Of a DNA stretch of 64,000 nt, positions 1-64,000 are shown in pieces. The notes under the pieces were generated by a model. It saw nothing but the letters and a program-made list of their open reading frames with translations, made no database searches and was not told the origin of the DNA. Source of the DNA: Vampirovibrionaceae bacterium NZW_1234 (GTDB taxonomy: Bacteria > Cyanobacteriota > Vampirovibrionia > Vampirovibrionales > JAGQHJ01). Made by a program: the position numbers and the translations under genes. Each line of letters opens with the position of its first letter. The stretch's first letter is position 1. Where the stretch lies: assembly GCA_041697335.1 (NCBI GenBank), contig JBGUGD010000002.1, positions 64,001 through 128,000 of the forward strand, given 5' to 3'.

Positions 1-265
1 AGCCGTCCAGATCAATGTGGCGTTTGCCATGGGCACTGGGAAAGTAGGTGCCGATAAAATCCACGGTGTCCCGCTCAACCGTCCAGGCCGGCATGGTCTG
101 AGAACCGGCCGAAACCACAATGAGACTGCCCGGGTCGGGGCCTTCTTCAAAGCTGCCGTTTCGAAGCAGATTCTGGCAGGATGGGGCATTCTGGGCCAAG
201 GCCAGGCTATTGAAAGCCAGTGACACGGTGATGGCTAGGATGCCGAATAAACGTTGGTGATTCAT
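1..265 (-). CDS. Secreted DUF642/choice-of-anchor C family protein (5' part; runs off the window)
   Basis: Manual translation from ATG at 265: MNHQRLFGILAITVSLAFNSLALA (signal peptide), then NLLRNGSFEEGP...WTVERDTVDFIGTYF...GKRHIDLDG, typical of this family. Not in the ORF track because it is truncated. Confidence 0.7.
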   Translation of the reverse strand, partial: MNHQRLFGILAITVSLAFNSLALAQNAPSCQNLLRNGSFEEGPDPGSLIVVSAGSQTMPAWTVERDTVDFIGTYFPSAHGKRHIDLDG

Positions 266-564
266 AGACGCTCTCTCCCACAGGCCTGAACAGTTCTGAA
301 ATCATCTGTAAAAACCCCCGCATTTTCAAGCTCTGTAACAAAAGTATGTGCAAATGACAGATTCTGCTTTGTCCTGTGAAGTAAGTTTTGTATGATGCGA
401 TTTCGTGTTATGGCAGTCGTATTTGGGGGCCGTTTTTTCGCTTTCTCCTCGAAACGTCGCTTTAATGGATGCTTTGCTCTGAAAGGACGATTTGCCCTGG
501 GGCCGGGTCTCCTCTCTGCTATGGACATTGACCGTGATTTGGATAGAAAAGGTGGTTTTTGACG

Positions 565-2799
565 ATGACTTCGATACTGGGAATAACACCGCATGGAATG
601 ACTGTGATGGCCTCTCGCAAGCGAGCCTCAAAATCGGCAATACCGGCACCTCAGGCTGCTTCCTCTCGGCAGGTGGCTGAAGGGCGTTTGCCTTCCTCTT
701 CCGGGTTTCTTGCGGCCCAAGGGCATGTTGCCTTTGCGGGTGCTAAAAAACGGCTTGCGCCTCCCAGTGACCCGACGCTTGTTGAAACTCTGCACGGGCG
801 ACAGGTGGCCGATCCCTACCGGCCTCTGGAAGATCTGGATTCGCCCAAGACCGTGGCCTGGTGGAAGGCCCAGAACAAGCGAACCGAAGCTTTTCTGGCA
901 AAATCCAAAGCCCTTCGTCAACGTACCACCGCATGGCATGAGGCCATTCGCGATTTCTCCCGCGAAAGTACCGTGTCTCGCTACGGGCGAAATTATTTCT
1001 TTACACGCCAGGCCGGACTGGAGCCCCAGCCCACTTATTATGTGCGAAAAGGCAAAAAATCGGCGCAAGCCGAAGTCTTGATTGATCCGAACGCCTTGTC
1101 CAAAGATGGGACCGTGGCGCTGCAGACCTTTGATGTGAGCCCCAATGGCAAGCTGGTTGCCTATACCGTGAGTGAGGCAGGCAGTGACTGGCAAACCATG
1201 CGGTTTCGGGATGTGGAAACCGGCAAAGATGTTTTTGAAGAGTTGAAAGGTTTGCGTTTTACCGATGCCACCTGGGATGCCAACGGCAAAGGTGTCATTT
1301 ATGCCAAGCCCTTGCCTGAGTCTGAAGCCCCCGGCAAGCATTTTGCCCTGTACCACCATACGTTGGGACAGGATCAATCTCAGGATGTTCAAGTTTATAA
1401 GCGCCCGGATGTGGAGAATTCTTTTGTCGGTGCGTTCCGGCTGCGCAAGTCCGACCCGATGTTGTTTATTTCCGTCGGCAGTGGAACCAATCCGGAAAAT
1501 GGACTTTATGTGCGTAAACCGGGTCACAAGACCTTTCAGGAAATTTTACCGCCTAAGGTGGCCAAGCTGAGCCCCTTCTATCGGGACGGGGATACGCTGT
1601 ACGCCACCACGGATTTGGATGCCCCGCGTACCCGGCTGGTGTCCATTGACATGAACAACCCGGATCCCAAACGTTGGAAGACCTTGGTACCCGAAAGCCC
1701 GGATCCGTCCCATAAACTGCAATACGGCTTTGTGGCTGACGGGAAGATTCTGCTGGGCTGGTCCAAGGGTGGGGCGGATGCCTTGGAGATCTGTAATATG
1801 GATGGTTCTCACGTGGCTGATGCGCCGATTCCCCTGGGCTCTTCGCTGAGTTTCGGGCAGGTACGGCCCACGGATAAATCCTTTGAGGTGTCCATCGGAG
1901 GGTATCTTTCCCCGGGGACCCGCTATAAATATTCCGTGGCGGACAATACCCTGACGTTTGTGAAGAAAAGCGACATTCCCCGGGATTTGACCGACATTGC
2001 CGAGGTAGAGCGCCTGCATGCCACCTCCAAGGACGGAACGAAAGTCCCGATGTGGGTGATTCGTCCTAAAGATATGCCCAAGGACGGTTCTTCGGCGACG
2101 CTGCTTTACGGTTATGGCGGCTTTGACGTGTCGCTGGAACCCGGCTTCTCGTATAACATTATGCATTGGGTCGAAAACGGCGGGGTCTATGTGGTCGCCA
2201 ACTTGCGCGGGGGCGGAGAATTCGGCAAGCCCTGGTACAATGGGGGGCGTCTGAAAAACAAGCAGAATGTGTTTGACGACTTTGCCGCATGTGCCGAGAA
2301 ACTCATTAAAGACGGCTATACCCGGCCGGAACGCCTGGCCATTAATGGTGGCTCCAACGGTGGACTGCTGACCGCCGTAACGGCCCAGCAGTATCCGCAC
2401 TTGTTCGGGGCAGTGGTCTCGGAAGTGCCGGTGACGGATATGCTGCGCTTTCATACCAATAACTTTGGGGCCGCCTGGATGTCTGATTACGGTGACCCGA
2501 CGAAAAAAAAGGATTTTAAGGTCTCTATCCAGTACTCGCCCCTGCATAATGTCCGCCCCGCCAGTGAGGTAACCTATCCGCCCACGTTGATTATGACCGG
2601 TGATCACGATGATCGGGTGGCGCCATGGCATGCCTTCAAATGGGCGGCCACTCGCCAGGCCCAAGGCCATGAGGCGACCACGTTCTTGCGTGTCTCCGAG
2701 CGTGCAGGCCATGGGGCGGGCAAGCCGACCAAGAAAATTATCGAGGAAAGCGCCGATCGCTACGCCTTTTTAGTACAGACCCTGGGGCCGTTAAGATAA
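565..2799 (+). CDS. Prolyl oligopeptidase (S9A) with N-terminal extension
   Basis: DPYRPLED, YGYGGF, NLRGGGEFG, GGSNGG nucleophile motif, DDRV and GHG catalytic motifs. Start uncertain (559/565/598/607). Confidence 0.95.
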   Translation: MTSILGITPHGMTVMASRKRASKSAIPAPQAASSRQVAEGRLPSSSGFLAAQGHVAFAGAKKRLAPPSDPTLVETLHGRQVADPYRPLEDLDSPKTVAWWKAQNKRTEAFLAKSKALRQRTTAWHEAIRDFSRESTVSRYGRNYFFTRQAGLEPQPTYYVRKGKKSAQAEVLIDPNALSKDGTVALQTFDVSPNGKLVAYTVSEAGSDWQTMRFRDVETGKDVFEELKGLRFTDATWDANGKGVIYAKPLPESEAPGKHFALYHHTLGQDQSQDVQVYKRPDVENSFVGAFRLRKSDPMLFISVGSGTNPENGLYVRKPGHKTFQEILPPKVAKLSPFYRDGDTLYATTDLDAPRTRLVSIDMNNPDPKRWKTLVPESPDPSHKLQYGFVADGKILLGWSKGGADALEICNMDGSHVADAPIPLGSSLSFGQVRPTDKSFEVSIGGYLSPGTRYKYSVADNTLTFVKKSDIPRDLTDIAEVERLHATSKDGTKVPMWVIRPKDMPKDGSSATLLYGYGGFDVSLEPGFSYNIMHWVENGGVYVVANLRGGGEFGKPWYNGGRLKNKQNVFDDFAACAEKLIKDGYTRPERLAINGGSNGGLLTAVTAQQYPHLFGAVVSEVPVTDMLRFHTNNFGAAWMSDYGDPTKKKDFKVSIQYSPLHNVRPASEVTYPPTLIMTGDHDDRVAPWHAFKWAATRQAQGHEATTFLRVSERAGHGAGKPTKKIIEESADRYAFLVQTLGPLR

Positions 2800-2803
2800 G
2801 TCT

Positions 2804-3478
2804 TTAGCCCCATAATTTTGAGGCCAAGTTACCCATGCCATGGATGTTGCGGTAGATGATCATGGCGATTTTATTTCCCAGATTGGCAATTTGTTTGTCG
2901 GACCGGATTTGGCCCAAATTTTCGGTTTTGATGAACTTGTTGATGTCATTTGGGTTGCTGCTGACGAGGCCGAGTTGACCTGTAAGACCCCATTTCTTAA
3001 AAGGTTGTTGGAAGGCCTGTCCCAGGTTTTGGGTTACAAAATCGTCGTGCTCGTCCAGAGTCAGGATGTCAACGCCTTTGGTGTTCCCAATGACTGCGGC
3101 GACAAGCTTATCGTCCAGATAGATTTGTACGGATTCCAAACCGGGGCCGGTCAGATTCTCGTCTCGGAAGGAGTCGCCCTCTAAAGTGGAGCCGCCACTG
3201 GAAGAGCTCGTCATGACCCGCTCTGTTTGATTCCCTGCCAGATCTTGAAAGCCATTGACCAAGGCGTCTCGGATATTGCGAATTGCTTCGTTGGCGGAAA
3301 AACTGAACTCCAAGGACGTGATACTTTGGCGGGCTTCCTGATCCTTCCCGCGCCATACCTCTCTGCGGGTCCATTCGCCGACTTTTTTGTCGACGGCGGA
3401 GGATGTGCTAATTCTGTCAGGTAAGGCTTTGTTGAAGCGAATTTCAAAATGCGATCCGAAGCGCGGTTGGATGTTCAT
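2804..3478 (-). CDS. Hypothetical protein with MNIQPRFG leader
   Basis: Open frame. ATG at 3478 is preceded by a GGAG RBS, so the longer ORF-track start is unlikely. Confidence 0.7.
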   Translation of the reverse strand: MNIQPRFGSHFEIRFNKALPDRISTSSAVDKKVGEWTRREVWRGKDQEARQSITSLEFSFSANEAIRNIRDALVNGFQDLAGNQTERVMTSSSSGGSTLEGDSFRDENLTGPGLESVQIYLDDKLVAAVIGNTKGVDILTLDEHDDFVTQNLGQAFQQPFKKWGLTGQLGLVSSNPNDINKFIKTENLGQIRSDKQIANLGNKIAMIIYRNIHGMGNLASKLWG

Positions 3479-3699
3479 ATACGAGGGCTCCTTGGGCTTA
3501 TGAGGATAAGGGGGTGAGTCTACAACGTGACTGAAGAAGCAAAATTGCCTGCCTTTTTTTGAAATCCGACTACACTGTCCATGGGATTTGTGTCGGGGCC
3601 GGGTCCATTGCCTGAAGGAAATTGTGTGGCCGATCATGAAGATCAGGGGGCCAGAGACCGACACACCCGATACGTGGAAGAACAGTCATTCGAGAGACC

Positions 3700-4995
3700 A
3701 TGGTTACACAGCTTTATACTGCACCATTAAAGCCTTATAACGCTGCCCACGCCCAGAAAGGCGTTGGGGCTCCCTTGGGGCAGGCCAAGTCATCGGAGCT
3801 GACCACCAATCCCGATGACGACGGATCGCAGAACGGGTCCCATACGCTGGCGGCTTTGCAGGATCAGAGCCAGAACGGGGTGATCAACATTCAGGCGGTT
3901 CTGGTGGATTTCCAGAGCACCATGGATGCCTTGGGGGTGACGCCCGAGGTGCGCCAGGAAGTGGCTCCCTATCTTCAAGTGGTGGCGCATCAGGCTCAGC
4001 GTCCCCAGCCGGTGGCGGGCCTGGTGAAACAGAATTTACGCATCGCCGGGGATACCCTGGATCAGTTTATTTCCGAAACCCTGGGGCAACCCTCCAACGT
4101 GGTTCGAGAATGGGTCGATGCCCTGTTGCTGCAGCCCATCAACTTCAAGAGTGATACACCCATTGTGATTCATACCGGTGTGGAGGCAGGCATGGCTGCG
4201 CCCATGGCCCCGGCTTCCGGACCGATTCAGGACCATGGCGCAGCAAGTTCGGATTCTCTGGACACCGGCTCATCGGAGTTGGCTGATGTAGACCAGCGCT
4301 TTATCAAGCAAGCCCTGCAGGATGCCAAGCTGGCCATGAAGGAAAATCGCCTGGATGATGCTATGGGCAAGTATCAGGGCATTTTGGATAAGCTGGATGG
4401 GCAGGATTATCCCTTGGTGAAGGGGCGGGTTCTCTATCAGATGGGACGTGTCCAGGAAAAAGGACGCAATCTGGAGGGGGCTGTCGACTATTATCAGAAC
4501 GCTCTGGATACCTTGCCGGAGAAGGCGGCCCTGGAATTGCGGGGGAAAGTGTGCCGGGCTTATGGGCAGGTATTACAACAGCAAGGCAACATTGATCAGG
4601 CAATTACGATTTTTCAGCAGGGCATCGGGATTCAGGCTGCGTTGGGTAATGCTGCCGAGCAGGGACAGATGCGCAACTTGCTGGGTATGGTCTATATGCG
4701 CCAAGGCCAGGTGGAGCAGGCCCAAACGCAGTTTGAGTCCGCCCTGGTTCTGGCTCAGGAGTCGGACCCGGCCATGGTGACCGATGTGTTGAGTAATCTG
4801 GGGAGCTTATCTCGCAAGGCTGGGCGATATGCCAAGGCCATGGGTTATTACAAGCAGTCCTATGAAGCGGCCAGTGCTCGCCAGGATGTTGACGGGATGC
4901 GTCAAACCTTGCAGACCATGGCCTCGCTGTACCTGGATACGGGTAAGCCGGAAAAGGCGTATAAGATTCTTGAGAAGGCTCTATTTAAAGTTTAG
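3700..4995 (+). CDS. Tetratricopeptide repeat protein
   Basis: C-terminal half has repeated TPR helices (LYQMGRV...AVDYYQNAL; LSNLGSL...AMGYYKQS). Confidence 0.85.
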   Translation: MVTQLYTAPLKPYNAAHAQKGVGAPLGQAKSSELTTNPDDDGSQNGSHTLAALQDQSQNGVINIQAVLVDFQSTMDALGVTPEVRQEVAPYLQVVAHQAQRPQPVAGLVKQNLRIAGDTLDQFISETLGQPSNVVREWVDALLLQPINFKSDTPIVIHTGVEAGMAAPMAPASGPIQDHGAASSDSLDTGSSELADVDQRFIKQALQDAKLAMKENRLDDAMGKYQGILDKLDGQDYPLVKGRVLYQMGRVQEKGRNLEGAVDYYQNALDTLPEKAALELRGKVCRAYGQVLQQQGNIDQAITIFQQGIGIQAALGNAAEQGQMRNLLGMVYMRQGQVEQAQTQFESALVLAQESDPAMVTDVLSNLGSLSRKAGRYAKAMGYYKQSYEAASARQDVDGMRQTLQTMASLYLDTGKPEKAYKILEKALFKV

Positions 4996-6719
4996 TGTTC
5001 CAGCAGGTGGTAATTCAGTCTTTTGCAGACCTTCTGAAGATAAGGTTCGGTATCCAGGGGGCTTTTGAAGCCCAGTTGGCGGGAAAATTCTTCCGGGGGC
5101 AAGTTGCCCTGTTTCCAAAGCGAGATTAAAAACGTTCCGGCGTCCGGATTTTTGAACCAGTCATCGCCCCGATGTTTAGGTGTGCCAAAGGTTTTTGCCA
5201 GATAGCTTTCGAGTTGTTCCGAGAGCAGCTGCCCCAAGACGTAATCGGCAACATACAGATCCGGGTCGATGATTTCGGCCCAGCGTGAGCGCTCATATGT
5301 GGAGATGTGCAGCGTGTCAAACAGATCGTTGTAAAAACGTTGGGGCTTATTGTCGATGGGGGTGCCGTCATACAGTGATAACTCAAAACTCAGTTTGCAT
5401 CGGTTTCGACGCAATTGGGTCATATGCTGGAAAGTCACCAATTGGCTAAACAGGATAGCATCGCTTTTTTCCACTCCCATGACGCGGGTGAGCCAGTGGG
5501 GGTTGCTGAAGAGTTTTTCAAACAGGAAGGCGTAAGCTTCGGTCACGGCATTGTTTCCGGAGGCGGCCAAGGGACTGGGGAGCTTTTTATCGACGTTGGC
5601 ATAGTGGTTGGCATGACCTGCTTCGTGTAATTGACAGCGGCCTTCGTCCCAACCGGACCGCCCAGCCGTTGACAACCAGACCTCTTTGCCGCCTTGCCCG
5701 ATGGTGACGAAGGCCCGAGGAGCTTTGGTGCTTCGTGAGGTCAGATCCATAAAAATCCGTTTGGCCTTGCGAGGGGAGTTGAGGAATTGGGTAAAGTCTT
5801 CCGGGGTTTCAAACTTAACCGTTTGGGCTTGTTGGGTAAAGGGAATACCCAAGGTATTCATGGTTTGCATGGTTTTTCGGAGCCAGTCGCCACTGTGGAG
5901 TCCTGGCGAGGGTTTTCCAATAAACCAGTTTCGATAAAGCCAGCTTGTGGCAATTGTGTCGGGGGTAACGGTTCTGGTGTCCTCTTCATGACGGCGAAAT
6001 TCGTAGGAACGCTTAAAACGTTGGTAGCTGGCCCAATAGGTCGGGTCGGTTTTCTGTATCACTTCCTTGGTTTTGGCCAAGAGCGCATCGTAATCGTGGT
6101 GGTTGGCGACCTGGTAAAAAGTCTTTAGGTTCGCGAAGCCGAGGGTCTGAACATGATGGGACGCTCTGTTGAGAAAGGTGACAAATTGTGTGACGAGCGC
6201 GGGTCGGCTTTTCAGCACGAGATCAATAAAGCTGCTGGTGTCGATGCGATGATGCAGGTTTTGAATGGCATCGCGTTGCTTGGTCGTGTGCCTTTCCAGG
6301 CTGTCTCTCAAGCTGTCGGTATAAAGGCGGCGAAGAAGCAAATTGTCGGGGTGAGTCTCGTGGAGTTTTCTGAGGCGTTGAAGCGTTGCTGGGGCATACA
6401 GGGGTTCATAGCGTTTGAGGAGTCTGGTGGAAGCCAACTTTCGTTTGAGTCGTGCCGCAAATACCTGGTAGTGAAGTCGCGCCATATCCCGGCGTAATCC
6501 TTCAGATAACTGGAGGGTGGCCTTTATAAACTCAACATCCGAGGGGGAGAGGTTTTTCGGTAAATACGTTCTGAGATTCTGAGCACGGTTGCCGGAAAAA
6601 AGGACATGGGGTTGATGTACACAGCTGGGGACATGCCGGAGCTGTGCAGGCAGCGGAGATATGTCATAGGGACGGCTAAGAATGGGGGGAATATGCATTG
6701 GGAGTCCCAACATGTTCAA
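4992..6719 (-). CDS. Gluzincin (M3/M2-like) metallopeptidase homologue
   Basis: HEAGH zinc motif, downstream NAVTEAYAFLFE, and YVADYVLG. N-terminal leader ends in HVLFSG. Start uncertain (6719/6713/6698). Confidence 0.75.
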   Translation of the reverse strand: MNMLGLPMHIPPILSRPYDISPLPAQLRHVPSCVHQPHVLFSGNRAQNLRTYLPKNLSPSDVEFIKATLQLSEGLRRDMARLHYQVFAARLKRKLASTRLLKRYEPLYAPATLQRLRKLHETHPDNLLLRRLYTDSLRDSLERHTTKQRDAIQNLHHRIDTSSFIDLVLKSRPALVTQFVTFLNRASHHVQTLGFANLKTFYQVANHHDYDALLAKTKEVIQKTDPTYWASYQRFKRSYEFRRHEEDTRTVTPDTIATSWLYRNWFIGKPSPGLHSGDWLRKTMQTMNTLGIPFTQQAQTVKFETPEDFTQFLNSPRKAKRIFMDLTSRSTKAPRAFVTIGQGGKEVWLSTAGRSGWDEGRCQLHEAGHANHYANVDKKLPSPLAASGNNAVTEAYAFLFEKLFSNPHWLTRVMGVEKSDAILFSQLVTFQHMTQLRRNRCKLSFELSLYDGTPIDNKPQRFYNDLFDTLHISTYERSRWAEIIDPDLYVADYVLGQLLSEQLESYLAKTFGTPKHRGDDWFKNPDAGTFLISLWKQGNLPPEEFSRQLGFKSPLDTEPYLQKVCKRLNYHLLEH

Positions 6720-6796
6720 CTGGCCATGAAAAAACGAAGGCGACTTTAAAAATGCGTCGTTTGGATATCAGGATGGCTTCGAACTTAACGAAGACG

Positions 6797-8035
6797 CTAA
6801 ACCGTATCCAAGGCCCGCTCCAGAACAATTCGTCCGTTAATCCAGACCATAAGCGGCTGAGTCTCCGGATCGAGCAAAATCTCGAAGGGATCGTGAATCC
6901 CTGCGGATGGGTGCCACCAGAGAACCATATCAGCGGCCATGCCGGGTGCCAGATACCCCACTTCATGATCCCGGTGAAGGGCTTTAGCCCCGTGGCGCGT
7001 CAATAGCAGGAGGGTTTCCTCGGCGCTGAGGCCATGGAGACGTCGGGCCTCCCGGGCTTCGGCCCGCATGTCCAAATCCGGGCAGGAGAAGCGGCTGTCT
7101 GTGCCGAGGCCAATGGGAATACCTTGCATGAGGCGTGCTTTTAGGTTGGGTAGGGTCTTGCCGGTCAACCATTGGTTGCTGCGGGGGCAGTGGACCAGGC
7201 TGGCACCCGAGGTTTGGATTTGTTTCCAGTCGGCTTCGGATAAGAAAGTCCCATGGGCCAGAATGGTTCGGTCATTGAGATAGTCTGCCATGGTCTCAAG
7301 AGGACTGATGCCGGTGCGGGTAGGGCCAAAAGTCTTGCCTAAAAAGCGAAGATGAACCTCATCCAGCGAGGAGGCGCCGTTGAGAAACCAGTCTATTTCT
7401 GCCTGAGTTTCTGCAATATGGGTATGTATCATCGGGGGAGACAGCTCTTTTAAAGCCTTTGCCCACGCACTTGGGCTGACATTGTAGGGGGAATGGGGAG
7501 ATAGGCCAATCTCCAGAAGCGGATGGAGAGCAAACCGGTTTTGAAGCTCATGCACTCGACTGGTGACGGAGGTCAGATCCGGATCCTTGTCATGGCCCGG
7601 GTAAAAGAATTCCGGAGACACGATGCCCCGCATCCCTATCTGAGACAGTGCGTCGAGTGAGGCCCCATCGGAGGTGATGTCATTTACAAAGGTGGTTCCC
7701 GTGCGAATGAGTTCCAGAATACTTTTTAAACAGTTTTGCAGCCGATCGGCTTTGGTCTGGGCCTTGTTTTGCGCCGTGACCTGCGACAGCCAGTCGGCCA
7801 TGCTTTCCTCGGGTAGAATGGGTGTGGGGCTGCTCGCATACAGTTCCAGGTGTGTGTGGGCATTGATGAAGCCAGGGGCCAGGATCGTTGTGCCGCCTTC
7901 TCGTTCCTCGGTGCTCTCATACTCTCGTTCAATGTGGGCCACCAGACCTGTCGATTTGTCGATGGCAACAGCTCCGCCTTCCAAGGGCGGAAGGTCCATG
8001 GTCACAATCCAGTCAGCCGGGTTCACATCAATCAT
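6797..8035 (-). CDS. Amidohydrolase family protein (deaminase/chlorohydrolase-like)
   Basis: PGFINAHTHLE, PHSPY, HIAET, HCPRSN and GLGTD metal-binding motifs. Probable ATG at 8035. Confidence 0.9.
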   Translation of the reverse strand: MIDVNPADWIVTMDLPPLEGGAVAIDKSTGLVAHIEREYESTEEREGGTTILAPGFINAHTHLELYASSPTPILPEESMADWLSQVTAQNKAQTKADRLQNCLKSILELIRTGTTFVNDITSDGASLDALSQIGMRGIVSPEFFYPGHDKDPDLTSVTSRVHELQNRFALHPLLEIGLSPHSPYNVSPSAWAKALKELSPPMIHTHIAETQAEIDWFLNGASSLDEVHLRFLGKTFGPTRTGISPLETMADYLNDRTILAHGTFLSEADWKQIQTSGASLVHCPRSNQWLTGKTLPNLKARLMQGIPIGLGTDSRFSCPDLDMRAEAREARRLHGLSAEETLLLLTRHGAKALHRDHEVGYLAPGMAADMVLWWHPSAGIHDPFEILLDPETQPLMVWINGRIVLERALDTV

Positions 8036-8163
8036 GAGGCTATTGTATGCCGAACCCAACGTATCGCCAACTCTTGGGGTATTTGGGCCATCCTCTTTTG
8101 TTGCGGCAATGTTAATGGCATAATGGGGACGCGTTTTAGTGCGGTGAAAAGGGACAATTCCGG

Positions 8164-9621
8164 ATGGCCAGTCTAGCATCTACCCAGACCAAATATGAAA
8201 CCGTGATTGGGATTGAAGTCCACGTTCAGCTCAAGACCAAAACCAAGCTGTTCTGTGGCTGTTCCACTCAATTTGGTGTTGAGCAAAACCAGAATACCTG
8301 CCCAATTTGTCTTGGGATGCCGGGGGTGTTGCCGGTCTTGAATCAACAGGCGGTTGAGTATGCCATTCTGGCCGGGCTGGCCTTGAATTGCCAAATTGCC
8401 GAAGTCACCAAGTTTGACCGCAAACAGTATTTTTATCCGGATCTGCCCAAGGGATATCAGATTTCCCAGTATGATCAGCCCATTTGCTATGACGGTTACC
8501 TGGATATTCTGGGAACCCGGGTCCGGATTGAACGGGCGCACATGGAGGAAGATGCCGGAAAACTGGTTCACGCTGGCGCTGCCGGGTTGGCTGGGTCAAC
8601 ACATAGTCTGGTGGACTTGAATCGGGCCGGAACTCCGTTGCTGGAAATTGTTAGTGCGCCGGATATTCGCAGCAGTGAACAGGCACGTGTCTATGTTGAA
8701 ACCCTGCGCAATATCGTGCGCTACCTGGGGGTGTGTGACGGGAACCTTGAAGAAGGCTCCATGCGGGCGGATGCCAACGTGAGTATCCGTCCTGTCGGAA
8801 GCTCGACCTATGGCACCAAGACGGAGTTGAAGAATATGAACAGTTTTCGCTCCATTCAGCGGGCCATTGACTATGAAGTTCAACGCCAGATTCAACTGGT
8901 GGAAGAGGGCGAGCGCATTATTCAGGAAAGTCGCCTGTGGAATGAAGCAACCGGTATGACCGCCTCGATGCGCAGTAAAGAAGAGGCTCACGATTATCGC
9001 TATTTCCCGGAACCTGACTTGCGGCCGGTTGTGATTTCACGCGAATGGGTTGAAGAACGCCGACAGTCCATGCCGGAGTTGCCGTTGCAACGTTTGTCCC
9101 GCTTTCAGGAGGCCTTTGGTCTGTCCGAGTATGATGCCGGCGTCCTGGTGGACTTCAAGGAATTGGGTGACTTCTTTGATGCAGCTGCCAAGCACAACAG
9201 CAATTATAAGGCCCTGGCGAACTGGTTGATGGGGGACATTACCGCCTATCTGAAAGCCAACCAAAAAGGGCTGGACGAAACCAAGTTGACGCCCGAACTC
9301 CTGGCCGAACTGGTGAAGCTGATTGATGCCGGAACCATTAATTCTGCGGCTGCCAAAAAAATTCTGCCGGATTTGATTGAGACAGGGGCCTCTCCTGAAA
9401 CGCTCGTGCAACAAAAAGGGTTGTCTCAAATTTCGGATGAAGGGGCTGTGAAGCAGCTGATTGAGCAGGTGTTGGCTCAGAACCCGGCCGAAGTGGAGTC
9501 TTTCCGTAATGGTAAGGAAAAAGTGTTTGGCTTTCTCGTTGGCCAAGTGATGAAAGCCTCTCGTGGAACAGCCAATCCGGAACTCGTCAATCGTCTGATG
9601 ATGGAGCTCCTGAAAGGGTAG
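8164..9621 (+). CDS. gatB: Asp/Glu-tRNA amidotransferase subunit B
   Basis: YETVIGIEVHVQL, FDRKQYFYPDLPKGYQISQ, MRSKEEAHDYRYFPEPDL. Confidence 0.98.
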   Translation: MASLASTQTKYETVIGIEVHVQLKTKTKLFCGCSTQFGVEQNQNTCPICLGMPGVLPVLNQQAVEYAILAGLALNCQIAEVTKFDRKQYFYPDLPKGYQISQYDQPICYDGYLDILGTRVRIERAHMEEDAGKLVHAGAAGLAGSTHSLVDLNRAGTPLLEIVSAPDIRSSEQARVYVETLRNIVRYLGVCDGNLEEGSMRADANVSIRPVGSSTYGTKTELKNMNSFRSIQRAIDYEVQRQIQLVEEGERIIQESRLWNEATGMTASMRSKEEAHDYRYFPEPDLRPVVISREWVEERRQSMPELPLQRLSRFQEAFGLSEYDAGVLVDFKELGDFFDAAAKHNSNYKALANWLMGDITAYLKANQKGLDETKLTPELLAELVKLIDAGTINSAAAKKILPDLIETGASPETLVQQKGLSQISDEGAVKQLIEQVLAQNPAEVESFRNGKEKVFGFLVGQVMKASRGTANPELVNRLMMELLKG

Positions 9622-9693
9622 CATAATACTCCTGCAGGTGACACTTGGCGTCAATAGGTATTATCGGAAGCAGCAACAGATAAAGAGGGCATT

Positions 9694-10938
9694 ATGACCG
9701 ACATTCTGAAAAAAAGCATTACAGACCTGCCGGATTCGGCATTTGATGGAAAGCGTGTCCTGGTTAGAACCGATTTTAACGTTCCCCAAAATCCGGATGG
9801 TTCTATCTCCAGTGATTATCGAATTCGCGAAAGTTTGCCCACATTGGAGTATCTGTTGCAGCGACAGGCACGTGTTATCGTCATGTCCCACCTGGGACGA
9901 CCCAAGGGTGCGCCGGATCCGAAATATTCCCTGAAACCGGTTTATGAGCGTCTGAAGTCATTGTTACCCAACGCCACGGTTCTTTGGTCCGATGCTGTTA
10001 CCGGTCCCACCGTGAAGGCACAGGTCGATGAATTGCGACCGGGATCCGTGCTTCTGTTGGAGAACGTACGTTTCGAGCCCGGTGAAACCAAGAATGATCC
10101 AGCCTTGGCCAAGGAACTGGCCAGTTATGCCGATATTTATGTGGATGATGCCTTTGGGGCGGTCCATCGGGCACACAGTTCCACGGCGGGTGTCGCCGAT
10201 GCTTTACAGGAGAAGGTGGCAGGGTTGTTGTTGACCCGTGAACTTAAAGCTCTGCATGTCCTGATGACCAGTCCTGATCGCCCTTACACAGCCATTATTG
10301 GCGGAAGCAAAGTGTCAACCAAGATCGATGTCCTTATGGAGCTGCTCAAGTCCGTTAACAATATTGTTATTGGCGGCGGCATGGTGTTTACGTTCCTGAA
10401 GGCCAAGGGATATGATGTGGGCAACTCTCTGGTGGAAGATGATTACATTGAAACGGCCAAAAAATTAATGGACGAAGCCCAGGCTCGTGACAAAGCCATT
10501 GTGTTGCCCCAGGATGTGGTGATTGCCGATAAGTTTGCCGCCGATGCCAATGTCCAGATTGTCACCTGTGGCAGCATCCCGGATGGGTGGATGGGTTTGG
10601 ATTTAGGTCCGGAGTCCACGGAACGGATTATTGGCGTTATCAAGAATTCGAAAACCGTTTTCTGGAATGGGCCTCTGGGTGTGTTTGAATTTCCGGCCTT
10701 TGCCAAGTCCACAGAAATCGTTGCGCGGACGTTGGCTCAATTGACCCAGGAAGGTTTGATTTGCAGTGTTCTGGGGGGTGGCGATACCCAGGCCGCAATT
10801 GAACTCTTCGGGCTCACTCCGGACCGCTTCACACACGTAAGTACAGGTGGTGGCGCTACGCTGGAGCTTTTGGAAGGTAAAGCTCTGCCGGGTATTGTTG
10901 CGCTGAACGATAAAGTTCCAACCGCTACGGGCGTTTAG
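9694..10938 (+). CDS. pgk: Phosphoglycerate kinase
   Basis: RTDFNVP, SHLGRPKG, LLENVRF, WNGPLGVFE, HVSTGGGA. Confidence 0.98.
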   Translation: MTDILKKSITDLPDSAFDGKRVLVRTDFNVPQNPDGSISSDYRIRESLPTLEYLLQRQARVIVMSHLGRPKGAPDPKYSLKPVYERLKSLLPNATVLWSDAVTGPTVKAQVDELRPGSVLLLENVRFEPGETKNDPALAKELASYADIYVDDAFGAVHRAHSSTAGVADALQEKVAGLLLTRELKALHVLMTSPDRPYTAIIGGSKVSTKIDVLMELLKSVNNIVIGGGMVFTFLKAKGYDVGNSLVEDDYIETAKKLMDEAQARDKAIVLPQDVVIADKFAADANVQIVTCGSIPDGWMGLDLGPESTERIIGVIKNSKTVFWNGPLGVFEFPAFAKSTEIVARTLAQLTQEGLICSVLGGGDTQAAIELFGLTPDRFTHVSTGGGATLELLEGKALPGIVALNDKVPTATGV

Positions 10939-11212
10939 GAAAACGAGGAGGACGTGTCGGATCCAGTCCAAAAGGCTGGAGCGAATCGGCCCATTGATTG
11001 TTCAGAATATTGTATTTCAGCTGCTCGGTAATCGTGGGTGGGCTCATTGGGTAACGGCCTTCCAAACGATTGACCTGGATTTGAACAATATCGTTGGTTT
11101 CTCTGGAATAGCCTTTTAGCTCCAACGAATATTCATCGTGGTCTTCGCCCACGGCAAAGGCGGCACCTTGGAGGTTGGCGAGAAGGAGTGTCATGATGAA
11201 CCAGTGTTTCAT
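10925..11212 (-). CDS. Small secreted hypothetical protein
   Basis: Signal peptide MKHWFIMTLLLANLQGAAFA. Its end overlaps the end of pgk. Confidence 0.6.
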   Translation of the reverse strand: MKHWFIMTLLLANLQGAAFAVGEDHDEYSLELKGYSRETNDIVQIQVNRLEGRYPMSPPTITEQLKYNILNNQWADSLQPFGLDPTRPPRFPKRP

Positions 11213-11424
11213 AAGCCTTGGATCCTGTTTGAGACGTCTTTTCTTATCCTACTCAGGTTCTGTCTAAATGCGCCTCGGGGAAATAAAGGATTTCATTGTT
11301 TCGGTTGCGGTGACGTTGTTCTTGAAAGGAAAACCGATGGGTTTGAAACAACATCAACTGGATGATCCGGACGTTGGAATCAAGCATAATAGAGGTTGGT
11401 ATTCGTTTGCAGGATAAGGAATGG

Positions 11425-12063
11425 ATGATGCAGTTTTCCCGGGAAGAACTCGATAGACGGTTGCTGGAGACAGCATCCATTGAAACGCGCATCCAGCTTG
11501 TGGATTCCCCTTTGTATCAAGCATGTTTTGAGCATACTCTTGAACAATCCCAGCTGTTTTTACAGGGCAATCTGTCGCACCGAGACACGGGGCTGATTAT
11601 CATTGATGTTGATGAAACTACATTGGATAATCGCGGCTTTTATGCCCATCCCGAGGTTCAGTACTATGAGGTGGGTCATCCAGAGCAGTATGTCCGGGTG
11701 TGGCATGGGTGGTGTCAGGAGGCCAATGCGCCGGTCATTCCACCCACACAGCGTTGGTTGGACTGGGTTCAACAACAAGGGTTCCAATATGGCTTTGTGA
11801 CGGGGCGTCGTCATAAGCATCACGAATGGACCTGGCAGAATCTGGAGCGGGCCGGAGCCATTACTGCACAATGTGTCGGGTTGTTCTGCCGACCGGATGA
11901 CTGGACCGCTTCCACGGCAGAGTTTAAAACCCACCAATATGGTTTGATAGAGCAGATGGTGGAGAAAAAGATCGTTGCCATTTTGGGGGATCAGCCCGGC
12001 GATATGGGCTGGGACTGCGAGGGCAAGTTTTTGCTACCCTCGTTTGTCCTGCATACGGTATAG
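11425..12063 (+). CDS. HAD-superfamily acid phosphatase (class B/C-like)
   Basis: DVDETTLDN motif I, FVTGR motif II, conserved K, GDQPGD motif IV. TAAGGA RBS before ATG 11425. Confidence 0.85.
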   Translation: MMQFSREELDRRLLETASIETRIQLVDSPLYQACFEHTLEQSQLFLQGNLSHRDTGLIIIDVDETTLDNRGFYAHPEVQYYEVGHPEQYVRVWHGWCQEANAPVIPPTQRWLDWVQQQGFQYGFVTGRRHKHHEWTWQNLERAGAITAQCVGLFCRPDDWTASTAEFKTHQYGLIEQMVEKKIVAILGDQPGDMGWDCEGKFLLPSFVLHTV

Positions 12064-12075
12064 TTCTCAGCGAAT

Positions 12076-12528
12076 CTAGCCGGCGTTAAATTCCTGGAAG
12101 GCGCGATCGGTGGATTCCAGGTAACGCTTGGTATCGTCCAGGACCCGGTTTCGGTCGCCCAGGTATTTTTGCAATTCGGCTTTGGTTCCGACCATAAGAT
12201 ACTGATCCGATGTGCTTTTTGTGCTGGGTGTTTCGGCATGAAAATCCAAGTAGCGCTGATTGTTTCGATCCTGCTTGGGGTCGGGGTGGGACCAATGGCC
12301 GATCCGATAGGTTACTTTGCCCAGAGCGGGCATTTCTTGAGAGGCATTGAAGGCGACTTCGACGGGACGAAACGGACCGAACTCCGGAACCTCACGGTTA
12401 ACACGCGAGGCCAAAATATCGGCCGAATTTAAAATTTCGTTATCCACGGATTTCCCGAAGCGTTGCTTGCCGGTTGCCATGGCACGAGTATCAATTGGGG
12501 TTCGCATTTGAGGGATACTATATACCAT
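12076..12528 (-). CDS. Hypothetical protein with QRFG leader
   Basis: GGAGG RBS upstream; 150-aa open frame. Confidence 0.7.
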   Translation of the reverse strand: MVYSIPQMRTPIDTRAMATGKQRFGKSVDNEILNSADILASRVNREVPEFGPFRPVEVAFNASQEMPALGKVTYRIGHWSHPDPKQDRNNQRYLDFHAETPSTKSTSDQYLMVGTKAELQKYLGDRNRVLDDTKRYLESTDRAFQEFNAG

Positions 12529-12647
12529 TGTTGATTGACCTCCTGATCCACCTGTTCTAGGGGTTGTGTGCGTTTACCATGTTCTTTTGGGCTTGTTGGG
12601 TTTGACTTTAAGACGGTTGAGTGTCTTTGGGCGCCCTACCCCAGCGT

Positions 12648-14393
12648 TTAACTGGGGTAACGGGCATGGGCTTTCTTTGTATGATGATATAAGTCCTGTA
12701 AATGTAAAATGTTGTCAATGCTCAACACAGAACTTAACCCTTCGGGTAACTTGGGTGGTTGGCTGGCGACACCAAGTTCCATGTTGCGGGCGTGGATATA
12801 GCACTCGTTGAGATAGCGGTTGTAGAGCAGACGTTGCTCATCACTGAGAGCGTGAATGGCTGACTCAAAGGGTTTGAATTTTGGTTCTACAACCTTTTTG
12901 CCTGCGGGTGTGAGTTCACGATACAGGTCTTTTTTAATTCCGGCATCGTATGGCAGGTGCTCGGCATCTGCAATTCGGAGGGCGCGTTTTCCGATGATCT
13001 GGATCTCGCCGGTCACGCCATCGCCGTGATCCAAGTAGCCGCAGATGGAGGTAAACGGTGATTTGTCCGGTGCGGCTTCATAATTCCCCATTTTTACTTT
13101 CAGCCCTTTTTCGGCACAGGCGTCTTGAATGCGTTGCATGTGCTCCGGCGTGAAGTAGGGTTTTCCATTGGGCCCTCGCAGGTTATTCAACTGCTTGAGC
13201 TTGACCTTGCCATCGCGTATTCCTTTGACCAGCGCATCAACGACTTTGTTCATGCCTTCAGGCGTTGTATCTCCCACGACTAACCGGGAGCCCAGGGCGT
13301 CCCAGAGGTTATGGCGGGCTTGATCGACGGTGGTGATTTCTTTAATTTTCAGCGGTTGACCGTCTGCCCCGATTTTCACAGGATCCGTGGCCCACCCTGC
13401 CTCGACGGTACGTTGCAAGCGGTTGGCTCCTGAAACCGGCTTCTTGGCGCGAGCCTGGATCTCACCGAGGCCTGCAAAGACTTCCTGCATGACGGCCTTT
13501 TCAGCTGCCATTTTCTTTTCGAGTTGTGGATAAAGTTGCTCCATCAAGGCAATGACTTTCGGATCGCCCCCTTCTGCTACGGCAGGCGTGGTTTTCACTG
13601 CTGTTTCATTGGCCACGCGTGTGGTTTGTCCCTTGGTGGCTGTTTTGTTGGCAGCGGCTGTCTTGGTGACTTTTGCCGCTTGGAACTTGTGGACAACACC
13701 GTGAATGGTGCCACCCATGACGCCACCGCCAATGGCGCCTGCAACGATGGATGACACCCCAGCACTGTGGGCTTCACTCAGGTTCAGGCTGCCCGTCTTT
13801 TTGTAATTGTCATAGGCGCTATGGGCAAATCCGGAAATGTAGCCAATGGCAGCCCCATCTGCAGCCCCATGGGCAGCACCGCCCAGAATGGCTCGTTTCA
13901 GGGTTTGCTGGCCAATGGCTTTAACCGTAATCTCTTTGGTGGCTTCCTTGGTCAGCTGGATACCGAGGCGACTGGCTGCGGTCCCGGCTAATTTGCCAAA
14001 GCCGCCAGGAATGGCGCCAATGGCTGTATCGATCATAACCGTACCCCAGTCAATTTTGCCTGTAGTCAGCTTTTGATCTACGGCACTGGATACTCCTGAG
14101 GCTAAGGCCGCCGCTGCCATGGCCCCTGGCGGTCCACCTGCCAGTCCGCCGACAATGCCGGCACCGACGATGAAACCGATTTTGACAGCCTCTTTACCCC
14201 ATTTTAAATACCAGGGTGTGTTATCTTCCTGATGTTGCTGTTGCTGCTGTTGAACTCGTTGCGGTGCTACAGGTGGGCCAAATTGGTTGAGGCCCATGCC
14301 CGCATCGGGTTGACCGACTGCAAAAAGTCCTGGATTGTGTGGTGCCGCAAAAGGTGCATGCCCCGGAATGACGCGATTCCCTGCTCCTAACAA
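12648..14393 (-). CDS. Effector-like protein: glycine-zipper hydrophobic region plus RelA/SpoT-like synthetase domain
   Basis: Gly/Ala-rich hydrophobic helices (GFIVGAGIVGGLAGG, KIDWGTVMIDTAIGAIPGG). C-terminal RAKKPVS, DALGSR, GEIQI, AEHLPY. TTG start follows a GGGGGG RBS. Confidence 0.7.
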   Translation of the reverse strand: MLGAGNRVIPGHAPFAAPHNPGLFAVGQPDAGMGLNQFGPPVAPQRVQQQQQQHQEDNTPWYLKWGKEAVKIGFIVGAGIVGGLAGGPPGAMAAAALASGVSSAVDQKLTTGKIDWGTVMIDTAIGAIPGGFGKLAGTAASRLGIQLTKEATKEITVKAIGQQTLKRAILGGAAHGAADGAAIGYISGFAHSAYDNYKKTGSLNLSEAHSAGVSSIVAGAIGGGVMGGTIHGVVHKFQAAKVTKTAAANKTATKGQTTRVANETAVKTTPAVAEGGDPKVIALMEQLYPQLEKKMAAEKAVMQEVFAGLGEIQARAKKPVSGANRLQRTVEAGWATDPVKIGADGQPLKIKEITTVDQARHNLWDALGSRLVVGDTTPEGMNKVVDALVKGIRDGKVKLKQLNNLRGPNGKPYFTPEHMQRIQDACAEKGLKVKMGNYEAAPDKSPFTSICGYLDHGDGVTGEIQIIGKRALRIADAEHLPYDAGIKKDLYRELTPAGKKVVEPKFKPFESAIHALSDEQRLLYNRYLNECYIHARNMELGVASQPPKLPEGLSSVLSIDNILHLQDLYHHTKKAHARYPS

Positions 14394-14731
14394 GAATCTT
14401 CCCCCCTAACTGATCATCTTCCCTTGAAGTAACTACATATTCCTCTGTGGATATAAAAACGTCATTGGTATTATTTGTTGCTATGGTTGTAGAAAGGTGA
14501 ATTAAGTTGTTTTTATCCGGTTTTGAAAACTTCCTGGCTTTTTCAATCCAGGCGGGTATTCATGGCTTCGTCTGTCCCGAATCGGCGGGATTTCTAAGAA
14601 GGGCTCCAAAGTCTGATTGACGCTTGTGATTTAGGTGATACACTGAACAACAATTTAACGTCGTATTTGATACGAATATTGAGGATTCACGTCATTCTGT
14701 TCTCGGTTTTTCCGTCGTTGGAGATGGTTGT

Positions 14732-15055
14732 ATGAGAGTACCCCCGACATCTTCGACCGCTCGACCGGTCGCTCTGTCCTACCCTGCTGGTCATCTTGGT
14801 CATGTTCGGCTTGGGTACTCCGGGATGGCTGATCTGGCGGCGCTTCCTGTTAGGGCTCAAAAGGCCAATGCAAGTGGGCCGCAGATGGGGCAAGCCTTTT
14901 TTGCCCCTGTCGTTTCCACACTCGTTCAGATTGCGGCTGCGGTCATTGCCGCTGTCATCGGTGCCGTGGCCTGGATAACACTAACTGCAACCAAGTCCGC
15001 AACGAAAGCCGATGATACGCAACAGGAAGATAAAGCCAAAGGGACGTTTGATTAG
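14732..15055 (+). CDS. Small hypothetical membrane protein
   Basis: Low-complexity N-terminus and one strong TM segment (LVQIAAAVIAAVIGAVAWITL). Confidence 0.6.
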   Translation: MRVPPTSSTARPVALSYPAGHLGHVRLGYSGMADLAALPVRAQKANASGPQMGQAFFAPVVSTLVQIAAAVIAAVIGAVAWITLTATKSATKADDTQQEDKAKGTFD

Positions 15056-15059
15056 GTTC

Positions 15060-16355
15060 CTAACCGATTTTGATTAACCGCGCCATGTAAAACCCATCGT
15101 GATTGAGGCTGGGTAACACATGACGCGCTTCATCCAGGGTAAATTCGGGATGTGATTTTAGAAACGTTTCTATCACGTCCTGATTTTCCGCTTTGTCGAT
15201 GCTGCATGTACTATAGATAATCGCCCCGTTTGGCTTGATATGCTGGGCTGCACTGTTCAACAAGGCGAGTTGGGTTTGGGTGTAGGTGGTAAAGGCCGCA
15301 TCTTTCAGGTTCAATAGTATTTCCGGGTGTTTCCCAATGGTGCCGCTACCCGAACAGGGTGCATCCACCACAATCCGATCAAATTGCTTGCCGAAATCAT
15401 GGAGTGACGTGGCGTCTTGGACAGCAGGGGTGACGATGGAGACACCCAATCGTTCACAATTTTCAGTCAGCAGTCGCAGACGTCGTTCAGAGATGTCAAT
15501 GGCGGTTATATGGCCTTGGTTCTGCATCAGCGCCGCCAGATGCGTAGTCTTGGTGCCGGGAGCCGCTCCGATTTCCAGAATCTCGTGACCCGGCTGAGGG
15601 GCAGTAAAGTGGGCCACCATGGCGGAAGATTCATCCTGAACCACGAAATGACCTTCTTGGTAGCCGGGCAATAAGCTTGGATCGCCAACCCCTTGCGTCA
15701 ACTGAAGTACCTCTGGAATGTTGGGGGATGGCGTTGCGTCTATGCCTTCACGATGGAGGGTTTCCAGGTAGTGGTGCGCAGACGTTTTGAGTGTATTGAC
15801 CCGGATAGAAAGGTTGGGGATACTTTGATACGCAGTGATAATCGCCTGCACCGTGGCCTCGTCGAATTGAGCGTGCAGTCGCTCCAACCACCAGGGCGGC
15901 ACCAGGGTATGAAGCTCCTGAGGCCAAGGTTTGCCCTGGCGCAGATAGGTTTGGAGCATGGCGTTGATAAAGCCTCTGCTTTTGGTGGCGAGGCCCAGGG
16001 AAGAGGCCAGATCCAGGGTGGTTGATGTGGCTGCAAAATCAGGCACGCTATCCATACGTGCCAGTTGGAACAGCCCCATTCTTAACAGCAGGCGGACCTT
16101 GGGGTCCAGCTTTTTCAAAGGCAATTTGCTTTGCTGGTCAATCAGGTGACTCAGGGAAAACCAATGACGGACAATCCCATACGTCAGGTAGGTGCAAAAT
16201 CGTTTCTCTTCTGCGGACGGGCCGTAACGTTTGAACGCCGCGCTTAGTTGCTCTTCGATATGCAGGCGATGCGTCCGCCCCAATTCCAAGGGCATCAGGA
16301 TATCGACGGCAATGCGTCGCGCAAGATTGGGTTTCGTAGACGTCTGCTGAGCCAT
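15060..16355 (-). CDS. rsmB: 16S rRNA m5C967 methyltransferase RsmB/Sun
   Basis: NusB-like N-domain, VQDESS, AAPGTKTT, DAPCSGSG, YSTCS, DGFY. Confidence 0.95.
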   Translation of the reverse strand: MAQQTSTKPNLARRIAVDILMPLELGRTHRLHIEEQLSAAFKRYGPSAEEKRFCTYLTYGIVRHWFSLSHLIDQQSKLPLKKLDPKVRLLLRMGLFQLARMDSVPDFAATSTTLDLASSLGLATKSRGFINAMLQTYLRQGKPWPQELHTLVPPWWLERLHAQFDEATVQAIITAYQSIPNLSIRVNTLKTSAHHYLETLHREGIDATPSPNIPEVLQLTQGVGDPSLLPGYQEGHFVVQDESSAMVAHFTAPQPGHEILEIGAAPGTKTTHLAALMQNQGHITAIDISERRLRLLTENCERLGVSIVTPAVQDATSLHDFGKQFDRIVVDAPCSGSGTIGKHPEILLNLKDAAFTTYTQTQLALLNSAAQHIKPNGAIIYSTCSIDKAENQDVIETFLKSHPEFTLDEARHVLPSLNHDGFYMARLIKIG

Positions 16356-16465
16356 AGATCTTATTGCTGGGCGAGGGATGTGCTATGGATCATACCAGCT
16401 TTGCGTTCAGGGACCAAGGTTCACGTGCAACCTTTCGGCCGTGAGACGTTGGCAGAGGTTGTGAC

Positions 16466-16500
16466 AAAAAAAAGAAGCTACCGATAAATTTTTCGGTAGC
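16466..16500 (-). terminator. Intrinsic terminator (minus strand)
   Basis: Minus strand reads GCTACCGA-aaaattta-TCGGTAGC followed by TTCTTTTTTTT. Confidence 0.75.
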
Positions 16501-16720
16501 GTGACTTGGGGAGGAGGTTGGGGAATTCGGGTCACCGATTTGGTTTCGGCTTCCCGTTACATAACTGTCTTCGATCGAATTGTGGAAACCTTTAGGAAAA
16601 AGTCTGTGATTTGGCTTTATACTGTTACAAATCTTTATATAGTGACATGAAAGCCGCTCTGGATTGTTTTTATGCAAATAGAACATCTCTCTTCTCCTTA
16701 TCTTCTCTCTTTTCTTTTGA

Positions 16721-16748
16721 AACCCCTATTTTGGGGTTTTTTCTTTTT
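16721..16748 (+). terminator. Intrinsic terminator-like hairpin
   Basis: AAACCCC-tattt-TGGGGTTT followed by a T-run. Confidence 0.6.
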
Positions 16749-17013
16749 GTCCAGGTGCTGTCGAAAACGGATACTGCTTGAATCCAGTCCCCCGAATAGA
16801 GGAATTTGAAAAGGAGCTCAAATCGAGCTTGATTCTTCGAAATAGCTTATCCCGATGGGGTTTCGAAGACTTTATTGAAAAAATGTTATTTTAAGATATT
16901 AGGCTAGAGTGACGATAATCGAGGTACTTTCTCTTTGCTGAACTCTACTCTTCTTAAGGAAGAGTTGGCTTTGGCTGAACATTGTGCGGATAACGTTGGA
17001 GTTATGTGGGCTT

Positions 17014-18327
17014 ATGCCAAAAGGTATTCCTTTTTACGAGTATTTTCAGGATCCGGACATAAAAAAGCCCATCGAAGAAATTTATTCCGACCTAGATCGG
17101 TATACGATGGAGACTTACGAGGACGATGATCTGACCCGGTTTACCATTGACCTCTTCGTTTTGATTCCGCCTGTCTTGTATGAAGGTGTGTTTTTGAAGG
17201 GGATGCTCTTTACCCAGTCTGCCGATATGGTGATTCGACGTTATCCTGACGTTCAAAAGCTCTTTTTCGTTATGGCATATTCCATGTGGAGTTCCTACCC
17301 CTGGTCTGCCTTGGCCGACTTTTATTTTACCTGCTATAACAACCCGCAGCGTGATGAGTGGTTCCGATCCACGAATAAAGGACGGGGTGGTAAGGTTCAT
17401 TTACCATTGGAAGACTCTGATTATACAAATGAATATAACATGGCACCTTTGTTGGGCCTGGAAAAAGATATTGATGTCATTGCTGTTGCTCGCTTACATA
17501 TTGGCAAAAATGTACCTATGATTGCTGAGATGATTAAGCTCTACCGTGAAAAGTACAATAAGCCGATTCGTTTAACTCTGGTTGTCGGAAAAGATTTTGA
17601 TATTAACTGGTCTGGTTTAGATGAATCCGAGAAGGAAGAGCTCCGCAAAGTGGAGGCTATCTTGGAACATCCCAATGAATACATTGATTTTGTACCTCGT
17701 ACGTTTCAAATCAGCAGTGATCCCAACATGAAATCTATGCCGCATTATTATTCTCGGGCCAAGGTATGTGTCCTTGGGTCACTATTGGAGGGAAAAAACC
17801 GAAGTATCAAAGAGGCTATGAGCTGCAATGTCCCTGTGATGACGTTTCGTCAGTTTAATCAATATCAGCGCAATGGTGAACCTGCATTTCCTGAGGGCGG
17901 AGGCCTCTATATTCCGGAGTTTGATGTTGAGTCGATGGCTGACACCTTGCATGAGCTTTTAGAAAACTATGGCGATTTTAAACCCCGTCAGCAGTATTTA
18001 CGTCACGCGGGTCGGAAGAAGTTCTTGAATATCTGTATGGATTCAATCCCCTATTATGAAAATAACTTACCAGGTTATGAAAAAGGTGAAAATCATTTAA
18101 ATGAATTTCTTGATCTCGCAATACAAGCGAACTACCAGATCAGTCTCATCGATTTTTTATACGGACGAAACCCTATGATTACTCATCGTCGTGGCCTGGA
18201 AGATGTTGATGGCATGATGGACTTCTTCTTTGTTCGGTTTGGCATCAGAAAGCCTCGTGAAGGACCACCTCCCGGACATCAAGAGGCTACAGGATCGGGG
18301 CAAGCTGCCAATAGCCAGCAAATGTAG
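17014..18327 (+). CDS. Glycosyltransferase (GT4/GT-B fold), paralogue 1
   Basis: VARLHIGKN and the E-X7-E motif SLLEGKNRSIKEAMSCNVPV. Start MPKG matches the other paralogues. Confidence 0.85.
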   Translation: MPKGIPFYEYFQDPDIKKPIEEIYSDLDRYTMETYEDDDLTRFTIDLFVLIPPVLYEGVFLKGMLFTQSADMVIRRYPDVQKLFFVMAYSMWSSYPWSALADFYFTCYNNPQRDEWFRSTNKGRGGKVHLPLEDSDYTNEYNMAPLLGLEKDIDVIAVARLHIGKNVPMIAEMIKLYREKYNKPIRLTLVVGKDFDINWSGLDESEKEELRKVEAILEHPNEYIDFVPRTFQISSDPNMKSMPHYYSRAKVCVLGSLLEGKNRSIKEAMSCNVPVMTFRQFNQYQRNGEPAFPEGGGLYIPEFDVESMADTLHELLENYGDFKPRQQYLRHAGRKKFLNICMDSIPYYENNLPGYEKGENHLNEFLDLAIQANYQISLIDFLYGRNPMITHRRGLEDVDGMMDFFFVRFGIRKPREGPPPGHQEATGSGQAANSQQM

Positions 18328-18343
18328 TGATAGGAGATTTTTA

Positions 18344-19621
18344 ATGCCAAGAGGTGTTTTTCCCGGTCAATACATCAATAATCCTAATATTGATAAGCCC
18401 ATTGAAGAAATTTATGCTGACATTGATGGTTACTCATGGGAAATATATGAGGATGAACCACATTGGCATACATCCAGTATGCTTTTCTTTGTCGTTCTGC
18501 CCCCGTTGTTGTATGAGGGACGTTTTATTAAAGGATTGGCATTAAGTAATTGTACGGATATGCTGGTTGAACGTTATCCTTGGTTTACAGATTTATTTTT
18601 CCCAATAGCTTATTCTATGTTCTCTTCGTATCCATGGTCTGGTTTGGCTTCCGTATATTTTACGGGTTATGATAATCCTCATCGATTAGAGTATTACAAG
18701 CGAACACACCCTGGTCGTGCGCACAAGACATTTGTCCCTTTAGAAGATTCTGATTTTATTAATGAATATGTATTCGCACCATTTCCTGGTATAGAAAAAG
18801 ATATAGACGTGCTGTGTGTTTCTAGACCATCTTTAGAAAAAAATCTTCATGTCGTGGCCAAAGCCATCAAAATCTATCACGAAAAGTATGGTCAAAAAAT
18901 ACGAATGACATTTTTAGGTGGGCGTAACTTTGACTTAAACCTTAATGGTATGGTGCCTCCGGAAAGAGATGTTTATAAACTGATTGAAGAGGCTGTTACG
19001 CATCCACGTGATTACATTAATTTTATTCCTGTTGAGATTCAAGATAAGGGTGCTTTAGCCAGTTTATATAGCAGGGCAAAAGTTTGTGTGCTGGGCTCAC
19101 TTATCGAAGGAAAAAACAGAAGCCTCAAAGAAGCAATGCTCTGTAATACTGCTGTCGTCTGTTTTAAACAGTTTAATCAATATACCCGAGCAGATGAAGA
19201 GGTCTTTCCATCAGGAGCCGGTATGTATGCTCCCGAGTTTGATCCTGAAATAATGGCAGAAACAATTCATGACGTTATAAATAATCTAGGTGATTTCAAA
19301 CCTCGACAAAGCTATCTGCCTACTTCAGGCAGACGTCGGTTTTTTAATAAGTGTGTTGATGCCATGCCCTATTATCATGAAGGTATTTTGGAATATGAGC
19401 CTGGTAAAAATCATTTAAATATTTGGCTGGATTTAGCGATGCATTCTATGTATCAAGTTGGAATCGAAGATTATATTTATGAGAAGCATACAAGAATTTC
19501 ATTTGCACGTGGACCAGAGCAGATTGAAGAGTTAATTAATTACTATGGTGTTCGCTTTGGAATCCGTCATCCATCTGTTTTAGACAAAAATAAGTCAGGA
19601 TCACAAGAGGTGTCTGTATAA
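18344..19621 (+). CDS. Glycosyltransferase (GT4/GT-B fold), paralogue 2
   Basis: AGGAG RBS; VSRPSLEKN; SLIEGKNRSLKEAMLCNTAV. Confidence 0.85.
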   Translation: MPRGVFPGQYINNPNIDKPIEEIYADIDGYSWEIYEDEPHWHTSSMLFFVVLPPLLYEGRFIKGLALSNCTDMLVERYPWFTDLFFPIAYSMFSSYPWSGLASVYFTGYDNPHRLEYYKRTHPGRAHKTFVPLEDSDFINEYVFAPFPGIEKDIDVLCVSRPSLEKNLHVVAKAIKIYHEKYGQKIRMTFLGGRNFDLNLNGMVPPERDVYKLIEEAVTHPRDYINFIPVEIQDKGALASLYSRAKVCVLGSLIEGKNRSLKEAMLCNTAVVCFKQFNQYTRADEEVFPSGAGMYAPEFDPEIMAETIHDVINNLGDFKPRQSYLPTSGRRRFFNKCVDAMPYYHEGILEYEPGKNHLNIWLDLAMHSMYQVGIEDYIYEKHTRISFARGPEQIEELINYYGVRFGIRHPSVLDKNKSGSQEVSV

Positions 19622-20874
19622 TGCCTGCCGGAAGATTTCCTTATGAGTATTTCAAAGATCCTCATATTCAAAAGCCAATTGAACAAATTTACCAGGATAT
19701 CAATGGGTATACTTGGGAAACTACTGACGACGATTCCGAGTTATGGCATGGCGAATCTTTCATCCAGGTTGTTTTGCCACCACTGCAAATGGATGGACTT
19801 TGTGTAAAAGGGATCTTTTATTCGAATGCTGTTGATGTCATTCTTCGGCGATACCCCTGGCTCTCTGATCTATTTCATACCATAGGTTCTTCGATGTTTA
19901 GCTCTTATAGTTGGTCTCGAAAAGCTGACGTATTATTTTCTGTTTATAATAATCCACATCGTGATAATTGGTTTCGCAACCAGGAGCCTGCTCGCCATCA
20001 TCAACTGTTATTCCCGTTACTTGATTCCGACTTTTTAAATGAATTAACCTTCTGTCCCTTGAATGTAGCTGAGAAGGATATAGATGTTTTATGCATTAGT
20101 CGATTGAATCCCGACAAAAATCTTGAGGTGGTTGCAAAAGCTATCCAGATTTTAAATAAGAAATACAATGCTTCTGTCCGCATGACGCTGATTACAGGTC
20201 AGAAAATGGATTTAAATCTACAATATATACGACCTAATGAGCGTGAGGAGTTTTATAAAATTGAGTCTGCCGTAGAACATTTTAGAGATTATATTGATGT
20301 GGTATTAGACCGTATATTTGATCCTACAGAACTTGCTCGATACTATTCCCGAGCGAAAGTTTGTGTTCTTGGCTCATTGCTGGAAGGTCGTAACCGATGC
20401 ATCCGAGAAGCTATATCTTGTAACACTCCTGTTGTGTGTTTCAAGCAGTTGAATCAGTATGCTCGTGGAGATCAACCGGAGCTTCCAGATGGAGCGGCAA
20501 TGTATGCTCCAGAATTTGATGCCGAGATTTTAGCAGACACCTTATATGAAGCGTTGAATCATCGAGATAGTTTTCATCCTAGGAAAGCCTTTTTGCGTCA
20601 CTTTGGCCGTAAGACTTTCTTAAACCAATGTTTAAATCTCATACCTCACTATCGAGAAGTCTTACCAGATTTTTCAGAATATGATAATTATTCAAACGAT
20701 TGGTTAAACATGGCTATCTACCAACAATATGAAAAGAGTTTCCATGATTTACTTTATGATAAACAAGTAGAACTGACCTATGCAAAAGGCATGAATAATA
20801 TAGAAGCTTTTGCAGAAAATTTTGGTTATAAGTTTGGTATTCTTAAAAAAGAAGTAAAACCTATATTACGTTAG
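19621..20874 (+). CDS. Glycosyltransferase (GT4/GT-B fold), paralogue 3
   Basis: TAATG stop/start coupling with paralogue 2; ISRLNPDKN; SLLEGRNRCIREAISCNTPV. Confidence 0.85.
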   Translation: MPAGRFPYEYFKDPHIQKPIEQIYQDINGYTWETTDDDSELWHGESFIQVVLPPLQMDGLCVKGIFYSNAVDVILRRYPWLSDLFHTIGSSMFSSYSWSRKADVLFSVYNNPHRDNWFRNQEPARHHQLLFPLLDSDFLNELTFCPLNVAEKDIDVLCISRLNPDKNLEVVAKAIQILNKKYNASVRMTLITGQKMDLNLQYIRPNEREEFYKIESAVEHFRDYIDVVLDRIFDPTELARYYSRAKVCVLGSLLEGRNRCIREAISCNTPVVCFKQLNQYARGDQPELPDGAAMYAPEFDAEILADTLYEALNHRDSFHPRKAFLRHFGRKTFLNQCLNLIPHYREVLPDFSEYDNYSNDWLNMAIYQQYEKSFHDLLYDKQVELTYAKGMNNIEAFAENFGYKFGILKKEVKPILR

Positions 20875-20903
20875 ATAGGTCTTACTTCGGTTCGTTTTTT
20901 TAA

Positions 20904-23579
20904 TTAACATCGTGGGGGTGGCGGAGTGTAACATGGTGGTGGTGGAGGGCACACAGGGACGCACTGTGTGGGTATCCAAGTTTGTGTGACCACATTGTTT
21001 GTGCCCACAATCGTGGATTGAATATAGGTTGTAATAAAGGAAACATTTTGAACGGTATGTGTGACCGTGCTTTGAATGTTGGATTGATATGCAATCTGAG
21101 TATTGTATGTAGAGTTGTATTGTGATGGGACGTATGTTGTATGGTTGTTTTGCGTCCAATAACCTGATTGGAGTGCAACTTGAGTATTATAGGTGACATT
21201 GTATTGCGTGGGGATAGTCGACGTGTAATTACTTTGTGTCCAATATCCAGATTGTACTGGAACTTGCGTATTATAGGTAATATTACTTTGTGTCGGTATG
21301 TAGACCGTGTGATTGGTCTGCTGCCAATACCCCGATGCATAGGCAATTTGAGTACTAACCGGGGTATAGACATATCCTGAATGATAGGCAGTATGATAAA
21401 CAGATACGTAATAGCCTGATGAATAATGATAAGTTGTTGGATACCATGTTGGTAAGACTGCTGAATAGTAAGCACTTATATAGTAACCTGATTCAACGTA
21501 ATACGACGTGGAATACGTTTCCGTTATTTGGACGTGACTGGTATACGAGACGTAGTGACTACCTGTAATGGTAGTGGTGTAGGGTGAAGGAATATGCGTT
21601 GATCCATAGACCGTGACATAGGATTCTGGCACCCAAGAGTTGTAATACCATGTGCTGAGCGTTGGTACATCGTATGAGGTCGTGAAGGGTGAAGGAATAT
21701 GCGTTGATCCATAGACCGTGACATAGGTTTCCGGTACCCAAGAGTTGTAATACCATGTGCTGAGCGTTGGCATGTCGACCCAAGTGGGGTGAGGGGACGG
21801 TATATGGGTTGACTCAGTAACCCAGACATAGGATTCTGGCACCCAAGAGTTGTAATACCATGTGCTTAGCGTTGGCATGTCAACCCATGACTCGTATGAG
21901 GATGGGACATATGTCGAATCATAAACCGTGGTATAGTACCCCGTGGCACTGTATTGATCGCTTCCGGGTACCCAGGAGTTGTAATACCAAGTGCTCAGTG
22001 TCGGCATGTCAACCCATGTCGGGTAAGACGACGGGACATAGGTGGAGTCATAATGTGACACATAATATCCCGGAATTTGAGAGTTATAGCTCCAAGTGCT
22101 GAGCGTTGGCAGATCAATCCATGATTCAACAGGCGATGGGACATAGGTGGAGTCATAATGTGACACATAGTATCCCGGAATTTGAGAATGGTAATACCAG
22201 GTGCTTAAGGTGGGGACATCATAGGTTGTCGTGACTGTCGATGGGACATAAGTGGACCCATGATGACTGACATAATATCCCGGAATTTGAGAATTGTAAT
22301 ACCTGGTACTTAAGGTGGGGACATCATAGGTTGTCGTGTAAGAGCCATAGACCCAATGACCTGAGTTGTAAGTACTTGTGTAATGGCTCGTATAAGTACC
22401 TGAATAAACATAACTGCTTCTATGCCATTGTTCTATATACCAATGACTTGTGTAATGGCTTGCATAGGTTGAATGGATTGTATAATTTTGAGGAACCCAG
22501 GAGTTGTGATAGCCTGCACTGGCGTACACTGTAGCATAACTGGAAATGTAGTTGCTTGTGTAATGCAGAATAGTGGGTACCCAATTGTTGACCACATAGT
22601 TGCTGGTCGTTACGCCGTTAATTTGACTTGTATAGGTGCTTTGGACGTTGTAGATGCTTGGTGTCCAAGCGCTGGTGGTGTAGTTGCTTGCCACAACAGA
22701 GTTGATGGCGCTAGTGTAAGTGCTTTGGACGTTATAGATACTTGGGCTCCAGTCATTGGTAACATAATTACTGGGGGTTACTGTTGCCACCGCAGTGGTA
22801 TAGGTGCTGTTTTGATACAGCGTTACAGGGACCCATTCGTTGGTTGTGTAATTGCTTTGCGTATAGATTGCTGACTGCACAGGTACTTGGCTGTTATAAG
22901 TGTAGGATGACTGTGTGACCACCTGTGACCAGTAGCCATCGGTGTAGCCGGTATTGCAATTGTTTTGATAATTGCCGTAATTCCAGTTCCAATAGCCATT
23001 ATTATTGTTGTTGCTTATGCCATTATTGCCGCCAATGACAATGTTATTTACGAAATTGCCGGCATTGCCAAAATTATTGCCAATGTTAATGCCACTGATG
23101 TTTGGAACCCAGGTATTGTTGCTTAAGTCGGTGTTGGTTGTTTGAAAGGAATTCTTCTTATCGAATAATTCGCTTAACAAGAACATGGCCAACATGTTGT
23201 TGTTATTGTTGACCGGACGCTGTTGTTGTCTGGGTGCGAAAAAGTTATTGGTACGGCGGGTTGTATTTAATCCAAAACGATTCGTGGTGTTCTGAGTTTG
23301 GGTATTGGTATTAAAGAAACTGAAAGGCGAGCGTAATTGGTAGTTCCCTGCTGCGGCATAGGCTGCAGCATTTGTATTGTTAGTGGCAGGTCTTCGGTTG
23401 AAGAAATTGCTGGTTCTGTTGGTGGTATTATTCATGCCCCCGGTAAAATACCGGAAGTCATTTGGAACTGCCTCTGGCTGGGCATATGGAGTCGGACTAC
23501 CAAATGGATTTGAGCCGAAATCGACTCCACCCATTTGGGGGTCCCATGGTCTATTAATGCCAAAACGTGAGGTTGACAT
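20904..23579 (-). CDS. Ser/Thr/Tyr/Trp/Asn-rich tandem-repeat protein (putative fibrous glycoprotein)
   Basis: ~890-aa ORF with 28-, 35- and 28-aa repeat blocks, N-terminal SRFG and C-terminal CVPVCPPPPPCYTPPPPRC. Confidence 0.85.
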   Translation of the reverse strand: MSTSRFGINRPWDPQMGGVDFGSNPFGSPTPYAQPEAVPNDFRYFTGGMNNTTNRTSNFFNRRPATNNTNAAAYAAAGNYQLRSPFSFFNTNTQTQNTTNRFGLNTTRRTNNFFAPRQQQRPVNNNNNMLAMFLLSELFDKKNSFQTTNTDLSNNTWVPNISGINIGNNFGNAGNFVNNIVIGGNNGISNNNNNGYWNWNYGNYQNNCNTGYTDGYWSQVVTQSSYTYNSQVPVQSAIYTQSNYTTNEWVPVTLYQNSTYTTAVATVTPSNYVTNDWSPSIYNVQSTYTSAINSVVASNYTTSAWTPSIYNVQSTYTSQINGVTTSNYVVNNWVPTILHYTSNYISSYATVYASAGYHNSWVPQNYTIHSTYASHYTSHWYIEQWHRSSYVYSGTYTSHYTSTYNSGHWVYGSYTTTYDVPTLSTRYYNSQIPGYYVSHHGSTYVPSTVTTTYDVPTLSTWYYHSQIPGYYVSHYDSTYVPSPVESWIDLPTLSTWSYNSQIPGYYVSHYDSTYVPSSYPTWVDMPTLSTWYYNSWVPGSDQYSATGYYTTVYDSTYVPSSYESWVDMPTLSTWYYNSWVPESYVWVTESTHIPSPHPTWVDMPTLSTWYYNSWVPETYVTVYGSTHIPSPFTTSYDVPTLSTWYYNSWVPESYVTVYGSTHIPSPYTTTITGSHYVSYTSHVQITETYSTSYYVESGYYISAYYSAVLPTWYPTTYHYSSGYYVSVYHTAYHSGYVYTPVSTQIAYASGYWQQTNHTVYIPTQSNITYNTQVPVQSGYWTQSNYTSTIPTQYNVTYNTQVALQSGYWTQNNHTTYVPSQYNSTYNTQIAYQSNIQSTVTHTVQNVSFITTYIQSTIVGTNNVVTQTWIPTQCVPVCPPPPPCYTPPPPRC
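21580..22340 (-). repeat. Seven ~105-nt coding repeats (DxPTLSTWYYNSxxP...)
   Basis: PTLST occurs 7 times at a 35-aa period; one unit has an 8-aa insertion. Boundaries are approximate. Confidence 0.9.
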
Positions 23580-23769
23580 TGACACACACACTCCATGTAC
23601 TACAAAAGAATAAAAACATGGATGTTGCAGTTATTTACTATTTATATCTAAAAAATATAATATATTTACAAAATTTTACAATTTGAGACCGACTTTGTCA
23701 GGAAGTCTTTCCAGAGCTTTCTCTTTTGAAATGAAATAATTCTTGATCAAACTATCTGAAAAAGGATTC

Positions 23770-23973
23770 TTACAGGGGCTTTAGGGGGACGAGTTGGGTG
23801 AAGGGGGTTTTATGGAAGGTGTTGCCGTAGGAGAAATAAAGCACGGAGCCTAGGGTGAAGAACACGCAGAGGATAGTGATGGCTTCCAATGCCAATACGC
23901 CCAACTGGCTGAGCTGCTCTGTGGGTGAGAGCACTTTGGGTAGGGTATTGGATGGGCTTGGTGTGGGCCACAT
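23770..23973 (-). CDS. Possible small membrane protein
   Basis: GGAGG upstream and one hydrophobic segment (LALEAITILCVFFTLGSVLYF). Confidence 0.4.
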   Translation of the reverse strand: MWPTPSPSNTLPKVLSPTEQLSQLGVLALEAITILCVFFTLGSVLYFSYGNTFHKTPFTQLVPLKPL

Positions 23974-24180
23974 GGGAGGGTCTGCCTCCAGGTTGGTGTG
24001 TGTCCCACTTTAGCGGATGTTGTATGACGGGACATCGGACACTTGAGGAGGGAAAACAAAGCCAGAGTTCGAGAATTAGCCTGTTGTGGGGGGAAGACAA
24101 TAAGGAACTAAGCTACACTATTGAGTGAACAGCATGTTGCTTAAGTGGGCAAAGCACTGGGTAGGGAGGGGGATGTACGG

Positions 24181-24636
24181 ATGATTAGCTATAGTAAGTG
24201 CATTGATGTGAATGTGTCTTGTGAGGATTGTTTTCGCTTGTGGTCGGATGTGGAAGATTATCCTCGCTTTATCCCGTTTTTTGAGAGTGTCCAGAAGGTT
24301 GCAGCTCGGCCAAATCGGTATCATTGCCGCTGGCGGTTAGAATCGGGACGTCGCACGACATGTGATATTGAGGTGGATGAAATGGTGTCTTTCGATCGGG
24401 TTGTGTTTCATACCGTGGGGTGTGATTTCCCGGATCATTGCTTCAAGGTCTCTTTTCGGCCGTTAGGGCAGGAGCGGACTCAGGTTGAATTGGTCATGAC
24501 GTCCAATGAGCTGATGGATGAACTGTTCGATAACCCGGACTGGGTTTTGGATGATGTATTGCTGCGATTTCATAATCTGGCGGAGCGGCGTATTCCATAC
24601 CCGCATCTTTCAGAAGAACAACATTCGCGCAGCTAA
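24181..24636 (+). CDS. SRPBCC/polyketide cyclase-dehydrase family protein
   Basis: IDVNVS...FRLWSDVEDYPRFIPFFESV...VSFRPLG..RTQVEL pattern. Confidence 0.8.
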   Translation: MISYSKCIDVNVSCEDCFRLWSDVEDYPRFIPFFESVQKVAARPNRYHCRWRLESGRRTTCDIEVDEMVSFDRVVFHTVGCDFPDHCFKVSFRPLGQERTQVELVMTSNELMDELFDNPDWVLDDVLLRFHNLAERRIPYPHLSEEQHSRS

Positions 24637-24649
24637 CCTGGGACCAAGT

Positions 24650-24685
24650 AACACGGCCAACCCCGACTGGGAGGTTGGCCGTGTT
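24650..24685. terminator. Hairpin between convergent genes
   Basis: 13-bp stem AACACGGCCAACC / GGTTGGCCGTGTT. Confidence 0.6.
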
Positions 24686-24708
24686 CAGGATCAAATTATT
24701 GGGATAAT

Positions 24709-26964
24709 TTAGAGTTTAAAGTTACTGACCAGGTGCTCCAGATCGGCTGCCAGCTTGGCCAGCTCCTGAGAGGTTTGCTGAACTTCGACGGCACATTGTG
24801 TGGTTAAACTCGAGGTCGACTGAAGCTGATCGATTTGGTTTGCCATACCCGAGGTGTTCGAGGCCGATTTGGAGGCGCTGCTTGCGACCTCGTTGGTACC
24901 CTGGCTCAGCTGGTTGAGATTCTCCGTGATCTGCTTGATGCCCACAATGGATTCTTTGATTTTGAGAGCGACTTCACTCATCTTCTGAGCGCTATCCTGG
25001 ACATTGGTGGTCAGGTTGTTTGCCGTGTGGGCGGTCTTTGTGACACTGCGGCTGATTTCGGTCATGGTTGCCGTTTGCTCTTCAACGGCACTGGCAATGG
25101 TGCCGTTGATGTGGCTGATTTCACCGATGACGGCCGTAATGCCGTGAATGGCTTCAATGGCAGAACTGGTATTCATCTGGACTGCCTGAATTTGGTTGCG
25201 AATGTCTTCGGTGGCTTCTGCGGATTGCTTGGCCAGTTCCTTGACTTCGTTGGCCACGACAGCGAAGCCTTTGCCCGCTTCACCGGCACTGGCGGCTTCA
25301 ATGGTGGCGTTCAGCGCCAGCAGATTCGTTTGGGAGGCGATGCTCTTAATGACGTCCACGACATTCTCAATCTGCTTCGCCGCTTGGCTTAAGGAGTCCA
25401 CGGTTTGCAGCGAGATTTGAGCTTTTTGCTGTGCATCGATGGACACCTGTGAAGCTTGGCTCGCATTTCGGGCGACTTCATTCAGTGAGGCGTTCATCTC
25501 TTCAATGGCCGCCGCCACGGTATTTACCGAGGCGTTCATATCCTCGGAAGCAGCGGCAACAAAGTTCATGTTCTCGGAAAGCTGGTCCACGACCTTTTCA
25601 ACCACGGTATTGTTCTGGTAGATTTTGTCGCTGGTGTGGAACACTTCTTTCAGGTTGGATGAGGACTCCTCAATGGCCGCTGCCACGGTTTTCATATCAA
25701 AATCGATTTCACCCGTGAGGCTTGAAGCAACGGCGGAGGCTTGGTTCAGACTGTCGGCACTGATTTTCATCTGCTCCGACGTGAGCGAGAGTTCTTCTGA
25801 AGCGGAGGCAATGGTGTTGACATCATCCCGAATGCCGCCGATGAGCTTTGCAAAATCCTTGGCCATCCGGTTGATAGAGACACCGAGCATATTGAGCTCG
25901 TCTTTGGTGGCCAGTTCCATGCGGGCGGTCAGATCACCGCTGGCCAGTTGCTTTGAGGTCTCGGCCAGGGATTGAACGGCATCCTTCACGGAGAGATAGA
26001 AGCCCATTAATAAATAGCTGATGATCAACAGCATCATGACGGTGACCACTGCCGCAATAATGAGCGGTACGGGTTTTTTGTTGACCCGAACCTCAATGAG
26101 GTTTTCCAATGCCTTGGATTGTTCGATGAAAACCGTGTTGGTCTTTGCCAGGGCATCCCCGGTCATGGTGTTAATCTGGTTGCGTTCTGCCGCGGTGACC
26201 TGTTGATTGGTGATGACGGTTTCGAACACTTTGGCATACGCGTCCATGGCGTTGAAGAAGGGATCGGTGTGCTTGCTGAGGGTTGCTTTTAATGCATCCG
26301 GCGAGGCGGTCTCACGGTAACTGACATCAAGGTTGCTTTTGACGGTTCCCGCTTTATCGGAAAGGGCATTCTTGAGGCCGGCCAGCTTGAGTGTCTGCTC
26401 CAGTGTCAGCGGTGTTCCCAGAGGCAGGGAATTGGTATATTCCTGAAGATCGAGAATGTTTTTCTCAATTTGGGCGAGTCGCAATACCACGCTGTCCATT
26501 AAATAATAGGTATCCAGATCGGGATCCAGGATCAGGTTGGATTTGTCACCGACATAGGTTAAGAGGCCAATAGCTGCATCGGCCGTAGATAGGCGCTGCT
26601 CCATGGATTCTGGCTTTTTGGCCAGCGCTGTTTTGGTATTCGGCCACTGTTCCTGCAGGGACAAAGTGCTATTGTACTTGTTGCTCAGCGCCTCAAGGGA
26701 TTCCATGTTTTTTGAGACGGCATCATCGTTTTGGCTGAGCAGGTTATACAGCACGTTGTTGAGGGCCATGTTGTATTCGATCCCGATTTCTTCTTTCTGG
26801 GAGAATTCAATGTCCTTGAGCACGGTGGTGACAAATTGGTACATGGGGAACGTTAAGACCACGATGAACATGATGGAAATGAGGGTGAACTTCTTGGGGT
26901 AGGTTAGTTTGTTCATCAGGTTGACAGAAAGATTGAACCAGGAATGATTGGATTGGGTTTGCAT
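24709..26964 (-). CDS. Methyl-accepting chemotaxis protein
   Basis: Two TM segments, periplasmic [18 protein letters not shown] domain, and [34 protein letters not shown] signalling tip. Confidence 0.97.
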
Positions 26965-27034
26965 GTGATGGACTCCCGTGCTGAAAGGACGTGAAATACT
27001 GAAATGGATTACCGTGCAATAAGCTTAGGATGGC

Positions 27035-28783
27035 TTAGAACAAGGCCGTGTCGATGCCAAAGTGCAACCGAGCACCTTGGCGAAAGGGCAACTGGCGAAG
27101 CAGTGGAAAGCCCACATCGAGGCGGCCGGAGATACGGTTGGTGATTTGCGAGCGGATCCCGAATCCGGTGGACAGGATGTGATCATTGCCATCAATGCCT
27201 GCCGGTGTATGGGTTGCATCTCCGTAAGCATAATCCACAAAGGTCAAGACAGAGGTGGTGTCTCTCATATCATGATCCGAGAACGGCAAGCGCCAGCCTT
27301 TGGGGATGAACTTGGCAGGGATTTGATATTGTCCGGTCAAAACGGCATAGGTATCGGCAAAGATGAAGACTTCCCGATAGCCTCGGCCGTAGAAGGTACC
27401 GCCGATACCGCCGACGTCAAAGTTGGATAACCCGTCCGGGCTGTATTGCCATTGGGTGTTCAAGGTAAAGCTGGCATCCAGAGGAAGCTGGCGGACCGCC
27501 GTGGCATACCCGGTATAGCGGAAGAACTGGCTACCGCCACGATACCAGGATAGTCTGGGATCGGTAGACAAGGAGCCGCTGAAAATCGGGACGGCTTGTG
27601 CCAGCTCGTGACGCATGGACAGGGTGGTTTTTTCCCATTTCTGGTCATAGTTAATGCCGCCCCGAAAGGTTCTGACGGCTTCACGTTCGATGGGGTCATC
27701 GTTGGAGCGGGTATTGGATTGCTTGAAGTCGAAGTTGATATCGGCACTTAAACGTCGGTCGGGTTTGTCGAGAACCACATAGCGTAAGCCGGGGGAAATC
27801 CGGTAGGCCATCCCGTCTGAGCCGAAACCGGTATAGGGAACATTATAAGGCTCAATATCTGCAAATTGGGCATCGACATAGGCTCTGAGCTGAGGCTTGA
27901 TGGGGATCTCGTAGCGGCTAAACACGCCCGTCGAGCGAAAGCCTCTGACGGCTGAGAGCATCAGTGAATCGCCGTGGCCGGTGATGTTATTGTGAACGGC
28001 CGTTAGTGCGCCGAAATAGCGCCCGAAGATGATCTGGTCCAAGTTGTTGCCGGAAGCCACAATGTGTAAGGGCTGCTTGTGCTCACTGGATGTGATTTTG
28101 ATCTTTGCCTTGTGGGTGAAGGGAATAACTTCCAGAGTCGAGGAAAAGGACAGATCCGGGTTGGCCTGGATGAGTCGCAATTGCTTTTCCACGAAGGGCA
28201 TGTCGATGGCGTCTCCTGTTTTTACGCCTCTTAAAAGGTGTGTCAGGAGTTTTTCCTGCCATTTGTCTTCTGCTTGAACCTCAACGGAATCCAACGCTAA
28301 CGGGGTGACTGCAATGTGAAGGACGTTTCCTTTCAGGGTCACAACCGCGTCGGACAAGTAGCCGGATTGTTGGGACTTTGTCAGGTAGCTTTGGGTGAGT
28401 TCTTTCACACTTTCGGTGGTCAAACTCTTCTGGCCTTCTACAACTTCCTTATCGCGTTTCATAATCGAGTTGTATTCAACTTCGACTTGGTCAACGCTAA
28501 TGCTGTTTGAGGTTTGTTCCGGGACATCAATGGAGGGTGGAGCCAATTTGGCTTCAAGTTCTTTATCGATGTAAATGGGATGAGGAATGCTTGAAAACGT
28601 GGGTGCATCCAACTTGATTTGAGGGCCATAGGTGCCGTAAATCAAGTTTGGTGTTGTCGACATGATGGGTAGTTCACTGGCAGTAAAGGGTTTGACCGCA
28701 TTTGGATCTGCATGAACCGTAGAACTCATCAACGTTATGGTTGCAGACAACCCCAATACACCCAACTTGGATTTCAAGCGCAT
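27035..28783 (-). CDS. ShlB/FhaC/HecB-family (TpsB) outer-membrane transporter
   Basis: Signal peptide, POTRA-like region, beta-barrel with GGTFYGRGY (VRGY-equivalent), C-terminal RLHFG...F. Confidence 0.8.
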   Translation of the reverse strand: MRLKSKLGVLGLSATITLMSSTVHADPNAVKPFTASELPIMSTTPNLIYGTYGPQIKLDAPTFSSIPHPIYIDKELEAKLAPPSIDVPEQTSNSISVDQVEVEYNSIMKRDKEVVEGQKSLTTESVKELTQSYLTKSQQSGYLSDAVVTLKGNVLHIAVTPLALDSVEVQAEDKWQEKLLTHLLRGVKTGDAIDMPFVEKQLRLIQANPDLSFSSTLEVIPFTHKAKIKITSSEHKQPLHIVASGNNLDQIIFGRYFGALTAVHNNITGHGDSLMLSAVRGFRSTGVFSRYEIPIKPQLRAYVDAQFADIEPYNVPYTGFGSDGMAYRISPGLRYVVLDKPDRRLSADINFDFKQSNTRSNDDPIEREAVRTFRGGINYDQKWEKTTLSMRHELAQAVPIFSGSLSTDPRLSWYRGGSQFFRYTGYATAVRQLPLDASFTLNTQWQYSPDGLSNFDVGGIGGTFYGRGYREVFIFADTYAVLTGQYQIPAKFIPKGWRLPFSDHDMRDTTSVLTFVDYAYGDATHTPAGIDGNDHILSTGFGIRSQITNRISGRLDVGFPLLRQLPFRQGARLHFGIDTALF

Positions 28784-29072
28784 ATTAGACCTTTCTTTTC
28801 TTTAGAGTCTCTCTCTCTTTACTTTCACGTCCAATGAGAGAGAAGTGTGTGTTTCCTTAAACCGAAAATGAAGTGGGGTATGAATACCGTTTCTATTTCT
28901 TAAATAAGCATATTATTTTTTTTTCGTTACGGGTGATATTGATCGATGGGTTGCTTTGTCGAGCGATGGGTTAGCCAAAGGGTTAGTCTTTGGGATTAAT
29001 CCTTTGGCTTTGGCGTCGGTCAGTTTGGTTGTGGGGGGTGGAAAGCGGGGTTTTTACGGGAGGGCGGCGCAC

Positions 29073-29103
29073 AAAAAAACGACGTCAGGGACGTCGTTTT
29101 TTT
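29073..29103. terminator. Bidirectional intrinsic terminator
   Basis: AAAAAAACGACGTC-agg-GACGTCGTTTTTTT. Confidence 0.85.
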
Positions 29104-29137
29104 GAAGTATTTTTTTGGGTGAATTCACCCGAAAAGC

Positions 29138-29395
29138 TTAGTGCATGCAATGGGCGGAAGAATTCCGGGTGGCAAAGCATTGGCGTGGGGTGGCCAGTTT
29201 TTTCTCGGTAGAGGGTTTTTCTTTGGTCTCTACAAACAAGAAGGCTGACCCTTCCGGTGTGACAACCGGGGCGTCGTTAATGTAGGAATATTCCTTGTCG
29301 GAAATCTTCTCGGATTTGTCTTCTCCAGCAAAACTCAGGCCGTTGATGCCAGCAGCTAAGAGGACAATAGCGATTGCAGTAGTCAATAATTTCAT
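29138..29395 (-). CDS. Small secreted protein with C-terminal Cys/His motif
   Basis: AGGAG RBS, signal peptide, ends QCFATRNSSAHCMH, followed by a terminator. Confidence 0.7.
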   Translation of the reverse strand: MKLLTTAIAIVLLAAGINGLSFAGEDKSEKISDKEYSYINDAPVVTPEGSAFLFVETKEKPSTEKKLATPRQCFATRNSSAHCMH

Positions 29396-29741
29396 TTCAT
29401 CTCTCCTGACTTTTTCTCTTCATACTAAGGCATCTCGCAGAAGCGCCCAAGTGGTTCTATTTATACATTAATTATATAAAAACATTGTCTTTTTGAAAAG
29501 TGCTCTTTTGAGTGATTTTGTTAAAGAATGTATCTGGAGGCGTTTTGGTTTCAAAAGCGGGCTTGTTCGGCATTTAGCAAGGGTAGATGGGGATTGTGTG
29601 GGCCTCAGAATTTAGGTTCAGTGTGTGTTTCTGGGGAATGATGGGTGGGTTTTGCCAAGCAGAGGGGCGGTGGGCCTGGTGATACCGTTTTAAAACGATC
29701 GAGCGTGGCTATCAGTCTAACAAAGTGCTGAGGCTTCGACA

Positions 29742-32624
29742 TCAATCAAATGCTTGGGATACGAGTTGGTTTGAGGGATGAGCCTCCGGGAGTTGCCCTG
29801 ACGGGTGGAACATGGGGAGTTTGAATGAAAACGTGGATCCCTGGCCCACCTCACTGGTAAACCAGATTAAGCCGCCGTGAAGCTCAACCAGGTGCTTGGT
29901 GAGTGCAAGCCCCAGCCCTGTGCCTTCCTGGGTCTTGTTGGATGAGGAATCGAGCTGCTGAAAGGTTTTGAATAATTCACCATGCCTGGATTTGGGGATG
30001 CCTTCGCCGGTGTCCTCAACTTCCCCAATTACCCACAGGTTGTCCTCGGAGGGATAGAACCGGATGTAGACCTGGCCATGGGGTTTATTGAACTTGATTG
30101 CGTTACTGATCAAGTTGTAGAAGATCTGCTTCAGGCGGCTTGCATCGACATGGACCAGGGTCAGGCCGGGGGCAATGTCAAAATGAAGCTCGACATCCTG
30201 TTTTAAGGCCATGGCATCCAGAACCCCCTTGAGTTCATCGACCAGGGGCATCACGTCAACGGGTTCGATGGATAAGCGGAACTTGCCGGCTTCGATTTTG
30301 GAGAGGTCCAGAATGTCGTTCACCAGCGTGAGCAGGTGCTTGCCGCTACTGGTAATATTATCGATGTATCGGTGTTGTTTTTCATTCAGGGCGCCTGCCA
30401 GGCCATTATCGAGCATTTCGGAGTAGCCGATAACAGCGTTGAGGGGGGTTCTCAGCTCGTGGCTCATGTTGGCCAGAAATTGGCTTTTGCGTTTGTTGGC
30501 TTCCTCTGCGGCCTGCCGGGCTTGTTTTTCATTCTGGAACAGGTTGGATTGGTAGACAGCTACGCCGATATGCCGGGTAATGGTTTCCAGCAGGCGAATT
30601 TCTTCTTCGCTCCAAGTGCGTTCAAACTGGCATTGGTGAAGGACCAGACGGCCATAAGCTTCATCCCGGTAGGAGAACTCCATTACTACCACCGATTGGA
30701 CATTGTAGATTTGGGCATAGGTCCGGTACTCTTCCGGAAAGTCTTGGGGGGATGAGTACTGTACCAAAAAGCTCGGATGCGGGCTATCTTTCTGGGGTTG
30801 CAGGGTTTTTAGCAACCGTATAGGCAGGTCTTGTGCCTGCAGAGGCTGGATATTCTGTCGGCAGAATTGCTCGAAGAGTTGAAAATCAAGTGTCTCAGGG
30901 GTATCGGCGTTTTCGTAAAAGAAAAGGATGGCTCGATCGACATCGAGGTAGCGGCAGAGATCTTCCAATATGGAATAGATCGTGAAGCGGATGTCGAGGC
31001 TGTGGTTGATGGTTTCAACCACCTGGCGGACCAGGGTTTCCCGGTTCAGGGCAGCTTGTAGTTTTGAACGGGTCCGGGCGATATCGGAAATGTCGATTTC
31101 GACCCCCAGCATCCGATAGGGGGTTCCCGCACTGTCTCGCAGGGCGGCACCCGCCCCCAGCCAATGCATCAGATGGCCCTGGGCATGGCGGATCCTAAAT
31201 TCAACCTCAAACTTTTGATTCGGATCATTCAGGTGGGCGTGGATATGGGATTCTATCAGCGGGCGGTCCTCTTGGGCAACAAGGGAGATAAAGCCGTCAT
31301 AGCTGGGGGAGATTTCATCCGGGGACAAGCCAACCATGTCATAGAAGCGAGGACTCCAGTAGACTTCTCCTGTGATAAGATTCCAATCCCACACAGCGCT
31401 ATTGGTGGCGTCAATCACCATGCGGAACCGTTCTTCGGCTTCAATCAAGGCACGTTGGGCTTCTTTGAGCCTGGAGATGTCTAGCACAAAGCAGATGGTT
31501 TTTTCGGTGGAGCCTTCCAGAAAGGCAAAGCCGATGACGACATCCACGCGGCTGCCGTCTTTTCGGATGTATTGCTTGTCGTAAGGCGTACAGGAGCCTC
31601 GGGCCTGGAGTTCCCGGACCGCTTCATAATCTTTTTCCAGGTATTCCGCTGGGGTGATCTCATCCCAGCGAACGCGGCCCTCCAGGATCTCTTCTCGGGT
31701 ATAGCCTGTCATCTCTAGAACGGTCTCATTGGCATCCCAGATATTGCCGTGAACATCCGCAAAAAAGATGCCCATCAAGCCAGAGTCGGAAAGGCGTTTC
31801 AGATTGGCCTCACTCTGTTTTCGCTCGGTGATATCGGTAATGGCGCCAGCCATCCGGACTGGGTGACCCTGGACATCGCGAGTGGCTTTTCCTCTGCTGG
31901 TTAGGTACCGCAACGTTCCCGAGGGATGCTGGTAACGGAATTCCACGTCATACGGCTCGTTGCGCTCGAAATGGGATTCCAGGGCTTTCTGAATGAGGGC
32001 CTGATCGTCGGGATGGACGTCGTTTAAAAAGGCCTGGAAGGTTCGCTGGTCTTCCGGAATTGTGCGTCCGATGATCTCCAAAAACCGGGCGGACATATAG
32101 AGCTCGTTTTTCTGAATATCCCAGTCCCAAATCCCATCGGAGGCGCCCCAAATGGCAAGCTCGTAGCGCTCGGTTAACTGTTGAAGGCGTTGTTGTGCTT
32201 CCTGGAGTGCCGTGGTTCTCTCTGCAACTTCCTCTTCCAGTTCCTGTGTTGATTTCAGCTGAAGCGCTCTGGGGACGAGCCAAATCAAGGCAAATACGGT
32301 GGACCAGGAGACCAGGGCGGTGATGACATTGGCAACGGTCATCAGGCGATAAGCCGGCCACCAGAAGGCCAGCGCGTCCAGCATGTGGGTGGTGCCGCAG
32401 GCGAAGATAAAGGCGGCAAACATCAGGAGAATCCAGGGGTAGGGGAGCTTCTTGCCGCGCTTTCGGAAAAAGTAGACCAGGGTCAGGGGGATGGACATGT
32501 AGGCCGACCAGACCGCAAGGTTTGCCAGAATATAGGTCCATCCATGGGTGGGTGTCCACTGGCCGCAGAACCAGCGCGGGGGCCAGCCTTCGGTGTCGAT
32601 TAGGAAGTTCCAGAATTCAAACAA
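29742..32624 (-). CDS. Sensor histidine kinase: ethylene-receptor-like TM domain, 3 PAS, GAF, HisKA/HATPase
   Basis: AYMSIPLTLVYF and FIFACGTTH in the N-terminus; PAS repeats; SHELRTPLN H-box; NLISNAIKF, DTGEGI and GTGLGL boxes. Confidence 0.92.
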   Translation of the reverse strand: MFEFWNFLIDTEGWPPRWFCGQWTPTHGWTYILANLAVWSAYMSIPLTLVYFFRKRGKKLPYPWILLMFAAFIFACGTTHMLDALAFWWPAYRLMTVANVITALVSWSTVFALIWLVPRALQLKSTQELEEEVAERTTALQEAQQRLQQLTERYELAIWGASDGIWDWDIQKNELYMSARFLEIIGRTIPEDQRTFQAFLNDVHPDDQALIQKALESHFERNEPYDVEFRYQHPSGTLRYLTSRGKATRDVQGHPVRMAGAITDITERKQSEANLKRLSDSGLMGIFFADVHGNIWDANETVLEMTGYTREEILEGRVRWDEITPAEYLEKDYEAVRELQARGSCTPYDKQYIRKDGSRVDVVIGFAFLEGSTEKTICFVLDISRLKEAQRALIEAEERFRMVIDATNSAVWDWNLITGEVYWSPRFYDMVGLSPDEISPSYDGFISLVAQEDRPLIESHIHAHLNDPNQKFEVEFRIRHAQGHLMHWLGAGAALRDSAGTPYRMLGVEIDISDIARTRSKLQAALNRETLVRQVVETINHSLDIRFTIYSILEDLCRYLDVDRAILFFYENADTPETLDFQLFEQFCRQNIQPLQAQDLPIRLLKTLQPQKDSPHPSFLVQYSSPQDFPEEYRTYAQIYNVQSVVVMEFSYRDEAYGRLVLHQCQFERTWSEEEIRLLETITRHIGVAVYQSNLFQNEKQARQAAEEANKRKSQFLANMSHELRTPLNAVIGYSEMLDNGLAGALNEKQHRYIDNITSSGKHLLTLVNDILDLSKIEAGKFRLSIEPVDVMPLVDELKGVLDAMALKQDVELHFDIAPGLTLVHVDASRLKQIFYNLISNAIKFNKPHGQVYIRFYPSEDNLWVIGEVEDTGEGIPKSRHGELFKTFQQLDSSSNKTQEGTGLGLALTKHLVELHGGLIWFTSEVGQGSTFSFKLPMFHPSGQLPEAHPSNQLVSQAFD

Positions 32625-33055
32625 AGCGTGATCCTTTTTCGCTTCTTCTTTGGGACCATCCGGTCTTTATGGATACGTTCGTTATGCGTGGAAATCGAGT
32701 TTTAATGAGAGTCTTGTTATGCCCGTCGGGATATAGAGTCCGTTATTCAGTAATAAACTATTTCCGAGGGCAATTGCTATTGGAAGAGTGGTTGAGAGAG
32801 CTTATGCCGGGTCTAAATCAAATGCTCTGAAAACGGTTCGTTTTCCCCCCATGCCGTGACGATGTTCATCGGGCTTATTGAGTCTACAATCAACCAAACA
32901 CGGTTCCAAGTAAACCCATCTTTACATTTTATTGAGACTTTCTCGGCGTGTTTTTCGGTGGCGATATACTGGGGGACTCTGGAAAAGGGGAGGCCAATCG
33001 GAGCCGGGCCAGGAGTAGGTCTGTTGGCGGGATGACGCGCGTGTTTTTTCACAAT

Positions 33056-33138
33056 TCACGCGTCTTTCACGCGCATTTTACGCGTGATTCACGCGCGTTT
33101 CACGCGTATTTTACGCGTGATTTGCCCCATTCACGCGG
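33056..33138. repeat. Short ~11-nt tandem repeats (TT(C/T)ACGCG core)
   Basis: ttcacgcgtct ttcacgcgcat tttacgcgtga ttcacgcgcgt ttcacgcgtat tttacgcgtga ... Confidence 0.85.
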
Positions 33139-33499
33139 GTGTTCCGGGCGTGTGGTGCCCTTGGCACCGGTGTTTATGTGGCAGCCGGGGGCCCGGCGTA
33201 TGTGGAGGGTTTGTGCTGAAAAGCCTCTTGCTGACTGTGTTTTTGGCTTTTGACTCCGGGGCTGCGCCGAGGTCGTCGGTGGCGTCGGGCGGGATGGGGG
33301 AGGGGTGATTGGAAAAAAATGGGTGATTTTCACGCGAATTTCCGCTATTTTCCGCGCTGCACCGGGTTGGGGGTGTGCGTCTGGGCGGCTCAGGTCATGC
33401 CGCGGGCATGGGGGATTGCCTGGCTGAGGCGAGCGCGCTGCGTTCGAGGCTATCCGGGGTTGGGGTTTGCCTTGGGGCCTTTGGGTTTGTTCTTTCATA

Positions 33500-33551
33500 T
33501 CTTCTGTTTCCTGCTTGTCTTCTGTTTCTTGTCTTCTGTTTCTTGTCTTCT
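33500..33551. repeat. 14-nt tandem repeat (CTTGTCTTCTGTTT), ~3 copies
   Basis: Directly visible at 33500-33551. Confidence 0.75.
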
Positions 33552-33705
33552 TATCAAGGTTGTCCGGGCGGGTGGCTGTTGGGAGGAGAGTCTTCAGAGG
33601 GCTGGGAATATGTATATAAATATTATATACTAAAAATGATGAAACCCTGGCTATTTAAGGAAAATTTAATAATTGGATCGTCAAAAGTCTTGTTGGGAAA
33701 AGGAT

Positions 33706-35223
33706 TTAGGCTTGGGAGGGTCGGGTTTTATCGAGCTGGTATAATACCGAGGCCAGGGCATCCACACCAACCCTGATTTTCTCGGGGGAGAAGGCAGCGT
33801 AGCCCAGAAGCAATCCGTTCTGCGGAGGTGCTTTCATGTAAAACCACGACAGCGGCAAGAGATCGATGCCTTGCTGGGCGGCCCGTTTCGTGACAACCTC
33901 ATCCGGGAGCCCCGAGGGCAGATGGCCGATCAGGTGCATGCCAGCCGGATCCGGGACCAGCGCCAGGAGCCCCTCAAGTTTATGCTGGGCCTCACCCAGA
34001 AGACAGGCCTGACGTTCCGCATAAAGGGCTCGCATCTGGCGGATGTGCCGGGAGAAGTGGCCCTGTGCCATGAATTCGGCTAAAACGGCCTGATCCATGA
34101 GGGGGGAATGCTGATCCACCAGGGCACGTGCCGCCGTAAAGGCCTCGACCAAATCGGGCGGGACCACCAGATAGCCTAAACGCAGGGAGGGGAAGAGAAC
34201 CTTGCTGAAGGTGCCCATGTAAATCACCCGGCCATCGGGGTCCAAGCCCTGCAAGGAGGGCAAGGGGCGACCTGAATAGCGAAATTCGCTGTCATAGTCG
34301 TCTTCAATAATCCAGGCATCCGTTTGACTCGCCCAGTGGAGCAACGCCAGACGCCGCTGAAGGCTCATGGTGACGCCCAGAGGGTATTGATGGGACGGGG
34401 TCACAAAGGCCAGTCTGGCATGAGGGCCTGCCTGTTGGCCCCAATGGATGTTGATGCCTTCGTCATCGACAGGGACAGGCACGATATTGGCATGGGCAAC
34501 CATAAATGACGCACGGGCCCCTAAATACCCCGGATCCTCCAACCATACGGTGTCACCGGGTTGCACAAGGACCTGGTTGATGAGCGCCAGGCCCTGCTGG
34601 GATCCGGCAATAATAATAACCTGGTCGCTGCTGCACCGGACGCCCCGGGAGGATTGCAAATATTGGGCAATGGCCTCGCATAGCGGTGTATAGCCCGCCG
34701 ATCTGCCATAACTCAATAAGTGGCCCGGCGAATGCCGCCAGTACTTGTTGAGGAGCTGTCCCCATTTTCGGGTGGGAAAGGCATCCAGCTCGGGAACGCC
34801 AGGACGAAAGGCCCAAGGGGGACGGGTTTCTCGCTTGATGGTGTAGTTTGCCTCCTGAACCCAGGGCTGGCTTAACGAGGCCGGGGGACGGGCTTTCTGT
34901 CGTGCCGGGGTGGTCCCAAGGCGATCGGGCTGATAGGCCAGCAACGTGTCCGGCAGGATTCGGCTGACGTAGGTCCCTGAGCCCTGTGTGCCGCTCAGAT
35001 ACCCTTCTATCGTTAATTGCTCATAGGCCAGCATCACAGTGGTTCGGGAGATGTCCAGTTCTTGAGCCAGCATGCGGCTGGAGGGCAGGCGTGTGCCCGG
35101 CGCCAGGGTTCCGTTGAGAATGGCTGTCCGAACCTCGCGATAGAGCTGCTGGTACAGCGGTTGGTCCGCATGGGCATCCAGGGCCGTGGACAAGTAGGTC
35201 AACCCGCCGGAATGTTTCACCAT
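33706..35223 (-). CDS. MocR/PdxR-family PLP-dependent GntR regulator
   Basis: wHTH (PLYQQLY...RLPSSRMLA...SRTTV), TPSHQYPLG, IIEDDYDSEFRY, GTFSKVLFPSLRLGY. Confidence 0.95.
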   Translation of the reverse strand: MVKHSGGLTYLSTALDAHADQPLYQQLYREVRTAILNGTLAPGTRLPSSRMLAQELDISRTTVMLAYEQLTIEGYLSGTQGSGTYVSRILPDTLLAYQPDRLGTTPARQKARPPASLSQPWVQEANYTIKRETRPPWAFRPGVPELDAFPTRKWGQLLNKYWRHSPGHLLSYGRSAGYTPLCEAIAQYLQSSRGVRCSSDQVIIIAGSQQGLALINQVLVQPGDTVWLEDPGYLGARASFMVAHANIVPVPVDDEGINIHWGQQAGPHARLAFVTPSHQYPLGVTMSLQRRLALLHWASQTDAWIIEDDYDSEFRYSGRPLPSLQGLDPDGRVIYMGTFSKVLFPSLRLGYLVVPPDLVEAFTAARALVDQHSPLMDQAVLAEFMAQGHFSRHIRQMRALYAERQACLLGEAQHKLEGLLALVPDPAGMHLIGHLPSGLPDEVVTKRAAQQGIDLLPLSWFYMKAPPQNGLLLGYAAFSPEKIRVGVDALASVLYQLDKTRPSQA

Positions 35224-35249
35224 AACGGCCGGACTCCCAGGGGGGCTGA

Positions 35250-35300
35250 AATTGGTATTAGGATCATGCTCAATAATGGCTCTTTTGATAAGGCCAATAA
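35250..35300. promoter_or_regulatory. Probable MocR operator in the divergent promoter
   Basis: TGG/TGG/CCA boxes (attggtat...aatggctc...ggccaat) between the regulator and the divergent GNAT gene, the arrangement typical of MocR sites. Confidence 0.45.
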
Positions 35301-35366
35301 TACCGTAACCTAGCCATGAACACCAGGTGCTCACACGAGATACGGTTATGCTTTGGAAAGGAACCC

Positions 35367-35858
35367 ATGATGCAGATTCAAACCCCACTTGTCCCCCAGG
35401 CCGTTGATGCCATTTCGAATTCACTCCCTGTACCGTTAGAGGTTATCTATCAGACTGAATCGGCCCTGTCTGTGGATGACTATGTGGATGTGCTTCGTCG
35501 CTCCACCTTGGGAGAACGGCGGCCTTTGGACGACCCGGACCGCCTGAAGCGGATGCTGGCCTATGCCAATCTGATGGTGACGGCACGCACCCCCGAGGGG
35601 CGCTTGATTGGCATTGCCCGTTCGGTGACGGATTTTGCCTTTTGCTGCTACGTTTCGGATCTGGCGGTGGATACAGCCTATCAGCGCCAAGGGATTGGAC
35701 GTCGATTGATTGCCCATACCCGCCAAGCCATTGGTCTTCAGACCCAGTTGCTGCTTTTGGCCGCCCCGGCTGCGGAGAAGTATTATCCCCATATTGGGTT
35801 TCGTCACGTGCCTAACGCCTGGAGCATTGATGCCGGGGAGGTGTTTCATGCCGTTTAA
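35367..35858 (+). CDS. GNAT N-acetyltransferase
   Basis: LIGIARSVTDF..CYVSDLAVD..YQRQGIGRRL; YYPHIGF. Confidence 0.92.
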   Translation: MMQIQTPLVPQAVDAISNSLPVPLEVIYQTESALSVDDYVDVLRRSTLGERRPLDDPDRLKRMLAYANLMVTARTPEGRLIGIARSVTDFAFCCYVSDLAVDTAYQRQGIGRRLIAHTRQAIGLQTQLLLLAAPAAEKYYPHIGFRHVPNAWSIDAGEVFHAV

Positions 35859-36555
35859 TCTTTCAGAGTCACCCGTAGACAAGGCTGTCGAGGCGTTTGC
35901 CCGGGAGCAGATTCTTGAGGCGACCCGGCTGGCCAATCAACGCACCGAAGCCATTCTGGCAGACATTGCCGCCCGGCTTCGTCCGGGGATGACAGAATCT
36001 GAGGCCCGGACTCTGGCCAACGAGGTTTTTGAGACCTTTCGTCACCAGGGCCTCGTGAAGCACTGGCACCCGCCCAAGATCTATTTCGGCCATCATACGG
36101 CCCTCAGCATTGAGGCACCCCACCCGAAGGACGACCGGGTGCTGGGGGATCGGGATATGGCCTACCTGGATCTGGGGCCGGTGTTCTCTCTGGAGGGCCG
36201 GGACATTGAAGGCGATGTTGGGCGAACCCTGGTGTTCGGGGACGATCCCGTGCATCGTCATCTGCAAGCCACCTGCGAGAGCCTGTTTCACCAAGGCCTG
36301 GCCTTCTGGAAAGAGACCCGCCCCACTGGGGTTCAGTTGTACCAATATTTGCGCCAGGAAGCGCAGAACAGCGGTGTCGTGTTCAACCTGAACCCGGGCG
36401 GCCACGTCATCGGTGCCTTCCCTCATCACAGGGCTTGGCGCCACGCCCTCAGTGACTATCCTCACATCCCCCAGCCCGGTATCTGGATCCTGGAGGTCCA
36501 GGTCCGTCACCCGGATCTGCCCTACGGGGCCTTTTATGAGGCGCTGCTGGAATAA
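35848..36555 (+). CDS. M24-family metallopeptidase-like protein
   Basis: LRPGMTESE, DLGP, EGDVGRT, GHVIG, ILEVQ and FYE ligands. Overlaps the GNAT stop. Confidence 0.85.
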   Translation: MPFNLSESPVDKAVEAFAREQILEATRLANQRTEAILADIAARLRPGMTESEARTLANEVFETFRHQGLVKHWHPPKIYFGHHTALSIEAPHPKDDRVLGDRDMAYLDLGPVFSLEGRDIEGDVGRTLVFGDDPVHRHLQATCESLFHQGLAFWKETRPTGVQLYQYLRQEAQNSGVVFNLNPGGHVIGAFPHHRAWRHALSDYPHIPQPGIWILEVQVRHPDLPYGAFYEALLE

Positions 36556-36785
36556 ATATCGCTCTGCCATAGTATCGTCAAGACTTGCCTCGCTCTGCCG
36601 AAGCAGGTCTTGACGTGATGCCATTCATGTCGAGATCTCGACGCGACAGCGATGAGCGGAACCGATTGCGCGAATAACCCTGCTGTTGACCCTGGAAGGC
36701 CTGCTATTCCTGGCCGGTTTCAAGTGTTTATCTCCCGAACGCAATAGACCGTAGGACATCTATTGGCAGAGGCAGCACCATTCGT

Positions 36786-38441
36786 TCAGCAGCCTATGGG
36801 TAAGCAGAAGGTGAAGGCGGAGCCAACCCCTTCCTCGCTTTCTACGGAAATGTTGCCGCCCTGGACTTCAATCAGGCGTTTGGTCAGGCTTAACCCGATT
36901 CCGGTTCCCTCTTCCGTCTTGCGCTGAAGGATATCCTCAACCCGGTAAAACTCTTCAAAAAGCCGGGTTATCTTTTCCCGGGGAATGCCGACTCCGGTAT
37001 CCTGCACACGACATGCCAACCATTGCCCCTCCTCGGTTTTGTAAAGATGGACATTGACGTGACCCTGAGGGCGGTTGTATTTGATGGCATTGTTGATGAG
37101 GTTAATCAAAATCTGTTGAAACCGCTTGGGATCGGTCTGGATGCCGCCAATGTCGGGTTGAAGGTGGAACTGGAGTTGAATGTTGTTCTGCTCTGCTTTT
37201 CCCAGGACCAGCGGCTTTACTTTTTCGACCAGAAGCTCGATCATGACCCATTCCGGCGATAACTGGATTTTACCCGCCTCGATCTGGGCGATGTCCAAAA
37301 TATCGTTAAGCAGCGACAGCAGATGTTGTCCGCCTGTGTAGATATTACTGACAAAGCGAGCCTGCTTTTCCGTCAACTCCCCGGCCATACCGGTATTGAG
37401 CATTTCGGCATAGCCGTTTATGGCATTGAGCGGTGTCCGTATTTCGTGGGCGACGTAGGACAAGGCCTGGGTTTTGCGTTGGTTTGCCAGTTCAGCTTGT
37501 TTTTTTAAGGCATCCGCCTCTGCTTTGGCTTGTTGTGCATCGGCCTCACGCAGTTTGATCAGGTTTTCGTATTCTTTTTGAGTCGTGATATCGGTAATCA
37601 TCCCGGTCATTCGAAGGGGATGCCCATCCACATCGTCAAATAGAGTCTTTCCTCGAAATAAACAGTAGAGATAGTTGCCTTGTCCGTTTCGAATACGAAA
37701 GGTCCCCTCGAAATGACCCCCATGGCTTACAGCAGTCTCCAGGGTTTCCTGAAAAGAAAGTTTGTCCTCCGGGTGAACCCAGTCCAACAGTTCACTGGAA
37801 GGCCGGGGGGCGTGATCGGTTAAGCCCAGCATCCGGAAAAAACGGCCATTCCAATACACATCGCCGGTGGCAATGTCCCAATCCCAAATGCCGTCATTGG
37901 AACCTTCAATGACCAGGCGATAGCGCTTTTCAGCCATTTCAGCCTTGTTCTGCGCTTCTTTTACATCCCTTAAAGTCTCTTCTGTTTTTTGCAGAATGTG
38001 CTCGACATCCCTTAAAGCCATTTCCGCTTTTTCCTTTGCTAAGCGGGCATCGTTCGCAATGACTTCGGCTTTTATCTGCTCACGAACACTGTGATCTCGG
38101 GCCGATTCTGCGGTACTTCTGGCTTCCTCTGCAACATTTCTGGATTTTTCAGCCCGGTTTCTGGCATCTTCTGCTTTTTTTCGGGCAATTTCCCCGTACT
38201 CAATCGCCTCTCTGGCTTCTTTTAAGGCAAACCCCGCTTGATGAATGGACGACTTGTCCTCGTCGGGTGTGGCCTCTGCTTTTTCATACGCCGATTCCGC
38301 CTCTTTGATGGCTTTATCTGCTTTGCTGGTGGCCTTGTCTACATACTGTTCAGCTTGATCTGCAAGCTCGTTCGCTTTTTGGGCTTCTTTTTCGGCTGTA
38401 TCCGCTTTTTTCTGGGCCACATCGTTCTCAAGTTCAGGCAT
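36786..38441 (-). CDS. Soluble PAS histidine kinase with N-terminal coiled coil
   Basis: A/E/K-rich coiled coil, PAS (DGIWDWD..WVHPED), AHEIRTPLN, NAIKY, DTGVGI, GTGIGL. Confidence 0.92.
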   Translation of the reverse strand: MPELENDVAQKKADTAEKEAQKANELADQAEQYVDKATSKADKAIKEAESAYEKAEATPDEDKSSIHQAGFALKEAREAIEYGEIARKKAEDARNRAEKSRNVAEEARSTAESARDHSVREQIKAEVIANDARLAKEKAEMALRDVEHILQKTEETLRDVKEAQNKAEMAEKRYRLVIEGSNDGIWDWDIATGDVYWNGRFFRMLGLTDHAPRPSSELLDWVHPEDKLSFQETLETAVSHGGHFEGTFRIRNGQGNYLYCLFRGKTLFDDVDGHPLRMTGMITDITTQKEYENLIKLREADAQQAKAEADALKKQAELANQRKTQALSYVAHEIRTPLNAINGYAEMLNTGMAGELTEKQARFVSNIYTGGQHLLSLLNDILDIAQIEAGKIQLSPEWVMIELLVEKVKPLVLGKAEQNNIQLQFHLQPDIGGIQTDPKRFQQILINLINNAIKYNRPQGHVNVHLYKTEEGQWLACRVQDTGVGIPREKITRLFEEFYRVEDILQRKTEEGTGIGLSLTKRLIEVQGGNISVESEEGVGSAFTFCLPIGC

Positions 38442-38694
38442 TATAAGTCTCACACGGTTGGATGTTAGTCAAGTCTATCTCTATACCAAGTATTTGGAAA
38501 CTGCTTGTCTGTCGAAGAATTGAAAAATAAGGACGCTCTGGCTCGCCCTGGTTAACAGAACGAGCCAGAGCATCGCTACATCGTTTGTGGCCCGAAAAAA
38601 GCAGAGCCCGGCGGCGCTTTTTTCGGGCCCGCTCTGGTTTTGACATGTCGCGGGTCCGATGCCTTGGAGTATTAATAGATGGCAAAACTTAAAA

Positions 38695-38767
38695 TGGAGG
38701 CGACAGGAATCGAACCCGCGACATTCTGCGTGCAAAGCAGACGCTCTACCAACTGAGCTACGCCCCC
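38695..38767 (-). tRNA. tRNA-Ala(UGC)
   Basis: GGGGGCG..CGCCTCC-A acceptor stem with G3:U70, anticodon TGC, T-loop TTCGATT. CCA is not encoded. Confidence 0.97.
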
Positions 38768-38992
38768 ACGGGTGGTTTGAGATCTTACTCTACATGAAAT
38801 CGGATTTCTTGAAAAGCCCCTTGCCCGAATTTGAACATCCCCTCTCTGCAAGGGGCTCGATAAAGCCCCCTCTTCAGCGCCGGGCCGGATGCAATGCAGA
38901 CGGTACAAATGTATAGGGACTTCTTCTTTATGCTTGTGACTTGGTTCCGGTTGTTTTATCTTGGTGAGATCGTATTGAAGGAGTGAGCCGTT

Positions 38993-39841
38993 ATGATGCC
39001 CGTGAATGCCCAATTATTTCTGTTGAAACCTGCCCGCAGTCGCAGTGTTCGAAACACCCGGCCTATTGGTCCCACTGCAACTCCAAAGCCTGCGGGAACA
39101 CCCGCTTCGGTTCAGTTTGGCGCCAGTAGTGCCAGCAAACGCCTGGCCTGGGGAACGGCTTTGGTAGCTGCACTAGGCCTCTCCAATGCGGTGACGTATA
39201 ACGTCGGCGAAGGGATGGGCCGCCGGCATCAAACCCAGGAAGCCGTCTCCAAGGCCCTGGAAAGCGCAGCCTTGAAAGATGTGAATAATACGATGCACTG
39301 GTGCAAAAGCGATGGGCATACCGCCCCCGGTGTCCATCACGTGGAAGCCGGGATGACCGTTCCCGGGTATTTCGATCATAAAGTCGTGGCGGATTTGCAT
39401 TGGAAGCTGGTGGATGAGAAAAAATTGCCGCCCAACCTGTTTGACGATTTGAAAAACCCCCCGTTTGTCGCCACACCGGCGGATGCGGCTGAAACCCTGG
39501 TGAACAAAATCCTGCCGCAACACATGGCCGGATTGCTTCGGGAAGAATGGTACAAGTTCGATCCCGAGGATCCGAAAGCCTTTGCCGACCGCATGCAGCG
39601 TATCTTAACGGATGGCTATGACAAAGAGGAAAAGCCACGCCTTTATTCTGACGCTGTTACTTCGAACGTGCCTCAGGAAGATAAGAATCGCCTGTTTTTG
39701 GATTACACCGGCAGTCCAACATTTAAGAACACCGATATCTTTAGCCTCCAAAACCGCCTCAGAAACTACGGTATCGACGTGGTGTCCGTCACGGTGTCGG
39801 CACAGAAGCAAGTCCCCTTGCCGCTTGGTGGGCGGGAATAG
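38993..39841 (+). CDS. Hypothetical protein with SVQFG leader and TM segment
   Basis: AAGGAG RBS; Pro/Ser/Arg-rich leader to VQFG, then LAWGTALVAALGL. Confidence 0.75.
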   Translation: MMPVNAQLFLLKPARSRSVRNTRPIGPTATPKPAGTPASVQFGASSASKRLAWGTALVAALGLSNAVTYNVGEGMGRRHQTQEAVSKALESAALKDVNNTMHWCKSDGHTAPGVHHVEAGMTVPGYFDHKVVADLHWKLVDEKKLPPNLFDDLKNPPFVATPADAAETLVNKILPQHMAGLLREEWYKFDPEDPKAFADRMQRILTDGYDKEEKPRLYSDAVTSNVPQEDKNRLFLDYTGSPTFKNTDIFSLQNRLRNYGIDVVSVTVSAQKQVPLPLGGRE

Positions 39842-39886
39842 GCCCAAAGGCTTAAATCCCTTATCTCTTTAAATCAGGTATCTATA

Positions 39887-39927
39887 GAAAAACGCCTCAA
39901 TCCAATGTCGTGGTTGAGGCGTTTTTC
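39887..39927. terminator. Bidirectional terminator
   Basis: GAAAAACGCCTCAA / TTGAGGCGTTTTTC between convergent genes. Confidence 0.8.
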
Positions 39928-39957
39928 AGGTCGTCAAATTTCGATATGCAAAAAAGA

Positions 39958-40545
39958 TTAATCCAAATAAAAAGCCGTTACGATTTTACGGCTTTCTTCG
40001 GCATATTCAATGGCTTTTAAGAGGGTGTTGCTGGTGTGGGTGAGGAAAATAATGAGCTGCTGGCAGCTGTCGATAATTTCCCGGTTACACAGGCGGCTGG
40101 CATCGGCCAGGGTCATCACGTTCCACTCGGGATGCTCGCTGATGTGGGGTACGCCAATCAGTTGATCCTGAACATCAGAGGGCTGATGCCCAATGGTTTG
40201 GGGTAAAACAACCAGCAAACGCTCGGGATTGGCCCGCATGGCGCCACGGATGGCCGCGGCGTTGGTGCCGCTGGAACCCCCACTGGTGATGATCGTGTTG
40301 TCTTCCTTGGCCAGCATATAGGCCAGCGATTCAATCAACTGCTGGTGAGGCAGAGGGATATTCCGGCTGCCGATAATGGCGATCTGCTTGGCCTGCTGGC
40401 GCAATGCCACCAGCTCGGCGGCCAATTCATCATGCGGATCCGGGACGTCTTGATCGGCTTCCTGTATCCCTAAACTCCCTGCGACGGTAAGGTGTTTCTG
40501 CTCGGATTCGTCGCCTAAACGGCTCATAATGGTTGTTTCGTTCAT
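39958..40545 (-). CDS. Short DprA/Smf-like Rossmann-fold protein (cyanobacterial type)
   Basis: IAIIGSRN, ITSGG..GTNAAAIRGA, LADASRLCNREII. Confidence 0.8.
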   Translation of the reverse strand: MNETTIMSRLGDESEQKHLTVAGSLGIQEADQDVPDPHDELAAELVALRQQAKQIAIIGSRNIPLPHQQLIESLAYMLAKEDNTIITSGGSSGTNAAAIRGAMRANPERLLVVLPQTIGHQPSDVQDQLIGVPHISEHPEWNVMTLADASRLCNREIIDSCQQLIIFLTHTSNTLLKAIEYAEESRKIVTAFYLD

Positions 40546-40677
40546 GCCAAGGGTCCCGTAACTACTACTCGTGTTTCATTGTAACGCTTTTGTTTCAGAG
40601 CACTGACAGTGCTGTGTTAGAGATTATATTATATTAAAGCTCTTAAGGTGGAAAGAAATTTAATAAGAAAGATAAAC

Positions 40678-43071
40678 ATGACCGCACTCAGCCCATCTCC
40701 GACCATGATACAAAACTTGAATCCCCAACAACAGGAAGCCATTACACACATAGAAGGACCTCTGCTGGTTTTAGCCGGGGCCGGTAGTGGCAAGACGAGA
40801 GTTCTGACCAACAAGATTGCCCACACCATTTCCCAAGGCGTGATGCCCGCCAATATCCTCGCCGTGACCTTTACCAACAAGGCTGCCAAGGAAATGGCCC
40901 ATCGGATTGAATCCATGCTCGGCCATGGCTACGACCCGAGCCTGTGGATTGGGACCTTTCACAGCATCTGTGGCCGGATTTTGCGGCGTGAAATCGGAAA
41001 ATATCTGAGCGATAGCGGCAAGACCTGGAGCAACAACTTCGTTATTTATGACGAGTCGGATTCCATTGCCGCCGTGAAAGAAGCCATTCGGGCCCTGGAG
41101 CTGGATGAAAAGCTCTACAACCCCAAGAACATCAAGTATCAAATCAGCAACCTGAAAAACCAGTTGATCAGCGCACATCAGTACGCCTCCAAGGCCGTGG
41201 ACTTCCGAACGGAGAAACTGTCCCGGATATACGAGGGCTACGAGGCTATTATGTCTCGCAATAACGCCATGGACTTCGATGATTTGCTTCAAAAAGCCGT
41301 CGAGCTGCTCCAGAAAAATCCCGATGTGCGCCAACGCTATCACCAGCAGTTTCGGCATGTGCTGGTGGATGAGTTCCAGGATACCAACGATGCCCAGTAT
41401 GAGCTGGTGCGCCTGATTGTGGAAGGCTGCACCAAGGAAGAGCGGACCAGTCTGGACCCGAGGCTGCAATGGGCCAACCGCAGCTTCACGGTCGTGGGCG
41501 ATGTGGATCAGTCGATTTACAGCTGGCGCGGGGCCAACTTCCGGATCATCCTGAACTTTCAGCATGACTTCCCCGGGGCCAAGCTGATTAAGCTGGAGCA
41601 TAACTATCGCTCCACCGCCAATATCCTGAATACGGCCAATGCCATTATCGAAAACAACAGCGAACGCCTGCCCAAGGCCCTGATTTCGGTTCATGGCGCC
41701 GGTGAAAAAATCTACTGCTACGAAGCCAAAGACGATCGGGATGAAGCCTTTTTTATCGTCGATAAACTGGAAGAAGCCGTGAATAAGGGCAATATTCGCC
41801 CCGGCGACTGCTGCATTCTGTATCGGACCAACTCGCAAAGCCGTTTGTTCGAAGATATCCTGATTAGCCGGGGGCTGTCCTACACCATTGTGGGTGGTAT
41901 CAAGTTCTACGAGCGCCGGGAAATCAAGGATGTTCTGGCCTACCTGAACATTGTCTTTAACGATCAGGATGCCTATAGTGTGAAGCGGGTGCTCAACGTC
42001 CCGAAGCGCAGCATTGGCAAAACCAGCATCGAAAAGCTGGAAGCCTTTGCCAATCACAACGGCATCTCCCTCTATGAGACCCTGCGTCGGGTCAATGAAA
42101 TCGACGAATTTACCCCCAAGCTCAAGAAGGCCGTCAGTGGGTTTGTCGCACTGATTGAGAATCTGAAGGCCCATGCGACCCAGCTGGCCCTCAATGACTT
42201 TATTCTCTTTGCCATCGAAGAGTCCGGGTATTTGAATGAGCTGAAGCAGGAAGATCCCCTGGACAGCGAAGGTCGGATTCAGAACCTGGAAGAGTTTGTG
42301 AGCGTGGCTCGCCACTACTTGCAGGACAATCCGGAAGGGGATCTGGCGGGCTTCCTGACTCAGATGTCCTTGCTGAGTGATATTGATACGGCAGAACCCG
42401 CCGAGAATAAATTTGTGCTGATGACCATGCACGCAGCCAAGGGACTGGAGTTCTCCGTGGTGGCCATTGCCGGGATGGAAGAAGGCTTGTTCCCGCATTC
42501 GCGCTCGCTGTCGGATAATCCGCAGATGGAAGAAGAGCGGCGCCTGATGTATGTGGGCGTGACCCGGGCCAAGGAAAAGCTCTTTCTGACCTATGCCCGC
42601 CGCCGCATGGTGTTTGGCGACCTGCGCTATTCCACACCCAGTCGGTTTCTCAGGGAAATTCCCAATGATCTGATGACCGGTCTGTACTCTCTTGACGGGG
42701 AGTCCCGGTATGACAACAGCTATGCGTCTTCGCCTTCGCGCGAGCGTAAGGTCTATGACCAGGGCCGCTCCAACTATGGGGCCGACCGCTCCTCGTCATC
42801 CACCCGAGGCTACTCGTCCGAGCGCTTTGAAGATGATATGCCCCCCGTGAGCCGGATTCGACCGGCTGCGGAGAGAAAGCCGCAAGCGCCCAAGCCGTCT
42901 TCCATTCGTCTGTTGGAAGTGGGCGATCGGGTTATGCACAGCAAGTTCGGTCAGGGCACCATTCAGCAGGTGATTGGCGAAGGTGATAAGGCGATTTACA
43001 GCATCAAGTTCGACACCATTGCCGGGCGCAAGCTCCTGGATCCCAAGTTTGCGAATCTGGAGCCCTTGTAA
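40678..43071 (+). CDS. pcrA: ATP-dependent DNA helicase PcrA/UvrD
   Basis: AGAGSGKT, VDEFQDTN, VGDVDQSIYSWRGA, TMHAAKGLEF, EERRLMYVGVTRA, C-terminal Tudor-like domain. Confidence 0.97.
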   Translation: MTALSPSPTMIQNLNPQQQEAITHIEGPLLVLAGAGSGKTRVLTNKIAHTISQGVMPANILAVTFTNKAAKEMAHRIESMLGHGYDPSLWIGTFHSICGRILRREIGKYLSDSGKTWSNNFVIYDESDSIAAVKEAIRALELDEKLYNPKNIKYQISNLKNQLISAHQYASKAVDFRTEKLSRIYEGYEAIMSRNNAMDFDDLLQKAVELLQKNPDVRQRYHQQFRHVLVDEFQDTNDAQYELVRLIVEGCTKEERTSLDPRLQWANRSFTVVGDVDQSIYSWRGANFRIILNFQHDFPGAKLIKLEHNYRSTANILNTANAIIENNSERLPKALISVHGAGEKIYCYEAKDDRDEAFFIVDKLEEAVNKGNIRPGDCCILYRTNSQSRLFEDILISRGLSYTIVGGIKFYERREIKDVLAYLNIVFNDQDAYSVKRVLNVPKRSIGKTSIEKLEAFANHNGISLYETLRRVNEIDEFTPKLKKAVSGFVALIENLKAHATQLALNDFILFAIEESGYLNELKQEDPLDSEGRIQNLEEFVSVARHYLQDNPEGDLAGFLTQMSLLSDIDTAEPAENKFVLMTMHAAKGLEFSVVAIAGMEEGLFPHSRSLSDNPQMEEERRLMYVGVTRAKEKLFLTYARRRMVFGDLRYSTPSRFLREIPNDLMTGLYSLDGESRYDNSYASSPSRERKVYDQGRSNYGADRSSSSTRGYSSERFEDDMPPVSRIRPAAERKPQAPKPSSIRLLEVGDRVMHSKFGQGTIQQVIGEGDKAIYSIKFDTIAGRKLLDPKFANLEPL

Positions 43072-43198
43072 GCATCGTTATCTCAATTATTCTTGGTACC
43101 TATGTTAATGAGCCCGGATCCGGTTTCTGTCGGTGAAGGGGCTCAGGCCCGTGCCATGGGCGCCGTATTGGAAATGGTAAAATAAGAGGATGGGTTCT

Positions 43199-43272
43199 GC
43201 CCTCGTAGTTCAGTAGGATAGAACGGCTCACTCCTAAGGAGCATGTCGGGGGTTCGAATCCCTCCGAGGGCA
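43199..43272 (+). tRNA. tRNA-Arg(CCU)
   Basis: GCCCTCG..CGAGGGC-A acceptor stem, anticodon loop CT-CCT-AA, GGTTCGAATCC T-arm. Confidence 0.95.
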
Positions 43273-43395
43273 GGTTTATATTTTTGAATTCATCGAATTT
43301 GGGTCTCAAATCCTTTAGCGGTAGGAGGTCGTTTTCGGGTCGGACCGCTACACTGGTGGGGAGTCGCATCAGTCTGTCAGACTGTTGGCGATGAG

Positions 43396-45174
43396 ATGTA
43401 TTCAACCCAGGTACCCTGCTTCGTGTCTAAGAAAAAGAAAAAACGCCAGCAAACGCTTCAAAAAGAACGGATGAACCGGTCACAGGCCAACCCCCCTGCG
43501 GCGATTCCCGTGTCGCCCTCGACGGGAATTCCCATGGTACAAAACCCGGGGAGCGCGAATAAACCCAATATCATTGTTCAGATCTTGGAAGAAAATAAAA
43601 AGTTGTCGGAATGTCTTCTGTGGCAGATGCAGGAAGATTTTTACAACAATGCCGGGATTGAGGCGTGGAACCAGGTTCCCTTTTACCCCACCTGTAATGC
43701 GTTTATTGGGCGTACCTACGCTGAGATGATTCTGGCGTTTCTGCTTGACGTGAAAGATCAGCTGAATCCGGATGAGCCTATTTATATCGTGGAAATGGCA
43801 TGCGGTACCGGGGGACTCAGTTTTTATCTGGTGAAGGATTTGTTGAAGCGGATTGCCCATTATCCCTCCCTGGCGTCCTTGCGCTGGGTCTACGTGATGA
43901 CGGACTTTACGGAGAATAACGTCAGTGCCTGGGAGAAAAACCCGAAATTGCTGCCCTTTGTGGAAAAGGGCGTCATGGACTTTGGGGTGTTCCGTCCGGA
44001 AGATCAGCGGGAAGTGTACTTACGCCAGTCGAAAGTGACCTTGTCCCGGGAGACCGTGAAAAACCCCATTATCAGTGTGGCCAATTATTTCTTCGATACC
44101 ATTCGGCATGATCTGTTTCGGATTGCCGATAAAAAGCTTCTGGAAGGGCGTGTGTCGTTTCATCGCGAGTTGGTCGAGGGGCAGGATTCGGAACAGACCC
44201 CGCCTACGTTTGGCGATCTGCGAAAAACCGAGTCGTTTTCGCCGGTGAGTGCCGATTATTATGATGATCCCAAGCTCAATGCCATTCTGAAGTACTACAT
44301 GAATGCCTTTGACAACGCCAGTGTGTTGTTTCCCATCAGTTCCTTCAAGTGCCTCTCCAATCTGCAATACATGTCCAACGATCGGTTGGTGCTGATTTCG
44401 TCGGATAAAGGGTTTACCCAGGCCGAGTATATGCAGGATCACTGGGATCAGAACTTTGCGGTCCATGGATCCTTCTCGTTTATGGTGAATTATCACTCGA
44501 TTGGATTGTTCTTTGAACAGCAGGAAGGGACGTTCTGGTCTACCAAGGAACGCACCGGCTGTTTGGCCACGGTCATGGGTATCATGATGCCCGGCATGGA
44601 CCAATCTCGCTTTGAAAATAGCGGCTATTACTTCTTGGAGCGGGTCGATAACGAGAATCCCATTAACAACCTGTATTTCTGTCAGGACCTGCTTCACGTA
44701 GTGTCGCCCCAGCCTCGCCAGAAGGATGCCATTTTTAAAGCCTCCCTGTCTCTGCTGAAGCTGAGCAACTACGACCCGATTGCCTTCTACTTTATGGGCA
44801 ATAACCTGTATTCGGCCATTACAGAGCTGGATTGGTCGCAGCGCGAATCGCTGTATCACGCGGCGTGCGTTGTGAAAGACAACTTTTACTATATTCGTCG
44901 GGACTTTAATACCTTGTATTGGGTGGCCAAGATGTTTTACGGGTTGGATCGCTTTGAAGAGTGCCGTCAAACGTTTCTGGAATCCATCGAGTTGTTTGGT
45001 GTCGATGATCAGGCGCTCTATTACATTGCTGCGTGTAATGAGGTCCTGGGTGATTCTGAGACAGCGTTACTCTATTATCGTAAAACCCTGGAACTGGATC
45101 CCAATTGCGAATTGACCAAATCCGGTATTCAACGGATGCTTGCAAAGCTTGGTCAGGGGGCGCCGACTCACTAA
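43396..45174 (+). CDS. SAM-dependent methyltransferase-like domain plus C-terminal TPR
   Basis: IVEMACGTG motif I, YVMTD, VANYFFD; TPR (ALYYIAAC...ALLYYRKTLELDP). Start uncertain. Confidence 0.75.
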   Translation: MYSTQVPCFVSKKKKKRQQTLQKERMNRSQANPPAAIPVSPSTGIPMVQNPGSANKPNIIVQILEENKKLSECLLWQMQEDFYNNAGIEAWNQVPFYPTCNAFIGRTYAEMILAFLLDVKDQLNPDEPIYIVEMACGTGGLSFYLVKDLLKRIAHYPSLASLRWVYVMTDFTENNVSAWEKNPKLLPFVEKGVMDFGVFRPEDQREVYLRQSKVTLSRETVKNPIISVANYFFDTIRHDLFRIADKKLLEGRVSFHRELVEGQDSEQTPPTFGDLRKTESFSPVSADYYDDPKLNAILKYYMNAFDNASVLFPISSFKCLSNLQYMSNDRLVLISSDKGFTQAEYMQDHWDQNFAVHGSFSFMVNYHSIGLFFEQQEGTFWSTKERTGCLATVMGIMMPGMDQSRFENSGYYFLERVDNENPINNLYFCQDLLHVVSPQPRQKDAIFKASLSLLKLSNYDPIAFYFMGNNLYSAITELDWSQRESLYHAACVVKDNFYYIRRDFNTLYWVAKMFYGLDRFEECRQTFLESIELFGVDDQALYYIAACNEVLGDSETALLYYRKTLELDPNCELTKSGIQRMLAKLGQGAPTH

Positions 45175-45489
45175 TCGGTTTTTAGAATGACTGTGCTTTG
45201 TTCACTGCCTCTGGATTGTTACGGGCTTGAGTTCCGCTGCCCGGACTTGTGCCATTAAATAGGCACTGAGTGAATCGTTGTTTGTCTTCTTGCGATGGGA
45301 TTGACTTTCCTGGTCAAACAGGGACAATGGAAGTCAATTGAGACTACCCAACAGAGAGCATAATCTAGCGCTGCTTGCGCCTTGTCCTCAAGGGTTTAAT
45401 GCCGGGTTACTGGCTTGGACTGCCCGTATGGCCGGGTTGCTATCTGGATAAGAGAGCAGTTGCCTTTTAAACAAGAGGTTAATGGTATC

Positions 45490-47352
45490 GTGATTGGACG
45501 GATAAAGCGATTTTTACTGGGTGCCCCTTTGGCAACCCATGCCGAAGAGCATCAGCGACTGAACGTGCCATTAGGTTTGGCTGTTTTTTCCTCCGATGCC
45601 TTATCTTCCACCGCCTATGCCACGGATGAAATCTTGCTTGCCTTGGCCGCTTCTACCTTTGCGGCCAGCGGAAATCTGTTGTCTTTGCCTGTGGCCCTGG
45701 CCATTTCAGTTTTGATCGCGATTGTGATTATTTCCTATCGCCAGATTATCCGGGCAAACCCACAGGGCGGTGGGACCTACATGGTGGCCAAAAATAACCT
45801 TGGGGTGGTGCCGAGCCATATCGCTGCCGCTTCTCTGCTGATTGACTATGTGTTGACCGTGTCCGTTAGTATTACGGCAGGGATTGCGGCGATTACTTCT
45901 ACAGGGATCCTGCCCCACGCCCAGGTCACCAGCCTATCCATTATCGCAGCCCTGATTATTATGCTGATGAATTTGCGGGGTTTGAAAGAATCCGGTAAAG
46001 CATTTGCCTTTCCGGCTTACACATTTCTGTTCAGCATGGGGGCGCTTATTTTTACCGGGATTTACAAAGCGGTCACCCAGGAACACGTTAATTTGGGGTC
46101 TTTTACCACCAGTGCTACCCATTTGACAGATACCACCGGCGGGGATCTCATTAATTTGACGTTGATTCTGGTCTTGTTAAAGGCATTTTCCCATGGCTGT
46201 GCCGGTCTTACGGGGATTGAGGCCGTTGCAGACGGGGTCAAAGCGTTTCAAGATCCGGCCCCAGCACGGGCGAATAAGACGATGGCCGTGATGGGGATTT
46301 TGTTGATTTCCATCTTCTTGAGCATTACGTTTTTGGCGTTTTCATTCCATGTGATGCCCAAGGCCGATGAAACGATTATTTCCCAGGTGGCTCGCGCCGT
46401 TTTTGGGGGCGGCACATTTTTCTACATGCTGGTTCAGTTTTCAACCATGATTCTGCTGGTGCTGGCCGCTAACACGGCATTTGCAGATTTCCCGAGGGTC
46501 GCCAGCTTTTTGGCAAATGATGGGTATTTGCCACGCCAGATGATGAACCTGGGCGATCGCCTTGTTTATAACAACGGTATTATGCTGCTCAGCCTCTTGT
46601 CGATTTTCTTAATCTGGTTTTTTCAGGGCAATACACACTCGCTGATTCCGCTATATGCTGTAGGCGTATTTATTTCGTTTACTTTGTCGCAATCCGGTAT
46701 GGTGCTGCACCACCGTCGTGTTCGTGAGCCCGGCTGGAAGCAGGGGGCTTTTATCAATGGCTTTGGTGCTGTGATTACGGCATTTGTTAGCATCATATTA
46801 GCCTTTGAGAAATTCACGGAAGGGGCCTGGATTATCTTTGTGGCTATTCCGTTGATTATGTGGATGTTTCGGGCGATTAAGCGGCACTATCTGTCTGTGG
46901 CTCGCCAGTTGGTATTGCCGGAGGACTCCGCCTACTGCCCAGTTGGTGTCGAGCATACGGTCTTGGTCCTGGTTTCGTCTTTAAATCGTGGCACCATTCC
47001 GGCGTTGCAGTATGCGCAAAGCATTTCCGGCCGAGTGGAAGCGGTTCATGTGAAAGTGAACCCACAAGCGACAGAGCGGCTTCAGAAGGCCTGGGAGAAG
47101 TGGGGCTGTAATATGACCCTGACGATCCTGGATTCACCGTATCGTTCTATTCATGAACCTTTGTTGGACTACATTACCGAGGTTGAAAAACGTCACGAGC
47201 ACGATTTGGTCACGATTGTTATCCCCGAATTTGTTACCAAACGCTGGTGGCACAACCTCATGCACAATCAATCCGCCATTTTTATCAAGACCCTGCTGCG
47301 CCAACAAAAGGGGAAAGTCGTCACGACAGTGCGCTATTATCTCGAAGAGTAG
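45490..47352 (+). CDS. APC-family permease, KimA/YdaO-like (probable K+/H+ symporter)
   Basis: FSSDALSSTAY, GGGTY, LTGIEA, NTAFADFPR, LIPLYAVGVF, cytoplasmic SPYRSI..PEFV..WWHNLMHNQ. Confidence 0.9.
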   Translation: MIGRIKRFLLGAPLATHAEEHQRLNVPLGLAVFSSDALSSTAYATDEILLALAASTFAASGNLLSLPVALAISVLIAIVIISYRQIIRANPQGGGTYMVAKNNLGVVPSHIAAASLLIDYVLTVSVSITAGIAAITSTGILPHAQVTSLSIIAALIIMLMNLRGLKESGKAFAFPAYTFLFSMGALIFTGIYKAVTQEHVNLGSFTTSATHLTDTTGGDLINLTLILVLLKAFSHGCAGLTGIEAVADGVKAFQDPAPARANKTMAVMGILLISIFLSITFLAFSFHVMPKADETIISQVARAVFGGGTFFYMLVQFSTMILLVLAANTAFADFPRVASFLANDGYLPRQMMNLGDRLVYNNGIMLLSLLSIFLIWFFQGNTHSLIPLYAVGVFISFTLSQSGMVLHHRRVREPGWKQGAFINGFGAVITAFVSIILAFEKFTEGAWIIFVAIPLIMWMFRAIKRHYLSVARQLVLPEDSAYCPVGVEHTVLVLVSSLNRGTIPALQYAQSISGRVEAVHVKVNPQATERLQKAWEKWGCNMTLTILDSPYRSIHEPLLDYITEVEKRHEHDLVTIVIPEFVTKRWWHNLMHNQSAIFIKTLLRQQKGKVVTTVRYYLEE

Positions 47353-47606
47353 GTGTTGCCGATGACACTCTTGAAGCCCTGCTTTTCAGGTATCTTTCGG
47401 ATGGTTTACTTGACGGGCGGCATATCATTACAAATGTAAAGTTTTGAAGCACTGCTCCAGGTCTTTTTGAGGGCAACCCGGAAGTTGGCTTGGTTTTCAT
47501 TTAGTATGCTTGTGATATGATTCCCTATACGCCGATGTATAGGCATGCACCAAGTACCCTGACAGGTTACTTATTCCTATAGTCCCTGAGTTGGAGACTT
47601 TCAACG

Positions 47607-48521
47607 ATGCCCCTAGGAAATTGGTTTGCCTCCAAGCGAAAAGCAACGTCCTCGCTAAACCCGGAGAGCATGAATCAGAATCTGACGGATGATGATTTTA
47701 ATCGTTTATGGATTCAGTGCTATAACTGCCAGGAACGATTCCCTCGCAAAGAGATTGAAGACAATATGATGGTCTGCCGGAGCTGCAACTACCACTTCCG
47801 TATTGGAAGCCAGGAGCGCATCGAACAACTGGCCGACGCGTTCGAGGAAATGGATGCAGACATGCGTCCCAAGGACCCCCTTGCCTTCTTTGATACCGAG
47901 CCTTATCCGGATAAGGCCCGCAAGGCAGAGAAGAAAACCGAGTTGACGGAAGCCGTCATCACCGGCCTGGCTCGGATTCGCGAGATTGATTTTGCCCTCG
48001 GCGTAATGGATTTTTCCTACCTCGGTGGCAGCATGGGAAGCGTTGTCGGGGAAAAGTTGACCCGGTTGATTGAAACCGCTCTGGAAAAGAAAATTCCCCT
48101 GGTTATTATCTCGTCTTCCGGTGGTGCCCGGATGCAGGAAGGGACCTTTAGCCTGATGCAAATGGTTAAGACCGGCTCAGCCCTTGCCAGGCTCCACGAA
48201 GCAGGTTTACTGTATGTCTCTATTTTGACGGAGCCTACCTTTGGTGGTGTAACGGCGAGCTACGGAACTTTGGGCGATATTATTATTGCCGAGGAAGGAG
48301 CTCGTATTGGTTTTGCCGGACGTCGGGTCATTGAGCAGACCATTCGTCAAAAGTTGCCTGCCGATTTCCAAACGGCCAATTATTGTATGAAATATGGTCA
48401 GGTGGACATGGTGGTTCCTCGGATTCAGCTGAAAGATACGCTGTTTCGTTTGTTGTACCTGCACAATCAGTCTGTTGCCCTTGCTGGCCCCTACAGCCAG
48501 CGGCAGACTGTGATGGTATAA
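47607..48521 (+). CDS. accD: Acetyl-CoA carboxylase carboxyltransferase beta
   Basis: CxxC..CxxC zinc finger, GGSMGSVVGEK, SGGARMQEG, IGFAGRRVIEQT. Confidence 0.98.
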   Translation: MPLGNWFASKRKATSSLNPESMNQNLTDDDFNRLWIQCYNCQERFPRKEIEDNMMVCRSCNYHFRIGSQERIEQLADAFEEMDADMRPKDPLAFFDTEPYPDKARKAEKKTELTEAVITGLARIREIDFALGVMDFSYLGGSMGSVVGEKLTRLIETALEKKIPLVIISSSGGARMQEGTFSLMQMVKTGSALARLHEAGLLYVSILTEPTFGGVTASYGTLGDIIIAEEGARIGFAGRRVIEQTIRQKLPADFQTANYCMKYGQVDMVVPRIQLKDTLFRLLYLHNQSVALAGPYSQRQTVMV

Positions 48522-48533
48522 GAGGTGTGACCG

Positions 48534-49523
48534 ATGGGCCAAGCCATTGAACCCTTTGAGTTTGAAAAAACCATTTATGAGTTACAAGACAAAATTGAAG
48601 AGTTGATACGCGTGAGTGAAGAAACTGGAATCGATATGCAACAGGAAGTGGCAAAACTCTCTGAACAGGCCGAGCGCTATCGGTTTCATGTCTACAAGAA
48701 TCTTCAACCCAAGGAAAAGGTGCAAATCGCTCGCCACGCTCAGCGGCCAACAACCACGGATATCGTTAAGCAACTGAGCCCGGATACCTGGTTTGAGATG
48801 CACGGTGATCGGTCTGGGATGGACGATCGGGCTATCGTGGGCGGCATCATTACTTTGGTGGATCGCCCTGTTATGGTGGTCGGGACCCAAAAAGGCCGCA
48901 CCATGAAGGAAAATCTGGTACATAATTTCGGAATGCCCAATCCCGAAGGGTATCGTAAAGCACTGCGTCTTTTTAATCACGCCAATAAGTTCGGCATGCC
49001 GATTGTGACTTTCATTGATACGCCAGGAGCCTATCCCGGCATTGCTGCCGAGGAGCATGGAATTGGTATTGCCATTGCGCAAAATATTCGGGAAATGGCT
49101 CGGATGCGCGTGCCGATTGTTTCCGTGGTTGTTGGCGAAGGCTGCTCGGGTGGAGCTTTAGGCATTGGCGTGGCCAACGAAATCTATATGCTGGAGCATT
49201 CGGTTTATACCGTGATTTCGCCGGAAGGGTGTGCCTCTATTCTGTGGCGCAGTGCCGAGCACGCGGCCAAAGCTGCTGAAGCTTTGAAAATTACAGCCCA
49301 GGACCTTCTGGCCTTCGGTATGATTGAAGGTATTATTCCAGAGCCTTTGGGTGGCGCCCATTATGACCCGCAGCAGGCGATTGAGTCCATTCGGACCACG
49401 CTGACTGCTGCCCTGATTCCGCTCTTGCAACTGTCTCCTCAGGAACTGGTGGAACAGCGCTACGAAAAGTTCCGGAAGATCGGCGCCTTTGAAGAGTCGT
49501 TGCTGGTAGGCAGCAACGCTTAA
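48534..49523 (+). CDS. accA: Acetyl-CoA carboxylase carboxyltransferase alpha
   Basis: NFGMPNPEGYRKA, IDTPGAYPG, GEGCSGGALG, VISPEGCASILW. Confidence 0.98.
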   Translation: MGQAIEPFEFEKTIYELQDKIEELIRVSEETGIDMQQEVAKLSEQAERYRFHVYKNLQPKEKVQIARHAQRPTTTDIVKQLSPDTWFEMHGDRSGMDDRAIVGGIITLVDRPVMVVGTQKGRTMKENLVHNFGMPNPEGYRKALRLFNHANKFGMPIVTFIDTPGAYPGIAAEEHGIGIAIAQNIREMARMRVPIVSVVVGEGCSGGALGIGVANEIYMLEHSVYTVISPEGCASILWRSAEHAAKAAEALKITAQDLLAFGMIEGIIPEPLGGAHYDPQQAIESIRTTLTAALIPLLQLSPQELVEQRYEKFRKIGAFEESLLVGSNA

Positions 49524-49530
49524 GCTTGTT

Positions 49531-50073
49531 TTGGGATCGGTTTTTCCCCACAGTATACGTCGCCTGAGGTCCCTCAGCCTGTTTCTGGGTTTATTGCTTT
49601 GTGTGGGTTGTGGCACGACGTCCCGGGAAGGGTTTTCTGAGGGGATGGCTGTTGAACGGGCGCAGAAAGAATTAATGTTCATTCTGCATGAAAGAGAAAT
49701 TCCGTATTATGGATTTATAAGGCCTCGCGTGGTTTCTGCGGGTTCGTGTTATTGGGTTTTGTACAAGCATTCTGTTTACTGGGGACGTTTCTTTGTTTGT
49801 GAAACCCTGATGGATGTTGCCGAGGTCAGCACCCATTCCTCGCTCGATGAGCATGAAATTCTTGAGCGGGCCTATGGGGCCTTGCAGGCAATGTTTCCGA
49901 ATGTGGATGTCAAAAGAGCCTATCCTCGGCATGCGATGACCCGTAAGGCGCTGAATCATCCATCGTTTAAGACGGTCGAGTCTGTGCCTTTGATTGATAT
50001 TCGATTTGGAGGCCAACATGGGGATCTCACGCTTACGATGGACGATTATGGGTGGTTTGATATCCAAAAATAG
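49531..50073 (+). CDS. Hypothetical (possible lipoprotein)
   Basis: Basic then hydrophobic N-terminus ending LLLCVGC; 180-aa frame directly after accA. Confidence 0.55.
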   Translation: MGSVFPHSIRRLRSLSLFLGLLLCVGCGTTSREGFSEGMAVERAQKELMFILHEREIPYYGFIRPRVVSAGSCYWVLYKHSVYWGRFFVCETLMDVAEVSTHSSLDEHEILERAYGALQAMFPNVDVKRAYPRHAMTRKALNHPSFKTVESVPLIDIRFGGQHGDLTLTMDDYGWFDIQK

Positions 50074-50270
50074 CGGCATGGGCATGGCTTGGATGTCCTT
50101 TTGTTTACAATTCGACATAAAGTATCATCAGACGTCTTAATTGTTTTTTTATACATATACGATATTGAGACGTTAGGAGTCAGGTTCGCCTGCTTCCAGG
50201 ATAGCTTTTATCGATGTATTACTAACGATTGGGAATTGAGAAAAAACCCGGATCGAATAGGAGAAGATAA

Positions 50271-51452
50271 ATGTCATCACTATCGCCTATGGCGGCTACA
50301 GGACAACCAGCATTTTTCACTTCTCTAGGGCCTACCTCGACCCCCGGCGGATTTTCCGGCCGGAGCTTCGGGACCCCCGGTTTGGTCCAAGGGTTTGGCT
50401 TCCCCTCGTTTGGTGATCCGAATTTCTATTTCCAACCCGCAGCCAGTAGCTTTTTCATTAACCGTTTGTTGGGTTATGCCAATGGTTCGGCCGTTAACAT
50501 CAATGTTGGCCCGACACCGTCCACCTTGGGCTTTGGTGGCCTGTTAAATGGTCTGCCTTACTATGGTGATGCCGGTTCGCCGACGGAGGATCCGTTTGCA
50601 GGCTTCGATCAAAGTTTTGGTCAAGGCTTTGGCGGTCCCCAAGGGTTTGGTGGTCCTCAACAAGGCTTCGGTGGTCCTCAAGGATTCGGTGGCGCACCTC
50701 AAGGGTTTGGTGGCGCTCCCCAAGGATTCGGTGGTGCACCCCAAGGATTTGGTGGCGCTCCCCAAGGATTCGGTGGTGCACCTCAAGGGTTTGGTGCTCC
50801 GCAAGGATTCGGTGGCGTACCCCAAGGGTTTGGCGCTCCGCAAGGATTCGGTGGCGTACCCCAAGGGTTTGGCGCTCCTCAAGGATTCGGTGGCGCACCT
50901 CAAGGATTTGGCGCTCCGCAAGGATTTGGTCTCCCTCAAGGCTTCGGTGGCGCACCTCAAGGATTTGGCGCTCCGCAAGGATTTGGTCTCCCTCAAGGCT
51001 TCGGTAGTTCCCCCGCTTTGGGTGGTTTTGGTGCTGCCTCCGCTCTAGGCGGTGTGGGTAGCATTCCCTTTGCCGGTGGTGCTCCGGCAGGCTTTGCCCC
51101 ATCCAGCGCTTTAGGCGGTGTGGGTAGCATTCCCTTTGTGGGTGGTGCTTCAGCAGGTCTTGCCTCATCCAGTGGCCTGGGCAGTGGTATTCTCGGAAGC
51201 CTCGGCTTTGGTAGCGGAATTGCCGGACTCGGAATTAATCCGGCCGCAGGAGCGGCCCCAAGACCATCGGCTCCGATGGGCCCTATGCCCGGCGGAATGG
51301 GATTACCTCCGATGGGTTTAGGCGGTGCTCCTTCGATTGGACAGCCTGCCCCGACGCAGCCTGCGTCCAACTCGGCATCCTTGCTGAATAGCGTGCTAAC
51401 GTTTGTGCTTCTGTTAGCCGTACTGAAGCGCCAGCAAGGCGACGCTGCATAA
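50271..51452 (+). CDS. Gly/Phe/Pro-rich low-complexity protein with QGFG repeats and C-terminal hydrophobic helix
   Basis: AGGAG RBS; ~20 QGFG units; C-terminal [17 protein letters not shown]. Confidence 0.8.
50622..51005 (+). repeat. 18/21-nt coding tandem repeats (PQGFG[G]A)
   Basis: About 20 copies of caagg(a/g/c)tt(t/c)gg with synonymous variation. Confidence 0.9.
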
Positions 51453-51545
51453 GCCACAACAAACTTGCGAATGTGAGATTTGTAAGACAGCTCTATCCGG
51501 GCTGTCTTGCATTGGGGTTTGTCCTCTGACGACTGAGGCTAATGC

Positions 51546-51579
51546 ACAAGCCCCTCAAGAATATTCTTGAGGGGCTTGT
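51546..51579. terminator. Perfect palindrome / terminator between convergent genes
   Basis: ACAAGCCCCTCAAGAATATTCTTGAGGGGCTTGT. Confidence 0.75.
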
Positions 51580-51606
51580 AAAATGTTGATTTAAAACGAG
51601 ATCAAC

Positions 51607-53403
51607 CTATCTTTTACGAATCAGAGTGAAGTTAATCAAACCGTCAGTTTCAGAACGGTCGATCCCGTCAAGGCCAGTAGTATTGATGGTATCAGCCCAG
51701 TTGCTGATGGCGGTGGCTTGACCACCTAAGCCTGCAGCACCGCCGCTGAGATCAACGGTAGAGGTGCCTAAACCGGTAGGCATTTTGGTGCCTTGCAGGA
51801 AGAGAGAACCGCCGGAGCCACCGTTACCACCGTTACCGGCAGTAGCGGTTGCTAAATCAGCTTCTGCAAATGCGTTTTGGCCGTTGCCACCATTGCCACC
51901 CTTGCCTTCAATGATACCGTAGTTGTTGAAGTTGGAGACGTAGCTAAAGGATACGGTTCCACCGTTGCCACCGTTACCACCATCTTTACCCACCGAGTCT
52001 TGTGTTGAGGGTGTGGCAGGAACGGCCGCTGTGCCTGTAGTTTGGCTCACGATAACGGTGTTCGAGCTGATGACTTCGGTGAAGTCCAACTCAATGTTAG
52101 TCCCCTGCTGATTGGGGCGAATTTTGACAAGCAACTTGTTGTTGGCCGAAACAGGCTGGGTCCCGACGCTATTCACAAAGTTAGAATCTAGCGTAAAGGC
52201 AACCTGGGCCGTGGTGTTTCCTGAGAAGGTGTAGTTGTAGGTCCCCAGGGTTGTGGTGCCTTGTTTAAAGACCAGTTGCACTGAAGTGGTACCGTTGTAG
52301 GTGGCTGTTACGGTATAGTCACCCAGATTCAGGCTCCCGTTGAGGGCAGAAAACTGAGGGCCGGAAATGGTGATGGGTGTCCCGGATTGGGCCGAGGTAA
52401 TCACAACAGAGGCCACGGTATTTTCATAGGTACCGAGTTGACCGGTGACGTTTTCGCCCGGAACGGCGGGAGACCCTGGTGTTCCGGGGATTAATTCACC
52501 GATGGCGGTGGTGGTGTAGGTACCACCATTGCCACCATTGACTTGAATTTTGGCGCCTTCGGCCACGGTGGTGGTGTTGGCAGAGTTGAATTCAATACGG
52601 CCACCATTGCCGCCGTTTTGTGCCACAGCATTCGCCGGAGAATCAGCATCTACTGTGTAGCCGTTGCCACCGTTAGCGCTAACGAGGGCGTTAGGGCCAA
52701 CATGGAGATTTTGGCGGGCATTGACCCGAATAAAGCCACCATTGCTTGCGGCTGCATCGGCCAAAGTAACGCCATTGGCTTGAACGATCCCGTCGATGTT
52801 CACCACACCGCCGTTAAGTTCGATGTTGGGGTTGGCTGCGACGAGGGCTGGGCCACCGCTTGCATCCAATGTGGCATTTTGTAAGACTTGGATATTGTTG
52901 CCCGTGCCGGCGGCGTTGACAACAATGCGTCCGCCAACACCGTTAGAGCCGGTGGCTTGGGTCAAGGAGCCAGGGCCAAAAGCGACACCACCCACATTAA
53001 AAGCAATAACGCCACCTTCAGTCCCGTTGGCAGTGATGTTTCCGTTTTGGAACACGTAAGCAGCGTTGATATTGACTTGGCCGCCTTTGCCACCAGCACC
53101 ATTGGCATTCAATTCACCAAGAATGGTGAGAACATTGTTGGGCACGGTAAAGTTGATTTGACCGCCATCAACCCCGTTGACGGCACGGTAGGTTACGCCG
53201 GGTTGCAGGGTGATAGGTGCGTTATTGGAGCTGGTCACGTTAATGACAGATGCGGTTACGTTGGAATTCAAGCTCCCGCCGGTGGTGGCAGCATTGATAT
53301 TAATTTCAGAGGCGAATGCCGAAGGCAGCATCACCATGGGCAAGCTGAGGGCAACGACGGCAGAGGCCGCTTTGTACAGAAAATTGATGGGGGAATTTAC
53401 CAT
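51607..53403 (-). CDS. Secreted Gly/Asn-rich beta-helix protein (TpsA/filamentous-haemagglutinin-like)
   Basis: Signal peptide ending PSAFA; repeated I-x-A-N-G / GG-x-I strands and GGNGG motifs; divergent from a TpsB gene. Confidence 0.75.
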   Translation of the reverse strand: MVNSPINFLYKAASAVVALSLPMVMLPSAFASEININAATTGGSLNSNVTASVINVTSSNNAPITLQPGVTYRAVNGVDGGQINFTVPNNVLTILGELNANGAGGKGGQVNINAAYVFQNGNITANGTEGGVIAFNVGGVAFGPGSLTQATGSNGVGGRIVVNAAGTGNNIQVLQNATLDASGGPALVAANPNIELNGGVVNIDGIVQANGVTLADAAASNGGFIRVNARQNLHVGPNALVSANGGNGYTVDADSPANAVAQNGGNGGRIEFNSANTTTVAEGAKIQVNGGNGGTYTTTAIGELIPGTPGSPAVPGENVTGQLGTYENTVASVVITSAQSGTPITISGPQFSALNGSLNLGDYTVTATYNGTTSVQLVFKQGTTTLGTYNYTFSGNTTAQVAFTLDSNFVNSVGTQPVSANNKLLVKIRPNQQGTNIELDFTEVISSNTVIVSQTTGTAAVPATPSTQDSVGKDGGNGGNGGTVSFSYVSNFNNYGIIEGKGGNGGNGQNAFAEADLATATAGNGGNGGSGGSLFLQGTKMPTGLGTSTVDLSGGAAGLGGQATAISNWADTINTTGLDGIDRSETDGLINFTLIRKR

Positions 53404-53800
53404 GAATGAATAACTCCTAGAGGTTGATTCCGTAAGTAATAATGAGGGTAGGGGTCGTCTTGTTTAAAAAAATAAGGGTGAAAAACTGATGGAGAGGTGG
53501 TTAAGACTCCACAACAGTGACTTTTTTGATAGGTACTATCATCTCACTCAGTTAAGCCGAAAGGAAGGCTTATTGCAACCCTGAGAACACTTGTGAATTT
53601 GGGTAATTTGAGCCGCTCTTCGGGATAACGCTCAAAAGAGTGTTGTTAAATATTTTTTTTGTGGATTCTTTGTAGAAAGCTTCCCGGCTTGGTTTTTATT
53701 TCAGTGCATCGAATCGTCTTTGTTGTGACATAAGTCGCTCTTGCATTTTTGGTGAGGCTCCTTCATTCTTTTTAATAATGATGATTTACTGACAATTGCC

Positions 53801-55546
53801 ATGCCTTCTTTTGTAATGCTTTTTAAACCCAAATACCGGTTTATGCTGGTCTCGGGGGTTGTAAGCGCCTCTGTTTTTTTAGTCGCAAACGTGTCGATAT
53901 GGGCACAAGTTCCTACTCAGGCTAATCCGGGTGTTTTGCTGCCTGCACCTACTGTGCAGGTGCGTCAAGAGCAGCAGCAGACCCAATCAAAGTCACTACC
54001 TTCAACACAAAACACGCCAGAAAAAACAACGTTGGATCGGCCGGACGATTTATCTTCCGTGGCCATTCCTGAGGTCCGGTTTTACCTGGACAAACTGATG
54101 GTTGAGGGCAGTACGCTTCTGTCATCAAAAGATTTGGAAGCACTGATGGCGCCCTATGAGAAGCGAGAAGTTACTTTTGACGATCTGAATCAGGCAGCGG
54201 CCAAGTTGCGGGCGTATTATCACGACAAAGGGTATTTCACCACCTATGTATTTATTCCCCCCCAGGACGTGGATGACGGGATCCTTCGTATCAAGGTCCT
54301 GGAAGGCCGCCTTGGGAAGCTATCAGTAGACAAGAATCGATATTATCGGGATTTTGTCGTTACACGACAGTTTCGGGCCAAGGCGGGCCAATTGTTTAAT
54401 TACAAAACCTTTGAAGAGGATATTAATTTAGCCAATCAACTGGCTCCGTACCAGGTGAAGGCTGTTCTGAATAAAGGAGAGCATTCTGGAGAAACCGACA
54501 TTACGCTCAATGTGGTTGATAAGCAGCCATGGCAAATTTCGTTAACCGGCGATAACCAAGGACGCCCCTTTATTGGGATGTATCGCGGCGGCGTTGATGT
54601 TACCAATCAAAGTTTGCTGGGACTGGGTGATCGCCTTTTTACCCGGTATTATGGGGCCTCCGGAACACAAGTGGTGATGGGATCCTACAGTGTTCCAGTT
54701 AACCGTTTTGGTGATGAGGTTAGTGTTAACTACAGTTACAGCCATGTTGATGTTGACTTAGGCTTGAATGTTCCCCAACAACCCATTGTAGGGACCGCGA
54801 AAAGCTATGGCATCGCTTATTCTCACCCTCTCAATAAAAAACGTTCGCTGGTGTCCGATATCGGGCTCAATCTGCGGACGATTGATTCCCGGGTTGATAG
54901 TACACGCGTTAGCCATGACGAAATTCGAACCCTTCAGGCCGGAATCTCGTTTAATGAATCCGATCGCCTGGGCCGAACATCGGGGCGTTTGCAGCAGACG
55001 GTGGGCATCGGGTTTTTGGGCGGAAACCGGCAATTTTTCAAGTCTGAAGCCATGGTCACCCGCTTATTGCGACTTTCTGAATCAAATACCTTGATTTTAA
55101 AAGGCTATGGCCAGCTGACACCCGATGCGCTGCCCACCGCCGAAGCCTTTCAGATTGGCGGCGCTTACAGTGTTCGAGGCTATACAGAGGGGCTGTTGAT
55201 TGCAGATCGGGGATTTTCGTTCAGTGCGGAAGATCGGTTTCCCATTCCATTTTTAAGCCGCATATCCCCCAAGATGAACAATCGGTTACAAGGCGCAGCC
55301 TTTTTTGATGTGGGGCGGGTGTGGCTGGATTCCAGCAACTCCCGTTTCGGTGCAGCATCGAATCAGGCGAAGAATTCACTTCTAATGAGTGTCGGTGTTG
55401 GCGTTCGTGCTCGACTGACCCGCTTTGTTCAGGGCTTTGCCGATTTGGGGGTGGGTTTAGGGGACAGAAACGGCGTAACCCGTCCCAACGGCGATCCGAC
55501 GGTACGGCTTCACTTTGGGCTTCGTTCCAACCTGCTGCCTGAATAA
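53801..55546 (+). CDS. ShlB/FhaC/HecB-family (TpsB) transporter
   Basis: POTRA (YYHDKGYFTT..IPPQDV.DG.L.IKVLEG), DNQG, FQIGGAYSVRGY, C-terminal RLHFG. Confidence 0.92.
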   Translation: MPSFVMLFKPKYRFMLVSGVVSASVFLVANVSIWAQVPTQANPGVLLPAPTVQVRQEQQQTQSKSLPSTQNTPEKTTLDRPDDLSSVAIPEVRFYLDKLMVEGSTLLSSKDLEALMAPYEKREVTFDDLNQAAAKLRAYYHDKGYFTTYVFIPPQDVDDGILRIKVLEGRLGKLSVDKNRYYRDFVVTRQFRAKAGQLFNYKTFEEDINLANQLAPYQVKAVLNKGEHSGETDITLNVVDKQPWQISLTGDNQGRPFIGMYRGGVDVTNQSLLGLGDRLFTRYYGASGTQVVMGSYSVPVNRFGDEVSVNYSYSHVDVDLGLNVPQQPIVGTAKSYGIAYSHPLNKKRSLVSDIGLNLRTIDSRVDSTRVSHDEIRTLQAGISFNESDRLGRTSGRLQQTVGIGFLGGNRQFFKSEAMVTRLLRLSESNTLILKGYGQLTPDALPTAEAFQIGGAYSVRGYTEGLLIADRGFSFSAEDRFPIPFLSRISPKMNNRLQGAAFFDVGRVWLDSSNSRFGAASNQAKNSLLMSVGVGVRARLTRFVQGFADLGVGLGDRNGVTRPNGDPTVRLHFGLRSNLLPE

Positions 55547-55686
55547 TTCGCGCATCACCCGGTATTTTCTTAAAAAGTGGGTAGCAACATTTTTCTTAAG
55601 ATTGTTTTTATATTTATAAGGTTATATGTGTATCGTTCATGCCCCATAGGATGGGCATGCTGAGTTAGGAGGCATTTGCCGAGCGT

Positions 55687-56166
55687 ATGAATGTGACAGC
55701 CAAGACAACCGATGTGCCGAGAACCAATTCGGCACCGCTGAGCAAGCCGGTCGAATCCAAGTCAACCTCTGCTCAAGGGTCCGGGACGGCCAAGGCGACG
55801 ACCTCAGCAACCACGACTCCGCAAAGTCGGGAAGAGCGCATTAAGGATTTGGAATCTCAAATCGATAAGATGAAGTCGACGCTGGAATCCTTCAAATCCT
55901 TGGCCGCTAAGCAAACACAAGCGCCTAAGCCTGCACAGGGCCAATCATTGCAATCTGGAAATGCACTATCGTCCTTGCTACCATTTTCGAACTTGTCCTT
56001 CTCCTCGAATCAGCGGCAGCCCTCGCTGTTTAATCCGGAGAATGCCGGTGGTTTCCAGGTGGATCCCTTCTTTTTGCAGTCCAAGCCCAATCCTTTTGGG
56101 GCCGGTGAGAGTCTGATTGTTCAGGTTCTGCCCTATGGTGTTGAGCCTTCCGGTGGCGGCGAATAA
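55687..56166 (+). CDS. Hypothetical protein (disordered plus short coiled coil)
   Basis: AGGAGG upstream; REERIKDLESQIDKMKSTLE coiled coil. Confidence 0.65.
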   Translation: MNVTAKTTDVPRTNSAPLSKPVESKSTSAQGSGTAKATTSATTTPQSREERIKDLESQIDKMKSTLESFKSLAAKQTQAPKPAQGQSLQSGNALSSLLPFSNLSFSSNQRQPSLFNPENAGGFQVDPFFLQSKPNPFGAGESLIVQVLPYGVEPSGGGE

Positions 56167-56285
56167 TTGGATTGTTGAAACCGCCTGACATGCGCAGCGG
56201 GCAGCGACGTTACAAAGTGTAACAGTTTTTGTACCTGATATCTTCAAGGATAGTCAGGGATGTGTTTTTGCGGTAATCTGCATTT

Positions 56286-56476
56286 TGGTAAGTAGAGGTG
56301 CAGTTTCCAAGAGTATGCTTATCCCAGACGGTTGAACGTCGTAACGAGGGTAAGACGAAAGGGGAAACCTGCCGAAACGATAAGCCCATTCAACGGGGTG
56401 CATCGTTGGTCGATGAGGCTAAATCCTCCCGACTGTCTTGAAAGACTTCCGGGTCTTTCAAGGAGCGCTATTGCCA
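56286..56476 (+). ncRNA. Lysine riboswitch (L-box)
   Basis: Signature elements in order: AGAGGTGC, AGTA (loop E), GAAAGG, GCCGAA, TTGG, TAAATC, ACTGTC, GGAGCGCTA. P1 pairing TGGTAA-g-TAG / CTA-TTGCCA; P5 hairpin TTGAAAGAC / GTCTTTCAA. Confidence 0.9.
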
Positions 56477-56572
56477 CCGGTAGGACTTTTTCTCAGGGTC
56501 CTTGTGAACGGTGAAGGCGTTTTACTTGCCTTCAGAGTCCCCCCTCAACCGTTCCCCTGATAGGTCCCGCTG

Positions 56573-58510
56573 ATGTCCCTCGACATTTCTCCAGCACCAA
56601 TCCGAATGACTCCCCCTCGGGTGTCGGGTGTTGTGGTGCCACCGCAACATTCAGGGCAACAGCATCGCCAGGTGTCTTCGCCGCGTTTTGGCAACGGGCT
56701 GATGAACGGGGCGGATCGCTTTGTCAGTTGGTTTGTGCGGAATTTATACGATCGGGGGGAAGGGTTTCGGTATCTCGTTGAGCAGACCTTGGGCTATACG
56801 GCTCCCCGCACGATTCAGCAATTAAACCGCACTCGCTCCATTACGGGTAAAGGCAATGAAATGGCTGCCCAGGAAATGTTGATTCGGGACTTGGCTGCCG
56901 ATTTCACCGATACCATCCTGCCAGGACTGATTGCCACGTTCGGTGTTGGCTGGGTCATGGATCGGATGGGTAAAACTCTGTTGCAACGTAATATGGGGCA
57001 TGATGCGCTGGCTTTTTATCAGCATATGGCCCGGGGTGCCAAAGGCGCCGCTGTCAGCCAAGCCGAGTTTTATCAGGGCATTGAAACCCGACTCACCGAC
57101 TTTGCCAAAGCCTCGAAGGCCACACCGGCAAAAGCGTTGAATTTGAAAGCGCTCATCAACGAGATGCGCAGCAGCAAGCATATTGAGGATGTGGAAAAAA
57201 CCATCGCCACGCGTTTAGGCCTGAGCCACTATGACGTTAAACTGGCCTATGGCAATAAGAAGCATTTGGAATTGCCCTTGCGGGATTTGGTCAAAGATCT
57301 GTGGCATATTCGCCAAGGCGTAAAAACGTCCAATGTCGGCAATGCCTGGGGCAAAGAAGCGCTCGCCATGGTCCAAAAAACGGCCGGTAAAATGAAGTGG
57401 CAAATGCTTGGCAATGTGGCGGCATTGGTGGCCAGTATCAGCATTCCCTTTGTTGTGCGACTCATTACAAAACGCGTCTATGGCAAAGATGCATTTCCGG
57501 GGACCAAGGAATTGGAAGAGCACTTTAAAACCCCTGAGGCAAAGAAAGCCCAGGATTCCAAGCGATTTGTCTGGTTTCCCTATCTTCAGGAGACCCTGAA
57601 AAACGGTAACTGGACACCGCTGGCCATCACGGCTGGGTTTTTTGCCGTTCTGGGTGGTGTGGTGCTGCGCCGGTTTCATTTGGCCAAAGGCAGCATCTTC
57701 CGATTTAAAGACTGGGTCAAAGTCTATGAGTTTCAGCGTCACTTTCCGTTTACCACCGTGACCCAGATGGAGCTGACCTATGGACTGTTATGCGGCATGC
57801 GTCTTGCAGCCAGCCGGGATCAGGCCGAGTTTCGTGAAACGGCAATCCGTGACTGTCTCCTGGGTTGGCCCACGTTGACCTACTTCTTCCCGATGTTTCG
57901 CAAGTTCTTAAGCCAGCAGTTTAACCAGCGCTTTTTGACCAAAAAGTTTCGCACCCCCAATTTGCTCATCAAGCCTAATGGCGAGGTTCGAGGCAGTCAT
58001 GAAATGACCCCGGAATTATTTAAAACCATGGGGCTGGGAGCAAAAGCAAGCACTGCCGTTCAGTCTGCCAAAAAATATCAATCCTGGATTACGTTTATTT
58101 CAGCGCTGACATCGTGGGTGATGTTGGCCTTTGCGGAGCCTCAGTTGGGTATTTGGCTCACCAACTCATTGGAGTTGCGGCGCTTAAAAGGGCTGTCGCA
58201 GCAGAAAGGGCAGGAAGCATCAACAGCAACTTCCCAGAGCCAAGAGAATCAGGAACCGCTTGAAGGATCAAAGCCATCTCATGCATCCCAACGTTGGGCG
58301 ACCGAATCACTGGCTGAGCTGGACCACCATCAGCCCGCAGTGATGTCCATGCCTGCCATAACGCCACTTCAGTCTGCTTATGAAGCCAACACAAATGGCT
58401 ATTCGATTTATCCTGCAGGTAATTGGGCTTCTGCCTGGAATGGTTGGCAGCCCATTCCTTATACCCCTGCAGCATATTCCCAGGCCTCGTATCCACATTA
58501 CGCATCATAA
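56573..58510 (+). CDS. Hypothetical multi-TM protein with SPRFG leader, downstream of the lysine riboswitch
   Basis: 645-aa ORF with ~5-6 hydrophobic segments; no family recognised. Confidence 0.8.
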   Translation: MSLDISPAPIRMTPPRVSGVVVPPQHSGQQHRQVSSPRFGNGLMNGADRFVSWFVRNLYDRGEGFRYLVEQTLGYTAPRTIQQLNRTRSITGKGNEMAAQEMLIRDLAADFTDTILPGLIATFGVGWVMDRMGKTLLQRNMGHDALAFYQHMARGAKGAAVSQAEFYQGIETRLTDFAKASKATPAKALNLKALINEMRSSKHIEDVEKTIATRLGLSHYDVKLAYGNKKHLELPLRDLVKDLWHIRQGVKTSNVGNAWGKEALAMVQKTAGKMKWQMLGNVAALVASISIPFVVRLITKRVYGKDAFPGTKELEEHFKTPEAKKAQDSKRFVWFPYLQETLKNGNWTPLAITAGFFAVLGGVVLRRFHLAKGSIFRFKDWVKVYEFQRHFPFTTVTQMELTYGLLCGMRLAASRDQAEFRETAIRDCLLGWPTLTYFFPMFRKFLSQQFNQRFLTKKFRTPNLLIKPNGEVRGSHEMTPELFKTMGLGAKASTAVQSAKKYQSWITFISALTSWVMLAFAEPQLGIWLTNSLELRRLKGLSQQKGQEASTATSQSQENQEPLEGSKPSHASQRWATESLAELDHHQPAVMSMPAITPLQSAYEANTNGYSIYPAGNWASAWNGWQPIPYTPAAYSQASYPHYAS

Positions 58511-58787
58511 AGGTTTCTAACGAATGCGTTGATTCAAAAACTCTTGCTTCAATTGGATTAAGATTAGGAGCAAGCTCAAGAATATGGTCACATCATCCTA
58601 TTGGGAATTGTATGCCATAACAAACATTTTAAATTCGGGCAAGCCCCTCCGGTCTAGGTTCAAGATTCAGACTGGAGTTTGATCCAAGACACCGATTTGA
58701 AGTGTTACAGTATTAACATACAAGCCCAACCCCCCTGGCCCCGTGCCTAAGATAGAGAAGAAGACGTAAGAGAAGGGAGAGGAATCA

Positions 58788-59000
58788 ATGACACCTGCTG
58801 CTTTTTCACAGTACCAAACGAATCGTGATCTGGAACGCCAGGTCTATGACTGTGTCATGCAAGGCCTCACCTGTGATGGTATTGCCCAAAGGCTTCAATT
58901 GGACCCCGTTTTAACCCGTCAGCTGGTCAACCATATCCTGGCCAAACTGTGCCTGGATACGGGTGTGAAACAAGCGTTGACATCCCTTTGGGCCTATTAA
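58788..59000 (+). CDS. Small LuxR-type HTH protein
   Basis: LERQVYDCVMQGLTCDGIAQRLQL...VNHILAKL resembles the LuxR/GerE HTH; strong purine-rich RBS. Confidence 0.7.
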   Translation: MTPAAFSQYQTNRDLERQVYDCVMQGLTCDGIAQRLQLDPVLTRQLVNHILAKLCLDTGVKQALTSLWAY

Positions 59001-59065
59001 CTTTAAACCCGGTAGACACACAACACTCATTCTCTCAGTAGACACATCAACCTCATCCAGAATCC

Positions 59066-59097
59066 CGCAAAGACCTGACCGTCTTTGCGTTTTTTTT
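59066..59097 (+). terminator. Intrinsic terminator
   Basis: CGCAAAGAC-ctgacc-GTCTTTGCG followed by a T8 run. Confidence 0.85.
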
Positions 59098-59271
59098 GGA
59101 AGGCCTTTAAATTGGGGGGCTTTAAAAATGCGTCAAGGCTGTCGTTGTTTTTAGCTGTTAATGATTCTTTAACGCACCGATCTTTTAGATTTTGACTTTA
59201 TATACATGTGTGTGTAGTCCTTCGATGTAGCTGCCTGAGGTGGCTACGGTGATTCGCTATGGAGTTGTGGT

Positions 59272-62200
59272 ATGTTGAATGATTTTCTGGCGTCGACGTT
59301 GCCCTTGAAAACGGAAAAGCGGAGTCGGGATGGCGTGGTGGATCTGTCGATCCGCCCGAGAAAAGATTCTTCAACACTCGATTTATTAGCGCTGGGTATG
59401 GATTCCCCTATGGATGAAGCTGACACGGGCTTTTCCGGTGGTGGTATTCCCACTCTGCCGGAGGATAAACCGCGTACTTCACGTCGAGGTGTAATGCCCT
59501 GGGTGGCTCGTAATTATAATAATGCCTTGGTGTCGAATGGGCCGGTCATGTTTGTTAATAATGTTCCTGCCGATGACAAACCCCAGAAAACCAAGCCGCA
59601 AGTGCAACGGGAATTTCTGCAAAACATTTATCAGGTTATTGGTATCTGGAATCGGCGGATTGCTGCTCTTGAAAATCATATTGAGACAGTGATGCCTGGA
59701 AAAATTAAGGTAGCACAGGCCAGAGTAACTGAACTATCAAAAGATGCCGACTTTGTGGCGTTTCCTGCACGTATGAAAAAACTGCAGGACATTGATGAGC
59801 AGATTGCAGCTCTCATGGAAGAGGCCTCTGGGCTTCGAGAGAAACAGGTCACCGATGGCCTTGGGTCGGGTAAAAGTAAAAATCAGATCCGTCGCGAAGA
59901 GATTCAAAAAGAAGTTCTGGAGCTTCAGGTAAAGCGCCGTAAGCTTTGGCCAGATGTCATTAAAAGCCAACAGGCCATGATCAATGTTGAAAAAGCAAAA
60001 CAGGATGTTAAAGATTTGGAATCCCAGATTCCCTATTTTAAAAAGGATCTGGAGGTTTACAAGAAAGCCGTTGAGGAATTAGGTACAGCTGAAAAAGGCA
60101 AGCTCAAGCTCAAGGGTAATCCATTTAAGATGGATAAAGTGGATCAGGAGGTCCTGGATGTCATCAATAATTTTGCCAAGAACAGCAAACGCTATGATCC
60201 CAGTGAACTCCTTGAAGCCTTGGCTGGCAAAGGAATTCTGAGCGATTCTCACAATCTTTATGTTCGCTATCTGCGAGGAAGCACGATTTCAGATCGTGAT
60301 ATTGCGTTAAACGGTGTTCACGATCACAAACGGGCAGGTGAGCTGCGTATCCGTAGCTTGGAAGCCGATTTGAAAACCTTGCAGCGGCGTCAGGCTAATG
60401 ACGAAACAGATTTGGCGATTCCCAAGGGCATTAAAAAAGACGGCTCCATTCCCATGACGGAAGCTGAGCTAGAGGCACTTGAGGAGATGGCCAGTGTTTA
60501 TGTGAACTTGATTGCTCTCTATAAGTTCAATCCCATCCACGGCAGTATCCTGATGGCGGACTTGTGGGATATGAACAGCCGTATGATGAATGGGAACCCT
60601 TCAACCAATATGCTCAAGCTTTTTGGTGAAGCGGTGAAAGACTATGCCAAATCCGGTAAGGTCGTGGAAGATGCGGCCGAAGGATTCATTATGGGGTTGG
60701 TCTTTCGCGGTGCGGCTGCCGTTGTCGGCGGTCCTGTTGTGGCGGTTGTGGGTGCCATTATGATGGCGGTTATGGCGGGTGGCCTCCGTAACAAGCTTGA
60801 ATCCATTATCAATATGACCCGAAACGTGGATGACACGATTCTGGATGGCGATAGTGACGAGGTTAAAAAGAAGAAAAACGACCTCTTTACCCAACGCCAG
60901 GCCAAGGCTATGAAAGAGTTTATGCAGCACGATGTGATTCCGATTCTGCCGCAGTTGCTGGGTGGCCTGGGTGCCGGAAAGATTGGTGCCAAAGGAAAAA
61001 GCCCGGTTCTTGCCGATGCGAGCCGTCGTGCCAACTTTGCAGGCGAGAAAGCCAAAATTGCTCGGGGGCGGGCAACAGCGCTTGAGGCTGAGGCCGCTCG
61101 TGCAAAACGACTGGCTGATACCTCGAAAAGTCCGCAGGATATTGCTCGTGCCAACCGACTCGCTGAAATTGCCGAACGTCTGAAAAAGGCTGCCACGGAA
61201 GCAGAAACCAAGGCGGCGGATGCCAAGTCCAAGTTGCCGGAATTGGCGGAAGCTGTTAAAGAAGCTGAAAAGGCTACAAAAGAATATATGCGGGCCAAAA
61301 AATCGGGCAACAGGCCTGCCCTGGAAGCGGCTGAAGCCAAGCTGAAAGCGGCTATGGAAAAGGTGCAGCGTCTCCAGGATACGGTCGGCAGAAACAATAA
61401 AGTGCGGGCAATTGACGAAGCCCAACTTTCCGAGGGCAATATTGATATTCGTGCCAAAAACCAGAAACCGATGAGTTTATCCGAGGCGCCGCCCGATTCT
61501 CCGATGCGGACGGCCATGGAAAAAGCCGGTTTGTCTGAAGAGCAGGCCAAATTGATTGATCTCGAGTTTATTAGCTCAAACGAATCACCTTCATGCCAAA
61601 TGAAAAGTGATCGAATCAAAATCAAGCTGCCCAAGAACCCTGATGGAACGGTTCGGATTACGGATCTGGCGCATGAGCTGGCGGAAGCCAAAATGCGGCT
61701 TGAGGCTAAGACAAATCCCAAACTTGCGACGCAATTGGCTGAGGCTGAGCGCTTGGCGAAACGATACCAGGATGCTCAAAAAGCTTACCGGGAGGCCTTA
61801 GAAGAAGTGGGCAATCCAGAGGCTGTTCCTGAAAATATTCGTCAACAACTGGCGGAGGCTCGTTTTGCTTATGAAAACAGCCCCACGGAACTTCGGGCCA
61901 GAGCCGTCGAAATGGAGGCCTTGTCCAAACATGCTGAAAAATCATTTGATGCCACAGGGGGTGTCGATGAAAATCTACTCAACCTAACGGCCGAAGCCGG
62001 TGAGCAGGCTGCCAATTTAAAAACACGCCAACGGGCCATGGAACGATTCCGAGACGCCAGATCCGTTGAGGCTTTAGAAGCCGCTGAAGCCGAATTAACC
62101 AATGCCGGATACACGGATACGGAATTAGGGTTGCTCAGGACCTTAAAGGGCCTGCGCTCGGGTCTGATGTTCCCTGCCAATGCTACCGGGCCTCAAATTG

Positions 62201-62679
62201 CGTCTGCGCTAGGCGGTGAGTACGTAAAAACCGAATGGGGCGTTCACCAGATAAAAATGCCGGATGGCTCCTATCGTTTATATCCGGCATCCGAGGTGAC
62301 CGCAAGCAATCCGAAACGGGCGCCTAAATTGAAAACGGTCGATGCCAAAACCGCTAGTAATAGCGAAGCATTAGCCAAGGCTGCGAAGGATTGCCTGCGT
62401 GAAGCCTTGCCCACGGAGGCGGAGATCATCAGCTATTTGGAATCGCAAGGTTGGGAAGTCCGTGTGCATAGTGCGGGGAAGCATGGGAAGAACTATATTG
62501 CCACACGAGACGGTAAAACCAAGTATTTCTCCGTAGATAAAGGTAATCAGGGCAGTGGCGGTGATGCCGGTATTCCGCACCAGGGGACCAAGGGCGGAGT
62601 CGTTAAACTGTTTCCCGATGATTCGTATAATTTTGATAAACGCAAATATGGGACCGTTGATTTGGATCCGCTTAAATAA
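59272..62679 (+). CDS. Large coiled-coil polymorphic-toxin/effector-like protein with TM hairpin and C-terminal Ntox21-like domain
   Basis: Coiled coils; hydrophobic GFIMGLV...AGGL; AHELAE..ELRA; C-terminal KYFSVD..H..GGVVKLF..KYGTVDLD. Confidence 0.7.
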   Translation: MLNDFLASTLPLKTEKRSRDGVVDLSIRPRKDSSTLDLLALGMDSPMDEADTGFSGGGIPTLPEDKPRTSRRGVMPWVARNYNNALVSNGPVMFVNNVPADDKPQKTKPQVQREFLQNIYQVIGIWNRRIAALENHIETVMPGKIKVAQARVTELSKDADFVAFPARMKKLQDIDEQIAALMEEASGLREKQVTDGLGSGKSKNQIRREEIQKEVLELQVKRRKLWPDVIKSQQAMINVEKAKQDVKDLESQIPYFKKDLEVYKKAVEELGTAEKGKLKLKGNPFKMDKVDQEVLDVINNFAKNSKRYDPSELLEALAGKGILSDSHNLYVRYLRGSTISDRDIALNGVHDHKRAGELRIRSLEADLKTLQRRQANDETDLAIPKGIKKDGSIPMTEAELEALEEMASVYVNLIALYKFNPIHGSILMADLWDMNSRMMNGNPSTNMLKLFGEAVKDYAKSGKVVEDAAEGFIMGLVFRGAAAVVGGPVVAVVGAIMMAVMAGGLRNKLESIINMTRNVDDTILDGDSDEVKKKKNDLFTQRQAKAMKEFMQHDVIPILPQLLGGLGAGKIGAKGKSPVLADASRRANFAGEKAKIARGRATALEAEAARAKRLADTSKSPQDIARANRLAEIAERLKKAATEAETKAADAKSKLPELAEAVKEAEKATKEYMRAKKSGNRPALEAAEAKLKAAMEKVQRLQDTVGRNNKVRAIDEAQLSEGNIDIRAKNQKPMSLSEAPPDSPMRTAMEKAGLSEEQAKLIDLEFISSNESPSCQMKSDRIKIKLPKNPDGTVRITDLAHELAEAKMRLEAKTNPKLATQLAEAERLAKRYQDAQKAYREALEEVGNPEAVPENIRQQLAEARFAYENSPTELRARAVEMEALSKHAEKSFDATGGVDENLLNLTAEAGEQAANLKTRQRAMERFRDARSVEALEAAEAELTNAGYTDTELGLLRTLKGLRSGLMFPANATGPQIASALGGEYVKTEWGVHQIKMPDGSYRLYPASEVTASNPKRAPKLKTVDAKTASNSEALAKAAKDCLREALPTEAEIISYLESQGWEVRVHSAGKHGKNYIATRDGKTKYFSVDKGNQGSGGDAGIPHQGTKGGVVKLFPDDSYNFDKRKYGTVDLDPLK

Positions 62680-62705
62680 TTGAATTCCAGTGTTAAAGCG
62701 ATTCG

Positions 62706-63101
62706 CTAAAAGCTTTGTTCATGAAACTGATAGGGGACGTTTCGTTTGGCAAAGCGTTTGAATAAGTAGGCGTCGACTTTCTTGCTTAGTTCCAATTCTT
62801 TTGTGGTGTGGGTGGCTCCCACGGTGGTGTCGATGCCGGCCCAGTGGTTGTTGGGCTGGGCTTTAATGGGTGTGACCCGGATGCGAGCCTTGGGAAAACG
62901 TTTCATAATATCTCGAACAAGTGCTTTCAGTTTTTTCATCGACGATGGTGGCCACTCGATATAATCAAAGCCTGTATTGGTCATGACAATGCGTCTGTCG
63001 AGTTTACGCTGGTGATGCCGGATGGGAATCCCCAGGAAAAGCCCAGCGGAAAATCGGGGCGCCGAGGATGAGGAGTAGGAGAGGATTGGGCGGATGTTCA
63101 T
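62706..63101 (-). CDS. Hypothetical basic protein with APRFS leader
   Basis: MNIRPILSYSSSSAPRFSAG; 131 aa. Confidence 0.7.
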   Translation of the reverse strand: MNIRPILSYSSSSAPRFSAGLFLGIPIRHHQRKLDRRIVMTNTGFDYIEWPPSSMKKLKALVRDIMKRFPKARIRVTPIKAQPNNHWAGIDTTVGATHTTKELELSKKVDAYLFKRFAKRNVPYQFHEQSF

Positions 63102-63270
63102 GAAGAGCGGCCTATGTTGTCCCTTATTATCGAGCTAGCACAATAAAAGGCATCAACATCCAAAATTGCCTAAATGGCCTTGAACACGTGAAGCCGTGTT
63201 TACACACGGCTCTCTTATACCAAGGCGCGACACCAAGGCAAGCCCTTGCGCTCAACGGGTTTTGTGTTGC

Positions 63271-64000
63271 CTACACCATTTGGGATGGATCAAACAGGAC
63301 CTGCTGCCCCAAGGCTTGGGGAAGGGGCTTGTTCGGGTACAGGTGGCGAAAGGCCTTGGGTGAAATGACCCGCCCTCGGGGGGTGCGTTGAATCATCCCG
63401 GCCTGAAGCAGGAAGGGTTCATAGACGTCTTCCAGCGTGCGGATATCTTCCCCAATGGCGGCTGCCAGGGATTCAATCCCCACCGGGCCGCCGGAAAAAC
63501 TCTCGATGATCGTGTTCAGAAGCAGGCGATCGGTGGGATCGAGCCCCAATGGATCAATTTCAAACAGATCCAGTGCTTCTCGGGCGTTAGCAGCGTCGAT
63601 GACGTTGACCTTGTGGCGCACCTGAACAAAGTCTCTGACGCGGCGCAGCAGGCGGTTGGCAATTCGAGGGGTGCCCCGGCTGCGTTGGGCAATGGCCTCG
63701 GCGCCACCGCCATCAATCTCGATGTTGAGGATTTTGGCGGTGCGTTGGACGATTTGAATCAATTCTTCAGTGGTGTAGAAATTCAACCGGTAAACAATGC
63801 CGAACCGGTCCCGAAGCGGACTGGAAATGGAGCCCGCCTTGGTGGTGGCGCCCACCAAGGTAAAGCGAGGTAGTGGCACCCGCAAGGTCTTAGACATATG
63901 GCCCTTGCCCAGGGTTCGGTCCAGGGCAAAGTCTTCCATGGCGGGATACAGAATCTCCTCGGTAACTTTGTTCAGGCGGTGAATTTCGTCAATAAAAATA
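63271..64000 (-). CDS. ruvB: Holliday junction helicase RuvB (3' part; starts outside the window)
   Basis: [62 protein letters not shown]. Confidence 0.98.

Follow-up and report, generated by a model that had tools for sequence, protein, structure and literature searches.

Mirror-ordered repeats predict a giant fold-back beta-hairpin in a protein encoded beside three tandem GT4-like glycosyltransferase genes of a Vampirovibrionaceae bacterium

In the 64,000-nucleotide stretch of DNA analysed here (the window; positions are counted from its first letter), three collinear glycosyltransferase genes (GT1, GT2 and GT3) of Vampirovibrionaceae bacterium NZW_1234 converge on the gene of a large repeat protein. 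What is new here is the layout of that protein, whose repeats are mirror-ordered (28-24-35, turn, 35-24-28) with one antiparallel register, i+j=1085, pairing the two arms. On these sequence statistics the repeat protein probably folds back as one antiparallel beta-hairpin of ~325 pairs, a fibre or needle. The joint reading, in which this giant hairpin is also glycosylated by GT1-3, is tentative and we regard it as possible rather than probable.

Results

Layout and base composition of the locus

The three GT genes are tightly packed and encode paralogues, as a preliminary description of this DNA had proposed; all are intact open reading frames, and their products are 44-48% identical (Table 1). 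The TAATG overlap of GT2 and GT3 reported there is real, the 17 nt given between GT1 and GT2 count as 16 nt, and the convergent ends of GT3 and the repeat gene, put at ~30 nt, lie 29 nt apart. Because the GT genes and the repeat gene are convergent, they do not form one operon. The flanks hold rsmB, a START/cyclase gene, an MCP gene and, 3.5 kb off on the same strand, a gene for a ShlB-type outer-membrane transporter. The locus has no flippase, polymerase or sugar-biosynthesis gene, as had been described, and the hallmarks of LPS, EPS and capsule clusters (flippase, polymerase, nucleotide-sugar genes) are absent from it.

Table 1 Features of the glycosyltransferase and repeat-protein locus
Feature	Position	Strand	Description	Evidence
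GT1	17014-18327	+	437 aa, GT-B fold, GT4-like	PF13692/PF00534 above cut-off, alignment, AF2, fold searches
GT2	18344-19621	+	425 aa, 48% identical to GT1, GC3 0.28	
GT3	19621-20874	+	417 aa, 44% identical to GT1, GC3 0.31	
Repeat protein gene	20904-23579	-	891 aa from ATG, S/T/Y/N-rich, predicted giant fold-back beta-hairpin	
Hydrophobic helix and tag	23034-23195	-	aa 129-182 of repeat protein	
Outgoing arm	21960-22937	-	aa 215-540: 28-mers, then 24-mers, then 35-mers (PTLST at 421, 456, 491, 526)	
Predicted hairpin turn	21942-21968	-	aa 538-546: 8-residue insertion in middle 35-mer, mirror-symmetry centre	
Returning arm	20970-21947	-	aa 545-870: 35-mers (PTLST at 569, 604, 639), then 24-mers, then 28-mers	
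Cys/Pro-rich tail	20907-20963	-	aa 873-891	

The block formed by these genes has a GC content of 0.414, against 0.505 ± 0.031 for same-size windows of the genome, and is among the most AT-rich of the genome; 16 of 3466 windows genome-wide have a GC as low, some of them being the block itself. The AT-richness described earlier stands for the block as a whole and is uneven by gene, with low GC3 in GT2 and GT3, not in GT1 (0.45) or the repeat gene (0.47). ORFs with GC3 as low number 9 of 1806 for GT3 and 253 of 1806 for the repeat gene.

The block occupies the spot where genomes G003 and G004 carry hisS upstream of rsmB, and no direct repeats were found flanking it. It is covered in part by contigs of four low-depth runs (at most two samples), joint-free inside the block, which span the GT1/GT2, GT2/GT3 and repeat-gene/cyclase junctions; none of the listed pieces cleanly bridges the GT3/repeat-gene junction. 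An Rfam scan of 11000-30000 gave a single match, judged to be chance. Promoter and terminator counts were at chance level, and no terminator was called between the convergent genes.

Mirror-ordered repeats and a predicted hairpin

A local period map of the repeat protein reads 28-24-35-(43)-35-24-28 and is mirror-symmetric about residue ~544. About this centre, which coincides with a unique 8-residue insertion, 270 of 289 labelled pairs agree, the median at other centres being 24%. Segment-order shuffling never reached the observed match (0/1000), and the multi-period mirror score of 155 is followed by a next best of 64 among the 50 repeat-bearing ORFs found in 877 ORFs of at least 400 aa.

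For cross-pair mutual information, the antiparallel register i+j=1085 ranked first of 101 overall (z 5.2) and again in the 28-mer block and the 35-mer block taken separately; in the 24-mer block it ranked first of 101 for aromatic pairs but 35th of 101 for mutual information. The commonest cross-arm pairs in this register are S-T (22), Y-Y (16), T-S (14), Y-V (13) and T-T (10), and none of 200 block-rotation nulls reached z 5.1. With all centres scanned, the register statistic (z 4.45) ranks ninth among 252 genome proteins; by itself it is modest. Mirror periods together with a register that comes first in separate blocks make one ~325-pair beta-hairpin likely, and the fibre reading of the preliminary description gains support from both. 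At 328 residues per arm and 0.33 nm each, the predicted hairpin would be near 100 nm long, less if twisted. Of its 656 residues, 209 are Ser or Thr.

The chain could instead form local beta-hairpins or solenoid units strung one after another, or be mucin-like and disordered, with a mirror order that arose from nested repeat expansions. The single-sequence AF2 model, uninformative at pLDDT 32, has short local strands that would suit such a chain, 8 of 252 other proteins have a register z as high, and no homologue was found that could show arm lengths co-varying. We nevertheless consider this alternative unlikely: the 28-mer blocks of the two arms, unlike in sequence, have the same period and nearly the same length; the three period classes are all mirrored about a single centre, which coincides with the unique insertion; and separate blocks pick the same register.

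A sequence palindrome between the arms was sought and rejected (best reversed score 59, shuffled maximum 61); the arms are symmetric in period and in pairing rather than letter by letter. Amphipathic alternation of the membrane beta-barrel type was likewise rejected, the lag-2 hydrophobic correlation being negative.

Composition, relatives and shared tag of the repeat protein

Described earlier as ~890 aa long and rich in Ser, Thr and Tyr, the repeat protein contains 14.9% Thr, 12.6% Ser, 12.5% Tyr, 9.8% Asn and two Lys. With an S+T+Y+N fraction of 0.50 over its whole length, it tops all called ORFs of at least 150 aa in the genome. Seven PTLST repeats are present, four of them exactly PTLSTWYYNSWVP. 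Differences between repeats (82/42/171 by codon position) fall mostly at third positions, which indicates that the protein is under selection. No Pfam or NCBIfam family matched it, and no homologue was found among 5326 candidates for aa 400-700 or in 48 genomes of the order, the ESM Atlas, viral contigs and 50,697 phage records. Two weak low-complexity matches among 1.84 billion sequences (P0121, E 9e-5; P0122, E 2e-4) were rejected as homologues; P0121 is a phage sheath protein, and its repeats are unrelated to those of the repeat protein. No signal peptide was found, the top 19-residue hydropathy in the first ~60 aa being -0.37.

The segment aa 129-182 holds a short hydrophobic helix and a tag of the N-I-G-N-N-F-G-x-x-G-N-x-V-N-N-I type, which is common to the repeat protein and four other low-complexity proteins of the same genome; a search of 48 further genomes of the order did not find it. 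No GT1-3-type gene lies near those four, one of them is a multi-core microviridin-type precursor (NF033738), and C-x-P-P runs like those of the Cys/Pro-rich tail occur in three. The GC3 gap to GT2/GT3 and the presence of the tag on four GT-less proteins suggest that the repeat gene is native, not co-acquired.

Shuffling gives 22.2 ± 3.9 N-x-S/T sequons when done over the whole protein and 19.5 ± 3.5 when done locally, so the 19 sequons present, earlier called many, are not enriched. Their presence, and that of the ShlB-type gene, would fit GT1-3 being N-glycosyltransferases that act on these sequons as HMW1C does on HMW1. This is very unlikely given sequons at chance level, GT1-3 without an HMW1C domain and a repeat protein with neither signal peptide nor TPS domain.

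Another earlier suggestion was a RiPP-like reading of the repeat protein as a multi-core glycopeptide precursor, whose seven cores, of the PTLSTWYYNSWVP type, GT1-3 would glycosylate. The tag shared with the microviridin-type precursor and the occurrence of GT family members in RiPP-like cassettes elsewhere lean towards this. However, the 35-mers are contiguous and conserved throughout, with no spacer/core contrast; they pass gradually into the 24- and 28-mers, and the repeats are paired with one another across the turn. Cleavage-type residues are scarce after residue 200 (three Arg, no Lys, no Gly-Gly); no RRE, peptidase, transporter or microviridin-type leader is present in the block, and tblastn with Obscuribacterales proteins matched no PqqD, HprK-like, borosin-type or nucleotidyltransferase gene in the genome. 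Since the seven supposed cores are paired as structural repeats on both predicted hairpin arms, we regard a RiPP precursor as highly improbable.

The glycosyltransferases and their family

All three GTs carry a Glycos_transf_1/Glyco_trans_1_4 C-terminal domain above the Pfam cut-offs (E 4e-11 to 2e-8). The AF2 model of GT1 (pLDDT 91.6) has a GT-B fold, with a best fold-search match of Z 17.7 (rmsd 3.9, 263 residues aligned). GT1 is GT4-like, in agreement with the earlier assignment. The unusual N-domain motifs first noticed by eye (IxKPIEEIY, YSMxSSYPWS, PLxDSD) are indeed common to the three in the alignment. Invariant across them are R160, K165, E259 and E267 (E259-x7-E267), and EGxNRxxxEA is present in 34 of 46 aligned sequences; we take R160/K165 to be the phosphate/donor-binding pair and E-x7-E the GT4-type GT-B motif. 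GT3 shows the most departures from family-conserved residues. The top fold matches of GT1 are sugar and lipid GTs, GtfA ranking 29th (Z 13.7 versus 17.7 for TreT), and the modelled fold shows no special closeness to protein GTs. No characterised member of the family was found, and among the papers listed for Vampirovibrio and glycosyltransferases none, judged by title and the start of the abstract, treats this system. FastTree separates GT1-3 with weak support, and a single clade is not rejected by the AU test (p 0.74). Distances among the three are as large as those to homologues of other lineages, which means that the expansion is old or that the copies arrived separately.

The family comprises 131 matches and is near-universal in Microcoleaceae; each of the 45 other genomes of the phylum that have a match carries a single copy, and the present locus is the only GT triplet seen. 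Searches of 48 further genomes of the order and of plasmids found no member, and viruses gave four weak generic matches. Neighbouring genes are mostly housekeeping (rsmI-like, pfkB, gyrA-like, UDP-GlcNAc 2-epimerase), and UDP-GlcNAc 2-epimerase or GT2-family genes adjoin the GT at several Gastranaerophilales-like loci. Synteny with low-complexity ORFs, proposed earlier as a check on the glycoprotein-fibre idea, does not hold across the family: at 110 of 115 homologous loci an S/T-rich ORF is missing from the surrounding 2.5 kb, and among the 87 with full flanks only L126 and L147 have one (the same 2.2-kaa protein). L039, the only other tandem GT pair seen, sits directly after an S/T/P-rich ORF, and S/T- or (SP)n-rich proteins lie within 1.6 kb of the GT at L136 and L138. 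At three Obscuribacterales loci (L158, L159 and L161) the GT ends a RiPP-like cassette of an HprK-like gene, a 64-66-aa precursor-like ORF, PqqD and a borosin-type methyltransferase, which suggests that some family members take peptide acceptors; the cassette GTs form their own clade (support 98-99), with GT1-3 outside. Peptide or S/T-rich neighbours occur at tandem-copy and deep-branching GT loci.

Is the repeat protein the acceptor of GT1-3?

Given a real fibre, that it is the acceptor of GT1-3 is the weakest step of the proposal, and we place it a little short of an even chance. The GT family and the repeat protein are both confined to the present genome within the order (48 other genomes), and the genome's most S/T/Y/N-rich ORF is 29 nt away from the one triplet observed. 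Most GT relatives have no such neighbour, and the link is a plausible hypothesis.

The fibre may equally be real and the GT cluster an unrelated neighbour, in which a member of an orphan GT4 family has expanded locally and acts on a glycan of the envelope, a lipid or a small molecule. The two would then share a site that is variable and AT-rich, the low-complexity gene being native. A family whose members elsewhere in the phylum are lone orphan copies (45 of 45 genomes with a match), the 110 loci without an S/T-rich neighbour, the epimerase and GT2 genes beside several relatives, the convergent orientation with unlike GC3 in GT2/GT3 and the repeat gene, and the sugar and lipid GTs at the top of the fold matches all fit this reading. 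It accounts less well for the shared restriction to one genome within the order, for the 29 nt between the two extremes, and for L039, where a second tandem locus also adjoins an S/T/P-rich gene. We hold it to be possible, if somewhat doubtful.

Discussion

Should the repeat protein be the acceptor, GT1-3 would add sugars to its Ser and Thr residues in the cytoplasm, before export. The sugars would be O-linked, not N-linked, and the paralogues may divide the labour, one priming and others extending. Export would proceed without a signal peptide, perhaps via the shared tag; by analogy to T4 gp37, the hairpins might then oligomerise into a multi-stranded needle, and the final site would be the cell surface, as fibre or needle. 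The most specific version of this proposal is improbable as a whole: a chromosomal hairpin needle or tube of ~100 nm, exported without a signal peptide through the lineage-specific tag, with which the bacterium would pierce a prey or partner cell or fasten itself to one, and which is O-glycosylated by an undescribed GT4 subfamily of protein/peptide GTs with borosin-type-RiPP-tailoring members in Obscuribacterales.

The host is an uncultured non-photosynthetic cyanobacterial relative (Vampirovibrionia), for which predation is presumed from kinship only. V. chlorellavorus is described as making a pad for attachment, the composition of which is unknown, and electron-dense spikes by which the algal cell is entered (PMC4451040), and a hairpin-type fibre would be a candidate part of such structures in a relative of it. 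If the predicted fold is right, a single-chain hairpin of ~650 residues, ~5x the T4 gp37 needle excursion, would exist in a cellular protein, and matched repeat counts would set fibre length directly, giving a programmable rod. If GT1-3 modify the fibre, a widespread uncharacterised GT4 subfamily would be protein/peptide glycosyltransferases without need for a GtfB partner.

Comparison with known systems

Among GT4-type GT-B enzymes, TreT (6zj4), SPS (6kih), PimB' (3okc), BshA (6n1x) and PglA (8dqd) match GT1 at Z 16.6-17.7. They share two Rossmann domains, the R/K pair and the E-x7-E motif, but at only 10-20% identity and with distinct N-domain motifs in GT1-3; the C-terminal helical extension of GT1 (aa ~352-410) lies outside the region matched in known GT-B structures.

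HMW1C is reported as a cytoplasmic N-glycosyltransferase, and HMW1 as an adhesin with two-partner secretion (PMC3012730, PMC10507012). The likeness is the proposal that a GT in the cytoplasm of a Gram-negative bacterium modifies the adhesin encoded beside it, whereas here the HMW1C domain, the TPS domain, the signal peptide and enriched sequons are missing. A genome search with PF18071 gave zero matches, its control likewise matching nowhere. The MAT fibres of Bdellovibrio are described as signal-peptide-bearing trimeric beta-helices, often with S74 domains (PMC10769870). The likeness would lie in a fibre-like protein, phage-like in design, on the surface of a predator, but the repeat protein has no signal peptide, trimeric beta-helix or S74 domain.

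In the long-tail-fibre needle of T4 gp37, the chain is reported to leave its base domain and return to it (D10 = residues 811-881 and 1010-1026; PMC9659904), three chains giving the six strands of an antiparallel beta needle (PMC9659904; PMC6957217). The repeat protein would share this out-and-back antiparallel course, as judged by sequence statistics alone. It differs in the length of the excursion (~650 residues versus ~128 in gp37) and in being chromosomal, with no sequence match to phages or PDB-like families; literature look-ups centred on gp37 gave no chromosomal example of a giant fold-back hairpin.

SRRP adhesins are described as glycosylated by GtfA/GtfB and exported by the accessory SecY2A2 system (PMC6973325). 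As there, several GT4-type cytoplasmic enzymes are encoded beside a long S/T-rich repeat protein. In contrast, GT1-3 have no DUF1975 (no match at E<=1) and no GtfA match; TIGR02918 reaches at best 31 bits against a cut-off of 574.6, with neither genome match in the block; and the 94.75% complete genome has a single SecA_DEAD match, on another contig. The genes are convergent and the host Gram-negative, and the repeat protein, with no signal peptide or LPxTG, has a Cys/Pro-rich C-terminus and Tyr/Trp-rich mirror repeats in place of the Ser-X dipeptides of SRRP. The locus of GT1-3 and the repeat protein is not a member of the SRRP systems, though by analogy it may work in a similar way.

The block and its surroundings

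The window (G000:C34:64001-128000) comes from a genome of 3.70 Mb that is 94.75% complete. The block, composed of three glycosyltransferase (GT) genes (GT1-3) and a convergent gene for a Ser/Thr/Tyr/Asn-rich repeat protein, is a real locus that is also present in hot-spring and microbial-mat metagenome runs. The four ORFs lie where the preliminary description had placed them and the TAATG overlap between GTs is real; the GT3 and repeat genes end 29 nt apart (about 30 had been claimed), while the first gap is 16 nt rather than 17. The block is AT-rich as claimed (GC 0.414; equally low or lower in 16 of 3466 genome windows), but unevenly so, with GC3 very low in GT2 (0.28) and GT3 (0.31) and moderately low in GT1 (0.45) and the repeat gene (0.47), against a genome mean of 0.56. 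No assembly joint inside the block was seen in low-depth contigs, and the GT3/repeat gene junction had no clean bridge among the pieces listed. In genomes G003 and G004, hisS lies upstream of rsmB where G000 has the block, which is absent there.

The gene-free stretch upstream of GT1, where two terminator-like hairpins occur, matched nothing in Rfam and was found only once in the genome; about 30 nt recur in another contig of sequencing run X9. A 581-aa orphan, Gly/Ala-rich and hydrophobic in its N-terminal part, sits in a stretch that G003 lacks between rsmB and pgk. We take its C-terminal region to be reminiscent of RelA/SpoT-type nucleotidyltransferases, a likeness with no support from Pfam, NCBIfam or PDB. 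The window also holds two ShlB/TpsB-type genes; the minus-strand one has no obvious TpsA partner and the other is divergent from a beta-helix-like ORF that starts much like a signal peptide and lacks any Pfam match.

Coordinates of the features discussed (window positions unless a contig of G000 or a locus is named)
Feature	Position	Strand	Remark
GT1	17014-18327	+	437 aa
GT2	18344-19621	+	425 aa
GT3	19621-20874	+	417 aa
Repeat protein	20904-23579	-	891 aa
Tag of repeat protein	23034-23195		aa 129-182; hydrophobic helix + Asn/Gly
Tag-bearing protein	C28:12076-13368
Tag-bearing protein	C29:134163-135416
Tag-bearing protein	C29:165897-168479
Tag-bearing protein	C2:83590-86514
Gene-free stretch	16356-17013		658 nt
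Terminator-like hairpin	16477-16500	-
Terminator-like hairpin	16719-16740	+
Recurring segment	16494-16525
Orphan ORF	12648-14393	-	581 aa
ShlB/TpsB-type gene	27035-28783	-
ShlB/TpsB-type gene	53801-55543	+
Beta-helix-like ORF	51610-53403	-	597 aa
Runner-up in mirror score	C28:39784-42285	-	834 aa
Helical-repeat ORF	C18:3-1049	-	contig end
Helical-repeat ORF	C28:52853-55240	-	contig end
RiPP-like cassette	L159:7151-10592		G517, Obscuribacterales
RiPP-like cassette	L158:7004-12219		G495, Obscuribacterales
RiPP-like cassette	L161:808-4414		G496, Obscuribacterales

A mirrored repeat map in the repeat protein

The repeat protein belongs to no family and has no convincing homologue in Pfam, NCBIfam, the ESM Atlas, genomes of the order or viral and phage sequences, and no signal peptide was detected. 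Residues 1-128 are N/F/R-rich, and the repeat copies diverge mainly at third codon positions. Its tag is common to four other G000 proteins, none adjoining a GT of this family, and a search of 48 further order genomes did not find it. All five tag-bearing proteins are low-complexity and signal-less. Besides the repeat protein, they comprise one multi-core microviridin-type precursor (NF033738), two Met-rich proteins and one with a GDPHF stretch reminiscent of VWD domains but no Pfam hit; three of these four also have C-x-P-P runs. Elsewhere in G000, sequence overlap between two ORFs at contig ends suggests that a single long gene of Asn/Ile/Leu helical repeats is divided between the contigs.

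Starting at residue ~235, the strongest local period is successively 28, 24 (~361-410), 35, 43, 35, 24 (~681-730, a weaker signal) and 28 (to ~845), the period of 43 occurring around the 8 residues inserted into the fourth PTLST unit. Mirrored at ~544, 270 of 289 labelled period pairs agree, a match reached by none of 1000 segment-order shuffles (segment bounds were set by eye from the map). The multi-period mirror score was 155 versus 64 for the runner-up (50 scorable ORFs among 877 of at least 400 aa); the latter is another repeat protein, whose periods of 10/20/30/45 are probably harmonics. Because the outgoing and returning 28-mers differ in sequence, their common period and length are unexplained by one duplication.

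By pair mutual information, i+j=1085 ranked first of 101 antiparallel registers over all pairs (z 5.2) and first in the 28-mer (z 2.9) and 35-mer (z 2.8) blocks; in the 24-mer block it was first for aromatic pairs (z 3.1) but only 35th for mutual information. C-arm block rotation destroyed the signal (0/200 reached the observed value). An all-centre scan of 252 long proteins gave z of at least 4.45 in nine, the repeat protein being ninth, and the peak therefore weighs mainly through lying at most two residues from the period-map centre. The cross-pairs at this register (S-T, Y-Y, T-S, Y-V, T-T, P-P, W-W) are typical for beta-strand neighbours. AF2 without an alignment returned a pLDDT of 32. 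From these sequence patterns, the repeat protein is probably a fold-back hairpin.

Ser and Thr account for 209 of 656 hairpin residues, and this third of the hairpin would suit O-glycosylation. The N-x-S/T sequons, by contrast, had been described as abundant, yet their number (19) is what composition predicts (22.2 ± 3.9), and we consider N-glycosylation highly improbable.

The glycosyltransferases and their relatives

The shared N-domain motifs of GT1-3 were confirmed, with pairwise identities of 44-48%. All three scored above threshold for PF00534 and PF13692, with the matches confined to the C-domain, and NCBIfam gave only sub-threshold generic GT4 matches. The predicted GT1 structure is GT-B (pLDDT 91.6, 46-sequence alignment). 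Foldseek ranked SPS (6kih) first and GtfA (4pqg) third (TM 0.43/0.38, 11% identity); a wide fold search had TreT, SPS, a mannosyltransferase and HepE on top (Z 17.4-17.7), with GtfA at Z 13.7 and SdgB at Z 12.3. On these rankings, the fold of GT1 is no pointer to protein acceptors.

At E ≤ 1e-10, 131 of 3000 candidates belong to the family. It was detected in none of 48 other genomes of the order and in 45 of 400 other phylum genomes, always in single copy (22/25 in the family holding Microcoleus, 21/172 in a Gastranaerophilales-like family), in 28 of 400 other class genomes and in 4 of 107 Obscuribacterales genomes. Among the genomes sampled, only G449 has a tandem pair and G517 has two unlinked copies; proteins P0005 and P0010, whose contigs are equal in length, may be a further pair. 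Trees gave no decision on an in-place origin of GT1-3. Members P0018, P0053, P0072 and P0088 are fused to radical SAM/SPASM, class I methyltransferase or TPR domains.

For synteny we sampled 116 non-independent loci (80 of 157, mostly Microcoleus and kin; 20; 12 of 13, leaving out one weak 25% match; and 4), with the GT ORF called in 115 and 2.5 kb on both flanks in 87. Contrary to the proposed association of GT homologues with repeat proteins, an S/T-rich ORF lay within 2.5 kb in only 5/115: an S/T/P-rich ORF that overlaps the leading GT of a tandem pair (L039), an S/T-rich Ig-like protein 90 nt away (L136), an (SP)n protein 1.5 kb away (L138), and one and the same 2.2-kaa S/T-rich protein (L126/L147). 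Elsewhere the neighbours were varied housekeeping genes. Clearly, then, a repeat protein is not a general companion of the GT family. A real fibre with the GTs as unrelated neighbours is a possible reading, almost as plausible as the glycosylated hairpin proposed below, which the Ser/Thr content would suit.

In three Obscuribacterales genomes, the GT comes last in a RiPP-like cassette comprising an HprK-like gene, a 64-66-aa precursor-like ORF (3 database matches), PqqD (PF05402) and a borosin-type methyltransferase (E 2e-53 versus OphMA, 5e-51 versus SonM; two copies in L161), with an NTP_transf_5 gene also in L158. Locus L160 has a looser cassette of GT, HprK-related kinase, epimerase and PqqD-like gene. 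A putative glycosyltransferase is encoded in one split-borosin cluster (10.1101/2021.12.24.474128); no description of the Obscuribacterales GT/PqqD/methyltransferase cassette was found in the literature searched. It is a candidate split-borosin glycopeptide system and hints at peptide acceptors within the GT family. In trees the cassette GTs form a separate clade, and the hint therefore does not transfer directly to GT1-3. That the repeat protein is itself a RiPP precursor, an earlier alternative, is very unlikely beside its mirrored map.

Proposed fibre and comparison with known systems

In the hairpin we favour, the chain would most likely go out for ~325 residues, turn at G538-G546 and come back. 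The resulting ribbon would be at most ~108 nm long and have its root near W218/W868; the tag region and a Cys/Pro tail would lie at its base. So long a two-stranded ribbon probably must oligomerise, like the gp37 needle of phage T4, which is formed by three chains (PMC9659904; PMC6957217). GT1-3, which have diverged from one another and are all intact, could first prime and then extend sugars, as the GT sets of serine-rich-repeat adhesin (SRRP) loci do (PMC6973325). Given a real fibre, its glycosylation by GT1-3 has slightly less than an even chance, and hairpin and glycosylation together we propose tentatively; the link between GTs and repeat protein is a testable minority hypothesis. We infer the export route, location and acceptor of the repeat protein.

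The block may work like an SRRP/GtfAB locus, as first suggested, but the features tested for membership all failed: a domain search of GT1-3 found no DUF1975, no GtfA and no second SecA were found in the 94.75% complete genome, and a signal peptide/LPxTG was lacking. The gp37 needle and the repeat protein are alike in design only, and the surprising part of the locus is its putative fibre architecture.

Follow-up and report, generated by a model that had tools for sequence, protein, structure and literature searches.

Lysine riboswitches (L-boxes) normally control lysC, dap or lysA genes or known transporters. A riboswitch nearly always acts on genes for making, moving or using up its own ligand, and most known L-boxes are OFF switches on genes of lysine biosynthesis or uptake; in lysine prototrophs they control transporters, namely lysP, lysW, yvsH and lysXY, and linkage to an L-box has been used before to call hypothetical genes transporters (PMC5584792). 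Lysine riboswitches with ON logic are also on record (PMC2258182). For a protein family without known relatives, linkage to a riboswitch offers a rare means of assigning a ligand. The window considered here, a stretch of 64,000 nucleotides, stems from the genome of a non-photosynthetic relative of cyanobacteria, in which the sole L-box precedes an undescribed membrane protein.

An initial annotation had described a well-formed L-box about 96 nt ahead of a 645-aa ORF. The RNA proves genuine: in a cmscan of the window it matches RF00168 over the entire model (1-182 of 182, untruncated) with 81.7 bits (E = 8e-20), where the gathering threshold is 30. The ORF is present downstream (Table 1), and the distance from the 3' end of the aptamer to the ATG at 56573 measures 94 nt. 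A genome-wide scan (3.70 Mb) returns the window aptamer as its only L-box match. When 9 orthologous aptamers are aligned, compensatory double-sided changes are seen at 22 of the 37 consensus pairs, and the core is near-invariant (AGAGG[CU]GC, AA[AG]GG, UGCCGAA, GG[AU]G[CUA]GCU). By sequence and covariation the window RNA is a lysine riboswitch, with lysine binding predicted. The range of L-boxes is thereby extended to Melainabacteria, for which our search of literature and supplements found no prior report.

Table 1. Features of the L-box locus, in positions of the window.
Feature	Position	Strand	Basis
Lysine riboswitch (L-box) aptamer, full five-helix model	56285..56478	+	Rfam RF00168 (cmscan)
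Expression platform, no U-tail	56478..56572	+	RNAfold MFE; promoter/terminator scan
Spacer hairpin AACGGT/ACCGTT	56507-56512 / 56548-56553	+	sequence
Spacer hairpin GAAGGC/GCCTTC	56513-56518 / 56528-56533	+	sequence
Weak Shine-Dalgarno-like AGG, 8 nt before ATG	56562..56564	+	sequence
645-aa helical membrane protein ORF, undescribed family	56573..58510	+	ORF list
Disordered N-terminal leader, residues 1-40, ends in PRFG (37-40, nt 56681-56692)	56573..56692	+	pLDDT <50
Hydrophobic helix 1, residues 107-129, with D110 and D113	56891..56959	+	hydropathy
Hydrophobic helix 2, residues 280-298	57410..57466	+	hydropathy peak 1.82
Hydrophobic helix 3, residues 347-365	57611..57667	+	hydropathy peak 1.81
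Most conserved module, residues 396-443, amphipathic	57758..57901	+	protein alignment
Hydrophobic helix, residues 503-521, then conserved EPxxGIWxTN	58079..58135	+	hydropathy; alignment
Disordered C-terminal tail, residues 564-645, unconserved	58262..58510	+	pLDDT <50; variable in alignment
First strong downstream intrinsic-terminator-like site, 9-bp stem, T8	59066..59099	+	consensus scan

RNA and gene co-occur strictly. An orthologue of the ORF (E<=1e-90) is found in 8 of the 49 genomes of the order; the same eight genomes carry the L-box, with one copy each of RNA and gene, and the other 41 have neither. The RNA lies just upstream and on the same strand at all 9 orthologue loci that have one (the window, L002, L003, L004, L005, L013, L014, L015 and L022, drawn from 8 genomes and one metagenome contig), a pairing that answers the earlier question whether homologues also follow amino-acid riboswitches. 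At the 26 paralogue loci no riboswitch is found. In a FastTree phylogeny the L-box loci are spread over the whole depth of a 50-row clade, deepest branches and crown included. The homologous loci L023 and L024, with four genes between them, are without an L-box, which counts against reading RNA and gene as a unit; a derived, tandemly duplicated subclade has lost the RNA, and in its P0029-31 proteins D110 is replaced by G and D113 by N. D110 is invariant in the riboswitch clade (38 of 38 rows) and is I in 7 of 7 rows of the paralogue clade, and E400 is likewise invariant in the riboswitch clade and A in the paralogues. T402, Y403, C407 and R426-D427 are further invariant residues specific to the clade and, like D110 and E400, sit in hydrophobic or amphipathic helices; PTLT 433-436 is clade-specific as well. 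On this distribution RNA and gene behave as one unit.

The surrounding genes are not part of this unit. Next to the ORF lie genes for a TpsB-type transporter and for proteins of 159 aa and 1135 aa, the latter coiled-coil. Five neighbours in the window give no tblastn match at 1e-3 against 16 loci, and Pfam assignments for 18 neighbours of orthologues differ by locus, the exception being a convergent APC permease common to L004 and L005. Since neighbours are not common to the orthologue loci, RNA and gene constitute the conserved part; conserved operon partners, sought by tblastn and Pfam at orthologue loci, were rejected. Among the paralogue neighbours covered (54 of 77), only convergent atpA/atpG genes in family f7 and one AsnC/Lrp regulator were found, which offers no clue to function.

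The protein had been called an orphan, which does not hold: it has 37 full-length homologues (E 2e-174 to 8e-77) within a superfamily for which 330 cluster representatives were found. Its lack of resemblance to known L-box transporters, initially judged by eye, is borne out by the profile searches. No Pfam or NCBIfam family is assigned to the ORF, and at E<=1 only subthreshold noise appears (DNA_pol3_delta_C at 0.097, phnR_burk at 0.03); APC permeases (LysP/YvsH; AA_permease, AA_permease_2) do not match it at E<=1, nor do LysW/NhaC, LysE, LysO or ABC lysine transporters in Pfam/NCBIfam. The other 645-aa ORF of the window (45415-47352), a true AA_permease_2 gene (1.2e-27), was considered as a relative and shows no kinship. 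Distant relatives do not help either, as none of 80 (among 150 listed, of 330 found) has a Pfam domain at E<=1e-3. Comparison of structures, which the initial annotation had proposed, yields no known transporter fold: Foldseek with the full 645-residue AlphaFold2 model finds no match in the PDB at E<=1e-3 and a TM of at most 0.17, and VIA-align of the full-length model against 48,161 chains gives a best Z of 5.8 over 73 residues, below the noise for helical models. A PDB sequence-profile search ends at a best E of 2.2, with no match above noise. Matches in the ESM Atlas are Melainabacteria clusters without names only; the two leads that emerged there, MTP18 (33% of one cluster, score 0.78) and GAD (12%, score 0.85), were put down to chance. 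Judged by these searches the protein family is novel and not previously described, and the riboswitch ties lysine to one clade of a 'dark' superfamily that is apparently confined to Melainabacteria.

The AlphaFold2 model (pLDDT 81.6, pTM 0.75) has an all-helical core (residues 41-563), whose helices are long (38-65 residues) and contain a few moderately hydrophobic segments. Hydropathy (Kyte-Doolittle, 19-residue window, threshold 1.2) gives the four clear segments of Table 1; together with two conserved amphipathic helices (residues 396-412 and 428-443) this makes the earlier count of 5-6 a fair one. The consensus of the most conserved module reads QMELTYGLLCGxRLAxSRDxxEFRETxIRDCLLGWPTLTYFF. 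The low pLDDT at both ends supports the disordered leader and tail, and the PRFG noted at the outset closes the leader. The protein is net basic (78 K+R versus 51 D+E), with large polar helical parts. A two-copy prediction for residues 60-555 (ipSAE 0.02 and 0.00) informs on oligomerisation neither way.

Both lysA and dapA are present in the genome, and lysA is found in 49 of 49 genomes of the order. Lysine auxotrophy, a possibility raised by the initial annotation, is therefore ruled out as the reason for the switch, and the L-box regulon amounts to a single gene that is not biosynthetic, in organisms all of which have retained lysA. The strict co-occurrence of RNA and gene in related genomes indicates a new lysine transport protein, and our preferred, still tentative reading is that the ORF belongs to a new family of membrane transporters or channels and is repressed by lysine. 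The riboswitch would govern this one gene from its 5' leader: the helical membrane protein would be produced while lysine is scarce in the cell, and production would stop once lysine binds the leader. The protein would insert in the inner membrane of the cell itself, with lysine as the putative substrate and uptake as the most likely direction; the buried, clade-specific D110 and E400 are candidate binding residues for a cationic substrate. What stands of the original proposal of a new lysine-acquisition protein is a novel lysine-related membrane function, which is sensible given a real L-box, no known family and a conserved pairing; acquisition as such shares the tentative standing of the preferred reading.

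Several properties of the protein count against transport. As far as sequence searches and the model tell, there is no likeness to any transporter, and four to six hydrophobic segments in 645 residues, the polar helical parts and the basic charge are unlike secondary carriers with 10-14 transmembrane segments. The leader motif, shared with many soluble enzymes, suggests that the protein is sorted, a step for which an ordinary inner-membrane permease would have no need. An architecture so unlike known carriers would suit a lysine-regulated membrane protein without a job in lysine transport, for example a component of the envelope, the cell wall or a signalling pathway that is needed to a varying degree as lysine supply changes. 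The paralogues, the larger part of the superfamily, point the same way: they are without riboswitch or metabolic neighbours, so the fold need not have served amino-acid transport ancestrally. We nevertheless regard such a role as unlikely, because riboswitches act almost always on genes of their own ligand (PMC5584792) and because the one-to-one co-occurrence and the clade-specific buried charges indicate a ligand-specific role.

The direction of the switch bears on a further alternative. The two spacer hairpins listed in Table 1, noted initially, are both present in the sequence, and the statement that a U-tailed terminator is missing agrees with a consensus scan that found no terminator-like site in the spacer (56479-56572). 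A separate promoter between RNA and ORF was likewise looked for, and no sigma-70-like site occurs on the + strand in 55500-59400; the transcription unit likely ends at the terminator-like site downstream. None of 10 sequencing runs that contain part of the window is listed as RNA. In the RNAfold MFE structure a predicted long-range helix (56478-56498 / 56555-56572) encloses a nested hairpin (56506-56554), and the Shine-Dalgarno-like AGG pairs with GGACUU (56483-56488). In all four leaders modelled, the prediction places the start region in a paired state (unpaired probability 0.17-0.44). A P1-dependent switch was sought by constraint folding and not found: blocking P1 left start-site accessibility the same in 4 of 4 leaders. 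Expression platforms vary among the orthologue leaders, and two are set 450-550 nt away from the ORF. In view of the unchanged accessibility and the unconserved platforms OFF logic is assumed, and it would act on translation initiation.

The modelling fixes no switching direction, which leaves room for a lysine exporter under an ON-type riboswitch, made at lysine excess and relieving lysine or thialysine overload. Precedents for ON logic exist (PMC2258182), overflow is conceivable since all genomes of the order make lysine, and the acidic residues buried in the helices are compatible with passage of a cation in either direction. We consider this version decidedly improbable: known L-boxes are mostly OFF switches on biosynthesis or uptake genes (PMC5584792), the aptamer-enforced predicted fold keeps the start site paired and fits OFF better than ON, and there is no likeness to the LysE or LysO families.

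The PRFG leader proves to be a real motif, found genome-wide and specific to N-termini. Within residues 1-80, 46 of 3077 ORFs have P[RK]F[GQ]; for the three 80-residue windows that follow, the counts are 7 of 2556, 3 of 1961 and 1 of 1393. Nearly all rows of the protein alignment contain P-x-F-[GQTKR]-G, and every superfamily member inspected, paralogues included, has PxFG. Enzymes unrelated to one another are among the bearers (AAA ATPase, amylase-like, NUDIX, trypsin-like, adenosine deaminase and more), and 10 of 19 bearers tested have a Pfam domain. Present on this protein and 45 further ORFs, the leader may itself represent a sorting signal not yet described.

Taken further, the motif could mark an exported membrane-active protein, perhaps read by one of two flagellar-type export machines and delivered upon lysine starvation to prey, host or outer membrane, where a pore would release lysine or other nutrients. 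The N-terminal enrichment of the motif, its presence throughout the superfamily and an enzyme-rich set of bearers resembling effectors would agree with this, as would the genome's two FHIPEP genes, the second within a flagellar-type core cluster. Type III translocators of the SctE/SctB class, such as IpaB and YopB, have a disordered N-terminus without signal peptide, long helices and a few hydrophobic segments. The window protein is alike in each of these respects, and the f7 paralogues of its superfamily occur as tandem pairs, a further likeness; unlike translocators, it has no Pfam or fold match, lies outside any secretion locus and is without an adjacent chaperone-like gene. Neither a sign of export nor a T4SS VirB4 was found. 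The distribution across families also argues against it. The superfamily is common in family f7 of the class (27 of 32 genomes), where, to our knowledge, predation is not expected, and in family f6 FHIPEP is found in 29 of 30 genomes and the superfamily in 0 of 30. It would moreover be odd for attack to be triggered through a riboswitch that senses just one amino acid. Export of this kind therefore appears a distant prospect, and its fullest form, a protein from a large Melainabacterial set with a new PxFG export tag, secreted possibly via one of the two flagellar-type gates, forming a pore in the membrane of another cell or the outer membrane and acting as a lysine-gated nutrient-harvesting effector, is more doubtful still.

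We return to the preferred reading of a lysine-repressed transporter or channel. If the protein moves lysine, it would represent a new family of transporters or channels whose fold has no match, and the first functional handle for the entire superfamily. Compared with the lysC leaders of Bacillus subtilis and Escherichia coli, the window L-box likewise has a full five-helix aptamer, a conserved core, a score far above threshold and a place in the 5' leader of one gene only; unlike them, it controls no lysC, dap, lysA or known transporter gene, and its leader is without a recognisable terminator or P1-coupled sequestor. With the transporters under L-box control, that is LysP/GabP (APC, COG0833), YvsH (COG0531), LysW (NhaC superfamily, COG1757) and the ABC-type LysXY, the protein has no sequence match. 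Such carriers have 11 or more hydrophobic segments (LysW 11; PMC5584792) versus four to six here, and large soluble helical parts, the N-terminal PxFG leader and the disordered tail are the window protein's own. What it has in common with all of them is the arrangement: a single-cistron membrane protein encoded right behind an L-box in a lysine prototroph.

Screening the whole window against Rfam 15 with cmscan yields three above-threshold matches, namely two tRNAs and a Lysine riboswitch (L-box, RF00168) that covers the full model. The match bears out the well-formed L-box of the initial annotation, as well as its position upstream of a 645-aa membrane-protein ORF, with a spacing of 94 nt instead of about 96. 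Both spacer hairpins named there are found in the sequence, and a simple consensus scan of the 94-nt spacer agrees that it holds nothing terminator-like. Over 55500-59400, the + strand likewise shows no sigma-70-like site that could serve as a separate promoter. Past the membrane-protein gene, the 70-aa ORF has weak sub-threshold HTH-like matches and is unconserved at orthologous loci; the 1135-aa ORF, which comes immediately after the riboswitch unit, contains a single hydrophobic stretch at around residue 490.

Features of the window, in window coordinates
Feature	Position	Strand	Remark
PRFG-motif ORF	2804-3664	-	
581-aa ORF	12648-14393	-	same length as a ShlB/FhaC-type transporter of the window
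ShlB/FhaC-type two-partner-secretion transporter	27035-28783	-	POTRA_2 + ShlB
960-aa histidine kinase	29742-32624	-	ETR1_N ethylene-receptor-like N-terminal domain (E 1.6e-31), then PAS + GAF
Other 645-aa ORF	45415-47352		bona fide APC permease
ShlB/FhaC-type two-partner-secretion transporter	53801-55546	+	POTRA_2 + ShlB
Lysine riboswitch	56285-56478	+	81.7 bits, E 8e-20, model 1-182
Leader helix, first strand	56478-56498		immediately 3' of P1
Leader helix, second strand	56555-56572		contains AGG (56562-56564) and the four bases preceding ATG
645-aa membrane-protein ORF	56573-58510	+	ATG start; next ORF on the L-box strand
PRFG of the 645-aa ORF	56681-56692	+	
70-aa ORF	58788-59000	+	between membrane-protein gene and terminator-like site; possible gene
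Terminator-like site	59066-59089, then T8	+	first strong site 3' of the ORF, consensus scan
1135-aa ORF	59272-62679	+	coiled-coil-rich, no family

The riboswitch and the gene are conserved together as a unit. The L-box of the window is the only one in its own genome (3.70 Mb, 41 contigs, 94.75% complete). As the initial annotation had suggested checking, homologues do follow the riboswitch: in a collection of species-representative genomes, each of the four loci that encode a relative is closely preceded by an L-box in the same orientation (93.7, 58.0, 48.9 and 73.5 bits). In a sample of 151 genomes of the class, the L-box occurs in five genomes under a strict filter and, by cmscan (48.9 bits), in a sixth, G017, another genome of the order. 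Among the 49 genomes of the order, an orthologue (E<=1e-90) is present as a single copy in eight. These eight and no others have an L-box, again a single one, so that gene and RNA are both absent from the remaining 41. A ninth pair is found on a metagenome contig (68.4 bits). All nine aptamers share the conserved core, with double-sided compensatory changes in 22 of the 37 consensus pairs, and the flanking genes vary between loci. No riboswitch of any type is found at 26 paralogue loci (6 + 20).

Two metagenome loci (L023 and L024) with closer homologues of 38-40% identity have no L-box even at E<=1. The homologues without an L-box at L023:1825-5659 and L024 are tandem duplicates. In a FastTree phylogeny of 57 rows (the 38 proteins of alignment A1, i.e. 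the 645-aa protein and its homologues, plus 19 read from loci, with more distant paralogues left out), loci with an L-box are spread throughout a 50-row clade, on its deepest branches (L013/L014, L015) as well as in the crown, and the genes without one make up a single derived long-branch subclade (support 100). Because the tree is midpoint-rooted with SH-like support only, we infer, and do not observe, the simplest history, in which an ancestral RNA-gene pairing would have been lost once.

The protein itself belongs to a family without a name. Against Pfam and NCBIfam at E<=1 it matches nothing above noise. The initial description as an orphan does not hold, as 37 homologues (34-54% identity, 73-93% query coverage) are found among 5.8 billion proteins, all unnamed or "hypothetical", the single named source being the MAG "Cyanobacteria bacterium HKST-UBA03". 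Among 1.84 billion searched, the A1 profile (38 sequences) picks out 330 cluster representatives (E<=1e-3), of which about 22 are close (E<=1e-129) and clearly set apart from the remainder (E>=1e-82); none of 80 distant representatives scanned has a Pfam match. None of the 30 neighbouring clusters in the ESM Atlas has a common Pfam family; Candidatus Melainabacteria predominate in the three displayed. A confident AlphaFold2 model on A1 (mean pLDDT 81.6, pTM 0.75, 401 residues >=90) is all-helical over residues 41-563 except for a small beta hairpin (221-235), with disordered ends (1-40 and 564-645). Foldseek against the PDB returns nothing at E<=1e-3 (TM <=0.17), the best VIA-align match among 48,161 representative chains (Z 5.8 over 73 residues) lies under the tool's own noise level for helical models, and a profile search of PDB sequences gives a best E of 2.2. 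Hydropathy reveals four clear hydrophobic segments (107-129, 280-298, 347-365, 503-521), and the protein is basic (78 K+R vs 51 D+E). The protein is unrelated to the APC permease of equal length encoded at 45415-47352.

As its most likely function, we tentatively propose that the protein moves lysine across the membrane of the cell that makes it. When 38 rows of the riboswitch clade are compared with 7 paralogue-clade and 38 more distant rows, the former have invariant polar or charged residues at positions that are hydrophobic in paralogues. Differences (riboswitch clade versus paralogues) are D versus I at position 110 in hydrophobic helix 1, E versus A at 400, T, Y, G and C versus C/L/M, F, A and I at 402, 403, 404 and 407, R-D versus D-S at 426-427, and P-T-L-T versus x-x-W-I at 433-436. 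Such new buried acidic residues are expected of a cationic amino-acid binding site, here putative. In rows P0029-31, part of the subclade without L-box, D110 is replaced by G and D113 by N in the same helix. A role other than transport is unlikely. Compensation for lost lysine synthesis can be set aside: lysA and dapA, whose absence the initial annotation had proposed to check, are both found in the genome, and every one of the 49 genomes of the order has lysA, 46 of them with a score above the curated cut-off. In G017, a family paralogue that lacks a riboswitch is immediately preceded, in the same orientation, by an AsnC/Lrp-type regulator gene (L060:2192-2686), a single case that weakly hints at a broader connection of the family with amino acids. 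At eleven paralogue loci of family f7 (L049-L059), HMM searches find tandem paralogue pairs at six, a family-less ORF of 545-583 aa adjoins the paralogue at the remaining five, and the paralogues are convergent to atpA/atpG at six.

A lysine exporter under ON control is improbable. In the minimum free energy fold of the leader in the window, the first and second strands of the leader helix pair and enclose the nested hairpin of the initial annotation. Modelling of four leaders, either with the aptamer imposed as a constraint or with the 5' strand of P1 made unavailable, leaves the start region largely base-paired in each (unpaired probability 0.17-0.44) and reveals no P1-coupled rearrangement. 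Expression platforms are unconserved across genomes, with 450-550 nt between the aptamer and the ORF start in two of low GC content. Translational OFF control of the 645-aa ORF is therefore assumed by precedent rather than demonstrated. Possible alternatives are control that depends on Rho or an RNase, and ON logic, a mode that PMC2258182 mentions for lysine riboswitches.

An exported pore-former is likewise a doubtful reading; the PRFG leader keeps an exported protein under consideration, without direct support for it. The leader motif claimed initially is real and extends beyond this gene. In a crude set of 3077 non-overlapping ORFs of the genome (>=100 aa, most upstream start each), 46 have P[RK]F[GQ] within residues 1-80, compared with 7/2556, 3/1961 and 1/1393 in the next three 80-residue windows. 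Motif codons vary between cases, and conservation is therefore at the protein level. All three superfamily members of the genome have the motif or a near variant, and every paralogue N-terminus inspected has it as P-x-F-[TKGQR]-G. Among 19 other bearers scanned, ten have unrelated Pfam domains (AAA ATPase, DUF885, amylase/CBM48, NUDIX, acyltransferase, trypsin-like peptidase, FHA, isochorismatase, adenosine deaminase, sigma-70 region 4) and nine have none. The bearers are unrelated enzymes and unknowns, with the motif after a polar leader without signal peptide. We regard the motif as a candidate signal for sorting, export or processing that is specific to the lineage. Two export-gate genes of the FHIPEP (FlhA) type are present in the genome (G000:C2:99188-101164 and G000:C32:11558-13534), the second of them together with genes for a T3SS-type ATPase, FliH, FliF/YscJ and FlgB/C/F/G-like rod proteins. 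Having two such genes is common in the class and usual in several of its families; FHIPEP does not track the superfamily, since 29 of 30 genomes of family f6 have FHIPEP and none of the 30 has a superfamily member. VirB4 is not found in the genome, and no obvious TpsA partner is identified for the ShlB/FhaC-type transporters of the window.

Full-text searches of a collection without most subscription journals retrieve no report on a lysine riboswitch in Melainabacteria or on the PRFG motif. Within the same journal limit, riboswitch and Vampirovibrio together give only unrelated papers, judged by title and abstract, and the matches listed for lysine riboswitch and cyanobacteria include none on topic by title. 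The accessible text and supplements of PMC5584792 have no cyanobacterial or melainabacterial entry; the L-box-regulated transporters given there are lysP/gabP, lysW (NhaC superfamily), yvsH and lysXY. The riboswitch-gene unit is real, conserved and of a known regulatory kind, and the protein family attached to it is new in sequence and, judged by searches with the whole model, apparently in fold.
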